Of a DNA stretch of 64,000 nucleotides, positions 1 through 64,000 are shown one piece after another. This DNA is from Mobula hypostoma. Lineage: Eukaryota. Within the stretch, counting starts at the first letter, position 1. Each line of letters begins with the position of its first letter. Position numbers and translations under genes: made by a program. The stretch spans positions 32,924,001 to 32,988,000 of the forward strand of contig NC_086097.1 of the NCBI RefSeq assembly GCF_963921235.1, read 5' to 3'. Under the pieces are notes generated by a model. That model ran no database searches. It was not told the DNA's origin and worked only from the letters and a program-made list of their open reading frames with translations.

Positions 1-1749
1 TGGACTCCTGATATCATATCTTTAAAAGCTTCCCACTTGCCAGTTGCCTCTTTGCTATCACCCATTTGACCACTGTAAGATCCTGCCTAATGCTTCCCAG
101 ATTAGCCTTGCTGTGGTTCAGGACCTTATTCTGATGCTGAAGAATTTTATCATGTTGATTGTTTTCTTTGGACAATTATTGTAGTCACCTCTAACCTCTT
201 TATTTTTAAAATGGACTAATTAGTTTTGCATTACTATGTTAAATAGGCTCTCCAAATACAGGAGGTTTTTATTGCATGTTCCATTTAAACCTAATTGGTT
301 GTATCATTAAGTTTTCACAAGTGCCTAGGCTTTCAAATGTAGAAGTCATTTTGGATATTGAAAGCCTGTACTAATGGGTAAATAAATGTGTTTTGCAGGA
401 TAAAATTTGGTGTTTACTTATAATATTTCATTAACGATGCAGCTGTGACCTTGCTGCAACTGCAGCAGACTGGTTTGTGTTGAAGTAATCCTGGGGCACT
501 GCACATTTGTATAGTGATCCAGTACTGAATAGTGTGTTACGGGTTGGCTTTGGGCTTACAGTCTCATCCCCAGGCCCCATGATGGCCAGCTTCCAGATGA
601 TGATGGAGCCACGGTACTTAACCATCGATTACCCTTGCATTTAGAATTTCTGATTGCAATACTTCCATGCATCTTATTTCTGTTCTTAATAAAGTGTCCA
701 GTTTAATCAGCTGCAAGATTTTGTTTGTGATCATGGTGGCAGGTAAACTTAGCATTGAACTACCCAAGGTGTGATGAAACACCATCCAATTCAAAGTGAG
801 ATTAAAAACAAAGCAGCAACAGCTGAAAGGTAAACATGATACATAGGCAGATTTTTTACACCGTATCCTTCGTGCAGATGTTCTAACACTGGTGTGCAGT
901 TTCGAGGGAACCACAACATGAGATCCACACATCAGCGTTCTTTGACATACTGACAGTTGGTCTGAGAACTCTGGAAACATAGGGTGACCATGAGCTTGCC
1001 ATCCTTGCAGGGCGATTTCATAGACTTTTGAACCTCAGGTCATTACTTGTTTCTCATTGTATTTCGGAGTTTGTTACTGGCAACTGGTCCAACAATACGG
1101 TGTGGAACACCTCTGCTGGGTGTCAGTATGAAGTTCTTTTCTTCAGTTGGCAGTAGTGTAAGATTTGACAAGCTATCAACGTTGTTGTGTTGTCTGGTAC
1201 CCTTGAACTCTATGTCATAAGAATAGGCTCCGAGGATAGTGCCTAATGTCGTAACTGGGCAGCAGTAATCACTGGAATTCCCTTTCTGGAATTGAAAATG
1301 GACACAAGGGGCTGGTGATCTGTCACTAGTTCAAAATCTTGTTCGTAGAGGTAGTGGTGGATCTACTTTATTCCCCATACTAGATTAAGGGCTTCTCGGT
1401 CGACCTGAGCGAGTTGCGTTCGGCACTGATCAGAGATCTTGAAGCAAACGTAATCGGGCATTCAGATCCATGTTTCATAGTGTGTGACAAAATGGCTCCA
1501 ATGCCATAAGGGGATGCATCGCACGCCAGTCTGATGGGCAGGGATGGGTCATAATGAGTGAGCAGTTCATCAGATATTATTAGTTTCTTTGTTTCCTTGA
1601 ATTCCCACATCTTTCTAACTATTCCCACTTTGCTCCTGTCTGTAACAGTGCATTCAATGGATGCAGCGCTGTAGCAATGTTTAGGAGAAACTGAAAGTTT
1701 ACAAGGCCCAAGAATGACCTGAGCTGTGACTGATTTTCTGGTTTGGGTG

Positions 1750-2673
1750 TGTCATGTTTGACGCCAAGCAGAGCTGCAGGACGGATGATGCTAATGAGAG
1801 AGATAACGGAAGACAATGGAAAACATTCAAAATGCTAATAAGAGAGAAGAGAGAGATTAACGAGAAAGAAAGACAATTCCGATGTTGGCGTCTGCGACAG
1901 GCCATTTGCTTTGAACCTGAACTGTTTGAAGTTTTATGGACAGGTGATACCCCAGCAGGGGGATAAAAATAGCAGGTTTGCTAAGGCATGGGACATACGC
2001 CTTGAGACCCTGGAAAGAGCAGTGTGCCCCACAAGGTGGTGGGAGTTTGGAGGACCAGTTCGTGGGAATCGGTCAGAGGCTCACAGGGTGTAAAGGTACG
2101 ATCGGTGGGAACCTGGTGTGTGTCCGCCCTTGCCTGGTGCCGGGTTCACCATGGAAGAACGATCGCATCCGGAATGGAGGGGTCACAGTTGGTCACCGCA
2201 GCTGGATCAGAAGGCATCGAAAAGGTTTGCCTGAAGCCAACTGCATCTCTCTCCCTCTCTCTCCCTCTCTCTCCCTCTCTCTCCCTCTCTCTCCCTCTCT
2301 CTCCCTCTCTCTCCCTCTCTCTCCCTCTCTCTCCCTCTCTCTCCCTCTCTCTCCCTCTCTCTCTCTCCTCCCCCCCCCCAGCGGTACAACAACAGCGATT
2401 ACTTCGAACTGCACTAGACTGAACTGAACTCTGCTTCACTTAAGACTGATCATTTTACCCCTAGACTGCAATAGAGCTTGGTTGATTCCTATTACCCTAT
2501 TTCTGTGTATATGTGTATACTATCATTGCTAACCTGTTACATTTATATCCTTGCGATTAGTGTACTGTATTACTTATTTCTTTAATAAAACTTTATTAGT
2601 TCCTAGTAATCACAGACTCCAACACGTGTTCCATTTCTGCTGGTTTGGTAACCCAGTTATGGGGTACGTAACA
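1750..2673 (+). mobile_element. Solo LTR (924 bp) with 4-bp TSD GGTG
   Basis: Starts TGTCATG and ends CGTAACA (TG...CA); GGTG at 1746-1749 and 2674-2677; AATAAA near 2584. Removing it restores the Gypsy pol frame (AVLQAPKPENQSQLRSFLG). Confidence 0.9.
2251..2360. repeat. Perfect tandem repeat (CTCCCTCTCT)x11 inside the solo LTR, followed by a CT/poly-C tract
   Basis: Directly visible; explains the low-complexity ER/SL ORFs at 1978-2439. Confidence 0.97.
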
Positions 2674-3119
2674 GGTGCCTGTAGCACTGCTTTGTTTTTA
2701 TTTCTTGTGACTTATGTAAGCCATGCTTGTCAATGACATGTCCACAATATGAGATTTCATTCTTGAAAATCTCAGTTCTCTCTCTTTGTGCACAGACCAT
2801 ACTCACTCAGCCTTTTAAGCAGTTTACCAAGGTACTGGAGATGCTCTTCATTTTTTTGCGAGTCACAATGATGTCACCAAGGTAACATTGTGTTCCTGGG
2901 ATATCTTGGAGCACTTGGTCCATTGCTTTTTGCCAAATTGCTGGAGCTGATGTGACACCAAAGATGAGATGATTATACTGGAACAGTCCCTTGTGAGTGT
3001 TGATTGTGAGGAACTTCCTGCTTGTCTCCTCAATCTCCATTTGCAGATAGGCTTGTGACAAGTCAATCTTTGAAAACCTTTCCCCGCCTGCTAAAAGTTC
3101 AATAAGTTCTATTCAAAAG

Positions 3120-4785
3120 GTTCAAAGGAACATCTAAAGAAGCCTGATACATTTTGGAAACAAGTCCTGTGGACTGATGAAGTTAAAATAGAACTTTTTG
3201 GCTGCAATTAGCAAAGGTATGTTTGGAGAAAGAAGGGTGCAGAATTTCATGACAAGAACACCTCTACAACTGTTAAGCACGGGGGTGGATTGATCATGCT
3301 ATGGGCTTGTGTTGCAACCAGTGGCACAGGGAACATTTACTGGTAGAGGGAAGAATGAGTTCAATTAAATACCAGCAAATTCTGGAAGCAAACATCACAC
3401 CCTCTGTAAAAAAAAAAGCCGAAGATGAGAAGAGGATGGCTTCTACAACAGGATAATGATCCTAAACACACCTCAAATTCCACAATGGATTACCTCAAGG
3501 GGCGCAAGCTGAAGGTTTTGCCATGGCCTTCACAGTCCCCTGACCTAAACATCATCGAGAATCTGTGAATAGACCTCAAAAGAGCAGTGCATGCAAGACG
3601 ACCCAAGAATCTCACAGAACTAGAAGCCTTTTGCAAGGAAGAATGGGTGAAAATCCCACAAACAAGAATTGAAAGACTCTCAGCTGGCTACAAAAAGCAT
3701 TTACAAGCTGTGATACTTGCCGAAGGGGGTGTTACTAAGTACTGCCATGCAGGGTGCCCAAACTTTTGCTTCGGGCCATTTTCCTTTTTTGTTATTTTGT
3801 AACTGTAAAAGATGGAAATAAAAAAGTTTTCTTGCTTAAATTATTAAAGAAATGTGTCATCTTTAACTTTATGCCTTTTGGAAATCAGTTCATCTTTTAC
3901 TTAAACACAAAATAATCTGCAGATGCTGTGATCAAAGCAACACTTTCAGTACACTGGATGAACTCAGCAGGTCGGGCAGCATCAGTTAGAAACGATGAGT
4001 TGACGTTTCGGGCCGGAACCCTTTGTCAGGACTGAAGAATGAAAGATGGGGAAGGATTTGAAGAATGCTTGTAGCTTCATTTGAAAGACCAGTAATTTGA
4101 AAGACAAAGAGGTGGGGGATGGGAAGCATTGACATCATAGCCCTGAAAACAATGGGTAGTAGAAGGAGGAGGCAGAACCATGAGGGAGCTGGGGGAGGGG
4201 GCAGAGTGAAATAGGGATAGAGGAAGGGAGGGGGAGGGAATTACCGGAAGTTGGAGAATTCTATGTTCATACCAAGGGGCTGGAGACTACCTAGACGGTA
4301 TATGAGGTGTTGCTCCTCCAACCTGAGTTTAGCTTCATCATGGCAGTACAGGAGGCCATGTATGGACATATCTGAATGGGAATGGGAAGCAGAGTTGAAG
4401 TGGGTGGCTACTGGGAGATCCTGTCTGTTGTGGCGGACGGAGTGGAGGTGCTCGATGAAGCGGTCCCCCAGTCTACGTCAGGTTTCACCCGCAGTGGAGG
4501 AGGCCGCACCGGGAGCAATGCTTCCCCTCCCCCACCCCTTTGTCTTTCAAAGTACTTGTCTTTCAACTGAAGCTACAAGCATTCTTCAAATCCTTCCCCA
4601 TCTTTCATTCTTCAGTCCCAATGAAGGGTTCCGACCCGAAAAGTCGACTCATTGTTTCTAACTGATGCTGCCCGACCTGCTGAGTTCATCCAGGGTACTG
4701 AAGTGTTGCTTTCATCTTTTACTTGCTTAGCTATTCACAATAACAGAAATTTTGACCGGGGTGCCCAAACTTTTGCATGCCACTG
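3120..4785 (+). mobile_element. 3' half of a Tc1 DNA transposon (DD34E transposase pseudogene plus IR/DR-type right end), interrupted at 3903-4710
   Basis: WKQVLWTDE, TVKHGGG.IMLW, and QQDNDPKH...[12 protein letters not shown] with 34 residues between D and E. Direct repeat GGGTGCCCAAACTTTTGC near 3752 and 4759; terminus CACTG|TA at 4781-4787. Confidence 0.92.
3903..4710 (-). mobile_element. Truncated Penelope-like element with inverted terminal repeats and a 14-bp TSD
   Basis: TTCATCTTTTACTT at 3889-3902 and 4711-4724; ~3932-4131 is the reverse complement of ~4517-4711; GIY-YIG C-terminus on the minus strand (~4245-4515). Confidence 0.88.
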
Positions 4786-5245
4786 TATATGGACAGAGAG
4801 CAACATACCTTAAAGGAGAATTCTCTTCAGTTACTAATGCAACTTTTAAATGACCAGTACAGATGACCTTCAGCTTATCACAGTAATGCCAGCCAAAAAA
4901 AGCTATTCCTACAACCCAGTACATGGTGTGTAGCCTTGAAGGTTTTGGCACTGAGATTCTTTGTAAGTGTGATGGGGATTTCTGCCTTCATCACTATTTC
5001 AAACAGACAATACAGACCCCCTCTTTCTAAACTCTCCTACTCCTTCAACCAACTGCCTTAAATCTATGTACATTCTATCATTAGAATTTAGAAGAAGCAA
5101 AAGAGAGCTGATGTCACAAAACAAAGTTGTTAGAGGGCTATTAGGATAGATGAAGGGAAGGCGTTTCCCTTGCAGCGGAGTCAGGAACCAATGGCTACAG
5201 TCTTAAAATAAAGGATAGGCCATTTAGCATTGATGAGAGGAGAAT

Positions 5246-6030
5246 TGAATTGACTTTAGTTTTTACATCTTTCACATACATGAGGAGTAAAAATCTTTAC
5301 GTTATGTCTCCGCCTAAATGTGCAATGTGCAATCATAGTAATTTATAATCATTTATGATAAATAGAACAGTCAATGTAACATAGAAGTATACTCAAATCA
5401 GCGTGAGTTAATCAGTCTGTTGGCCTTGTGGAAGAAGCTGTCCAGGAGCCTGTTGGTTCTGGCTTTTATGCTGCGGTACCGTTTCCTGGATGGTAGCAGC
5501 TGGAATAGATTGTGACTGGGCCCATTTCAGGCCCAATGATCCTTTGGGCCCATTTTTCACACCTGTCTTTGTAAATCTTGTGAATCATGGGAAGTTCACA
5601 ACTACAGATGTGCTGGGTTGTCTGCACCACTCTGCAGAATTCTGCGATTAAGGGAGGTACAGTTCCCATACCAGGCAGTGATGCAGCCAGTCAGGATGCT
5701 CTCAATTGAACTCCTGTAGAAAATTCTTAGGATTTGGAAGCCGATGCCAAACCTTCTCAACCGTCTAAGGTGAAAGAGGTGCTGTTGTGCCTTTTTCACC
5801 ACACAGCTGGTGTGTACAGACCACATAAGGTCCTTGGTGATAAGGATGCCGAGGAATTTAATGCTGTTTACCCTCTCAACCCCAGATCCATTGATGTCAA
5901 TAGGGTTTAGCATGTCTCCATTTCCCCTGTAATCCAGAACCAGCTCCTTTGTTTTTTTGCGCCATTGAGGGAGAGCTTGTTTTCTTGACACCACTGTGTC
6001 AGAGAGATAACTTCTTCCCTGTAGATCACC
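5246..6030 (-). mobile_element. Rex1/Babar-like LINE 3' fragment
   Basis: ORF 5602-5994 reads KTKELVLDYR..VERVNSIKFLG..W..HT..VVKKAQQHLFHLRRLRRFG..IESILTGCITAWYG; short tandem tail at 5246. Confidence 0.8.
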
Positions 6031-8593
6031 TTGGAATGTCTTATGCTGGTGTTATAGAGTCAGAGTTATACAACACTGCCCATTCAATCCCTGACAATCG
6101 TGATACCTATGTTAATTTTATTTCCCTGCATTTGGCCCATATTTCTCTATTTTTCAGTCAATTGATCTGTGTCTAAGGTTTCTGATGTTTACCATGTATG
6201 TCCTACTCAGGATTGGACATCACATGTTTGTATTAGACAACCCAAAATGCATTGCCTTATTGTCTGAATTAAATACCTTCTGATATGTGCAGCAATTTGG
6301 TAATTGATTGTGTTAAGTGGTGCTTGATGTATTTCTGGGTTTTAGAAGAAGCAAGGAATACAGAGATATTGTAGGAAATTGGTGTTGAGGAAGATCAGCT
6401 ATGATTTTATTGAATGACGGAACAAAGATAATGGGCTCTATAGTCTTCTGCACCTACTACTTGCATTGTTACTGCACAATGAGTGCTCATATGCTTCTTT
6501 GAGATTGATGTCAGCCATTGTTATCCAAATAATGGCCTACAAAATATTATTAATTTCCCCACCTTGCACCTAAATTGTGATCTGCATAGAAGAGGTTGTC
6601 TAGTGAGGCTTTATGGGTAGAACTAAGGAATAAGAAAGATATGGCCGTGTTAATGGGGCTTATTATAGACCACCTTACACGGTCTGAGGGATTTAGAGGA
6701 ACAAATTTGTAGAGAGATTACAGACTGTTGCAAGAAACATGAGGTTGTTATAGTAGGTGATTTTAATTCTCCACATATTGACTGGGACTCCCATACTATA
6801 GAAGAACTAGATGGGATAGAGTTTGTCAAATGTATTCAGGAAAATTTCCTTGATCAGTATGCAGAAGTCGCAACTTGAGAGAGCGTGATACTAGATCTCA
6901 TATTAGGGAATGGGGCAGGGCAGGTGACAGAAGTTTCTGTTGAGGAACACTTTGCATTTAGTGATCGTAATGCCATTAGTTTCAAGGTAATTAGAGAAAA
7001 GGATAGGTCTGGTCCATGGTTTGAGATTCCTATTTGGAGAAAGGCCAATTTTGATGGTATCAGAAAGGATCTGGCAAGTGTGGATTGGAACAGCCTGCTT
7101 TCTAGCAAAGATGTACTTGGTAAGTGGGTGGCCTTCAAAAGTGAAATTTAGTGAGTACTGAGTTTACATGTGCCTGTCAGAATAAAAGGCAAGGACAACA
7201 TGCTTATGGAACCTTGCTTTTCGAGGGATGTTGAGTCCCTGGTTAAGAAAAAGAAGGAGGTACATAGCAGGTAGCAACAAACGAGGTACTTGAAGTATAA
7301 GAAATGCAAGAGAATACTTAAAAAAGAAATCAGGAGAATTAAAAGAAGGCATGAGGTTGCTCTAGTGAAGGAGAATCCTAATGGCTCATACAGATTAAGA
7401 GCAAAAAGATAGCAAGGGATAAAATTACTCCTCTGGAAGATCAGAGTGGTAATCTATGCCCGGAGTCGATAGAAATGGGGGATATCTTAAACGAATTTTT
7501 TGCATCTGTACTTACTCAGGGACAGACACGTTGTCTAAAGAATTGAGGCAAAGCTGCAGGATGTCATGGACCCTATACAGATTACAGAGGAGGAGGTGAT
7601 TACTGTCTTGTGACAAAATAGGGTGGATAACTATCCATGACCTGACAAGGTGTTCACTCAGGTACTGTGGGAAAGTTATTTGAAGGTAGTTTAATGGCCC
7701 ATGGCTAGTGGTATGCTGCAGGGAGTGGTGCTTGGTCCATTGTTGTTTGTCATCTGTATCATTGATTTGGATACTAATATGGTAAACTGGATCAGTAAAT
7801 TTGCAGATGACACTAAGATTGGGGATGTTGTGAAAAATGAGGAAGACTATCAAAGTGCAGCAGAAAAATGGGCTGAAAAATGGCAGATGGAATTTATTGC
7901 AGACAAGAGTGAGATATTGCAAGAGTAAGATAAGTCTTACACGGTGAGTGGTAGGACATTGAGGAGTGTGGTAGAACAGGAGATCTGGAAATACAGATCC
8001 GTAGTTCCTTGAAAGTGTCCTCACAGGTAGATAGGGTCATGAAGAAAGTTTTTGGCCCATTGGCTTTCATTAGTCAATGTACTAAATCCAGGTGTTGGGA
8101 TGTTATGTTGAAATTGTATAAGACATTGGTGAGGCTTAATTTGGAGTATTGTGTGCAGTTTTGGTCACCTACCTATGGGAAAGATGTCATTGAAGATTTG
8201 AAGTACATTTAGTTTTGAAGTACTGTATGTATATAGCATACAACTCAGAGATTTGTCCTCCCACAGGCAGCCATGAAATAGAAACACCATGGAACCTGTT
8301 CAAAGAAAACATCAAACATCCAAAGCACAAAAAATGGACAAATTGTACAAACGGCATAAAGCGAATAGAAAACACTGAACCACAGAGCCAGTTTTCACCA
8401 AGGTGCCCCAGTCCACCCCAATTGCTCCAATCAAACTACTCAAAAACAGCAAAAAAGAGTAACCAGAATCCAGAAATACATGAAACATGAACTTCAAAGT
8501 CCCCAAAACAAGTCTACAGCCACGAGCTTTGCTGATTAATGCTTGCAACGTGGAACACAAGACTCCTGCACTTTCCTCTGTCAGAGCAGCAAG

Positions 8594-9500
8594 AGTCAAG
8601 TCAAGTCAAGTCAAGTCAAGTCAAGTCAAGTCACTTTTTATTGTCATTTCAACCATAACTGTTGATACAGAACATAGTAAAAATGAGACAACGTTTTCCA
8701 GGACCATGGTGCTACATGAAACAATACAAAAACTATACTGAACTACATAAGAAAAAACACAAAAACTACACTAAACTACAGTCCTATCCAGGACTGCATA
8801 AAGTGCACAAAACAGTGCAGGCACTACAATAAATAATAATAAATAATAAACAAGACAGTAGGCACAGTAGAGGGTATAGTAAGTTGGTGTCAAGCCAGGC
8901 TCTGGGTATTGAGGAGTCTGATAGCTTGGGGGAAGAAACTGTTACATAGTCTGGTCGTGAGAGCTCGAATGCTTCGGTGCCTTTTTCCAGATGGCAGGAG
9001 GGAGAAGAGTTTATATGAGGGGTGCGTGGGGTCCTTCACAATACTGTTAGCTTTGCGGGTGCAGCGTGTGGTGTAAGTGTCTGTAATAGCGGGAAGAGAG
9101 ACCCCGATGATATTCTCAGCTGACCTCACTATCCGCTGCAGGGTCTTACGATCTGAGATGGTGCAATTTCTGAACCAGGCCGTGATACAGCTGGGCTTTC
9201 TTTGCTATGGAGCTGGTGTTGAGGGACCAGGTGAGATTCTCCGCCAGGTGAACACCAAGAAGTTCGTTGCTGTTAACGATCTCTACGGAGGAGTCATCGA
9301 TGTTCAGCGGATAGTGGTCGCTCCATGTCCTCCTGAAGTCAACAACCATCTCTTTTGTTTTGTTCACATTCAGAGACAGGTTGTTAGCTCTGCACCAGTC
9401 CATTAGCCGCTGCACCTCCTCTCTGTATGATGACTCATCATTCTTGCTGATGAGACTCACCACGGTTGTGTCATCGGCGAACTTGATGAGACTGGTTGAA
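8594..9500 (-). mobile_element. Rex1/Babar-like LINE 3' fragment with a (TTGAC)n tail, nested within the insertion that splits the CR1
   Basis: KFADDTTVVSLI..ESSYREEV..WCRANNLSLNVNKTKEMVVDFRR; LLPSGKR..NSFFPQAIRLLN; (AGTCA)n array at ~8594-8633. Confidence 0.85.
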
Positions 9501-10154
9501 CATAGGCAGGCAACATCAAATACCCACCTGTACTCTGCTCTCGTCTTTGTGACTTTAACCTTGCACAATTAGAGAGAAGCAATAGAGTCAGTCATTGCCT
9601 CACGCCTTACATCCAGGCTTCCAGGTCACTGGGCTGCACACTCTGCTCCCAAACTCCCTGAACTTCCTCAGACACAGCAAAGTGCTGGATTGCTCAATTA
9701 GCCCAAAAACACACCATCAAAATGTACTGTAAATCACAGGTTCCAATTGTGTGCAACTTTGTAGAAGATTGAAAGAGCGCTGAGGAAATTTATAAGGATG
9801 TTGCTAGGACTTAAGGACCTGAGTGATAGGGAAAGGTTGAATAAGTTAGGATTTTATTTCCCAGGATATAGAAGACAGAGGGGAAATTTGATAGAGGTAT
9901 ACATAATTATGAGAGGTATAGATAGGGTAAATGCAAGCAGGTTTTTCCACTGAGGTTGGGTGAGACTACAATTAGAGGTCATGGGTTAAGGGTGAAAGGT
10001 GAAATGTTTAAGGGGAACATTTTCACTCAGAAGGTGGTGAGGGTATGGAACAAACTGCAAGCGGAAGTGGTGGATGCAGGTTTCATTTCATCATTTAAGA
10101 GAAATTTGGATAGTATATGGATGGGAGGGGGATGGTGTGCTATGGTCTGGGTAT

Positions 10155-10880
10155 CAGTTTCAAAGGTACATTTAATGTCAGAGAAATGTATAGAACATAC
10201 ATCCTGTAATTCTTTTTCTTCACAACCATCCACAAAAACAGAGGAGTGTTCCAAAGAATGAATGACAGTTAAGTGTTAGAACCCCAAAATCCCCCCCCAG
10301 CTCTCCCCCACACACAAGCAGCTACAAAGCGACGATCCCCTTCTCCTCCACCAGCAAAAAACATCAGCACATCGCACAAAGCACTCAAGTGTGCAGCAAA
10401 GCATCAATACAGATGCAATACCCCAAAGACTACTTGTTTACCCGGTAATTCAACATACCCCAGGCTCTCTCACTCCCTAATAAGGGAAAAAGGGGTATCC
10501 CCGTTTCACAGCGAGAGGGGAGACATAACAAAACAACTCACTGATTTATGATGTTAAAAGTCTGTTACGTCACTTTTTCCAAGCTCTGTGCCCAAAGAAC
10601 TCGGGTCTCTGGGCACAAAGCCAGCTTGCTGCTTTCAATCTTCCGTGTACTCCCACGACACACCTGATTCCTGCAGAGGCACTGACCTCGAGTCCACCCG
10701 CCTCCAGAGCCACAAAATCCCGGAACACTGAAGATGTGCTAGTGTTCTGGGCTGCATCCTTGGTATGTCGAATAGCAGCCAGTTGCGAGACCCCGAGAGC
10801 GGGTCCCATTCCCGCTAAGCACAGAAGTCAGCATGTAACTCCGGGTCAGGATCTTCAGAAGAACCCTGAAAGGAAAAGTA
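10155..10880 (-). mobile_element. Non-coding retroelement fragment (Rex1-like 3' UTR or SINE-like) inserted in the CR1 tail
   Basis: Interrupts the CR1 3' UTR; begins with a TTCAAAGGTACATTTAATGTCAGAG tail resembling other LINE 3' ends in the window. Confidence 0.5.
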
Positions 10881-10968
10881 GTTGATGGAAGATGAATGAT
10901 TCAGCACTGATTAGGGAGCTGAAGGGCCTGTGTCTGTGCTGTCAGGTTCTATGACTCTGTTAGTTATC

Positions 10969-11560
10969 ATTGAGGCCCTCCATTGGTCAGGATTGACTGC
11001 CGATGTTGTACTCTAGCTTACTATGTCGATACACAAGCCACTACATAAGCTAGGACAGTATGATATGGAGAGTAAGCTGCTGCCCATGCAGCTGATGTAT
11101 CCAAAGGAATGGCAGGGACCAATACAGTTTGGTACCAACAGTGTCACAGGAGGTGCCAGTTAGCATTGAACTTTTGAACTTAAGCTCTGAATTTTACTCG
11201 GGGTTTATTTCCAAAGCTTTTCCCATGAGTGGGTATAGCCAAAAGGTAGCAGAGGTTTGAGATCAGAGTTTTCCTTCTTCTGGTTGGGCTGCCAACCATA
11301 GCTGATGAGCCCCATCTGCCTGAAGTAACTGGACTTAAGGTACCAGTAACCCATCTTTGTTCCTTCTCTTATCAGTAGAAACAGTTTCACCAGGCTTAGA
11401 TGCTAGCCGCATGTGAAGGCCAGGAGCTGGACTTGTTTGTCAGAGGGTACTTGAGACGCACACCATTGTGAGCTTTTAAGAGATAGTGAGAGCTTATCCT
11501 CTCTAGCCCCCCCCCCCCCCACTCAACTAAACCCCAGCTATGACAACTTTAAGGGACTGA
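10969..11560 (-). mobile_element. Non-autonomous, probably RTE-derived element with a 9-bp TSD
   Basis: TTAGTTATC at 10960-10968 and 11561-11569. The minus strand has GGCAGCCCAACCAGAAGAAGGAAAACTCTGATCTCAAACC, which I recall as resembling RTE 5' regions (unverified). Confidence 0.5.
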
Positions 11561-11792
11561 TTAGTTATCTTGTTTACCGAACACAGAACAGTACTTTACA
11601 GGAACAGGCTTTTCGGTGCATGATGTGCGGAACTAATTAAAAGGTAGTTACATAGCTAACTAAGCAAATCTCTTCTGCTTACACAATGTCCATATCCCGC
11701 CATTCACTGCATGTTTATGTGCCTAACAAAGAGCCTTTTAGATGTCTGTATTGAATTTCTCTCCAATCCCACCCTTGACAGCACATTCTAGG

Positions 11793-12261
11793 CAATGCTT
11801 CCTCTAAGGTGTGCACATGTATGCACACACACATCTTTTGCCACTTGCGCACAAAGGAATTTAAACTGTGCACAAAAGGTTATCACCCTCTACCTTGTCG
11901 GCATGTTAAGTATATTTCACGATCGTACACAATCACATTTCCTTTTCCTGTTTCTGATGCGAAAGGTGTTGACAAGGTGGAGTTTACGATGATTTGTCTG
12001 CAGATTTTAGAACTGGCTTATTTATTCTGTTTTTAATGAAGAAATTATTGATTCACCATGTCAAATTCCAAAGAAGCAAGGGCGTGAAGCACATGAGGAC
12101 TGCTAGTTAATTTAAAGTGGAATGGCATATTACCCTTCAAATAGCTTCAGGTTTACTTCCATTTAAAAATTCAGAGCGCACATATTGTTATCACTGGGCA
12201 AAAAATTGTACAGTACAAGATTTTTGCATGCACTGGTCATTAAAAATTAGAGGGAACATTG
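11793..12261. mobile_element. hAT-type MITE (469 bp) inserted in a minus-strand CR1 3' fragment (~11580-12560)
   Basis: TIRs CAATGCTTCCTCTAA / TTAGAGGGAACATTG; 8-bp TSD ATTCTAGG (11785-11792) / ATTCCAGG (12262-12269); no ORF. Confidence 0.85.
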
Positions 12262-12788
12262 ATTCCAGGCACCCATCACTCTCCGTGCAGAGGAAACAAA
12301 GTCTGCCCTGCATTTCTGCTTTGAACTTTCTCCTCTCACCATAAATGTATGCCCTCTAGTATTAGACATTTTGACCTCAATGATAAAGGTAACCAACTGT
12401 CTACTCATAATCTTATAAACCTCTCTCTCTCCTCAGCTGTCACCACTCCAGAGAAAACAACCCAAGTTTGTTCAACCTCTCCTTATAGCCTATCCCTTCT
12501 AATCCAGCAGCATTTTAAGAAACCTCTTTTGTACCACGTCCAAAGTCTTGACATCCTTCCTATAAAGGGGTGGCCAGAAGAGAATATGCAATCGAATCTA
12601 AAAAGAAATCCACAAAAGTTGGATTCTTAAAAATGTACAGGAGGCCAGTCAGAATTTGATAGTAAAGTACTGGTGAAGAGAACTTCAGTTGGTCCAGAGG
12701 AATTTGTAGAGAATGGGTCTGCAAGTGCGATAAGAACCAAACCATTGTCCCTGTGTTCATTCTTCATCTGAATTCAATGTTTTTCCAG

Positions 12789-12932
12789 TGAAGATGGTCC
12801 AATGGAGTTCCTGGAGATGAGTGGTCTGAAGTGGTGCAGGATGGACATGTTCATCTGGCGAAGAAGGTGACGTCTTCACTTGCGCTTGTGCATTGTATGT
12901 TGCTGATTGGTCTGGAGCCAAGCTAAGGAGAA
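12789..12932 (+). other. TTLL5: Probable spliced 5' UTR part of the TTLL5 start-codon exon
   Basis: Acceptor-like tgtttttccag ending at 12788 after a pyrimidine-rich stretch; non-repetitive sequence up to the ATG. No transcript evidence is available. Confidence 0.5.
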
Positions 12933-12994
12933 ATGCCTGCTGTAAGTCACGTTCCAGAGGATTCTCCTTCTTCCTCCGACGGGGAGGAGCATGA
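12933..12994 (+). CDS. TTLL5: TTLL5 first coding exon (MPAVSHVPEDSPSSSDGEEH+GA, phase 2)
   Basis: ATG at 12933 with an in-frame TAA at 12924-12926. The peptide resembles the vertebrate TTLL5 N-terminus (MP...SSS[DE]-acidic). Strong donor GA|GTAAGT at 12995; the phase-2 end joins the G at 29625 to form GAG. Confidence 0.85.
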
Positions 12995-13315
12995 GTAAGT
13001 CAGGTTAAATCCCTTCATGATCTTATTTCTCTATGTCTGTATAACATTCTGCTGCTCTCAAACTTCTCAGATTCAAGGCATTTGCAGTCACTCTTCCCTT
13101 TGTTTTGCTGGTGGATTCAGTCCCAACACTTCTTGTTTCCTGCAGTTTTGTTCCATCTTTTGGCTTTTGAAAGGACACTGCATTGTGTTAGCTTGGCTCT
13201 CCCTTTCTGCCGTGATCTGAAAACTCCTGAAATATACAGGTCCAGGACATCTCGGATTGAGTCCTCAGCATTCTTAAGTGGGAGGGTGAGCAGTCAGAGG
13301 TGGTGATCCATATAG

Positions 13316-16300
13316 TCATAGAAAAGTATGGCACAGAAACAGGCCCCTCAGCCCATCTAATCTGTCCAAACTATTTAAACTGCCTACTCTAATCAACCTG
13401 CACGGATTATAGCCCTCCATACCCCTACCATTCATGTATCTATCCACACTTCTCCTAAACATTGAAATCGAACTTGTTTTCACCACTTGTGCTGGTAGTT
13501 CATTCTGCACCCTCAGGATCCTCTGAGTGAAGAAGTTTCCCCTTGTGTTCCCCTTAAGCTTTTCACCTTTCACCCTTAGTTCATGACCTCTGGTTGTACT
13601 CTCACCCAATCTCAGTGGAAAGAAACCTGCTTGCATTTTCCATATCTATACCCCTCATAATTTTGTGTACCTCTATCAAATCTCCTCTCAATTTTCTACG
13701 TTCTAAGGAATAAAGTCCTTAACTACTCAATCTTTCCTTATGATTTGAGTCCTCCAGTCCCAGCAACATCTTTGGATATTTTATCTGTGCTCTTTCAACC
13801 TTTTTAACATAGAACATAGAATAGTACAGCACAGTACAGGCCCTTCGCCCCCCCAGTGTTGTGCCGACCCTCAAATCCTGCCTCCCATATAACCGCCCCC
13901 CCCAGCTTAAATTCCTCCATATACCTGTCTAGTAGCCTCTTAAATTTCACTGGTGTATCTGCCTCCACCACTGACTCAGGCAGTGTATTCCACGCACCAA
14001 CCACTCCCTGAGTAAAAAACCTTCCTCTAATATCCCCCTTGAATTTCCCACCCCTTACCTTAAAGCCATGTCACTTTGTATTGACCAGTGGTGCCCCGGG
14101 GAAGAGGCACTGGCTATCCACTCTATCTATTCCTCTTAATATCTTGTATACCTCTATCATGTCTCCTCTCACCCTCCTTCTCTCCAAAGAGTAAAGCCCT
14201 AGCTCCCTTAATCTCTGATCATAATGCATACTCTCTAAACCAGGCAGCATCCTGGTAAATCTCCTCTGTACCCTTTCCAATGCTTCCACATCCTTCCTGA
14301 GTGAGGTGACCAGAACTGGACACAGTACTCCAAGTGTGGCCTAACCAGAGTTTTAGAGAGCTGCATCATTACCTTGCGTCTCTTAAACTCTGTCCCTCGA
14401 CTTATGAAAGCTAACACCCCATAAGCTTTCTTAACTACCCTATCTATCTGTGAGGCAACTTTCAGGGATCTGTGGACATGTACCCCCAGATCCCTCTGCT
14501 CCTCCAAACTACCAAGTATCCTGCCACTTACTTTGTACTCTGCCTTGGAGTTTGTCCTTCCAAAGTATACCACCTCACATTTGTCCGGGTTGAACTCCAT
14601 TTGCCACTTCTCAGCCCACTCCTGCAACCCACCTGGCCAAACTTCCCTGGATCCCATACCTTCTGACTTTCTGAATAGGCCTACCATGTGGAACCTTGTC
14701 AAATGCCTTACTAAAATCCATATAGATCACATCTATTGCACTACCCTCATCTATATGCCTGGTCACCTCCTCAAGGAACTTCATCAGTCTTGTTAGACAC
14801 GATCTGCCCTTCACAAAGCCATGCTGACTGTCCCTGATCAGACCATGATTCTCTAAATGCCCAGAGATCCTATCTCTGAGAATCTTTTCCAACAGCTTTC
14901 CCACCACAGACGTAAGGCTCACGGGTCTATAATTACCCGGACTATCCCTACTATCTTTTTTGATCAAGGTGCACAACGTTCACCTCCCTTCAATCCTCTG
15001 GTACCATTCCCGTAGACAATGAGGACATAAAGATCCTAGCCAGAGGCTCAGCAATCTCTTCTCTCACCTCGTGGAGCAGCCTGGGGAATATTCCGTCAGG
15101 CCCCGGGGTCTTATCCGTCCTAATGTATTTTAACAACTCCAACACCTCCTCTCCCTTAATATCAACATACTGCAGAACATCAACCTCACTCATATTGTCC
15201 TCACCGTCATCAAGTTCCCTCTCATTGGTGAATACCGAAGAGAAGTATTCATTGAGGATCTCGCTCACTTCCACAGCCTCCAGGCACATCTTCCCACCTG
15301 TATCTCTAATCGGTCCTACCTTCACTCCTGTCATCCTTTTGTTCTTCACATAATTGAAGAATGCCTTGGGGTTTTCCTTTACCCTACTCACCAAGGCCGT
15401 CTCATGCCCCGTGCTTGCTCTCCTCAGCCCCTTCTTAAGCTCCTTTCTTGCTACCCTATATTCCTCAAAAAACCTTTCTGATCCTTGCTTCCTAAAGCTC
15501 ATGTATGCTGCCTTGTTCCATCTGACTAGATTTTTTCATATCTTTTCTGTAGGTAGGTGACCAGAACTGCACGCAATACTCCAAATTAGGCCTCACAACT
15601 TCACTGTAACATCCCATTTCCTATACTCAGTACTTTGATTTATGAATGTCGATGTGCCAAAAGCTTTCTTTACTACCTGTGACGCCACTTTCAATAAATT
15701 TTTGATCTGTATTCCCCTTTCCCTTTGTTCTGCCACCCTCCTCAATGCCCTACTGTTCACTTTGTAAGACCTACCCTGGTTGGTCTTACCAAAGTGCAAC
15801 ACCTCGCATTTGTCTGCTTTAAATTCCATCTGCCATTTTTAGCCCATTTTTTCAGCTGGTCCAGATCCTTGATAGCTATGATAGCCTCCTTCGCTGTCCA
15901 CTACACCCTAATTTGCAAATTTGCTGATCCAGTTAAACACATTATCATCTAGATCATTGGTATAGATGACAAACAACAACAGACCCAGCACCAGTCCCTG
16001 CGACATTCCACTAGTCACAGGCCTTCAGTCAGAGATGCAGCCATCTACTACCACTCTCTGGTTTCTCCCACAAAGCCATGGTATAATCCAATGTTGAATA
16101 ATCTTGAATGACGAGCTACTGAACATTTTTGACCAACCTCCCATGTGGGACCTTGTCAAATGCCTTGCTGAAGTCCGTGTAGACAACATCCACTACCTTG
16201 CCTTCATTCACTTTCCTGGTAACTTTTTCAACAAACTCTATTTGGTTAGGCAAGACAGACCACACAAGAAGCCATGTTAACTACCCTTAATCAGTCCGTG

Positions 16301-17518
16301 TCTATCCAAATACTTATGTATCTGGTCTATTAGAATACCTTCCAATAACTTTCCCACGACTAATGTTGGACTCAGAGGCTTATAATTTCCTGTTTATCTT
16401 TAGAGCCTTTCTTTAACGTTGGAACAACATTGGCTACACTCCAATCCCCTGGTAGCTCAGCTGTCGCCAAGGATTATTTGCTTATCTCTGATAGGGCCCC
16501 TGTAATCTCTGCACTTGCCTCCCGCAGGGTCTGAGGGAGCGCCTTGTCAGGCTCCTGTGAATTATCCACCCTAATTTGCCTCAGGAAGCAAACATCTCCT
16601 CCTCTGTAATCTGTGTCGGGCCCATGAAGTTGATGCACTTTACCTTATTTCTATAGACTTTGTGTCCATCTCCTGAGTAAATACTGATACAAAAAATTCA
16701 TTGAAGATTTCCACTATCTCTTTTGGCTCCAAACATGGTTGACCATTCTGATCTTCCAATTTTGTCCCGTGTAATCCTTTTGCTCTTAACATATCAGTAG
16801 AACCCCTTCTCCTTCCCCTTGTCTGCGAGAGCAGCTTCATGCCTTCTTTTAGCCCTCCTGATTTCTTTTTGAGTGTTTTCTTGCATTTCTTCTACTCCAT
16901 AAGCACTTCATTTGTTCTTACCTGCCAATACCTGCCAAGAACTTCTTTTCTTTTTTCTTAACCAGGGCCTCAATATCGCTTGAAAACCAAGGTTCCCTAC
17001 ATGTGTTATCTTTACTGTTTATTCTGACAGGCACATAAAATCTTTGTACTCTCAAAAAATTCACTTTTGGAGGCCTCCTTTTACCAAATATACCTTTTCC
17101 TGAAAACAGCCTGTTCCAATCTACATTTGCCGGATCCCTTTTGATACCATGAAAACTAGCCTTTCACCAATTTAGAATCTCAAACCGCAGGTCTTTTTGC
17201 ATATTTAGTTTGGAACTAATGGCATTCTGATCACTAGATGCAAATTGCTGCTCTACACAAACTTCTGTCACCTACCTGTCTTATTCCCTAATAGTAGTTC
17301 AAGTATCCCACACTCTCTTGTTGGGACTTCTACGTACTGATAAAGGAAACTTTCCTGAACACACTTGACAAACTCTATCCTATCACTCCTTTTATAGTAT
17401 GGGAATCCCAATCAAAATGTGGAAAGTTAAAATCACCTACTATAACAACTAGTGTTTCTTGCAATAGTCTGCAATCTCTTCAAATTTGTTCCCCTAATCT
17501 CTTGGACTGTTGGGTGGT
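13316..17518 (-). mobile_element. CR1 LINE, 5'-truncated in the endonuclease domain; host of a second CR1
   Basis: 3' tail at 13316; RT remnants at 15550-16600; endonuclease remnants (RPPNS, GDFNFP) at 17400-17518. Confidence 0.88.
13805..15530 (-). mobile_element. Younger CR1 LINE 3' fragment nested in the preceding CR1
   Basis: Own tail AACATAGAACATAGAA at 13806; long ORFs PGNYRPVSLTSVVGKLLE..QHGF..YMDFSKAFDKVPH and KTPGPDGI. Confidence 0.88.
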
Positions 17519-19239
17519 GCCAATGACATAGGTAGGAAGAGGGACGAAGTTCTGCAAATTGAGTTCAGGGAGTTAGGTGCCAAATTTAAGGGCAGGACCT
17601 CCAGGGTTGTGTTCTCCAGATTGCTACCTGTGCCACATGCTAGTGAGGCCAGAAATAAGAAGTTTAACACATAGCTAAGGAGATGGTGCAGGAGATAGAG
17701 CTTCAGATTTTTGGGTCATTGGGCTTTCTTCCAGGGAAGCTGGGACTTATACAGAAGAGATGGTTTACACCTATACTGGAGGGGGGACTAGTATTCTAGC
17801 AGGAAAGTTTGCTCGTACTACATGGGGTGGGGGTGCAGGGTTTAAACTAGAGTTGCAGGGCGATGGGAACCAGAGTGTCAGAACAGATAGTAGGTTGTGG
17901 AGATAGATGTTGTTAAGAGCTCAGGAAAAGTCAGGAAGCTAAAGGTTGAGAATGGTTGTGCATTCTTCAGTACAAGAAGTGTTATAGGAAAGGCAGATGA
18001 GCTCAGGGCATGGATCAACACCTGGATTTATGATTTTGTAGCAATTATTGAGACGTGGTTGCTGGAGGATCAGGGCTGACGGTTCAATATTCTGAGATCC
18101 CGTCATTTTATATGTAATAGAGTGAGAGGGATTAAAGGGAGAATGGTGGTGTTACTAGACAGGGACAATGTCACAGAAGTGCTCAGTCTGGACAGACTGG
18201 AGAACTTGTCTAGTGGGGCTTCATGGGTGGAACTGAGGAATATGACCACATTAATGAAGCTATATTATAGACCACCCAACAGTCCGTGGGATTCAGAGGA
18301 ATGGTAGATGATTTTAACTTTCCACATATTGACTGGGACTCCCATACTAATAAAGGACTAGATGGGATAGTTTTGTCAAATGTTTTCAGGAAAGTTTTCC
18401 ATCATCAGTACATAGAAGTTCCAACAAGAGAGTGTGTGATACCAGATCTCCTATTGGGGACTGAGACAGGGCAAATGACAGATGTTTGTGTAGGGGAGCA
18501 CTTTGCATTTAGTGATCATAATACAATTAGTTTCAAGGTAATTATGGAAAAGGATAGGTCTGCTCCTTGGTCTAAGATTCTCAATTGGAGATAGGCCAAT
18601 TTTGATGGTATCAGAAAGGATCTGGCAAGTGTGAATTGGGATGGGCTCTTTTCTGGCAAAGGTGTACTTAGTAAACGTGAGGCCTTCAAAAATGAAATTT
18701 TGAGCGTGTAATGCTTATACGTGCCTGTCAGAATATAAGGCAAGCATAACAGGTTTAGGGTAACTTCATTTTCAAGAGATATTGAAGCCGTGGTTAAGAA
18801 AAAAAAAGGGAGGTGTATTGCAGGTATAAACAAGTGAGAACAAATGGAGTACTTGAGGTGAAAAAGAAATGCAAAAGAATGCTTGAGAAAAAAAATCAGG
18901 AAGGTTAAAAGAAGGCATGGGATTGGTTTAGCAGACAAGGTGAAGGAGAATCCAAAGATTCTCAGATATGTGAAAAGCAAAATGATTACAAAGACAAAAA
19001 TGGCCCTCTGGGAGGTCAGAATGGTGATTTATGCATGGGGTCAAAAGGAATAGATTACAGATACAGTGTCTATGAAAGTGAAGCAAAGCAGCTGTGAGGT
19101 CATGGACCCTATACAGATTATACAGATGAGGCAAATCAGGGTGGACAAATCCCCAAGGCCTGACGAAGTGTTCCTTTAGACCTTGTGGGAGGCAAGTTCA
19201 GAAATTGCAGGGGCCATAGTGGTGATAAGTATTTTTTTT

Positions 19240-19860
19240 TAGATTAGATCACTCAGTCCTCGTTTATTGTCATTTAGAAATGCATGCATTAAAAAATGAT
19301 ACAATATTCCTCCAGAAAGATATCACAGAAACACAGGACAAACCAAGACTAACTGACAAAACCACATAATTATAACATATAGTTACAACAGTGCAAAGCA
19401 ATACTGTAATTTGATAAAGAGCAGACCATGGGCACGGCAAAAAAAGTTTCAAGTCCCGATAGCCCCATCATCTCACGCAGACGGAAGCGCCGCAAACTTG
19501 CCGATGCATTGGAGCACCCGACCGCAGCAGACTCTGAGTCCGTCTGAAAACTTCGAGCCTCCGACCAGCCCTCCGACACCGAGCACCAAGCACCATCTCT
19601 GCCGAGTGCTTCAACCCCGTCCTGGCTGCCGAGCAACAAGCAAAGCTGAGGACTTGGGGCCTTCCCCTCCGGAGATTCTGGATCACACAGTAGCAGTGGT
19701 GGCGAAACAGGCATTTCAGAAGTTTCACCAGATGTTCCGCCATACTCTCACGTCTGTCTCCATCAAATCATGATTGTGCACGACATCTTACTTGACAAAT
19801 AACAGATATCATTCACCGGAGAGGCTGCTGCAAGCTGCGTTGCACCGCCATCTTCTCCTT
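19240..19860 (-). mobile_element. ~620-bp non-coding SINE-like element, copy 1
   Basis: Colinear similarity to 48968-49584; minus-strand start GGAGAAGATGGCGG; inserted in a CR1. Confidence 0.75.
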
Positions 19861-21165
19861 CTTCCACTCACCTTCGAGGAGAAGATATTTAAATCATCCT
19901 TAGCGACAGGTGAGGTACCAGAGGATTGGAGGATAGGTAATGTTGTTCTTTTGTTTAAGAAAGGCTCTAAGAATAAACCAGGAAATGACAGGCCGGTGAG
20001 CCTGAGATCAGTAGTGGGAAAGTTATTCAAAGGTATTGTAAAGGACTGGATATATGAGTATTTGGATAGACAAAGACTGATTAGGGATAGTCAGCATGGT
20101 TTTGTAGGTTGTGTCTAACAATCTCGGATTTTTTTTGAGGAGTACTATGAAGTTGATAGGCAAGGCAGTAGAATCAGAATCAGGTTTAATATCACTGGCA
20201 TATGTCGTGAAATTTGTTGTTATTTGGCATCAGTAGATTGCAATACATAATAAAAACTGTAACTTACAGTAAGTATGTGTGTTTAAAAAGTTAAGTAGTG
20301 CAAAAAGAGAAAAAATAACTAGTGAGTTGGTGTTAATGGTTTCAATGTCATTCAGAAATCTGATGGCAAAGGGGAAGAAGCTAATCCTGAATCGTTGAGT
20401 GTGTGCTTTTAGCTCCTGTATCTTCTCCGTGATGGTAGAAAGGAGAAGAGGGTGTGTCCTGGGTGATGGGGGTCCTTAATGATGGATGCTATCTTTTTAA
20501 CGGCATCATTCCTTGAGGATGTCCTGGATGCTGAGAAGGCTGGTGCTCATGATGGAGCTGACTGAGTTTACAACTTTTGGCAGCTTATTTCGATTCTTTG
20601 CAGTAGTTGTCATCTGAAAATTTGAAGATGGCATTTGAGCTGTGCTTAGCCACACACTCATGAGTATAGAGAGAGTAGAGTAGTGGGCTAAGCGCACATT
20701 CTTGAGGTGCACCAGTGTTGATTATTAGCAAGTTGCAAATGTTATTTCTGATCTGCACAGACTGTCATCTTACAGTGAGGAAATCAAGGATCCTGTTGCA
20801 GAGGAGGTACAGATGCCCAGGTTTTGGAGCTTTTTGATCAGGAACTGTAGGAATGATTATGTTAAACACTGAGCTGTAGTTAATAAACAGCAGCCTGAAG
20901 TATTAGTATTATCCAGTGATCTCATCTGCTGTAGACCGATTGTGGTGATAAGCAAATTGCAGTGGGTCCAGGTCCTTGCTCAGACAGGAGTTGATTGTAG
21001 CATAACCAAACTCTCAAATTGTTTCATCACCATAGATGTGAGTGCTACTGGATGCTAGTTGTTAAGGCACTTCATCCTTCTCTTCTTGGGTACTGGTATG
21101 ATTGTTGCCCTTTTGAAGCAGGTGGGAACTTCGGACTGTAGAAATGAGAGATTGAAATGTCTTTG

Positions 21166-21166
<1 letters not shown>

Positions 21167-21198
<32 letters not shown>
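21167..21198. repeat. (AC)16 microsatellite
   Basis: Directly visible. Confidence 0.95.
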
Positions 21199-21202
<4 letters not shown>

Positions 21203-21950
21203 CAACACCGGTTGGTTGGCACAGGTTTTCAGAGCCCTGCCAGGTACAGTATACCATCGCGTCCTGTTGCCTTGCAAGGGTTCACCCTCTTGAAAGACGT
21301 TTTGACATTGGCCTCCGAGACAGAGATCACAGTCACCAGATGCTTCGGCTGTAGTTTTATTCTTCCTTTCAAAGTGGGCATAAAAGGCTTTGAGCTTATC
21401 TGGAAGTGAAGCATCACAGCCTGACATGACATTAGGTTTCACTTCGTCGGAAGTAATGGCCTACAAACACTGCCCCAGTTGATGTGTATCCAATTCCACC
21501 TCTGATTTCAATCAGAACTGTTTTTTTTTTCTCTTGAGATGGTCCTCTGTCAGTCATACTTGACTTTCTTGTATAGTCCTGGTTCACCAGACTTGAATGC
21601 CACAGATCTAGCCTTTAGCAGACAGTGAATCTTCTGGTTCTCCATGGATTTTGATTCAGATATATACGGTATGTTTTCGAAGGCACACACTTATCCACAC
21701 AGGTTTTAATGAAGTCAGTGATAACTGTGGCGTATTCATTCAGACTCGAATATAAATCCCTGAATTCAGTCCAGTCCGTTGACTTAAAGCAGTCCTGTAA
21801 GCACTCCTGCACCTCCGTTGTCCATACCGTTTTGGTCCTCACAACTTATGATGTGGTCTTCAGTTGCTGCCTATATTCAGGGAGTAGAAGTACAGCCAGG
21901 TGATCAGACTTTCCAAAGTGTTGTTATGGGGTGGCACAGTAAGCACTCTT

Positions 21951-23212
21951 TCTTTTCTTTTTCAATCTTTTTATTAATTTTGAAGTATAGAAACAAAACA
22001 TAGCAACAATACAAGTAGTAGGAGATATATTGTTACACTTAGGAAAAGTAATTATAAAATCAAATAGTGTAAGTTAACAAAACTCCCAATCATGTAGAAC
22101 TGACAACGGATAATACAAATCAAAAAAAAAGAAAAAAAATCATGAAAAAGAAAAAAAAAACAAAGCCAAAAAAAAAAACAAACCCCATCCCCAAAGAAAA
22201 ACAAAATTATTCAACTAAACTAAAAGACTTGGGCAAAACTAACAACTTAAAAATGGAAAAGAAGAAAACCTTAGTGTCGACGACTCCATTCCCCTCCAAC
22301 AACAGTACAGAGAGATAAAACAAGTTTGGAAATGATCAAATTACATCAAATGAAAATGCTGAATGAATGGCCTCCAAGTTTTTTCAAACTTAATGGAAGG
22401 GTCATAAACTGCACTTCTAATTTTCTCCAAATTCAAACACACCATAGTTTGTGAAAACCAATGAAATACCTTAGGAGGGTTAATCTTTCCAATTCAACAA
22501 AATGGACCTTCTAGCCATTAAAGTAAGAAATGCAATTATCCTTCTTGATGAAGAGGTTAAATTATTTAAGTCTATCATTGGTAGTCCAAAGATAGCAGTA
22601 ATTGGATAAGGTTGTAAGTCTATGTTTAGGACCGTTGAAATAATACCAAAAATATCTTTCCAATATTTCTCCAACAAGGGACATGACCAAAACATGTGGG
22701 TTAAAGAAGCTATCTCGGAATGACATTTGTCCCATATTGGATTAATATAAGAGTAATAACGAGATAGTTTATCTTTGGACATATGAGCCCTATGCACTAC
22801 TTTAAACTGTATCAACCTGTGCTTAGCGCATACAGAGGATGAATTCACCAACTGAAGAATTTTTTCCCATTTTTCAGTCGGTATATTAATCTCAAGTTCT
22901 CTTTCCCAGTCAGCTTTAATTTTATTAGAAGCATCAGGACATAAATTCATAATTATATTATATATAATTGCTACTACACTTTTCTGAGAGAGATTTAAAT
23001 CTAAGATTTTTTCCAAAATGTCCATTGGATATGGGTGTGGAAAATTAGGGGAAACAGTAATTAAAAAGTTTCTAATCTGTAAATATCTAAAAAAGTGAGA
23101 TCTGGGTAAATTATATTTATTAGAGAGTTGATCAAAAGACATAAAACAATTATCCAAAAATAAATCGCGAACAGATATTATACCTTTGGTTTTCCAATCA
23201 AAGTAAGCTTGA
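21951..23212 (-). mobile_element. 5'-truncated L1/Tx1-clade LINE (ORF2 C-terminal zinc-finger region plus 3' UTR) with an 11-bp TSD
   Basis: TAAGCACTCTT at 21940-21950 and 23213-23223; 225-aa ORF with HFFRYLQIR, IQFKVVHRAH and KC..LTHMFWSC..YW; AATAAA plus an A-rich tail at the 21951 end. Confidence 0.92.
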
Positions 23213-24689
23213 TAAGCACTCTTAATGGTAGTATAATAGTGGTCTTGTGTGTTGGCTCCTCTGGCTCCACACGTGATATGTTGGTGATAATTATTTAGGG
23301 ACTTTTTTAACCTGGCTGGTTAAAATCCCCCAGAAGATGGGGAAGGCACCAGAGTATGCTGTTTCATGCCTGTTAATCATGTCACTCATTTTGTCAGAGC
23401 CTATTTGACATGGGCCTGAGGTGGAATGTACACCGTGACCAAATTGATGTTGTCTACGTGGACTTCAGCAAGGCATTTGACAAGTGTCTGCATTGGAGGT
23501 TGGTCAAAAAGGTTCAGTTGCATGGCATTTAAGATGAGGTAGTAAACTGGATTAAACATTAGCTTCGTGGGTGAAGCCAGAGGGTGGTAGTAGAAGGTTG
23601 CTTCTCTGACTGGAGGCCTGTGACTAGTGGAATGTTGCAGGGATTGGTGGTGTTGTTTGTCATCTATATCAATGACCTAGGTGATAATGTAGTTAACTAA
23701 ATCAGCAAATTTGCGGTTGACACCAAGATTGGGGGTATAGTGAACAGTGAGAAAGACTAACAAAGCTTGCAGTGGGATCTGGACCAGTTGGAGAAATGGG
23801 CTGAGATGTGGTAGATGGAATTTAACGCCGACAATTGTGAGATGTTGCACTTTTGGGAGGACCGACCAGGGTAGGTCTTACATAATGAGTGGTTGGGCAC
23901 TAAAGAGTGTGATAGAACGAAAGGATCTGGGAATACAGGTCCATAATTCATTGAAAGTGGTGTCACACTTAGATTCAGTTGTAAAGAAAACTTCTGGCAC
24001 ATTGTCCTTCATAGATTAAAATATTGAGTGTAGGAGTCGGGACTGGAGGACCTAAATTATAAGGGGGGATTGAATAGGTTATAACTTTATTCCCTAGAAC
24101 GTAGAAGATTGAGGGGAAATTTGATGGAGGTATACAACATTATGAGGAGTATAGCTAGGGTAAATGCAAGTAGGCTTTATCCACTGGGGTTGGGTGAGAC
24201 TACAACTAGAGGTCATGGGTTAAAGGTGAAATGTTCAAGGGGAACATGAAGGGAAACTACTTCACTGAGGGTGGTGAGAGTGTGGAACAGGCTGCCAGTG
24301 CAAGTGGTGGAAATGATTTTGATTCGAACATTTAAGAAAAGTTTGGAAAGCCACATAGCTGGGAGGGGTATGGAGGGTTATGGTCTGGGTGCAGGTCAAT
24401 GGGACTAGCCAGTTTAAATGGTTTGACACAGACTAGGTAGGCCAAAGGGCCTATTTCTGTGCTGTAGTTTTCTATGACTCTATGAACAAATGTTGTTCTG
24501 TTATTTTCCAGTTCGTGTAACTTGGATGAATCTTTGGCATAAATCACAGTATAAGGGAAGTCTGTGAGACAATTTAATCCGCCCTTGTAATCTACCGTGC
24601 ATAATAGACATTTTTATGTCTCACCCATCAGTGCACCATTTTAAGAGGACTATCTTAACAATGCAGTTGTGGAGGAGTTTATTTGTCAC

Positions 24690-25490
24690 ATAAGACCAAA
24701 AGATGTAGGAGCAGAATTAGACCATTTGGCCCATTGAGTCTGCTTTGCCATTTCTTTATGGCTGATCCATTTTTCCTCTGAGCTCCAATCTGCTGCCTTC
24801 TCCCCATATCCTTTCATGTCCTGACCAATCAAGAATCTATTAACTTCCGCCTTAAATATATATTTAAGACTTGGCCTCCACAGCAGCCTGTGGCAACGAA
24901 TTCCACAGATTCACCACTCTCTGGCTAAAGAAATTCCTACTGATCTCTGTTCTAAAAGGACACCGCTCTATTCTGAGGCTGTGTCCTTTGGTCTTAGACG
25001 CTCCTACCATAGGAAACATCCTCTCCACGTCTACTCTACCAAGGCCTTCGTAATGACTTTTTTGTTGCTTTCTGTTGGTACTGAAAAATTTACTAATCCT
25101 TTAACTTCCCACTAATTTTTACTCTATTAAATGTCCTCACTTTGGCTTTTATGTTGGCTTTGATTTTCCTTTTTAGCCACGGTTGTGTCATCTTGCCTTT
25201 AGGATATATCTTCCTCTTTGGGATGTATATATCCTGTGCCTTCTGAATTACTTCCAGAAATTCCAGCCGTTGCTGTTCTGCTGTTATCCCTGCCAGTGTT
25301 GTGTTCCAGTCAATTTTGGCCAACTCCTCTCTCATGCCTCCGGAATTCCCTTTACTCCTCTGTAATACTGATACATCTGACTTTAGATTCTCCTTCTCAA
25401 AATTCAGGCTGATTTCATTCATGGTACAATCACTTGTCTTTTAGAGTTCTTTTACCTTATGCTCTCTAATCAATTCTGGTTCATTGTAAA
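24690..25490 (-). mobile_element. CR1 LINE fragments (3' tail joined to a more 5' ORF2 piece)
   Basis: Tail TAAGACC..TAGGAGCAGAATTAG; RNFFSQRVVNLWNSLP; MREELAKIDW..QPWL. Confidence 0.8.
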
Positions 25491-25519
25491 ACATTGTGCA
25501 CAGTGTGCAACAAAGAAAC

Positions 25520-25800
25520 CCCGTGCATACAGTGAAATGCATCATTTTGCATCAATGACCAACACAGTCTAAGGATTGTGCTGGGTGCTGGCCGCAAGTG
25601 TCACCATACTTCGGGCACCAACCTAGCATGCCTGCAACACACCAACCCTAACCTGTATCTCTCTGGGTTGCGGGAGGAAGCTAGAGCACCTGGAGGAAAA
25701 CCATGTGGTTATGGGGAAACCGTACAAACTCCTTACAGGCAATGGCAGGAATCGAACCCCCATTGATTTGGTGGTGCAGTAAAGTGATTGCACTAACTTG
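25520..25800 (-). mobile_element. tRNA-derived V-SINE (HE1-like)
   Basis: V-domain GGAGGAAGCTAGAGCACCTGGAGGAAAACCATG..GTACAAACTCC; B-box GGTTCGATTCC on the minus strand near 25748-25760. Confidence 0.75.
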
Positions 25801-25988
25801 GGTATTAGAAAAATGCAGTAATATGTAAGATTTTTTTTACGATGTTCACCTCAGTACGATGTGAAATAAGTCACAGAAAGAACATTGAAACAGCCTTAAT
25901 TTTTTTTCTAAGTTTACTTAATTTTAACAACTATTGAGGAAGTTAATAAGTTTCAAGATTCCTTCAAAAATCTAACATAACCTTTACC

Positions 25989-28058
25989 CCGCAAACGCGA
26001 GGAAATCTGCAAATGCTGGAATGTCAAGCAACGCACATAAAAGTTGCTGGTGAACGCAGCAGGCCAGGCAGCATCTTTAGAAAGAGGTACAGTCGACGTT
26101 TCGGGCTGAGACCCTTCGTCAGGACTACTGAAAGAAGAGCTAGTAAGAGATTTGAAAGTGGGGGGGGGAGGGGGAGATCCGAATTGATAGGAGAAGACGG
26201 GAGGGGGAGGGATGGAGCCAAGAGCTGGACAGTTGATTGGCAAAAGGGATATGAGAGGATCATGGGACAGGAGGCTTAGGGAGAAAGAAAAGGGGGAGGG
26301 GGGAAAGCCCAGAGGATGGGCAAGGGGTAAAGTGAGAGGGACCTAACCAGTGGGACCAGACCTAACCAGTTCCCCTCTACCACCACTCTGCTCCGTCTAG
26401 TGGAATTAGTCCTTACTCTTAATAATTTCTCCTTTGGCTCCTCCCACTTCCTCCAAACTAAAGGTGGAGCCATGGGCACCCGTATGGGTCCCAGCTATGC
26501 CTGCCTTTTTGTTGGCTTTGTGGAACAATCTATGTTCTGTACCTATTCTGGTATTTGTCCCTCACTTTTCCTTCGCTACATCGACAACTGCATTGGCGCT
26601 GCTTCCTGCATGCATGCTGAGCTCATTGACTTCAGTAACTTTGCCTCCAACTTTCACCCTGCCCTGAAGTTTACCTGGTCCATTTCCGACACCTCCCTCC
26701 CCTTTCTAGATCTTTCTGTCTCTATCTCTGGAGACAGCTTATTTACTGATGTCTACTATAAGCCTACTGACTCTCACAGCTATCTGGACTATTCCTCTTC
26801 TCACCTTCTCTTGCAAAACTGCCATCCCCTTCTCGCAATTTCTCCGTCTCTGCCCCACCTGCTCTCAGGATGAGGCTTTTCATTCCAGGACGAGGGAGAT
26901 GTCTTCCTTTTTTAAAGAAAGGGGCTTCCTTTCCTCCACCATCAACTCTGCTCTCAAACGCATCTCCCCCATTTCACGCACATCTGCTCTCACTCCATCC
27001 TCCCACCACCCCACTAGGAATTGGGTTCCCCTTGTCCTCACCTACCACCCCACCAGCCTCCGGGTCCAACATATAGTTCTCCGTAACTTCCGCCACCTCC
27101 AACAGGATCCCACCACTAAGCACATCTTTCCCTCACCTCCAACAGGATCCCACCACTAAGCACATCTTTCCCTCCCCTCCCTCTCTACTTTCCGCAGGGA
27201 TCGCTCCCGATGCGACTCCCTTGTCCATTTGTCCCCCCCATCCCTCCGCACTGGCACTTATCCTTGTAAGCGGAACAAGTGCTACACATGGCCTTACACT
27301 TCCTCCCTCACTACCATTCAGGGCCCCAGACAGTCCTTCCAGGTGAGGTGACACTTCACCTGTGAGTCGGCTGGGGTGATATACTGCGTCCGGTGCTCCC
27401 GATGCGGCCTTCTATATATTGGTGAGACTCGACGCAGATTGGGAGATTGTTTCGCTGAACACCTATGCTCTGTCCGCCAGAGAAAGCAGGATCTCCCAGT
27501 GGCCACACATTTTAATTCTACGTCCCATTCCCATTCTGATATGTCTATCCATGGCCTCCTCTACTGTAAGGATGAAGCCACACTCGGGTTGGAGGAACAA
27601 CACCTTATATTCCGTCTGGGTAGCCTCCAATCTGATGGCATGAACATTGACTTCTCAAATTTCTGCTAATGCCCCACCTCCCCCTCGTACACCATCTGTT
27701 ATTTATTTATTTATATACACACATTCTTTTTCTCTCTCTCCTTTTTCTCCCTTTGTCCCTCTCACTATACCCCTTGCCCATCCTCTGGGCTCTCCCCCCC
27801 CTTTTCTTTCTCCCTGGGCCTCCTGTCCCTCTCATATCCCTTTTGCCAATCAACTGTCCAGCTCTTGGCTGCATCCCTCCTCCTCCTGTCTTGTCCTATC
27901 ATTTCGGATCTCCCCCGCACCCCCCAACTTTCAAATCTCTTACTAGCTCTTCTTTCAGTTAGTTCTGACAAAGAGTCTCGGCCTGAAACATCGACTGTTC
28001 CTCTTTTTAGAGATGTTGCCTGGCCTGCTGCGTTCACCAGCAACTTTTATGTGTGTTG
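25989..28058 (+). mobile_element. Penelope-like element: inverted 5' terminal repeat, RT/GIY-YIG ORF remnant and 3' terminal repeat, with a 13-bp TSD
   Basis: CATAACCTTTACC at 25976-25988 and 28059-28071; RT QTKGGAMGTRMGPSYACLF..LRYIDN..LPFLD; GIY-YIG IYCVRCSRCGLLYIGETRRRLG..EH; ~26028-26342 is inverted relative to ~27750-28058. Confidence 0.93.
26091..26126 (-). ncRNA. Minimal type I hammerhead ribozyme motif (intact core)
   Basis: Minus strand AGUC-CUGACGA-A-GGGU-CUCA-GCCC-GAAAC-GUC-GACU: helix I AGUC/GACU, helix II GGGU/GCCC, core CUGAnGA...GAAA, GUC cleavage triplet and a palindromic ACGU helix III. Confidence 0.8.
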
Positions 28059-29624
28059 CATAACCTTTACCGTAGTAGTTTTCCATCCCCTGGTGGTACC
28101 AGCCTGTACCTTCTAATATCTTGCAAAGTATGGCCTAGGTACATAATTTAGAAACAGAGACAACATGTCTATAAGGAGGAAAGCATTCTTCACTAATAGC
28201 TAATCTCAAGGATGTGCATCTATGCAGGCTAACAAGGTGATGCCATTTGGTTTTACAAACTTCCATGTTGTGTTATACATGTTGGCATATACCAAGGATG
28301 AATGAAATTTAACTCTTTCCTTGCATTTAAATTATGCTAGCTAGAGGAGTCTGAACGATAAATTGCTGTTTCCATTGATATAGCTCTGGTCTGCTAAAGT
28401 GTGATTGTATTGGGTTTGCTGATTGCAAAGTTCTAAACTTGTATGAAGATCTTAAGCCCTATTTGGTATAGATAGCTATGGGTGCCCTCACTAAGGGGAA
28501 ATTATACTGTAACTACCCAATCTACGAAAAGGAGTTTACTTCCCTCTTTGTCCTCCACAGTGAGTTTAGCTGCCAATACCAACTATTTGAGCTTACTTCC
28601 ATGGAGATACTTCCAGCTAACAATGTAGTTTAAACACAGTTCATTTACTTTTAGTGATGCACATTAAAATCGAAACATTTTTAAGACACATTTAAAACTC
28701 ACATCAGATTTGTATCTTACAAAAGACTTCCAAATTACGAATCGTTTTTAAAACTTAAAGGATTTTCAAAACAGAGGTACAGTTCCTATGAGCTGAAAAG
28801 ACATACCCACAAACCAGAGACAAACCAATCATCTGTTGCAGAAATCGAAGGCAGAGGGATAGATTCTAGTTTACCTTATGTTTCTGTCATTCTTTTTGAT
28901 GTTCAAGGATCATTCCTAAAAAACCTGAACTGCTCTGTACATTTAAACTGTTTCTCTGCCGATCTAATATTTTTTCAGATACCTTTTAATACAAGCGGTC
29001 TCAATGCTTCTGGAGACAGAGGTCCCAAGTATTGACAATTAATGCTGTGAAGCTGACTCTTTTGACCTTCCAACTATTAACAGATTAGCAGTTTGATATG
29101 CTGAATGATAATATTCTTTTCTGCAAGTTTAATTTAACTAAATGACTTAACAAGCATGTTCTAGTTTGAAACAAACCAAATTAAAATATTCCACTACAAC
29201 TGTTGAGCAATAAGCTCAGAAGCTGTGGCACTGGTGAGTCTGTTCTGTAGATAGCATTTGTTTGCAATGCTGTCTTTAACTTCAAACTGTTCACTGCTTT
29301 CCATTTTTATCATGAACTGAAGACTGGCTCCCGTTTATGACAAGAAGTTAAAGAAAGAATATTAGTTGGAAATTCAACTTATTTGAAAACAACACCTTGA
29401 CCTTTAGTAGAGTCAGCTGATGTGTTTAGAAAGCTGAACTTGGCAAAAAAGAAAGGCCCCCAGGACAGTGAATATCCATCAAAGAAGTTTAAAGATCATG
29501 GAAAAAGGACAGATAATATTAAAAATAAAAATCCATTATGTGTTGAGGGCCTCCTGTATTGTTTCTAAGGAGTGGAATTGAAGCTGTTCCATGATACATT
29601 TCTAAAGCGACATTCATGTTGCAG

Positions 29625-29731
29625 GGAACACCCGTGTCTTCGGTGGGCAGGCGCCAATGGAACGGTACCTACCTTGGTTTTCTATGCAGATGGTATTGTG
29701 ACCGAAGATAGCAGCTTGCGCTTAATTGGAG
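29625..29731 (+). CDS. TTLL5: TTLL5 coding exon 2 (107 nt; EHPCLRWAGANGTVPTLVFYADGIVTEDSSLRLIG)
   Basis: ttgcag|G acceptor and G|GTATGT donor; aligns by eye to TTLL5 DHPCIMWTGG..PVLVFHADAILTKD..IRVIG; phases match the neighbouring exons. Confidence 0.92.
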
Positions 29732-30409
29732 GTATGTAAACCTTTCCGTGAGGACCATTTTTCAGTGCGGAATAGTGTGAGAGGCTGCTTTCATCCCGTT
29801 CCACCTGTCTTATAAACATTCTTCAGAGGAAGCTCTAGAGTTGTGCATTCACTTTTTGCTATGTTTTATTGACAATGTGAGTGTAGACTGTTTTTTAATC
29901 AGTCAAACCAATTAAACAATGTTACAGGTTGTGAGTCTTATTATTTCATAGAGACATCTTCCTATTGATTATAAATTTTAGAGTTAAATGGTGCATTTAC
30001 TTTGAAAATGATTCCTTTTTCTAAATTTATCTCAGAACAGAAATTTATCTATATACCGGGGTGGGCTGTTGTATGAAGCAATCCCAACTATTTCATTTAG
30101 TCCACTAGGATGCTCCTGAGCTTCCATTTGTCCATAATTTAAATTTCCATACCACTCCCACTCTTCCATGAGTGTCCACAACTTTCTATACCTGGCCAAC
30201 CAAGTTCAACATAAGCACAAGGGAAAGCACTCATCTTCCTTCTGGGGACGTTAAAGATAAAGATTAAAGATTAGCGTTATTTGTCATATGTGCATCGAAA
30301 TATCAAAATATAGAGTGAAATGTGTCATGTGTCATGTGAAATTGATTATTTCAGAATAACCAATAGACCTCTGGTTATTCAGAATCAGGTTTATTATCAC
30401 AGACAGTAA

Positions 30410-31110
30410 ATCTTTGAACCTATCCCTCTAAAACATTCCTATTCATGCACCCGTCCAAATGTTCTTTAAACATTGTAATTCTGTCTGACTCTGCTACTTC
30501 CCCTCACCCTGCCTCTGGTTTAGGCTTCCATCTCTGTGGAAGATATAAAACTGTGACTGTCTACCCTATATATCTCCCTCATGATGTTATAAATCTCTAT
30601 AAGGCTACTCCTCAGCTTCCTACACCAGTGAAAACAGACCCAGCCAATACATTCTCTCCTTGTAACTAAAGTTCTCTAATCTTGGCAACATCCTTGTGAG
30701 ACTTTTTTTTGCACCCTCTCTAGCTTAATCATAGCCATCCTGTAGCTGGGTGACCATAAATACACAGAGTGCTCTGTGTGCTTTAACCGATGTTCTATAC
30801 AATTGTAACATGATGCGCTAAATTTCGCTCTCAGTGTCATTGCTGATGAAGGCAAATGTGCCTTTGGCTGCCTTCACTGCCCTGTTTCCCTGTGTTACCA
30901 CTTTCAGGGAAATGTGTACCTGTATCGCAAGGTCACACTGATCAATAGTACCAAAACCCCACACCTTCACCCACCCCTCCCCCCAGGACCCTGCCATTCA
31001 CGGTGTCAGTTCTGCCCTGATTTAACTTCTCAAAATGCATAATTTTACACTTGTCTGAATTAAATTCCATCTGCTATTCCAATGCCACTCACCCAGATGA
31101 TCTAGTTCCT
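30410..31110 (-). mobile_element. Old CR1 fragment
   Basis: Degenerate RT C-terminal and 3' sequence (AATTCCATCTGC, ACCACTTTCAGGGA). Confidence 0.65.
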
Positions 31111-31236
31111 GTTGTAAAATATAAATCCATATAATACGTAGAGTGGGTAATGAGGGAGATTGATTTATGGATATTATAATTGCAATTATACCAGTACAGT
31201 CTATATCATGTCTTTTTTTTCCCTTCCTTAATGTAG

Positions 31237-31319
31237 AGCGCTATCACTTGGCATATAAGATTGTGCGCACTGAGAGTAGACTGGTGCGCAGCATTTTGAC
31301 AGCCCATGGCTTCCATGAG
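31237..31319 (+). CDS. TTLL5: TTLL5 coding exon 3 (83 nt; [28 protein letters not shown])
   Basis: Polypyrimidine tract plus tag| acceptor and GAG|GTAAGT donor; near-identical to the TTLL5 sequence [28 protein letters not shown]. Confidence 0.97.
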
Positions 31320-31659
31320 GTAAGTTCTGGGTTGGAAGAACAGTGTATGTTCAGTTGCCTGCTCCCCTCAGCACTCGGATGTTTCTTAACAGCCCTATTT
31401 GAAATTGTTCATTTGGCACCGGAACCTGAGACAACACGATAAAGATTGAACAACGTACAGGCCCCAGCTTGAGTTCACATATGCCAAGCTAAAGTTGAAT
31501 GGCATGTCCTGCGTTACCATGTTTCATGTGATTGTCCTTGTGTGCTCCAGGTGTGCATCATGGAGTTTTGAGGATGTGCTTCAAGCTCCCAAGTTCTCGT
31601 TTCATAAATTTAAAGATCATGAAAATATGAAGGCATAAAGGGCTAGTTAATCTATTGTG

Positions 31660-33045
31660 TCTATGCCAGCTTATTGCACCATGCCAGAGGAGTGGAAAAT
31701 TGCAAGTGTTACTCCACTCTTTAAGAAAGGAGGAAGGCAACAGAAAGGAAATTGTAGTCCAGTTAGCCTGACCTCAGCGGTTGTCAAGGAAGAGGTTATG
31801 TAGTTCTTGGTGACACAGGACAAGATAGGACAAAGTCAGCATAGTTTTCTTATGGGAAAATCTTGCTTGACAAACCTATTGGAATTTTTTGAGGAGATTA
31901 CAGGTAGGATAGATATAGGGGATGCAGTGGATGTTGTATATTTGGACTTTTAGAAGGCCTTTGACAAGGTGCCACACATGAGGCTGCTTACCAAGTGAAG
32001 AGCCCATAGTATTACAGGAAAGTTACTAACATGGTTCGAGTATCAGCTAATTGGTGGGAGACAGTGAGTGGGAATAAAACGGACCTTGTCTGGTTGACTG
32101 CCATTGACTAGTTCCGCAGGGGTCGGTATTGGAACCGCTTCTTTTTATGCTGTATATCAATGAGTTAGATGATGGAGTAGATGGCTTAGTTGCCAAGTTT
32201 GCAGATGATACGAAGATTGTTGGAGGAGCAGGTAGTGTTGAGGAAACAGGTAAGCTGCAGAAGGACTTGTACAGATTAGGAGAATGGGCAAAAAAGTGGC
32301 AAATGAAATACAATGTTGGAAAATGCATGGTTGTGCACTTTGGTAAATGAAATAAATGTGCAGACTAGTTTCTAAATGGGAAGAAAATCCAAAAATCTGA
32401 GATGCAACAGGACCTAGGAGTCCTTGTGCAGAGCACCTTAAAGATTAACTTGCATGTAGAGTCGTGGTAAGGAAGGCAAATGCAATGTTAGCATTCATTT
32501 CAAGGGATCTAGAATACAAGAGCAGGGATGTGATGCTAAGGCTCTATAAGACGCTGGTGAGAGCTCACCTTGAGTATTGTAAACAGTTCTGGGCTCATTT
32601 CAGTAAAAAGCTGGCATTGGAGTAGGCTCAGTGGAGGTTCACAAGGATGATTCTGGGAATGAAAGGGTTATCATACGAGTAACGTTTGATAGCTCTGGGT
32701 CTGTACTCACTGGAATACAGAAGGATGAGGGGGGATTTCATTGCAGCCTTTCAGATGTTGAAAGGCCTAGACAGAGTAGATGTGGAAAGGATGTTCCCCA
32801 TTGTAGGGGAGTCTAAGACAAGAGGGAACAGCCTCAAGGTAAAGGGCCATCCATTTAAAACAGAGATGCAGATAAATTTCTTTAGCCAGAGAGTAGTTCT
32901 TGATTGGACACAGCATCAAAGGTTATGGGGAGAAGGCCGGGGAGCTGGGCTGAGGAGGGGCAAAAAAAAGAGGATCAGCCATTTCTAGATGGCAGAAGAG
33001 ACTGGATAGGCCAAATGGCCTAATTCTACTCCTATGGTCGTATGG
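31660..33045 (+). mobile_element. CR1 LINE RT-to-tail fragment
   Basis: YLDF*KAFDKVPH, PQGSVL.PLLF, AKFADDTK, LGLYSLEYRRMRGD; tail CCTATGGTCGTATGG. Confidence 0.9.
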
Positions 33046-33769
33046 ATAGAGTCATGAAAGGGATGCAGGCTCTTGTGATGTGCTCAGCTGTATCCAAATC
33101 TCTCTGCAGTTTCTTACAGTCATATGATGAGCACTTAACATACCAATAGGAATTCAGTGGGTCAGACAGCATCTGTACAGGTATAGTCAAAAAACAAACA
33201 AGAGAAAATCTGCAAATGCTGGAAATCTGAGCAACACACAAAGAATGCTGGAGGAACTCAGCAGGCCAGGTAGCATCTATGGAAAAAAAAAAGTACAGTT
33301 GACGTTTCGGGCCAAAGGGTGTTGCTTGGAAAAGTCAAAAGTTTCAGTTTGCAATTTTATCTATGCCTTTGCGTCCACAGATGACCTGTTGAGTTTCTTC
33401 AGCAATTTTTCTGCGTTACTCTAGTTCCCAGTATCTACAGTTTCTTGAGAATTCCGTCATATTATGATCACTTGCCCCAAGGGTTCTTTTACCTTAAGCT
33501 TTTTAATTAAATCCATTCATTGCACAATACCTAATCCAGAGTTGCTGATCCCCTAGTGAGCTCAACCATGAGTTGCTCAAAAAAACCATCTCCTGGGCAT
33601 TCGGAAATCAATTTCTAGAAATTTATGTAGAGATATAGCACAGTAACAGACCCTTTAGACCCAACAAGCCCACGCCGCCTCAGTTACACATAAATGATGA
33701 ATTAACCTGCTAATCTGCAGGCATTGGAATGTGGGAGAAAACTGGAGTACCCAGAGGAAACTTGCACAG

Positions 33770-34335
33770 AAAGACAAGGCGGGGGGGGGGAACAGAGGAT
33801 GGGCAAGAGGTATATTCAGAGGGACAGAGGGAGAAAAAGGAGAGTGAGAGAAAGAATGTGTGCATAAAAATAAGTAACAGATGGGGTACGAGGGGGAGGT
33901 GGGGCCTTAGTGGAAGTTAGAGAAGTCGATGTTCATGCCATCAGGTTGGAGGCTACCCAGACGGAATATAAGTTGTTGTTCCTCCAACCTGAGTGTGGCT
34001 AACTCTCCTTTTTCTCCCTCTGTCCCTCTGAATATACCTCTTGCCCATCCTCTGGGTCCCCCCCACCCCTTGTCTTTCTTCCCAGACCTCCTGTCCCATG
34101 ATCCTCTTGTATCCCCTTTTGCCTATCACCTGTCCAGCTCTTGGCTCCATCCCTCCCCCTCCTGTCTTCTGCTATCATTTTGGATCTCCCCCTCCCCCTC
34201 CAACTTTCAAATCCCTTACTCACTCTTCCTTCAGTTAGTCCTGACGAAGGGTCTCGGCCTGAAACGTCGACTGCACCTCTTCCTACAGATGCTGCCTGGC
34301 CTGCTGCGTTCACCAGCAACTTTGATGTGTGTTCC
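33770..34335. mobile_element. Short Penelope remnant with inverted structure (minus ~33770-33998, plus ~34000-34335)
   Basis: GIY-YIG C-terminus on the minus strand, then a plus-strand terminal repeat nearly identical to 41295-41625. Confidence 0.85.
34237..34272 (+). ncRNA. Minimal type I hammerhead ribozyme motif, sense to TTLL5
   Basis: AGUC-CUGACGA-AGGGUCUCGGCCU-GAAAC-GUC-GACU. Confidence 0.78.
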
Positions 34336-35758
34336 CATCTAAATTTATTCCCTCTTCCCCTAAATTTATATGTTTTGTTTTTATTCACCTCTGATATTGT
34401 GGAAAAGTTTCCTGCAATCTATCCTGTCTATACCCCACATAATTTTATGTACCACAGTCATGTCCCCTCTTTCCCCCTCTTCACCTCCCCTGCTCCATCA
34501 CGGGCAGCAGCAGCAGCATAGTGAAGTTTCTTTGCATGTTCTCCAGCACTGACATGTTCTTCCTATAATGAAACATGAGAGACTGCAGATGTTGGGATAT
34601 AACAAAAACCAAATTGTTGGAGGAACTCAGCAGGTCAGGTAGTGTCTGGAGGGAAAGGCTAGTCAACGTTTCAAGTTGATATTAATGATTTGAATGAGGT
34701 ATGCGTAGTAAGTTGGCATTTAATGGAAAATTGTTGGTGATACAGGTCAATACTGATCATTTGGTAATGGAATTTAATCCTGGAAAGTACGAGGTGATAC
34801 ATTTTGACAGGGGTACTAATGAAGGTAGGACATGGAATATGGCATACTGAGGGAATATTGAGGAACAGAGGGACCTAGAAATGTAAATTCAAAAATCCTG
34901 GAAAAATGACAGCACAGGTGGATGAGGTGGTCAGGAAGGCTTTTGAGTTACATCATCATTAGCCACAGCATAGAATATAAGAGAATATTGAATAACTTTG
35001 TGATATATTAAGGGCACAATACTGTACAAAGTTTTGGTCACCATACTACAGGAAATACTGTACATGATAGTGGTGAGAGGGTGCAGAGGAAATTCCCCAG
35101 AAAGGTCAATAAAAACAAAACACTGGAAGCACTCAGCAGGTCAGGCTGTATCTGTGGGAAGAGAAATAGAGCTAAAGTTCTTGGCCAAAGGCTCTTTGCC
35201 AGAACTGGGAAGAAGTCAAAAGAAACTGGTTAAGAGGCAGGGATGGTGGGTTAGGGAGGATGTATCTAAAGTATCAATTGCCCTTCTCTTGTATTCAATG
35301 TCTCAGCCTACGAAGTCTAGCATTCTTAGTGTCGCTTTTACTTCGCTATTCTCCCATGTCTCTGCTTTCAGTGAACAATGCACTTTGCACTCTAAGGTCC
35401 CATTGCACCTCAGATCTTCTAAGGTCCCTGCCATTTACTCTCTTTGTCCTACCAAAATTTGGCTTCTCAAAGTTAATTACCTCACACTTGTCCAGATGAA
35501 ATTTGAACTGGCACCACCCTGCTCCATTTTCCAGCGGATGTATGTCTCACTATATCCTGAGCAACCTTATTTACTGTCGGCAATTCCACCGATTCATCAA
35601 TTCATCTGGTATACAGTTTTGGACTTCTAAAGGAAGTCTTGCCTTAGATTTGGTGCAACGTAGATTGATTAGACTGATTCCTGGGGTAAAATGGTCATAG
35701 TGTGTAAAGAGTTTGAGTAGGATGGCCATATTCTTCTTAGAATCCTAAAAATGGCATG

Positions 35759-36299
35759 TATTCAGTGGCCAATTTATTAGCTAAATCTGTACACCTTATT
35801 AATGCAAATATCTAATTAGTTAATCATGTGACGGCAATTCAATACATAAAAGAATGCAGACATGGTCAAGAGGTTCAGTTGTTGTTCAGACCAGATATTA
35901 GAATGGTGAAGAAAAGTGACCTAAGTGATCTTGACCATGGAATGATTATTGATGCCAGACAACGTGGTTTGAGTATCTTAGAAACTGCTGATCTCCTGGG
36001 ATTTTCATGTACAATAGCCTCTAGAGTTTACAGGTCTCTAGAGTTTATTGAGAATAGTGTGAAAAACAGACATCCAATTAACGGTAGTCCTGTGGGGGGG
36101 GGGGGGAAGCCTCGTTAAATGAGAGAGATCAGAAGAGAATGGCCAAACTAGTTCAAGCTAATTCAAATTACCAACAGTGGTGTGCAGAAGAGCAGCTCTG
36201 AATACACAAAATGACGAATCTTGAAGTGGATGGGCTACAGCAGCAGAAGACCATGAACATACACTCAATGGAGGTACCTAATAGAATGACCACTGAGTG
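35759..36299 (+). mobile_element. Internally deleted Tc1/mariner element with both TIRs
   Basis: TIRs TATTCAGTGGCCAATTTATTAG / CTAATAGAATGACCACTGAGTG|TA; transposase HTH remnant KKSDLSDLDHGMIIDARQRGLSILETADLLGFS..SRVYR. Confidence 0.85.
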
Positions 36300-37159
36300 T
36301 AGATTTAATTTCCTAACTGTTACCAGAACGACTTTGTGTTTCTAACGAAATGTGACATAGGGTAGTGCAGTGCAGGAATAGGCCTTTCAGTCAATGAGGC
36401 CAATTTATACAGCACATGAGAAAGGCATGCATGCCGTAAGCCACCTTTACACTATCCTATCTACTTATGGTGCCACATTCAGAGAGCTATGATCTTCTAT
36501 CCCAAAATCTCTCTATATCAGAGCTCTCAGTGGATCTGCCGTGTCCTGCATACTTTCCTCTTGTACTTAACCTCCCAAAATCCATCACCTCAGGCAACAG
36601 AAGGATATGGATTATGTACAGGCAGAAGTGGTTTAGTTTAATTTGTCATGTTTGCTGTGGGCATGCTGTTTTGTTCCATGTTGTATTTATTTGACCTCCA
36701 AAAGTTCACCATCTCATACTTGTCCAGATTAAATCCATCTGACATTTCTCTGCCTACGTTTCCAGCAGTTTAATATCCTGTTGCATCTTTAATAGCCTTC
36801 CCCAACTCTGCCAATTTTTATCTCATTTTGTAAACTTAGTAATCAGCTCAGCTATGCTTATTTCCGAATTACAAACATCTGAGTGCCACAAACTGATTGT
36901 TTGTGGAACACCACTGGTTACAGGCCTCCAGCTAGAATAATATCCCTCGACCACTAACTTCTGTCTTCTACGACCAAGCCAATTTTGAATTCAGTCTGCT
37001 AAGTCTCCACAAATCCTGTGTGCCACAATCTTTTAGGTCAGCTTACCAAGAGGGATCGTGTTGAAGATTTTACTAAAATTGATGTATGTAACATCCACTG
37101 CCATACCCTCATCAGTCATCTTTGTTACCTCTTCAATAAAAACTCAATCAGATTTGTAA

Positions 37160-38935
37160 GCAACACACACAAAATGCTGGAGGAACTCAGCAGGCCAGGG
37201 AGCATCTATGGAAAAAGAGTAAACAGTCAAATGTTTTGGGCCGAGACCCTTCATCAGGACTAGAGAAAAAAAGATGAGAAATCAGTGTAAGAAGGTGGGA
37301 GGAGTTGAGAAGAATTACAAGGTAGTAGGTGATAGATGAAATTGGGAGAGAGGGAGGGGTGAAGTAAAGAGCCGGGAAGTCAATTGGTAAAAGAGATAAA
37401 GGGTTGGAGAAGGGGAAATCTGGTAGAAGAGGACAGCAAGCCATGGAAGAAACGCAACTGGGAAGAACATGAAGGAGATGATTGGCAGGTAAGAAGATGA
37501 GGTGAGAGAGGGAAATGGGAATGGTGAAGGGGTGGTGGGGGCATTACTGGAAGTTTGAGAAATTGATGTTCATGCCATCAGATTGGAGGCTACCCAGATG
37601 TTATGTAATGGTGTTGCTCCTTCAACCCAAGTGTGGCCTCATCGAGGCAGTAGAGGAGGCCATGGACTGACATGTCGCAGTCGGAATGGGGAGTAGAATT
37701 GAAATGGGTGGCCACCAGGATTACCACTTTTTCTGGCGGATGGAGTTTAGGTGCTTGGCGAAGCGGTCTCCCAATCTACATTAGGTCTCACCCATATACA
37801 GGAGGCAACACTGGTTGTATCGCATGCAGTAGGTGACCCCAACAAACTCACAGGTAAAGTGTCGCCTCACCTGGAAGGACTATTTGGGGCCCTGAATGGT
37901 AGCAAGGGAGGAGGCGTAGTACTTCTGCTTGTAAGGATAAGTGCCAGGAGGGAGATCAGTGGAGAGGGATGAATGGGCAAGGGAGTCACATAGGGGGTGA
38001 TCCCTGCAGAAGGCAGAAAGTGGGCGAGAGGGAAAGGTGCTTGCTGGTGGGAAAAGTTACGGAGAATTCTGTGCCGGACATGGAGGCTGGTGGGGTGGTA
38101 GGTGAGGACAAGAGGAACCCTATCCTTGGTGGGGTGCCAGGAGGATGCAGTGAGGGCAGACGTGCACAAAATGTAAGAGATGCAGCTGAGGGCAGCATTA
38201 ATGGTGGAGGAAAGGAAATCTCTTTCTTTGAAGAAGGGGGATATCTCCTTAGTTCTGGAATGAAAAGCCTTCCCCTGAGAGCAGATGTGGCAGAGATGGA
38301 GTAATTGATAGAAAGGGATGGCATTTTTTTTTTTTTACAAGTAACAGGGTGGAAAGAAGTATAGGCCAGATATTGTGGGAATCAGTGGGTTTATAAAAAA
38401 TATCAGTAGATAAGCTCTCTCCAGAGATAGAGACAGAGAGATTGAGAAAATGGAGGGAGGTGTCAGAAATAGACCAGGCAAATATGAGGGCAGGGTGAAA
38501 GTTGGAGGCAAAGTTGATGGAGTCGATGAGTTCCACATGAGTGCAGGAAGCAGCACCAATGCAGTCGTTGATATAGCGTAGAAAAAGTTAAGGGAGTGAT
38601 ACCAGTATAGGCTTGGAACATAGACTGTTCCAATTGGCTGACAAAAAGGCAGGCATAGCTGGGACCCATGCGAGTGCCCATGGCTACACCTTTCATTTGA
38701 AGGAAGTGGGAGGAACAGAAGGAGAAATTTATTGAGAGTGAGGACCAGTTTCACCAAACAGAGGAGAGTGGTGGAGAAGGGGAACTGGTTGGGTTTGGTG
38801 TCCAGAAAGAAACTGAGAGCTTTGAGGCCTTCCTGATGGGGAATGGAAGCATACTGGGACATCCATAGTGAAAATAAGATGATCAGGGTCAGGGACTAAA
38901 ATTATTGAAAAGATCAAGAGCATGTGAAGTGTCAT
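37160..38935 (-). mobile_element. Older Penelope-like element (RT, GIY-YIG and terminal repeat)
   Basis: KGVAMGTRMGPSYACLF, FASNFHPAL..KPTDSH, RVPLVLTYHP; terminal repeat with a decayed hammerhead at ~37226-37261. Confidence 0.9.
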
Positions 38936-39069
38936 AGATTTGTAAGGTTGTTAGCTGTGGCTGAAGCATTTAGAACTCAATACATCTTTGGGTAAGGGAT
39001 TGTTTGCTTACATCTGAGTTGAGGAGCAGGACTGTGTGAATCTGGAATCATGAAATACTGTGAATGTTT

Positions 39070-39415
39070 TAGAACATAAAACATTACAGCACAATTCAGA
39101 GCACAATATTGTGCCGCCCTTTTAACTTTGAGATTAATCTAACCCTTTTCTCCCACATAGCCCTCCATTTTTTTTATCATCCATGTCCCTATCTAAGAGG
39201 TTCTTCATTGCCCCTAACGCGTCTGCCTCTACCACCTCTGGCAGCACATTCCACACACCCACCATTCTCTGTGTAATAAAAGCCAACCTCTGATATGCCC
39301 CTATACTTTTCTCCAATCATAAAATTTTCCCCCTTATGTTAGCTATTTCCACCCTAGGCAAAAATATCCACTCGATCTGTGGCTCTTATCATTTTGTACA
39401 CCTCTGTCAAGTCAA
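39070..39415 (-). mobile_element. CR1 3' end fragment
   Basis: TAGAACATAAAACATTACAGCAC tail; TQRMVGVWNVLP. Confidence 0.75.
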
Positions 39416-39601
39416 CAACCTCTATTTAGTTGTTAACTACGAGGGTGAAATTGTTGGATTCTTGTAACTGATAGAATTAGGATATGGGATTGGGGAAGAA
39501 AAGGGAATTGATGTCCATGACCAAGTATAATCTTACTAAGTGATGGAGAAGGCTTAAGGAGCTGTGTGATCTACTCCTGTTTCTTCTGCCTTATGTATCT
39601 G

Positions 39602-39890
39602 CAGTACTGTGCAGAAGGCTTAGGTACATGTAAACAAATTCTGTAAAACGAATATGCTTTCAAAAATAATGAATTGATGAGTTTCTAAACATCAAAATAT
39701 TACAAGAAAGAGCAGTAAACAGTAAAACACTAAATCAAATCAACGTTTGGTGTGACCACCCTTTGCCTTTTAAATGGCATCATTTCTCTTAGGTACATTG
39801 TTGTGCAGTTTTATAAGAAAATCTGCTGATAGGTTGTACCAAGCATCTTGGTGAACTTGCCATAATTCAGTAGACTTTTGCTGTCTTTCC
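39602..39890. mobile_element. Tc1-like terminal fragment just upstream of exon 40017
   Basis: Begins CAGTACTGTGCAGAAGGCTTAGG (Tc1 TIR-like), followed by TTTGGTGTGACCACCCTTTGCC; no second TIR found. Confidence 0.5.
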
Positions 39891-40016
39891 AGGTGGCTTA
39901 TAGTGGAAAAAGTTTACTCTGTATTTCAACATACTATTCTGTCCTGAGAGTTACCTGCATCCCTTCCCAGAAGTGAGAGGTGGTTCTAACCCTGGCATGT
40001 TTGTGTAACCTTACAG

Positions 40017-40123
40017 GTCCATCCCAACAGTAATGATTTCAATTTGATGTGGTCCGGTTCCCATTTGAAACCCTATCTATTCCGCTCACTGCTGGATTTT
40101 CAAAAAGTCAACCACTTTCCCAG
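40017..40123 (+). CDS. TTLL5: TTLL5 coding exon 4 (107 nt; [36 protein letters not shown])
   Basis: ttacag| acceptor and AG|GTACGT donor; contains the TTL-family QKVNHFP motif. Confidence 0.97.
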
Positions 40124-40624
40124 GTACGTATCTAAACCATCATATTTCTGCTTCATGAACCACTCTGATTCATTCCTGAGATTCAAGCAAAGGTTATCTT
40201 GCTGGGATGATGAGGAGACATTGTTTATCTATCACTAATGACGTTGGCTGTATATTAGAGGGACAGTGTCATGTCATATCTGTAGATCTGATCACATCAT
40301 GGTAAGTAGGGAGGGATAACAATGTGGAGAACAGCTGCTACAGGCAACAAAATCTGAACAGGCTTTTGAATAGACTTGATAAATAAATGCAATGTAGCTA
40401 AGTGTATGATGGTACGTTTTGTTTGGAATGAGGAGTTTGCATATTTCTTAGATAGTGGGATAGTACAATATTCAAGGAAGGACCTGCAAGTGCAGGTGCT
40501 AAGGCCAGCAACACATAAGCTGACACCTATAAAGGATTCCGTACCTTGATGAGAATTATCCCATGAGTTGACACCTACTGATGGGAGTTATCTGAGACAC
40601 CAGATATGTGTATATGTATATGTA

Positions 40625-41625
40625 TTCCTCACCTACCACCCCACCAGCCTCGGGGTCCAACATATTATTCTCCGTAACTTCCACCACCTCCAACGGGATC
40701 CCACCACTAAGCACATCTTTCCCTCCCCCCCCTCTCTGCATTCCACAGGGATCGCTCCCTACGCAACTCCCTTGTCCATTCGTCCCCCTCATCCCTCCCC
40801 ACTGATCTCCTTCCTGGCACTTATCCGTGTAAGCGGAACAAGTGCTACACATGCCCTTACACTTCCTCCCTTACCACCATTCAGGGCCCCAAACAGTCCT
40901 TCCAGGTGAGGCGACACTTCACCTGTGAGTCGACTGGGGTGATATACTGCGTCCGGTGCTCCCGATGTGGCCTTTTATATATTGGCGAGACCCGACGCAG
41001 AGTGGGAGACCGCTTTGCTGAACATCTACGCTCTGTCCGCCAGAGAAAGCAGGATCTCCCAGTGGCCACACATTTTAATTCCACATCCCATTCCCATTCT
41101 GACATGTCTATCCACGGCCTCCTCTACTGTAAAGATGAAGCCACACTCAGGTTGGAGGAACAACACCTTATATTCCGTCTGGGTAGCCTCCAACCTGATG
41201 GCATGAACACTGACTTCTCTAACTTCCGCTAATGCCCCACCTCCCCCTCGTACCCCATCTGTTACTCATTTTTATGCACACATTCTTTCTCTCACTCTCC
41301 TTTTTCTCCCTCTGTCCCTCTGAATATACCTCTTGCCCATTCTCTGGGTCCCCCCCCCCTTGTCTTTCTTCCCAGACCTCCTGTCCCATGATCCTCTCAT
41401 ATCCCTTTTGCCAATCACCTGTCCAGCTCTTGGCTCCATCCCTCCCCCTCCTGTCTTCTCCTATCATTTTGGATCTCCGCCTCCCCCTCCAACTTTCAAA
41501 TCCCTTACTCACTCTTCCTTCAGTTAGTCCTGACGAAGGATCTCGGCCTGAAACGTTGACTGCACCTCTTCCTAGAGATGCTGCCTGGCCTGCTGCGTTC
41601 ACCAGCAACTTTGATGTGTGTTGTT
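40625..41625 (+). mobile_element. Penelope-like 3' fragment (intact GIY-YIG domain plus terminal repeat)
   Basis: 108-aa ORF FTCESTGVIYCVRCSRCGLLYIGETRRRVGDRFAEH..PVATHFN..RLEEQHLIFRLGSLQPDGMN. Confidence 0.92.
41526..41561 (+). ncRNA. Minimal type I hammerhead ribozyme motif (GUU triplet), sense to TTLL5
   Basis: AGUC-CUGACGA-AGGAUCUCGGCCU-GAAAC-GUU-GACU; weakened helix II. Confidence 0.68.
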
Positions 41626-42329
41626 CTGATTTGTGAAAGTGCTGAGGCTGCAAAGGGTAACAATTAGTAACCAGGTTTATATGGATTTGGGAATGTATAT
41701 TCAACTCAGACATTAAAGGTTAAAGATTAGCTTAATTACATGTACATCGAAACATAAGTCAACAACCACCACATTCTGTGGGTATGCTGGAGGCAACTCA
41801 TCAGAATCAGATAGACAATTCATACAGCCCAAGATTGTGTTTCATTAGTATTGAGCCAATTACTTTGAAATCTTGGCTGAAATTAGACCTCTCAGAAATA
41901 AAATGCGGCTGTCATTTTTCTGTGGTTATTAAACCATAGTTTTTTTGGGATATTTGCACAGAAATCTCAAACCAGCATATAATTGGATTTGGAGAAGGCT
42001 TTAAATAGAAATGCAACACTGATGATATATTTGTTCTTCTGTATTTATTCTGTATATTGAATTTGCATCTAGTTACAGTTTTTTCTTTAAAAAAGTGGTG
42101 TGATTGGCTGAAATCTGGCGGGGGTTACCAAAGCTTCACTGTCTCTCTTTGAGATCTAGTCCAACATGCCATTTCCATTGAAGAGTAGCATATCACATTT
42201 TAGTTTCATTATGGAAAAGTTTATTAGCAATAATAATGACAGAGCAGACTCATTGGGCCGAGTGACCTAATATGCTCTTGTCATGGTCTAATACCATTAG
42301 AATTCCAGCACTTCAACCATAGTCAGAGA

Positions 42330-42640
42330 TAGAATCGTAGAGCACATATACAACCCCTTTGGCCCATTGCATTTGTCCTGACCTGAAACACCCATCTGCA
42401 ATAATCCCATTTTCTTCTTGCATCCCTAGAGATTCCACCTTTCCAAATTCCTCTTAATCCTCCTGCCACAAACCTACACCAAGGTATCCTTACAGTGGCC
42501 AACTAACCTACTAGCTCTCGTCTTTGGGATGTGGGAAGAAACTGAAGTACTTGGAGAAAACTTGTGCAGCCACAGGGAATAGTACATGCAAACTCCACAG
42601 AGAGCACTTGAGGTCAGGTCAACATCAAACCTTCTGTTAC
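42330..42640 (-). mobile_element. V-SINE with a CR1-like tail
   Basis: TTTGGGATGTGGGAAGAAACTGAAGTACTTGGAGAAAAC..CATGCAAACTCCACA. Confidence 0.65.
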
Positions 42641-42789
42641 TGTAGCTGTGAGAAAGCACTAGCTATTGTGGGGATTGTGCTGCTTTGCTCAGCTAAGTTC
42701 TATCAGTGGTAATCTTACTTTTAATTTTATACTTTGATAAATGTGCTTAAAAGTGTGCTGAAACTCTGATGATTATTTTCTCATTCCAG

Positions 42790-42920
42790 ATCCTATGAGT
42801 TGACCAGGAAGGATCGGCTGTATAAAAATATTCAACGCATGCAACAGACCCATGGTTTCAAACACTTCAACATTATACCTCAGGCCTTTATCCTCCCTTC
42901 TGAGTATCAGGAATTATCGA
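42790..42920 (+). CDS. TTLL5: TTLL5 coding exon 5 (131 nt; [43 protein letters not shown])
   Basis: ttccag| acceptor and A|GTAAGG donor; ELTRKDRL and P-x-x-F-x-LP motifs. Too short to appear in the ORF track. Confidence 0.97.
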
Positions 42921-43284
42921 GTAAGGGCATTTTATACTGTCACGCTTCAGTTTAGTCCAAGTGAGACTAGGTTGAGTGAATGGTGATTATTTTTATTTCA
43001 TTCCCACCTTAACAAACTGAGGATTTGAATTCCATTTGCACAATTTGGTTTCAGTAAAAGTGCCCACAAAGTAACATTTGACAGTGATAGGCTAGTCATC
43101 AGAATATACTGGAAATGGCCAGCAGCTCCAATAGTATTTGTGGAGAGAGAATCATAATCAACATTTCCAGCAGCTGAACTTTAATCAGAACTGGAAAAAG
43201 TTTGAAGTAAAATATGTTTTAAGTGGAAGAGGAGGGAGAAGGGGAACACCCGTTTGTAATAATGTGGAAACCTGGAGTAAAAAA

Positions 43285-44280
43285 ATGTCAAGGTTAAGTC
43301 TATTGTCATGTACAAATACATGTTTGCACAAATGCAATAAAAAAAACTTACTTGCAGCAGCATCACAGTCATATAGTGTCAGATACACAATGTGCAGAGA
43401 GGAATGATAAATCAAAAAAAAATTTACATGAAAGAACACAATTAGAATTTTTAAAAATATTTAGTACTTCAACCATATGTTTGTTTTAATATAATGTGGT
43501 CATAATATTACTATATTGAGGTAGAGATTAGGATTGTGTAGGTTGGTTCAAGAGCCAGATGGTTTAAGGGAAGTAGTTATTCTTGAACATGATTATGCAG
43601 GACTTCTATGACTGCTGCCCAATGGTAGCTGCAAGAAAATGGCATGGCATGGTGGGGATCTTTGATGATAGATATTACCTTTTTGAGGCAGTGCCTCCTG
43701 TGGGTACTCCTGGTGGTGGGGAGGTTTGTGCCAGTGATGTATTGGGCAGAGTCCAGTACTCTTTGTAGCTTCTGTGTTCTCATGTCTTGGAATTGCTGTA
43801 CCAGACCACGATGCAACCAGGCAAGATATTTTCAACAGTCCATCTGTGGAAGCTTGTTAGAGTGTTCAGTGACATGCTGAATGTCCTTAACCTAATAAAG
43901 TGAAGGCACTGTCGTGCCCTCCTTGTAACTCCATCTATGAGCTGGGCTCAGGACAGATCATCTGATACGCTAATGCCCAGGAATTTAAAACTGCTGTCAT
44001 TCTCTACTGTTGATCTGCCAACGCAGACTTGAGCATGTTCACCCTCCTTCTCCCTCATAACGATAAAATTAGCTCTTTAGTTTTACTGATATTTAGTGAG
44101 AGATTGGCACTACACAAACAGGTGTCTATCTCATTCCTATATGCTGACTCATCACCTGTGAATCGTCCAACAACAATAGTGTTATTAGTGAATTTGTATA
44201 TGGCATTGGAGCTGTTTACAGCCACATAATCATGTGTACAGGGAGTAGAGTAGGGGGTTAAGCATGCAGGCTTGAAGTTG
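43285..44280 (-). mobile_element. Decayed Rex1-like LINE 3' fragment
   Basis: QKLQRVLDSAQYITGT.LP..CLKKVISIIKDPHH; YKFTNNTIVVG remnant. Confidence 0.75.
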
Positions 44281-45547
44281 AGAGGCAGAATGATATAAAT
44301 ACTGGCACTGTTGGCTAGGTGCTAAAGGCTAGTATATAATGTATGCTTGAGGGAGGCATTGACTCGTTTATCTCTTAACTCGCAAAAGCAAAAGAAAAAC
44401 CATCTAACTGAAAAGTTAATTCTGTTTCTCTCTTCATAGACACTGCCCAATCTCTTGAGTATTTTCAGCATTTTCTGACTTTTTTCAGATCGCCAACATC
44501 TGTAGTATTTTGCCTTTGTTATTGAAAACTGAATTGATTTACTAATGTTCTTCACAAAGGACACCTGCTTGGGGCTGAGCAACACACAACATGTATGGGG
44601 AAAAAGTACAGTCAACGTTTCTGACCGAAAACCTTCGGCAGGACTGGAGAAAAAAAGCTGAGGAGTAGATTTAAAAGGGGGGGAGGGGAGGCTGATCTGG
44701 AGATTACTCTGAATTACCTTTTGACTGCCTACGCAGATTCCACAGTTGTTGGCAACAATTGCTGAGGTTACACTGTGGTGGTTCCATGCTCTTGGTGACA
44801 GTGGCTAGAATGGTAGTACTGTAATATGTGTCATTATCAGCAAATGACTATTAGTCTGCTTCCTCAAAACATCCTGCTGAGTCCTGATGGAGGGTCTCCG
44901 CTCAAAATGTTGACTGTCCATTCCCCCACCCCCAAAGATACTCCTGACCCGCTAAGTCCCTCCAGCATTTTGTGTGTTGCCCAAGATTTCCAGTATTTGC
45001 TGAATCTCTTATGTAATGATATCCTGTTGTTATGTTTTTTTAAACTTTTCTCCAGAGAGCCATCTAATTGTCCTTTGATTCCTTTTAAGCATCTGATGGA
45101 ATGCACTCTTCATGTTCATCAGTTTTATTAACCTTGGATTATAAAATTGTCCTGATCCATTTAACTAACTGATAAAGTGATCTTACAGACTCTGAACAAA
45201 TAAAATGCCCTCAAATAATGCCCAAAGTGAAGCTAATTCCGGACATTTGGATAGATGGCACTGGTTATGTGGCAGGACTGTGACCCTAATCTCATCCCTT
45301 GGGATGGGGTCCTGGAGCTGTTCTAGTTCCTCAGCCATACTCAATGCCATACATTAGCCAAACCTAATCCTGTGCATCAGGGGACAGAGTGCTGTAGCTA
45401 TTCTAGTTCCTTGGGATTGGGTGGTCTCTGGGCCTCAGTTCTTGGTACACTTCACTCTGGATCCATTGTGAGGACTTGACTTCGACCCTGTCCCCAGACT
45501 TTGGGAACAGTTTTTCTCAAAAACCAGTTTTTATTTTTTTTCACAAG

Positions 45548-45630
45548 ATGCACATTCAAAGGATAAAGGACCATGGATTGTCAAGCCCGTGGCATCTTCC
45601 AGGGGTCGTGGTGTCTATCTTGTCAGCAGC
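45548..45630 (+). CDS. TTLL5: TTLL5 coding exon 6 (83 nt; NAHSKDKGPWIVKPVASSRGRGVYLVSS)
   Basis: Long T tract plus cacaag| acceptor and AGC|GTAAGT donor; ATP-grasp motif WIVKP-xxx-RGRG. Confidence 0.97.
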
Positions 45631-48600
45631 GTAAGTACTAGGGAAGAGGATGGTTGTCTGCTGGAGAAGCGTGAGTGCAATAACAAGTCTCAATGTTCTA
45701 ATGACAGTGCAGTGGAGTTGGTGGGTTTCTGTGGTCTAGCTGTGAGCTGCATGTTGTGATTCCTGTCTCCGATCCATGCTGGAAAACCTTCCTGAATGGA
45801 TACCAAATCAGGTGGGGATTAGCAGTGACTTTTCCATGAGCTTCAGCAGCACAATAGCACTCACTGGGTACTCACAATAGGATAGTTACACGCTTAAGGT
45901 AGCACAAAACTGTGATCTTCTGTTCTTATAGACAATTCACTCAGGATCGAGGATGACTTGCTTGTGGTAACTCATGAGAGGGCACTGTCAGAACCACAGA
46001 CTTTTCCGTGGATATTCAAGAGGTGCCTAATAGGCCAGACAGGTGGCTGTACGTATTTTCTGGGTTTTTGTGTGCTTATGACATATGGATCTGAGTGCTA
46101 TTCCATATGTGTTGCCTCCATTTTGAACTATCACAGGCCAGATTTCAATAAGGGCAAACCATATAGAAATGTTTAATATTATGAGAGGCAAGGTGGATAG
46201 TAAGAGTCTTTTCCCCAAGGTAAAGGAGTCTAAAACTTGGAGGAATAGATTTAGGGTGAGAGGGAAAACTGAGGGGCAACTACTTCATGCAGAGGGTGGT
46301 GAATATATGCTCTGAATCAGCTAGACTTTTTTGAAGACCCAATGTCAGTGCATCCGTGTCTGAATCTGAGTCCACTAGAGACTGGAAGCCAAAGAATATG
46401 GACTATCTTCAGTGTTAGAGAATTTATGTATGTGTGTGGGTGTGTAGGAGGAAATGGGGGCTTGTTTTACTATTGTTGTTTCATTGTGTTGTGTTCTGTT
46501 TTGTTGCATTCTGTGTTGTTCTGCCAAGCATTGCAGGCATGCTGTTTTAGAAATTCAGACAACACTTGTAGACACATCCTTGAGTGTGTTGGTTGCTAAC
46601 ACAAACAATGTATTTCTCTTTATGTTGAGGAGGTGGTTGAGACAGGTACAATAGTAACATTTAAGAAGTGCTTGGATAGGTGCTTGGAGGAAAATGGGCC
46701 GAATGTAGAAAATTGGGACTAGTTGGGTGGGTGCCCTGGTCGGCATGGACTGCTAGGGTTGAGGAGTCTGTATATGTTCTGTATTGCTCTGTTACTCTTT
46801 TACTTAAGAAGGAAATTAAGAGGGCAAAATGAGGACATGAAATGGCTTTGGCAAGCGACATTTAGGAAAATCTCAAAACCCTCTATAATTGCATTAGAAG
46901 CAAGAGTATAGTAGGGAAATCTGCATGTGGAGCCAGGGGTTATGATGGAATTCTAAAAAAAAATCACCAGGGAGAAGGATGTGAAGCGTGGAGAATTTAG
47001 AGGAGGGATGAGCTGATCTTGTGGAAATTGTCTGTGACGGGAAGGAGGAAAGTTTAGAAATATTATTTCACACAAGGTGGATAAATCCCCAGGGCCTGAT
47101 GCAACCAATCCAGAATGCTATGGGAAACGAGGGAGGAGATACTGGGGCTGATAGTGATTTCTACAGTATAGGTGAGGTATCAGAAGACAGAAGGTTAGCC
47201 AATGATATCCTCTTATTCTGACAAAGCAATAGAAATAAGCCTAAAAACTTCAGGCCAGCATGCCTTGTATCACTGCTAGGAAAATTACTAGAAAAATTCT
47301 AAAGGAAAGGATTTGTGTTTACCTGGAAAGGCATGGACTGGTTAGGGGGACTCCAATAAAAACTGCTGGAGGCATTGTGGGGGCCAAGCACTGCAGGCAT
47401 GCTGTTTTTATGTGGAGAGGGAAGAATTGTTAATGTTTTAGGTTGAGGCCCCCCATCAGGGGAGAGAGAGGAGAGGGGAAATATCCGGTATAAAGTGGTG
47501 AGAGGGAGATGGGCACAAGTGGGAGATAGGTGACTGAGAAAGGGTGATGGGCAGGAGGTGCCAGGAGGGGAAGGGGTGGATGTAGAATACAGAGGCAAGT
47601 TGGAGATAGGTGAAAGCAGATGTTGCGGGGGTGGGAGGGATAGAACCAGGTGGGGGAGAGTTCAGTGAAGGTGGAGACAGGGTGGAAGATGAGAGACAGT
47701 TTCTCTGTCTCATCAGGAAGAAGCACCCCAACAGCACAACATACTCTCAATAATGGCAGAGCTGGTTTATGGACTGGGGGTGGTCTGGGAGTGGGAGCTT
47801 TTGACTCAGACATGAAAGTGCTGCCGTGCTGCCTACAGAGAAACAACCACTAGGCGTATCATGAATCTTTGAAACACTCACATGAGTTTGGTTCTCAATC
47901 CTGTCCTTTCAAAGTAAAATTGCATGATTTCCACACCCCAGACTTTGACACTGGGGATCAAATTTGTACCTTCTCTGTGGGCTATTTGCTTCAGTTGACA
48001 TGAGTGCCTCACAGAAAAGGTACTAAGTTGCTCTGGATGTATATAATCTTCATCAAGTATACGTATTTCTGTGCTTCTCCAAGAGGTGGGATTAATCAGT
48101 AAATATTCAATTTTAATTGGTGCCTCAACGTGGCTCTCAACATCTATTTGTTTTATTCATTCAAACTATGTTATTTATGTTCACTGTAGCATGTCTGTAA
48201 CATCTCCTTATTTGAAGGAGGATGAGAAGTGACTTGATAGAGATGTATAAGATGATAAGAGGCATAGATAGAGTAGACTGCCAGAACAGTTTTCCCAGGG
48301 TGGAAGTGACTGATACGAGAGGGCAAAATTTTATGTTATTGGAGGAATGTATAGGGTGGGATGTCAGAGATATGTCAGAACGCATTGCCAGGGGTAGCGG
48401 TAGAGGAGAATACATGAAGGTTTAAGGCATATGGATGAAAGAAAAATGGAAGGCTATGTGGGAGGGAAAGGTTAGATTGACCTCAGAGTAGGTTCAAAAG
48501 GTTGGCATAACATTGTGGGCTGAAGGGCCTGTACTGTGCTGTACTGTTCTCATGTTCTATTCTGCTATCTATTAATTTTCCTTTTGTACTGCTTCGATCC

Positions 48601-48706
48601 TCTGATGTGATGAAATTATCCATATAGATAGAATGCAAAACAAAGTTTTTTGCTGTACATTTGTCCATGTGACTATAATAATGTTTTGCTACTTGCAATG
48701 TTTCAG

Positions 48707-48776
48707 CCCAATCAAATTACAACAGATGAGAATATCCTAGTTTCACGTTACATCCGCTCCCCACTGCTGATAGATG
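48707..48776 (+). CDS. TTLL5: TTLL5 coding exon 7 (70 nt; PNQITTDENILVSRYIRSPLLID)
   Basis: tttcag| acceptor and G|GTAAGT donor; V-S-R-Y-I-x-x-P-L-L-I-D motif. Confidence 0.96.
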
Positions 48777-48967
48777 GTAAGTTTTTTCTTTCTCTGCAAT
48801 ATACCCATTTCTTTTCCTGAAATGTATTTAACCATTTAAACTGCAAGTGTGAAATCAAGCACACTTCTTTGCCTCTGTAACTGCTCATGGCATTTGACTT
48901 GAATGGTCCATCGTGGGAACAGAAATCAAGTAATATAGTAATAGTTATGGCATGGAAACAGGCCATT

Positions 48968-49584
48968 TATGATTATGAAGACACATAGTCCTCTTTTATT
49001 GTAATTTAGTAATGCATGCAGTAAGAAATTATACATTATTTCCTCTGGTGTGATATCACAAAACACAGGACAGACCAAGACTGAAAAAACTGACAAAACC
49101 ACATAATTATAACATATAGTTACAACAGTGCACAATACCATAACTTGATGAAGATGTCCATGAGCACAGTAAAGTCCAAAGTTTCTCAAATGTCCCACAT
49201 CTCACGCAGACGGGAGAAGGAAAAATAACTCTCCCTGCCATGCCGACCACAATCCGACTCTGAGTCATCCGAAAACTTCGAGCTCTGATCAGCTCTCCGA
49301 CACCGTGTACTGAGCGCCATCTCTGTCGGAAAGATTCAACCTTCCTCTCGGTTGCCAAAAGCAGGCAAGGCCGGGGACTTTGAGGCCTACCCTCCAAAAG
49401 ATTCCCGACCACACAGTAATGATAGCAGCGAACGGGCGTTTCAGAAATTTCTCCAGATGTTCCTCTGTGCTTTCACGTACATTCTCCATCAATCAGAATT
49501 GTCCACGGCCCCTATTTAACAGATACAATATCATTTTTCACTGGAGGGCTGCGCACGCGCGGCGCGCCGCCATCTTCTCCTCCC
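48968..49584 (-). mobile_element. ~620-bp non-coding SINE-like element, copy 2 (CpG-rich, probably young)
   Basis: Similar to 19240-19860; minus-strand start GGGAGGAGAAGATGGCGGCGCGCC; (TCATAA)n-like tail; inserted in a CR1 3' tail. Confidence 0.75.
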
Positions 49585-49819
49585 ACATTGGGCTCAACTC
49601 ATCATGCTGACCAAGTTGCCTACCCATGAGCTAGTCCCATTTGCCTGTGTTTGGTCTGTATCCCTCTGAACCCTTCCTATCCATGTACCTGTCTAAAACC
49701 CTTTAAATATTGTAATTGTACTCACATATACAGCTTTGTCTGACATCTTGTCTCATAGTCCCACCAAAAGAGCTCTCAAAAAGCTATCCAGGACATCAGC
49801 ACATATGATTAGCATTCAT

Positions 49820-50600
49820 AATACCAAAAAGGCATAGGAGCAGAATTGGGGCATTCAGCCCATCAAGTCTGCTCTGCCATCATGACTAATTTATTAATCT
49901 TCTCAACCCCATTTTCCTAGCCTCTCGTAACTTTTGATGCCCTTACTAATCAAGAATCTATCAACCTCAGCTTTAAATAGACCCAATGATTTGGCTTCCA
50001 CAACTGTCTGTGGCAATAAATTCCACAGATTCAGTACCCTCTGGCTAAAGAAATTCTTCCTCATCTTTATTCTAAAGGGACATCCTTCTATTCTGAGGCT
50101 ATGCCTCTAGTTCTAGACTTTCCCGCTATAGGAAACACCTTCTGCGCATCCACTCTTGTGGCCTTTCGATATCTGATAGGTTTCAATGAGACCCCCGCCC
50201 TCATTTTTCTAAACTCCAGCAAGTACAGCCTTAAGCCATCAAACACTCATTATATCATTGTCAGGATCATTATCGCGAATCTCTTCTGAATCCCCTCCAA
50301 TGCCAGCACATCCTTTCTTAGATAAGGGGCCCAAAACTGTTTATAATACTCTAACTGCAGTCTGACTATTGCCTTATAAAGCCTCATTATTGCATCCTGG
50401 CATTTACGAGTATATTCTAGTCCTCTAAAAAATAAATCCTAACATTGCATTTGTCTTCTTTACCACTGACTTAACCTGCAAGTTAACCTTTAGGGAATCC
50501 TGCATCAGGACTCCTAGGTCCCTTTGTAGCGTCTAAATTTTCTCCCTTTATTTGAAAATAGTCTATCCCTTTATTTCTTCTACCAAAGTGCATGACCTTC
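49820..50600 (-). mobile_element. CR1 3' fragment
   Basis: TAGGAGCAGAATT tail; NFFSQRVLNLWNLLP; same family as 24690 and 58620. Confidence 0.8.
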
Positions 50601-50669
50601 ACTAACTGCCTCAGGGTATAAGGAAGAGTTTGTGTTGGGATGTACCCACCTTTCCACCATGTTAAGTAA

Positions 50670-51600
50670 GATCAGAGATCAACTTTATTCACCATATACA
50701 TTCACATGTATTAGGAATTTGCTTTTGTGTATTGGTAAGAGCACAATATGAAACAAAAAGCAACATTCAACACATAAAGAATTATATAAAAAGAAAGTTG
50801 GAGGTTAAAGGATGGATATGGAATGAAATGTGCATAAATACATAAATTCCTGCATGGTCTTGCAATGTAAGCAGCATTGTATAAGGTGGTTTGAAGTGTC
50901 TACAGTGCAGTGACGACTAACAAGAATGGTTGATCAGATTAACCGCCTGGGGGAAGAAACTTCTAAAATAGTATGAAGTTTCTGTTTTAATAGCACTGTA
51001 GAGCTTTCCAGAAGGGAACTTTTGGAAAAGGAACTTTGTAGGGTGGGTAGTGTCTGCAATGATTTTTCTTGGTCTCTTCTTCGTCCTGGACATGTACAAG
51101 TCCTGCAGTGATTGTACCAGTAAGTTCTGAGGAAGCTGGAATTTTACCAACTGCTGCAAGTAGTATATTCTCGGCAAAGCCCTTTGTTAATGAAGGGGAT
51201 ATGGTTCTCCCACATGAGGTCCTGCAGAGTAATGATGCCCAGGAACCCGAATGCTGAAACGGTACTGACTATGGAGTTGTTGATGATGAGTGGGTGGAAA
51301 AGCGACACAATTCTCCTGAAATCAATATTCATCTCCATGTTTTTGAGGGCATTCAGCTTCAATTCGTTGTGATTGCACTAGAACACTAACTTGTTTACTT
51401 TGTAGTGGAACTTTAATTCGCCACTTCTGGTGGTTAGTCCAATGACAGTGGTGTCAGCTGCAAACTTTATCAGTTTAATTGATGGATGACTGGAGATCCA
51501 GTCATTGATGTAGAGAGAAAATAGGAGAAAGGAGAGAACACACCCCTGTGGCACATCAGTGCTGAGTGATTGGGATGTGGAGATGTGCTTGTATAAGATC
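50670..51600 (-). mobile_element. Rex1-like LINE 3' fragment
   Basis: STDVPQGCVLS.LLFSLY.ND..LIKFAADTTVIG; SFFPQAVNLIN. Confidence 0.8.
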
Positions 51601-53239
51601 ACGTAAGGAATTAATTTAACTGCTTGTGAAATATAGACTTATTTTCCAATTCTTTACTGCTGAAGAGTATTTGCAAGGGGATGTGAAATGTACTGTATAA
51701 TAAAGCTACAAGTAGTTTTATGATGCTGATTGATATGTGTGCACCAGAAAATTCTTAACTCACAGGCCTCCAAGATAGGGAATTACATTGGAGGTGTATC
51801 GACAATGTCTGCTGCTCAGTAATGACATTAAATATTTCAGGTGATGTTGGCTTTCTGCTGAACATTGAAAAAATAACTTGATGGAGAACTCCCCTTGTTG
51901 TCCTCCCAATGGTGGTGATGTGCCTCAATGCCTATCATCCAATGGTACTCACATCCACTGTGATGTACTGCTTTGTGAGGTTGCTGATGAAACATATCAA
52001 CTCCTGCCTGAGAAGCAACTAGGATCCACTTCACTCCATTTTGTCTAACATCACAACAGGTCGACAGCAGATGCCATTCCATTGGCTCTTAACTCAACTC
52101 TGGAACATCTGGATAACAAAGATGTATTATACTTCATTGACTACAGCTCAACATTCAGTAATATCATTCTCTCAAAACTGATCAATGAGAATGAAACATC
52201 GACTGTACTTTTTTCCATAGGTGCTGCCTGGCCTGCTGAGTTTCTTCAGAATTGTGTATGTGTTGCTTGAATGAGCTTCAAGACCTTGACCTCAATAGCT
52301 CCTTTTGCAGTTGAATGCTCGATTTCCTCACTTGCACATTCCAGTCAGTTCAGATTGGCAACAACATCTCCTCCGCAATCTTCATCAGCACAAGTACTCC
52401 TCAAGGCTGTGTGCATAGATCCCTGATCTGTTCGCTTTATATTTCTGACTGTGTGGTAAACACAGCTCCAATACCATATTTAAATTTGCTGACAACACCA
52501 CAGTTGTTAGCTGAATCAAAGGTCGTGACAAATCAGCATATAGGAGGGAGATTGAAAATCTTGCTGAGGGTGCCACAACAACTCCTCACTTGATGTCAGC
52601 AAGACCAAGGAGCTGGTTATTGACTTCAGGAGGAGGAAACCAGAGGCCCATGAGCCAGTTTTCATCAGGGGATCAGAGGTGGGGAGGGTCAGCAACTTTT
52701 AAGTTCCTTAGTATTATCATTTTGGAGGATCTGTACTGGGTCCAGCACATAAGTGCCATTATGAAGAGAGCATGGCAGCATCTCTGCTTAGAATTTTGCA
52801 AAGATTCGGTATGACATCTAAAACTCTGACAAACTTCTATGGATGTGTGGTACAGAGTATATTGACTAGTGCATCACAGCCTTGTATGGAAACACCAATG
52901 CTCTTAAATGGAAGATCTTTAAAAAAGTAGTGGATACAGCCCAGTTCATCATAGGTAAAGCCTTCCCCACCATTGAGCAATTCTACACAGAGTGGAACAT
53001 CCATCATCAAAGGACCCCCACCATCCAAGCCATGCTCTCTTCTGCCATCAGAAAGTCGCTACAGGAGCCTCAGGACCCACACTTCCTAGTTCTGGAACAG
53101 TTATTACCCCGCAATCATTAGCCTCTTGAACCAGAGGAGACAACTTCACGCCTCATTATTGAACAGTTCCCACAACCTATGAACTCACTTTCAAGGACTC
53201 TACATTTCATGTTCGTGATATTTATTGTTTATTTATTAT

Positions 53240-55764
53240 CCCTCAGGAGTTTCCTCGTTTTCTTAAGCTAGACAAATAGGTAAGCTCCAGTCCTGGCATG
53301 GTTGTAGTTTGAAGGTGGTTTTAGTTACAGTATGCAAGGAGTCAAGTAAAAAGACAGTACTACTTGGCATTTTCATGAAAGATAGATTGAAACACTGATC
53401 AAAACTCCCTCAACTTCCAACAAAGTGCTTCTAACTGACAGTGCCAAAATGAAATATACAAACAATATAAAATGGCTGACCCGACAACAAAAGCTAATTG
53501 CTTAACAATGCGATAATAAGTAATCAACCACAGCTGTGAAATTGCGAGTAAGCAGTGAGGTCTAGTAATTAGAAATAAAATAATAAATTACATTAGGAAG
53601 TACATAACACTCCCCGCCCTGGTATCTGTAAAAGATGCCACCAACTGAACTCATGGCTTTCACAGAAAAAACATTAAACATATTAGAGTCAATGCTCCTG
53701 ATCAATTGCGTAGTCAAATATTTAAGAGTAATAAGACCATCAACTGGATTCGAAATACAGGAGTAAAATTTTGTCCTCAAGAGGGATCACTACCCAAACT
53801 TCGATATAAGCCAGTTAAATCATATCAGATATACAACGTTGAATGCAAAACAAATCTGTACAAACTTAAAATATTGTTTCGGTTTTTATAGATTTGTAAT
53901 CAGAGTTCACGTTTCAATCATTTTCTGACAGTCTATTTTTCCAGTTATTCTGTTTGTTTTCTTGCTAAAGGCATCATGTTGCAGACTGCAGATAATAATG
54001 GTCTTGCTTGACCTAAGTTATCCTGGGACTGTTGCAGATATGCCATCCCTTGCAGTCACTCTTTCTTGCAAATGATTTAGTCATATGCATGAGTCTTGCT
54101 GTAGCATGTGACGGCAATTGCCAACTTGAGAACTCCTCAAAGCGTTTAGGGTCTAACCAGCTGCTGGAGATGTTAGTAGCATGGCATGTGACCTGTGGAC
54201 AGATCTCAGCATCAGATTCTGGGTCAATCAGATCAAATTGTAGAATAGTAGCCTTTAGTCAGTCAGTAGGACGCGTTCTTCACTAGGCTTGAGGCTGAGG
54301 TCTTCAGTGGCATTGGACAACATGAACTTCCAAACCCAGTAATATTCTGGCTTATCATCGAATTTTGTGAGTCCAGCTGTCAGCAGGTCATAATGGGCTA
54401 TGAATCTTGCAAGATCTGACATATTGTCATTTAGCTGGGGTTCATTGGGGCTGTTGAGCATTTTACCAGGAAGTTGAGCAGCGTCATCACCTTTGTTATG
54501 CTATGGTACATAGGAGCCTTGGAATCTACTATTACATGGCTGCATGTCTCCTTCATACCTATGGGCGAGAGAGTGGCCGATCAATGAATGTTATGAGGTA
54601 TCTGCCTGTTCAATGTAAGTACGAGCATTTGAAGAAGTCAGTCTTTGTTCTGTCCTGTTTGGGTAATAGGTGTCGAGTTGTGTTATCCTGAGGAAGAGAA
54701 GCCTCCCCCCAAACCTTGCAGTCTTTATTGGCTAGACTAAGTCTTCAGTGTCTGCTGGTGGGTGGATATTAGCATAAGCAGACTGGTCTTGAAAATACTT
54801 CGTAGTCCTCTTGGCTGAATGGCATGGTGAGTTTGATCTAGCATCATCATTATCAGCTGCCTGCTCCAAGACTATCTCAAAAACCTTGGCCTTGGCTAAA
54901 GTTGCCTCTGCCTCTTTTTCATGTTGCAGTGCCTCTAATGTGGCTTCCATGCGGGATTTCTCTATATTGAATTCAGTCTGTCTCACTTTAACAACAATTT
55001 CTATTTGTGCAAATGATGCCCTGGCTAGCGCTGCTTTGGCCCTTGCATGGGTTTCCATCACCACTATGCTGGCTGCTGATCTGCTAGTCTGTCTCGATAA
55101 TCTAGACGAACGCAACAAACACACTGACCTGGTTTCAAGTCTCCTCTTCTCCAATGCTGACATTTTAACTTACTGTAATGCGGGAACTTGCAGAATCATT
55201 ATCTTATATGGAATCACCATTGAGAGTATCTTTCCACTTGGCTGCTTGTTTACTGTAACATGTTGGTGAATAATAAAATCACCTTTAAACCATGGCTGTG
55301 CTGGGACTGGAGTTTACTTATCTGTTTAGCTTAAGGAAATTGGGAAACTTTTGAGCGAAGGCAGAATAGTAAAAAGACACTCTCAACTGTGATTCCATTT
55401 CCCAGTTTTCTTAAGCTAGACAGGTAGGTAAACGCCAGTCCAAGCGTAGTTGTAATCAGTTTTGCTATTCACCCACACGTTGCAGTACGAATGGAGACAA
55501 GTAAAAAGACAGTACTTCTTGGCATTCTCGCGAAAGGTAGATTCAAACACTGATCAAACCTCCCTCAACTTCTAACAAAGTGCTTCTAACTGATAGCGAC
55601 TAAATGAAATGTGCAAACAATATAAAATGGCCAACCTGACGACAAAAACTAATTGCTTAGCAACAGGATAATAAGCAGTCAACAACAGCTGTGAAATTAC
55701 AAGTAAGCAGTGAGATCTAGTAATTAGAAATAAAATAACAAACCACATCAGGAAGGACATTTCT
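53240..55764 (-). mobile_element. Internally deleted BEL/Pao LTR retrotransposon with two diverged LTRs
   Basis: Direct repeats ~53255-53609 and ~55405-55764; polypurine tract AGGGCGGGGAG at 53610-53620 abutting TGTTA. gag-like: ARAKAALARASFA and DLLTAGLTKFDDKPEYY..W; pol remnant LIDPESDAEICP..RFEEFSSW. Confidence 0.8.
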
Positions 55765-55850
55765 TTTTCCTCTTCCTCTTCATCCTCCTCCGTCATCCTC
55801 CTCCTCCATCCTCCTCCTCGTCATCCTCCTTCTCCTCGTTCTCCTCCTCT
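55765..55850. repeat. Imperfect (TCC/TCA/TCT)n trinucleotide tract
   Basis: Directly visible; the source of the acidic E/D runs in the minus-strand ORFs. Confidence 0.85.
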
Positions 55851-56042
55851 TTTGTTTCTTTTTGTATTTGCAGTTTGTTGTCCTTTGCACATTGGTTGTT
55901 TGGAGGCAGTCTTCCATTAATTCTATTGTGTTTCTTGTATTTACTGTGAATGCCCACAAGAAAATGAATCTCTGGGTTGTATATGTTGCATATAATTACT
56001 TTGATAATAAATTTACTTGGTACTTTGATCATCAGTGTTCAA

Positions 56043-56350
56043 TGGGCGGCAAGGTAGCATAGTGGTTAGAATATCACTTCACAGCACCAGCAATTGAGGT
56101 TCAGTACGCTGCTGTCTTGAAGGAGTTTGTATGTTCTCCCATGTGTGTTTCCTCCCGAGTGCTCCGGTTTTCTCCCATGTTCCAAAGACAAAAATTTACG
56201 GTTAATGAGCTGCGGGTATACTGTGTTGACATCGGAAGCATGGCAACACTTTGGGGGCTGCCCTGCACAATACTCGCTGATTTGATTTGACACAAACATC
56301 TCATTTCACTCTGTTTTGATGTGCATTTGACAAGTAAAGCTAATCTTTAA
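56043..56350 (+). mobile_element. tRNA-derived V-SINE
   Basis: A-box TAGCATAGTGG; V-domain GGAGTTTGTATGTTCTCCC..GTGCTCCGGTTTTCTCCCA..CCAAAGAC; tail TAAAGCTAATCTTTAA. Confidence 0.8.
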
Positions 56351-56534
56351 AAATTTAATCTCATCTAAATACAGCCTCGAAACTCTCAGTGCTACAGCCA
56401 AGGCTTCTCATGTGTTTGAATCTTCTAATACTGAGGCTGAACCAAGTTGCCATTTCATGCATTTAGATGTTCAGTTCCGTGTCTAATCACTGTGTGTTCA
56501 ATTGTGGAGCTAATTATTTCCTACTTACCAACAG

Positions 56535-56619
56535 ACTTCAAGTTTGATGTGCGGTTATATGTTCTGGTAACCTCCTTCGACCCTCTGGTGGTGTATCTCT
56601 ACGAAGAAGGACTGACAAG
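56535..56619 (+). CDS. TTLL5: TTLL5 coding exon 8 (85 nt; [29 protein letters not shown])
   Basis: caacag| acceptor and AG|GTAGGG donor; contains the TTL-family KFD-x-R-x-YVLVTS motif. Confidence 0.97.
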
Positions 56620-57529
56620 GTAGGGATCTTTTATTTTATGTAAGGGCCATGCAGTCAGTGCATGTTTATGCAGCACTTCAACCCAGTTGTTTTCTGACGA
56701 TAAAAGCAAAATAATGTTAAAAGGTAACAATCCAACAGGTATAGTTGTGCTGCGTGGGAGGGCACCATTTGAAAGGAGGATGGAGGGGCAGAGGCATGTA
56801 AGGGAGGTTTCAGGTGGTGAAGGGGCTTCTGAACACTGCCTTCAGTTGTGGTGAGGGTGTTAGAGGCAGCTGAGATGTACAGAGGGATCTTGGGGTCTAA
56901 GCTCAGAGCTTCCTGAAAGTGGCTGCAAAAATCATTAGGCTGATAAAAAAGGCATCTGGCAAGCATGCCATTATTAGTCAAGGCACCGAGTTCAAGAGTC
57001 AGGAAGTTATAAAACTTTGATTGTGCCACATCTGGAGCATTGCATTCAAATTTAGTCTTCCCATTACAGGAAGGATGTGCAGGCTTTGGAGAGGCTGCAT
57101 GAGAAGTTTATCAGGATGCTCCTTGAATTAGAAGAGAGTTGGATAGACTTAGGTTGTTTTCTCAAGGATGGCAGTGACTGAGGGAAAACTTGATAGAGCT
57201 AAATAAAATTGAGATACACAGATAGAAAGCTGGTACCTTTTTCCAGGGTGGAAATATCTAATAGGAGAAGGTATGCATTTGAGGTGAGGGGGTACATTCA
57301 AAGGAGATGTGTAGGATTTTTTTTTACACAGTGTTGGGTAGTTAGTGTTTGCTGATCAAGATGATGGTAGGTAGAGGCACTTAAGAGGCTCTTAAAAATC
57401 TTAAAGATTAGCTTTTTTGTCAAGTACATTGAAACATACAGTGAAATGTATCATCTGTGTCAACACTCCAAGGATGTGCTGGGGCAGCCCATAAGTGTCA
57501 CCACATTTCTAGCACCAGCATTGCGGATA

Positions 57530-57905
57530 TCGTAATGCTTTACAGCACCAGTGATCAGGTTTCAATTCCAGCCACTGACTGTAAAGAACTTTGCTCATTC
57601 TCTCCATAACCGCTTGGATATAACCATATAAGCAGATAACAATTACAGCACGGAAACAGGCCATCTCGACCCTTCTAGTCCGTGCCGAACTCTTACTCTC
57701 ACCCAGATATCTTCTGGGTGTTTCGGCTTCCTCCTACATTCCAAAGATACACCAGTTAGGGTTAGTGAGTTGTGAGCTTGCTACGTTGGCGCCAGAAGCA
57801 TGGCATCGCTTACAGGCTGCCTCCAGTACAATCCTTGCTGATTTGATTTTACACAAACCACTATGTTTTGATGTACATGTGACAAAGCTAATTTGTATCT
57901 TTAAT
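57530..57905 (+). mobile_element. V-SINE interrupted by a ~85-bp CR1 tail (57620-57705)
   Basis: B-box GGTTTCAATTCC; V-domain; AAAGCTAAT..ATCTTTAATCTTTAA tail. Confidence 0.65.
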
Positions 57906-58619
57906 CTTTAATTGACTACAGGCTGTGTACACTAGCACTGTGTCCATCAATGTTTGCTTCCACCAAGAGGTGGCTCTGGATGTGTGGGAACAGGTCCATG
58001 GTTTCCAGGACCTTGCGTGAACCTTTATTGACTGAGTGCAATGTGATACAGCCAGGGGCAGACTGGCAGGGATTATTGGTCTTGTGGAGTTTTAGTGTAT
58101 GGTTCATCCTCTGATGTGTTTCAGTGAACGAGTTAGTAATGCCTTGGAGCTTGGCTTCTGAGTGCAGTGTGGTACACTTCAGTGAATGAGTCGGCGATGC
58201 CGTGGAGCTTGGCCTCCACTCAAACGTGGAGTGCATGCAAACACAGGCATTGATTACACCTTGTCGCTCAGCAACTGAGGTTGGTGTGGCCTTGGTTTAG
58301 AGGTGTTTGAAATAGGATTAATTTTTTGCAAATTTCATTAGTTTACTACCCTCTGCTGACATCCCCACATCAAGGCTCTTGTTACGTACAGTCAACCACA
58401 TTAAACAGGCTGTATTATTTGCCCAACACCAGAGGGCTCCACTTTATGGACTCTGTCCACACTTCTTGCTGCCTCAGTAAAGCAGCCAGTACAATCAAAG
58501 ATCCCACCCACCCAGACATTGGGCAGAAAATACAAAAGCCTGAAAGTACGTACCACCAGGCTCAAGGACAGCTTTTACCCTGCCATTATAAGACAATTAA
58601 ATGATTCTCTTATACGATA

Positions 58620-59670
58620 AGACCACAAGACAATAAAACATAGGAGCAGAATTAGGCCACTTCGCCCATCAGACCTGCTCTGCCATATCATTATGGCTGA
58701 ATTATTATCCCTCTCAAACCCATACTTCTTCTTTCTCTCCATAACCTTTGATGCCCTGACTAATCCAGAACTTATCTGTGGTAATGAATTCCATAGATTT
58801 ACGATCCTCTGGCTAAAGAAGTTCCTTCTCATCTCTGTTCTAAATGGACGTCCCTCTATTTTGAGGCTGTGTCTTCTGGTCCTTACCACCACCCCCTCAC
58901 CCACATACTTTAGGAAACATCTTTCTCCACGTCCACTCTATCTAGACCTTTAAATATTTCATAGGTTTCAATGAGATCCTCCCTCATTCTTCTTAACTCC
59001 CCCAAGTACAGGCCCAGAGCCATCGAAAACTCCTCATATGTTAATCCTTTAATTCCTGGAACCATTCTTGTGATTCTCCTCTGGACCCTCTCCAATGCCA
59101 ACACATCTTTTCTTAGATAAGGGGCCCAAAAGTACTTACAATACTGTGGTCTGATTAATATAATGCCTTATAAAGCATCAGCATTACATTCTTGCCTTGA
59201 AAGTCTAATCCTCTCAAAATGAATGCTAACATTGCATTTGCCTTCCTTACCACTGACTGAACCTGCAAGTTAACTTTTAATGAATCCTGCACAAGGATTC
59301 CCAAGTCCCTTTGCATCTCTGATATCTCCCTGTTTAGAAAATAGTCTTTGGGTTTATTCTTTCTGCCAAAGTATATGACCATACATTTCCCTACACTATA
59401 TTCCATCTGCCACTTCTTTGCCCATTTTCCCAGTCTACATCCTTCATCAACACTACCAGCTGCTCCACCAATCTTTGTATTGTCCGTAGATTTGTCCACA
59501 AAGCCATCAATTCCGTCATCCAAATCATTGACATGTAACGTGAAAAGAAGCGGTCCCAACACCAGCCCCAGTGGAACACTGGTACTCACTGGTACTCTCA
59601 CTTTTTGCCTCCTGCCACTTAGCCAATCTTCCATCCATGTTAGTATTTTTCCTATAATACCATGGGCTTT
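58620..59670 (-). mobile_element. CR1 3' fragment (RT C-terminal half to tail)
   Basis: ORF AHGIIGKIL.W..DWL..RRQ..VPLGLVLGPLLF; ALERVQRR. Confidence 0.88.
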
Positions 59671-59699
59671 TTCATTGGAGTATTGCGCAGACTCAACAG

Positions 59700-62600
59700 G
59701 AACGTTCCTGTGCAGGTCCGACAAAGAGCTTGAAAAAGCAGCAAGTTTTTTGATGGGAGTCATTGATTGGAGTACTGCACAGACGCAACAGGAGCATTCC
59801 CACACAGGTCAAATAAATATTTTTGATGGAAAACCGAGTCTCTATAAAAGAGAGGTACCACCTAGCAGAGCGGTCATCGTGGGAGCGGTTGGTGTCAAAG
59901 TAGTCTGAGGCAGAGCAGGAAGGCTTAGGCTCAAACAGGGCTTCGGCGAGTCTAGCTAACAGGCAGAGTCTAGCTAAATTTATTCCTTATTTCTTATTTA
60001 AATCTTGAGAGAATAGGAGTTATGTCTACAGAGCCAGTGTTCTGTTCTGGGTGTCAGATGTGGGGGTTCCAGGAGACTCCCTGCCTCCCCGATGGCCACA
60101 TCTGCGCCAGGTGCATGGAAGTGCAGCTCCTTAGACACCATGTTAGGGAACTGGAATTGCAGCTCGATGACCCTCAGCTTGTTAGGGAAAGTAAGGCAGT
60201 GACAGACAGGAGATGCAGGGAGGTGGTCACCCCAAGGCTACAGGAGACAGATAAATGGGTGACTGTCAGGAGAGGGAAAGGGGAACATCAGATAGTGGAG
60301 AGCATCCCTGTGGCTGTCTCCCTCAATAATAAGTACTCCATTTTGAGTACTGTTTGGGGGGGTGGAGGAGAACCTACCTGTGGGAAGGAACAGTGGTCGT
60401 GCCTCTGGGATTGAGTCTGGCCCTGGGGCTCAGAAGGGTAGGGAACTGAAAAGGATGGCAGCAGTTATAGGGGACTCTGTTGTCGGGGACAGATTGGCGA
60501 TTCTGTGGAGGAGAAAAGGAAACACAGGTGGTAGTTTGCATCCCAGGTGCCAGGGTCTGAAATGTTTCTGGACGCGTCCACAATATCCTGAAAAAGGAGG
60601 GTGAGCTGCCAGAAGTTATGGTACATATTGGTATCAATGACATAAGAAGAAAAAGGGGAGGAGGTCCTGAAAAATATAGGGAGTTAGGAAGGAAGATGAG
60701 AAGCAAGACCTCAAGGGTAGTAATCACAGGATTGCCGCCTGTACCACGTGACAGTGAGGATAGGAATAGAATGAGAAAAATGTGAGGCGAAAGAATTGGA
60801 GCAGGGGCCACAGATTCAGATTCGGGGATCTTTGGGACCTCTTCTGGGGCAGGTGGGATCTGTACGAAAGGGATGGGTTGCACTTGAATCCGAGGGGTCC
60901 AATATTCTTGCAGGTAGGTTTACTGGAGCTGTTGGAGTGGTTTAAACTAACATGGCAGTAGGATGGGAACCAGGATGATAGAGCTGAGGATGAGCCAGTA
61001 AGCTTACAAGTAGGTGTTGGGTGTAACTTGAATGTAAGGAAGAACAAGCCAAATGATTGGATACAAATGCATACAGAGCAAAGAGTTAAATTGTACCACT
61101 GAGGCAAAATTCAAAAGAGCGAAGAATGCGGGAGTGAAGGTGATGTATTTAAATACGTGTAGATTTCGGAATAAAGTGGATGAACTCTGGTGTAATTAGA
61201 GATTGGTGGGTATGACATTGTGGGCATCACAGAGTTATGGCTGAAAGAAGGCCACAGTTGGGAGCTTAACCTCAAAGGATATGTTTTCTATCAAAAGGAC
61301 AGGCAGGAAGGCATAAGCAGTGGTATGGCTCTGTTGGTAAGAGAAGGAATTACATCTTCAGAAAGAGGTGACATGGTCTCAGAGAATGCTGAATCTTTGT
61401 GGGTGGAGTTAAGAAATTGCAAGGGCAAAAACATCATAATGGGAATCATATATAGGCCTCCAAATAGTAGCCAAGATGTGGAGTTGAGATTGCAAAGGGA
61501 GCTGGAAAAGGTATGTAATAAGGGTAATGAGACAATGGTAATAGGGGGCTTTAATATGCAAGGGGTTTGGGAAAATCAAGTTGGAGTTGGATTGCAAGAG
61601 GGAATTTGTTGAATGCCTACGAGATGGCTTTTTAGAGCAACTTGTACTTGAGCCTACTTGGGGAAAGACTATCTTAGATTGGGTGTTGTGTAACAACCCA
61701 GATCTTCCTGGGGAGCTCAATGTAAAGGAAGCCTGAGGAGACAGTGATCATAATATGATTGAATTTATACTGCAATTTGAGAGGGAGAAACATGACTCAC
61801 ATGTATCAGTATCACAATGCACTAAAAGGAGTTACAGAGGCATGGGAGAAGAGCTTGCCAAGGGGGGTTGGAGGAGGGATGCTGGCGGGAATGTGGCAGA
61901 GCAAAGACAGCTGAAGTTTCTGGGAACAGTTCATAAGGCATAGGACAGATGTGTCCCACAGACGAAGGAGTTCTCAAATGGCAGGGCTAGGCAACCATGG
62001 CTGACTTGGGAAGTTAAGGACTACATAAAAGCCAAGGAAAGGGCATATAAGGTTGCAAAAGTGAGTAGGAAGCTGGATGACTGGGAAGCTTTTAAAATCC
62101 AACAAAAGGCAACTAAAAAAGCTATAAGGAAAAAGAAGAAATATGAGGGCAGACTAGCAGATATCAAAAGTTTTTTTTCAGTTAATTAAAGAGTAAAAGA
62201 GAGGTGAGAGTTGATATTGGACCACTGGAAAATGATGCTGGTGAGGTAGTAATGGGGGACAAAGAAATGGCAGATGAACTCAATGGGCACTTTTCAACTG
62301 TCTTCACTGTGGAAGACACTAGCAGTGTGCCAGTGGTCTGTGAGTGTCAGGGAGTAGGAGTGAGTGCCATTGCTATTACAAAGGAAAAAGTACTGGGCAA
62401 ACTCAAAGGTCTTAAGGTGGATAAGTCACCTGGACCAGATGGACTACACTCCAGAGTACTGAGAGTTTGCTGAAGAGATGATGGATCTATTGGTCATGAT
62501 CTTTCAAGAAGCACTCGATTCTAGCATGGTCCTGGAGGACTGGAAGATTGCAAATGTCACTCTACTCTTTAAGAAGAGAGGAAGATAAAAGAAAGGAAAT

Positions 62601-63936
62601 TATAGGCCAGTTAGCCTGAGCTCAGTGATTGGGAAAGTGTTGGAGTCTATTATTAAGGATGAGGTTTCGAGGTACTTGAAAACTAATGATAAAATAAGTC
62701 AAAGTCAGCTGTAAAGGGAAACCTTGCCTGACAAATCTTTTAGAGTTCTTCGAGGAAGTAACAAGCAGGTTGGATAAAGGAGAAGCAGTGGATGTCATTT
62801 ACTCGGATTTTCAGAAGGCCATTGGTAAGGTGCCACACACCTTGATAAGGTTTGATAAGATACTGGCATTGATAGCGGAATGGCTGACAGGCAGAAGGCA
62901 GCGAGTGGGAATAAAAGGACACTTTTCTGGTTGGCTGCTGGTAAGTAGTGGTGTTCCTCAGGGGTCAGTATTGGAATTGTTGCTTTTCACATTGCTTGTC
63001 AATGACTTAGGTAATACAATTGATAGCTTTGTGGCAATGTTTGTGGATGATACGAAGATAGGTGGAGGGGGAGTTAGTGGGAAGTTAGTGCTGAGGAAGC
63101 AATGCGATTGCAGCAAATCTTAGACAAATTGGAAGAATGGGCAAAAATGGTGGCAGATGGATACAGTGTTGGGAAATGTGTGATAATGCTTTTTGATGAA
63201 AGGAACAATAGTGTGGACTATTATCTAAATGGGGTGAAGTTTCAAACATCAGAGGTGCAGAGGGCCTTAGGAGTCCTCGTTCAAGACTCGCAGAAGGTTA
63301 ATTTACAGGTTGAGTCTGTGGTAAAGAAGGCAAATACAATGTTGGCATTTATTTCAAGGGAAATAGAATATAAAAGCAAGTAAATAATGCTAAGTCTTTA
63401 TAAGACATAGGTTTTGGCCACACTTAGAGTTTTGGGCACCATTACTCAGAAAGAACATGTTGTCATTGGAGACAGTCCAGAGGAGGTTCACAAGAATGAT
63501 TCTGGGAATGAAGTGGTTAACATATGAGGAGCATTTGGCAGCTTTGGACCTGTACTCATTGGAATTTAGAAGAATGTGGGAAGATCTCATTGAAACCTAC
63601 CGGGTGTTGAAAGGATTAGAGTGGATGTGGAGAAGATGTTTCCTATGATGGGGGTAGCCAGAACTAAAGGGCACAACCTCAAAATTGAGGGGCTATCCCT
63701 TAGAACAGGTAAGGAGGAATATTTTTAGCTGGCGTGTAGTAAATCTGTGGAGGCCAAGTCCATGCATACATTTAAGAAGAAAATTGATTGTTTCCTGATC
63801 GGTCAGGGCATCGAAGGATATGGTGAGAAGGCAGGTGTATGGGGGTGAGTGGGATCCGGGATCAGCCATGATGGAATGGCAGAGCAGACTCGATGGGCTG
63901 AATGGCCTAATTCAGTTCCTATATCTTATGGTCTTA
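59700..63936 (+). mobile_element. Near full-length decayed CR1 LINE (5' UTR, ORF1 zinc finger/leucine zipper/SGNH, ORF2 EN-RT, 3' tail)
   Basis: ORF1 from ATG 60022: CSGCQMW..ICARC..VRELELQL, VIGDS, HIGINDI, DGLHL. ORF2: GITELWL, YRPPNS, KSPGPDGLH, NYRPVSL, PQGSVL. Tail CCTATATCTTATGGTCTTA. Confidence 0.92.
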
Positions 63937-64000
63937 ATTGTCTTATTTTGTTAAGTAGCTTCACATATGGCACCTTGTCAAAAGCCTTCTGAAAATCTAA

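Follow-up and report, generated by a model that had tools for sequence, protein, structure and literature searches.

Hammerhead-like motifs lie scattered through a 64-kb stretch of ray DNA (the window), raising the question of whether ribozymes embedded in a host gene, TTLL5, cut its pre-mRNA or are simply carried along. Our analysis indicates that they are very probably minimal hammerhead ribozymes (min-HHR), carried by a very abundant, likely Neptune, Penelope-like element (PLE) in its 3' terminal repeat, left in and near TTLL5 by truncated insertions and decaying there as inert passengers. They are most likely ordinary examples of a hammerhead class described in 2014, with no effect on host RNA.

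Nine hammerhead copies and their host gene

We searched the window with a descriptor consisting of CUGANGA, a 3-bp helix II, GAAA, NUH, and a 3-bp helix I. It matched exactly three times, at 26091, 34237, and 41526, versus a mean of 0.005 and a maximum of 1 match in 200 dinucleotide shuffles. These are the three 36-nt motifs of a preliminary description of this DNA, which had proposed such a search, and all three were found as described there. A looser pattern allowing one mismatch gave 7 matches against 1.76 expected, a number reached in 1 of 100 shuffles. The six decayed copies reported alongside them are all real, with corrected spans for 3998 and 4614 (Table 1), and at least four further truncated family tails are present at 33225-33313 (-), ~34590-34675 (-), ~35100-35165 (-), and 52192-52260 (+). 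A search of Rfam returned no hammerhead match at gathering score in the 64-kb window and none at E ≤ 10 over 25900-26300.

The core (CUGANGA...GAAA...NUH, in type I order) is intact in three of the nine copies (26091, 34237, and 41526) and broken in six. All three intact copies form four of four helix I pairs; helix II is complete in 26091 and 34237, with wobbles, and has three of four pairs in 41526. The ACGU palindrome (15.1-16.1, without a helix III loop) is present in 5/9 copies, including these three. Across eight aligned copies, the 10.1-11.1 pair is G-C in four, G-U in three, and unpaired in one. Both sense copies, 34237 and 41526, carry U instead of C at 11.1; in 41526, U17 and an A.C mismatch in helix II come on top of this. 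The full core, 4-bp helix I, and ACGU of the earlier reading, which had also noted one helix II change in 41526, hold in all three. The sole fully consensus copy, with its core, G10.1-C11.1, and both helices intact, is 26091, which lies antisense to TTLL5.

Matching of coding exons to protein P0016 identifies the host gene as TTLL5 of a ray, on the plus strand with its ATG at 12933, and bears out the earlier naming of this gene and of an exon flanked by the two sense copies. Copy 34237 lies in intron 31320-40016, together with the complementary copy 37226, and copy 41526 in intron 40124-42789. Copies 3998 and 4614 are ~8 kb upstream of the first coding exon, so their intronic location is not established; the placement of the motifs inside TTLL5 introns stands for the sense copies but not for these two. 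Orientations are even (five plus, four minus), and the nine copies within 64 kb show how often such motifs land in introns.

Table 1. Coordinates of TTLL5, the hammerhead copies, and the PLE insertions in the window
Feature	Position	Strand	Description
TTLL5	12933..56620	+	coding exons cover residues 1-243 of P0016
TTLL5 coding exons	12933-12995, 29626-29730, 31237-31319, 40017-40123	+	match to P0016
TTLL5 coding exons, continued	42790-42920, ~45548-45630, 48707-48775, 56534-56620	+	match to P0016
TTLL5 exon between sense copies 34237 and 41526	40017..40123	+	107 nt, AG/GT, residues ~85-120 of P0016
Dead copy	3998..4033	-	G8>A and a mismatched helix I; one arm of insertion A
Dead copy	4614..4649	+	U4 and G5 mutated, no palindrome; second arm of insertion A
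Minimal type I hammerhead	26091..26126	-	core intact, bulged A, G10.1-C11.1, ACGU, GUC; nucleotide 17 at 26095; inverted arm of insertion B
Dead copy	27961..27996	+	G8>A, no palindrome, disrupted helix II; direct arm of insertion B
Minimal hammerhead	34237..34272	+	core intact, G10.1.U11.1 wobble, GUC; nucleotide 17 at 34268; insertion C
Dead copy, more diverged subfamily	37226..37261	-	G12>A, one-base insertion; insertion D
Minimal hammerhead	41526..41561	+	core intact, A.C mismatch (41540), U11.1, GUU; nucleotide 17 at 41557; insertion E
Dead copy	44610..44645	-	A6>C, helix II broken; complementary to copy 41526
Dead copy	44880..44915	+	A9>G, G12>A, palindrome lost
PLE insertion A	3903..4711	.	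5'-truncated minus copy retaining the 3' half of the endonuclease (4250-4489), with an inverted plus tail attached near 4517
PLE insertion B	25989..28058	.	inverted minus tail (to ~26342, with extra "tail" extension) and 5'-truncated copy
PLE insertion C	33768..34333	.	plus tail 33999-34333 attached to an inverted minus piece, 33768-34000, that holds the endonuclease end but no hammerhead
PLE insertion D	37157..38862	-	older subfamily, RT to tail, ~75% identical to B and E
PLE insertion E	40626..41623	+	5'-truncated; open frame 40711-41232, then pyrimidine-rich spacer, hammerhead, tail end 41623

A Penelope-like family carries the motif

All nine copies are tails of one PLE family; insertion A contributes 3998 and 4614, one on each arm, and insertion B likewise 26091 and 27961. 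The motif follows the GIY-YIG stop in insertions A, B, D, and E, by 290 nt in E, in agreement with the earlier assignment to minimal type I hammerheads of PLE terminal repeats. Insertion C has its endonuclease end on the inverted arm, and the F copies (44610/44880) share only the family tail. GIY-YIG endonuclease sequence remains in four insertions, with the Neptune-type cysteine linker intact in two. The open frame of insertion E encodes a CX4CXXC linker (CKRNKCYTC) and the endonuclease, which matches GIY-YIG PF01541 at 40711-41229 (E 1.1e-4; 22.8 bits, just above the cut-off of 22.6); the best 8 of 15 matches are relatives from rays and sharks, 60-90% identical. The plus arm of insertion B (26343-28058) is a 5'-truncated, frameshifted RT-linker-endonuclease along which shark proteins P0006 and P0008 align (26358-27663). 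Its putative RT fragments 26331-26870 and 26710-27156 have no Pfam match at E ≤ 0.1, and we take the motifs in them to be those of RT.

Inverted arms occur in insertions A, B, and C. Target-site duplications of 13 nt flank two of the four insertions checked, A (3890-3902 and 4712-4724) and B (25976-25988 and 28059-28071); none was found for C and E. The window contains no intact PLE ORF, only truncated and frameshifted copies, and none of 120 metagenome loci is a member of this family. A CX2-5CxxC linker marks Neptune/Nematis PLEs (PMC8557442). The family is likely of the Neptune clade, a call over Nematis that rests on the linker and the vertebrate host. Like Neptune-clade EN+ PLEs, it has a C-terminal GIY-YIG domain, this linker, and a hammerhead in the terminal repeat, along with 5' truncation, an inverted 5'-truncated arm, and a tail extension at one end only (PMC8557442). 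Unlike the elements that define the clade, the copies in the window are all truncated and frameshifted.

The motifs closely resemble the metazoan PLE min-HHR of Cervera and De la Pena 2014 (PMC4209133). Both are type I with CUGANGA/GAAA/NUH, a nucleotide bulged out between positions 9 and 10.1, a loopless helix III, a CGU palindrome, a U-rich 5' flank, and a terminal-repeat location, and both occur mostly as solo truncated copies with opposite-strand pairs a few hundred bases apart. Copy 26091 agrees with the Fig. S3 consensus of that paper at every position. They differ in a helix II of only 4 bp, near the lower limit of that class, and in the deviation of the sense copies at 11.1. The Fig. 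S3 rows compared include no cartilaginous fish, and the searched supplement PDF does not mention shark, skate, Callorhinchus, or Leucoraja. The window adds a ray family to the known PLE minimal hammerheads. Non-LTR retrozymes of animals, seen in the one chondrichthyan sampled, also have type I hammerheads from PLE terminal repeats (bioRxiv 10.64898/2026.07.22.740005). In that source they consist of 51-972 bp units repeated head to tail, in which two or more complete hammerheads follow one another; the ray copies are instead scattered or in inverted orientation and linked to endonuclease sequence. We rejected this assignment, as same-strand copies are kilobases apart in separate insertions.

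Prospects of cleavage in the TTLL5 pre-mRNA

According to the literature, neighboring copies in active tandem PLEs share ACGU as a 4-bp helix III and cut at GUC, probably helped by the PLE protein. Isolated intronic copies would rarely or never reach this double-hammerhead fold, because G10.1-C11.1 is lost, local misfolding is predicted, and antisense family copies would out-compete the pairing. Such copies would leave with the spliced introns, and exon tethering would probably make an infrequent, slow cut tolerable.

ViennaRNA, whose model covers neither the hammerhead core nor proteins, predicts that helices I and II form at 0.65-0.95 in the bare 36-mer of copy 34237. With 100 to 150 nt of native flank, helix probabilities are at most 0.008 for this copy and 0.000 for 41526. 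U11.1 permits an alternative 3-bp helix II (A-U, G-C, G-C), which places the mismatch of 41526 in the loop. The double hammerhead of the two copies is held by no more than three 4-bp helices, or 12 intermolecular pairs, at a predicted -2.2 or -7.7 kcal/mol, whereas the two 36-mers reach -21.9 in their best pairing. Duplexes with the antisense copies of D and F, 3 kb away, reach -57.7 and -52.4 kcal/mol.

We also mapped four runs, guessed to be RNA, to a 3.15-kb stretch that covers the intron of copy 41526 but not that of 34237; these are contigs and cannot show RNA ends. Each run placed 11,192 to 78,216 contigs on the stretch, with depth concentrated on the PLE, and contigs run past 41623 with sequence similar to the tail extension. 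Junction 40123-42790 (GT..AG), spanning the intron of 41526, is present in X1, X2, and X5. The spliced contigs in these three of four runs include exon 40017-40123; they indicate that normal mRNA exists, not how efficient splicing is, and the related organisms may or may not carry insertion E.

The sense copies might still cut occasionally and slowly without consequence for TTLL5, either as monomers with PLE protein or as trans dimers with the abundant family transcripts. Protein-assisted cleavage is known for the Anolis PLE hammerhead (PAc), which is inactive without protein (PMC11167929), and introns cut slowly by a hammerhead are reported to be spliced nonetheless (PMC2995048). PAc, a Poseidon element, likewise has its hammerhead upstream of a tail found in a fraction of copies (here, the 26091 arm), but it is of a different PLE clade, and its ORF is intact and encodes the protein that helps it cleave (PMC11167929). 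The window offers no such ORF to supply protein in cis, both sense copies are predicted to misfold in native context, and no RNA-seq ends at the cut site are reported for the Anolis element (PMC11167929). We regard occasional cutting as improbable.

A broader proposal is that dispersed PLE hammerheads, acting as long-range or trans dimers or aided by PLE protein, cut host pre-mRNA in vivo so strongly that sense intronic copies are purged or inactivated in rays, with 34237/41526 a surviving weak TTLL5 cutter. Under this proposal, the quicker decay of the motif and plus arms described below would be the footprint. This would be the first in vivo activity of metazoan minimal hammerheads, none being shown in the portions of the literature compared here, and would imply genome-wide pressure on intron processing because the family is so abundant. 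We consider it quite improbable, and the ray hammerheads matter only if dispersed copies are shown to cut host pre-mRNA.

The preliminary description proposed that the two sense copies could pair as a double hammerhead and cut the introns or affect splicing, which the weak predicted fold, the lack of covariation among eight copies, and the normal junction make unlikely. Their cores, helix I stems, and palindromes are intact, and PLE hammerheads reportedly act as dimers (PMC4209133, PMC6765202). Given mammalian rates of ~3.8 kb/min for transcription and splicing within 5 to 10 min (quoted in PMC2995048), copies 7,289 nt apart are probably both present in the nascent transcript for some minutes. 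The intronic CPEB3 ribozyme, with a measured half-life of 2 to 3 min, can tune splicing (PMC10919898). In PLE min-HHR, however, monomers are inactive and even adjacent copies have low activity as dimers (PMC4209133). Both sense copies lack C11.1, 41526 has two further private changes, and no purifying selection is seen. None of eight pairs shows a two-sided change among the eight window copies compared, which are few and very similar. We consider it highly improbable that both introns are cut at a rate that changes TTLL5 splicing or output.

Probable decay of the motif

The HH9/HH10 and CPEB3 ribozymes are single-copy, conserved, and monomer-competent, unlike the ray copies, which are high-copy, lack helix III, and are decaying. 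The sense copies share with these domesticated ribozymes a sense position in an intron of a protein-coding gene (HH9/HH10, PMC6155905; CPEB3, PMC10919898). Domestication is made unlikely by the motif diverging more than its flanks (15/108 versus 30/690 positions in three pairs of paralogous copies; Fisher p = 0.0004), as well as by the missing helix III stem and Rfam hammerhead match.

The motif has 5 CpGs in 36 nt, and 6 of its 15 differences are CpG transitions. Non-CpG differences are still in excess (9/82 versus 27/672; p = 0.011), suggesting that CpG decay does not fully account for the divergence. This excess, the greater number of private changes in plus than in minus arms (A, 5 versus 2; B, 5 versus 1), and the antisense orientation of the sole perfect copy would fit selection against competent sense copies that harm host transcripts, leaving survivors enriched for inactivating changes. 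We find this very doubtful: the comparison is post hoc on three pairs, insertion A is not established inside the transcription unit, antisense copies (D and the minus copies of F and A) are dead as well, one change of B's plus arm is common to C and E, the C/E pair alone differs at only 2/36 hammerhead versus 7/287 flank positions, and the CpG content and even orientations also weigh against it.

Inert decay, the reading that we prefer, is also visible in single positions. The family majority is G at 41540 (97 to 99.7% of summed depth, all four runs) and C at 41557 (84 to 97%), so the helix II mismatch and U17 of copy 41526 are private decay. U11.1 of the sense copies may be decay or a subfamily state.

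Hammerhead motifs and their host gene

Three motifs lie where the preliminary description had placed them (see the table). Each reads, 5' to 3', as the 5' strand of helix I (4 nt), CUGACGA, a bulged A, a 4-bp helix II with a 4-nt loop, GAAA, CGU, nucleotide 17, and the 3' strand of helix I. A structure descriptor applied to the whole window returned exactly three matches, whereas 200 dinucleotide shuffles gave 0.005 on average and never more than 1; a chance origin was rejected. The six decayed copies reported earlier are also present, each with at least one core position broken. The suggested check with Rfam hammerhead models was negative: none of the hammerhead families reached the gathering score anywhere in the window, nor E≤10 around 26091, which fits a motif without helix III.

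By every testable sequence feature, the motifs resemble and would belong to the minimal type I hammerhead class of metazoan Penelope-like elements (PLEs), an assignment made here from sequence, and the family is an ordinary example of this known class. The copies failed the tests for a retrozyme array and those for a domesticated intronic host ribozyme, and both candidates were rejected. The consulted rows of Fig. S3 and the searched supplement PDF of PMC4209133 contain no cartilaginous-fish example. A full-text literature search gave no cartilaginous-fish case either, its one match being a review in which "shark" is a shape; Lunse et al. may include some. A 2026 bioRxiv preprint (10.64898/2026.07.22.740005) describes retrozymes in one chondrichthyan.

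Exon 42790-42920 shows 100% identity across 43 residues both to a Mobula birostris protein named TTLL5 and to the ray TTLL5 proteins of the three matches listed after it. Further, this Mobula birostris protein (P0016) was placed on eight plus-strand coding exons from 12933 to 56620, with 97-100% identity for seven exons and an eighth alignment that extends into intron. Together, these matches identify the host gene by homology as the TTLL5 of a ray. A PDB search gave weak TTLL6 matches alone (E 0.72), the ESM atlas reached the TTL family level alone, and Pfam returned nothing for two short exons or for RT fragments (four of five queries empty). Placement of the copies inside TTLL5 introns holds for those listed by intron in the table and is less certain for 3998 and 4614, which sit 8 kb ahead of the start codon and would be intragenic only with a 5' untranslated exon further upstream. 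P0016 matches the first coding exon, 12933-12995, but Hypanus isoform P0017, with its different N terminus, does not. No clear CpG island was found across 1-14000, so a promoter outside the window is possible.

Coordinates of hammerhead motifs, copy-bearing TTLL5 introns, and other retroelement-like fragments
Feature	Position	Strand	Remark
Hammerhead	26091-26126	-	
Hammerhead	34237-34272	+	
Hammerhead	41526-41561	+	
Intron	12996-29625		holds copies 26091 and 27961
Intron	31320-40016		holds copies 34237 and 37226
Intron	40124-42789		holds copy 41526
Intron	after exon 42790-42920		holds copies 44610 and 44880
Retroelement-like fragments	1380-1751, 5602-6051, 9146-9568, 14235-15535, 22480-23319, 59155-59808	-	ORF list; presumed label
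Retroelement-like fragment	62698-63123	+	ORF list; presumed label

The Penelope-like carrier and the state of its tails

Self-comparison of the window showed all nine motifs to be tails of one repeat family, and copy E (40626-41623) carries a GIY-YIG endonuclease frame upstream of its hammerhead, bearing out the PLE terminal-repeat origin proposed earlier. The open frame, 40711-41232, ends 290 nt ahead of the hammerhead and contains a CX4CXXC motif followed by the GIY-YIG domain (PF01541, E 1.1e-4, barely above cut-off). Its closest relatives, among the best 8 of 15 matches, are Mobula, Hypanus, Rhincodon, and Stegostoma proteins at 60-90% identity. According to PMC8557442, a cysteine linker marks Neptune and Nematis PLEs. 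Membership of the Neptune clade is likely but short of shown; the RT fragments drew no Pfam match. No window copy has an intact RT-endonuclease frame.

PMC8557442 also describes such PLEs as typically truncated at the 5' end, with a truncated arm in inverted orientation and a tail of 30-40 nt on one side only, and all three traits are seen in the window family. Insertions A (3903-4711), B (25989-28058), and C (33768-34333) have inverted junctions; in B, the 26091 arm bears an extra tail and the 27961 arm ends short of it. Duplicated 13-nt target sites surround A (3890-3902 and 4712-4724) and B (25976-25988 and 28059-28071); none was found for C and E. Hence 3998/4614 are one insertion and 26091/27961 another, and treating the members of each pair as independent insertions was rejected. 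Beyond 41623, a similar tail continues in 87-95 contigs per run in the contig-assembled sequencing runs X1, X2, and X5. With its intervals set by hand, family sequence adds up to 6,698 nt, or 10.5% of the window.

Further family tails, truncated within or behind the hammerhead, lie at 33225-33313 (-), ~34590-34675 (-), ~35100-35165 (-), and 52192-52260 (+). Open stretches bounded by AG...GT inside sense PLE copies, at 40749-40905 and 27198-27342 (+), are possible cryptic exons. The PLE endonuclease is present in several Hypanus/Mobula database proteins named as host genes (P0003, P0004, P0011), suggesting exonisation or mis-annotation.

A majority consensus was taken from the eight ungapped copies, leaving out copy D (37157-38862), which has an insertion. 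Copy 26091 departs from it once (loop), 34237 once (C11.1>U), 41526 three times (G10.3>A, C11.1>U, C17>U); each of the other copies does so four to seven times. Four contig runs aligned to 39900-43050 at 85% likeness gave 11,192 to 78,216 contigs per run. In these runs the family letters dominate summed depth (G at 41540, 97-99.7%; C at 41557, 84-97%), so E's changes at both sites are private. U11.1 (41549) may reflect CpG decay or a subfamily state. Both G10.1.U11.1 and GUU would lower hammerhead activity; a literature search that included PMC7151607 yielded no usable figure for either. Only antisense copy 26091 combines G10.1-C11.1 with an intact core; G10.1-C11.1 stands at over 80% in the published consensus (Fig. 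S3 of PMC4209133).

Splicing and predicted folding of the intronic copies

Ten sequencing runs, none recorded as RNA and all consisting of contigs, were available, and four were examined over 39900-43050. A GT..AG joint, 40123-42790, skipping 2,666 nt, is present in X1 (depth 61.8; a contig of 1,073 nt that matches with 0 mismatches and reaches some 490 nt past the exon on its 5' side), in X2 from the same study (10.3), and in X5 from a separate study and organism (15.9; a 2,434-nt contig). X10 lacks the joint, and has contigs that read through intron sequence. No sites of clustered molecule ends appeared in the four runs, which, in contigs, speaks neither for nor against cleavage. The joint in X1, X2, and X5 establishes that spliced TTLL5 mRNA including exon 40017-40123 exists in two studies; such contigs indicate presence, not efficiency, at E's intron, and rare skipping or cleavage would escape view.

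The motifs are PLE tails with insertion anatomy and private decay, and splicing across one of them, E, is normal. In the literature, tandem elements dimerise via the palindrome, probably assisted by protein. The isolated copies seen here are very probably inert or nearly so, departing with the spliced introns. Slow cleavage without consequence is improbable.

We consider very unlikely the earlier proposal that sense copies 34237 (C) and 41526 (E) pair across the exon into a functional double hammerhead. In its favour, neither copy has lost its core, its helix I, or its ACGU palindrome, and with U11.1 a different helix II of 3 bp could form, leaving E's mismatch inside the loop. Transcription at 3.8 kb/min would take about 2 min to cover the 7,289 nt between their cut sites, against splicing within 5-10 min (mammalian figures from PMC2995048), so both probably coexist on nascent RNA for a while. 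As a bare 36-mer, C is predicted to fold both helices at 0.65-0.95; however, once 100-150 nt of native flank are included, the predicted probabilities drop to ≤0.008 (C) and 0.000 (E), compared with 0.1-0.84 for antisense copy 26091. The C/E double hammerhead is estimated at -2.2 kcal/mol in the usual register or -7.7 kcal/mol in an alternative one, against -14.7 kcal/mol for two perfect copies, and the best predicted pairing of the two 36-mers is stronger (-21.9 kcal/mol). Antisense family copies lie ~3 kb downstream of C and of E, with predicted duplexes of -57.7 kcal/mol (C with D, 33 pairs) and -52.4 kcal/mol (E with F, 37 pairs). Random intron 36-mers gave a median of -13.6 and a minimum of -53.8 kcal/mol, the latter probably from a window overlapping copy D. 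All are nearest-neighbour estimates, with the non-canonical hammerhead core and proteins outside the model.

Published work also argues against such a dimer. In PMC4209133, a single minimal hammerhead did not cleave, and dimers and trimers cleaved at low levels. PMC11167929 reports that a PLE hammerhead did not cleave without the element's protein and was dispensable for insertion in vitro, and that RNA-seq reads with an end at the cut site were absent. Hammerhead-cut introns are still spliced, unlike those with a fast HDV ribozyme, which blocks splicing (PMC2995048).

Inverted PLE pieces flank exon 40017-40123: 33768-34000 (-) with 41139-41369 (+), 95% over 233 nt (predicted duplex, -456 kcal/mol), and 37526-38108 (-) with 40626-41249 (+), 75% over 627 nt (-561 kcal/mol predicted for part). 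Long dsRNA from these pieces might promote exon skipping or back-splicing as well as A-to-I editing, and would be a likelier influence on TTLL5 pre-mRNA than cleavage. The exon is included in the contigs.

Divergence and selection

Across three pairs (A arms, B arms, and C/E), differences number 15/108 in the hammerhead versus 30/690 in the flanks (p=0.0004), and non-CpG differences 9/82 versus 27/672 (p=0.011). The hammerhead thus diverges at about three times the flank rate (3998-4649, 26091-27996, 34237/41526), incompletely explained by CpG decay and contrary to what local purifying selection would produce. When the upstream spacer was aligned globally between subfamilies, few columns aligned, and these alignments were left out of the comparisons.

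This excess, with more private changes in the plus arms (A, 5 versus 2; B, 5 versus 1), would be expected under selection against active sense copies. That reading is nonetheless highly improbable: it is post hoc over three pairs, the upstream insertion A may lie outside the TTLL5 transcript, and the antisense copies of A, D, and F are dead as well.

Similarity across subfamilies restarts where helix I begins, at its first base or close to it, where alignments of D and of antisense F to E begin (41525-41526), suggesting that selection on the motif acted in active elements rather than in the host intron. Short-query alignments to A begin at 41526, and 183 X10 contigs have loose ends before it. 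Over the eight copies, 92% of cells are paired with 0 two-sided changes; helix covariation was absent, in a sample too small for refutation. A metagenome scan with helices free covered 120 of ~400 estimated loci, and 0/120 had BLAST similarity to the PLE family; all were dropped, including the one that passed a loose stem filter.

Elsewhere in the window, fragments in the ORF list resemble what we take to be other retroelements (Gypsy-type RNase H and CR1-, RTE/L2-, and L1-like frames), and at 2241-2370 a pyrimidine unit of 10 nt is repeated in tandem.
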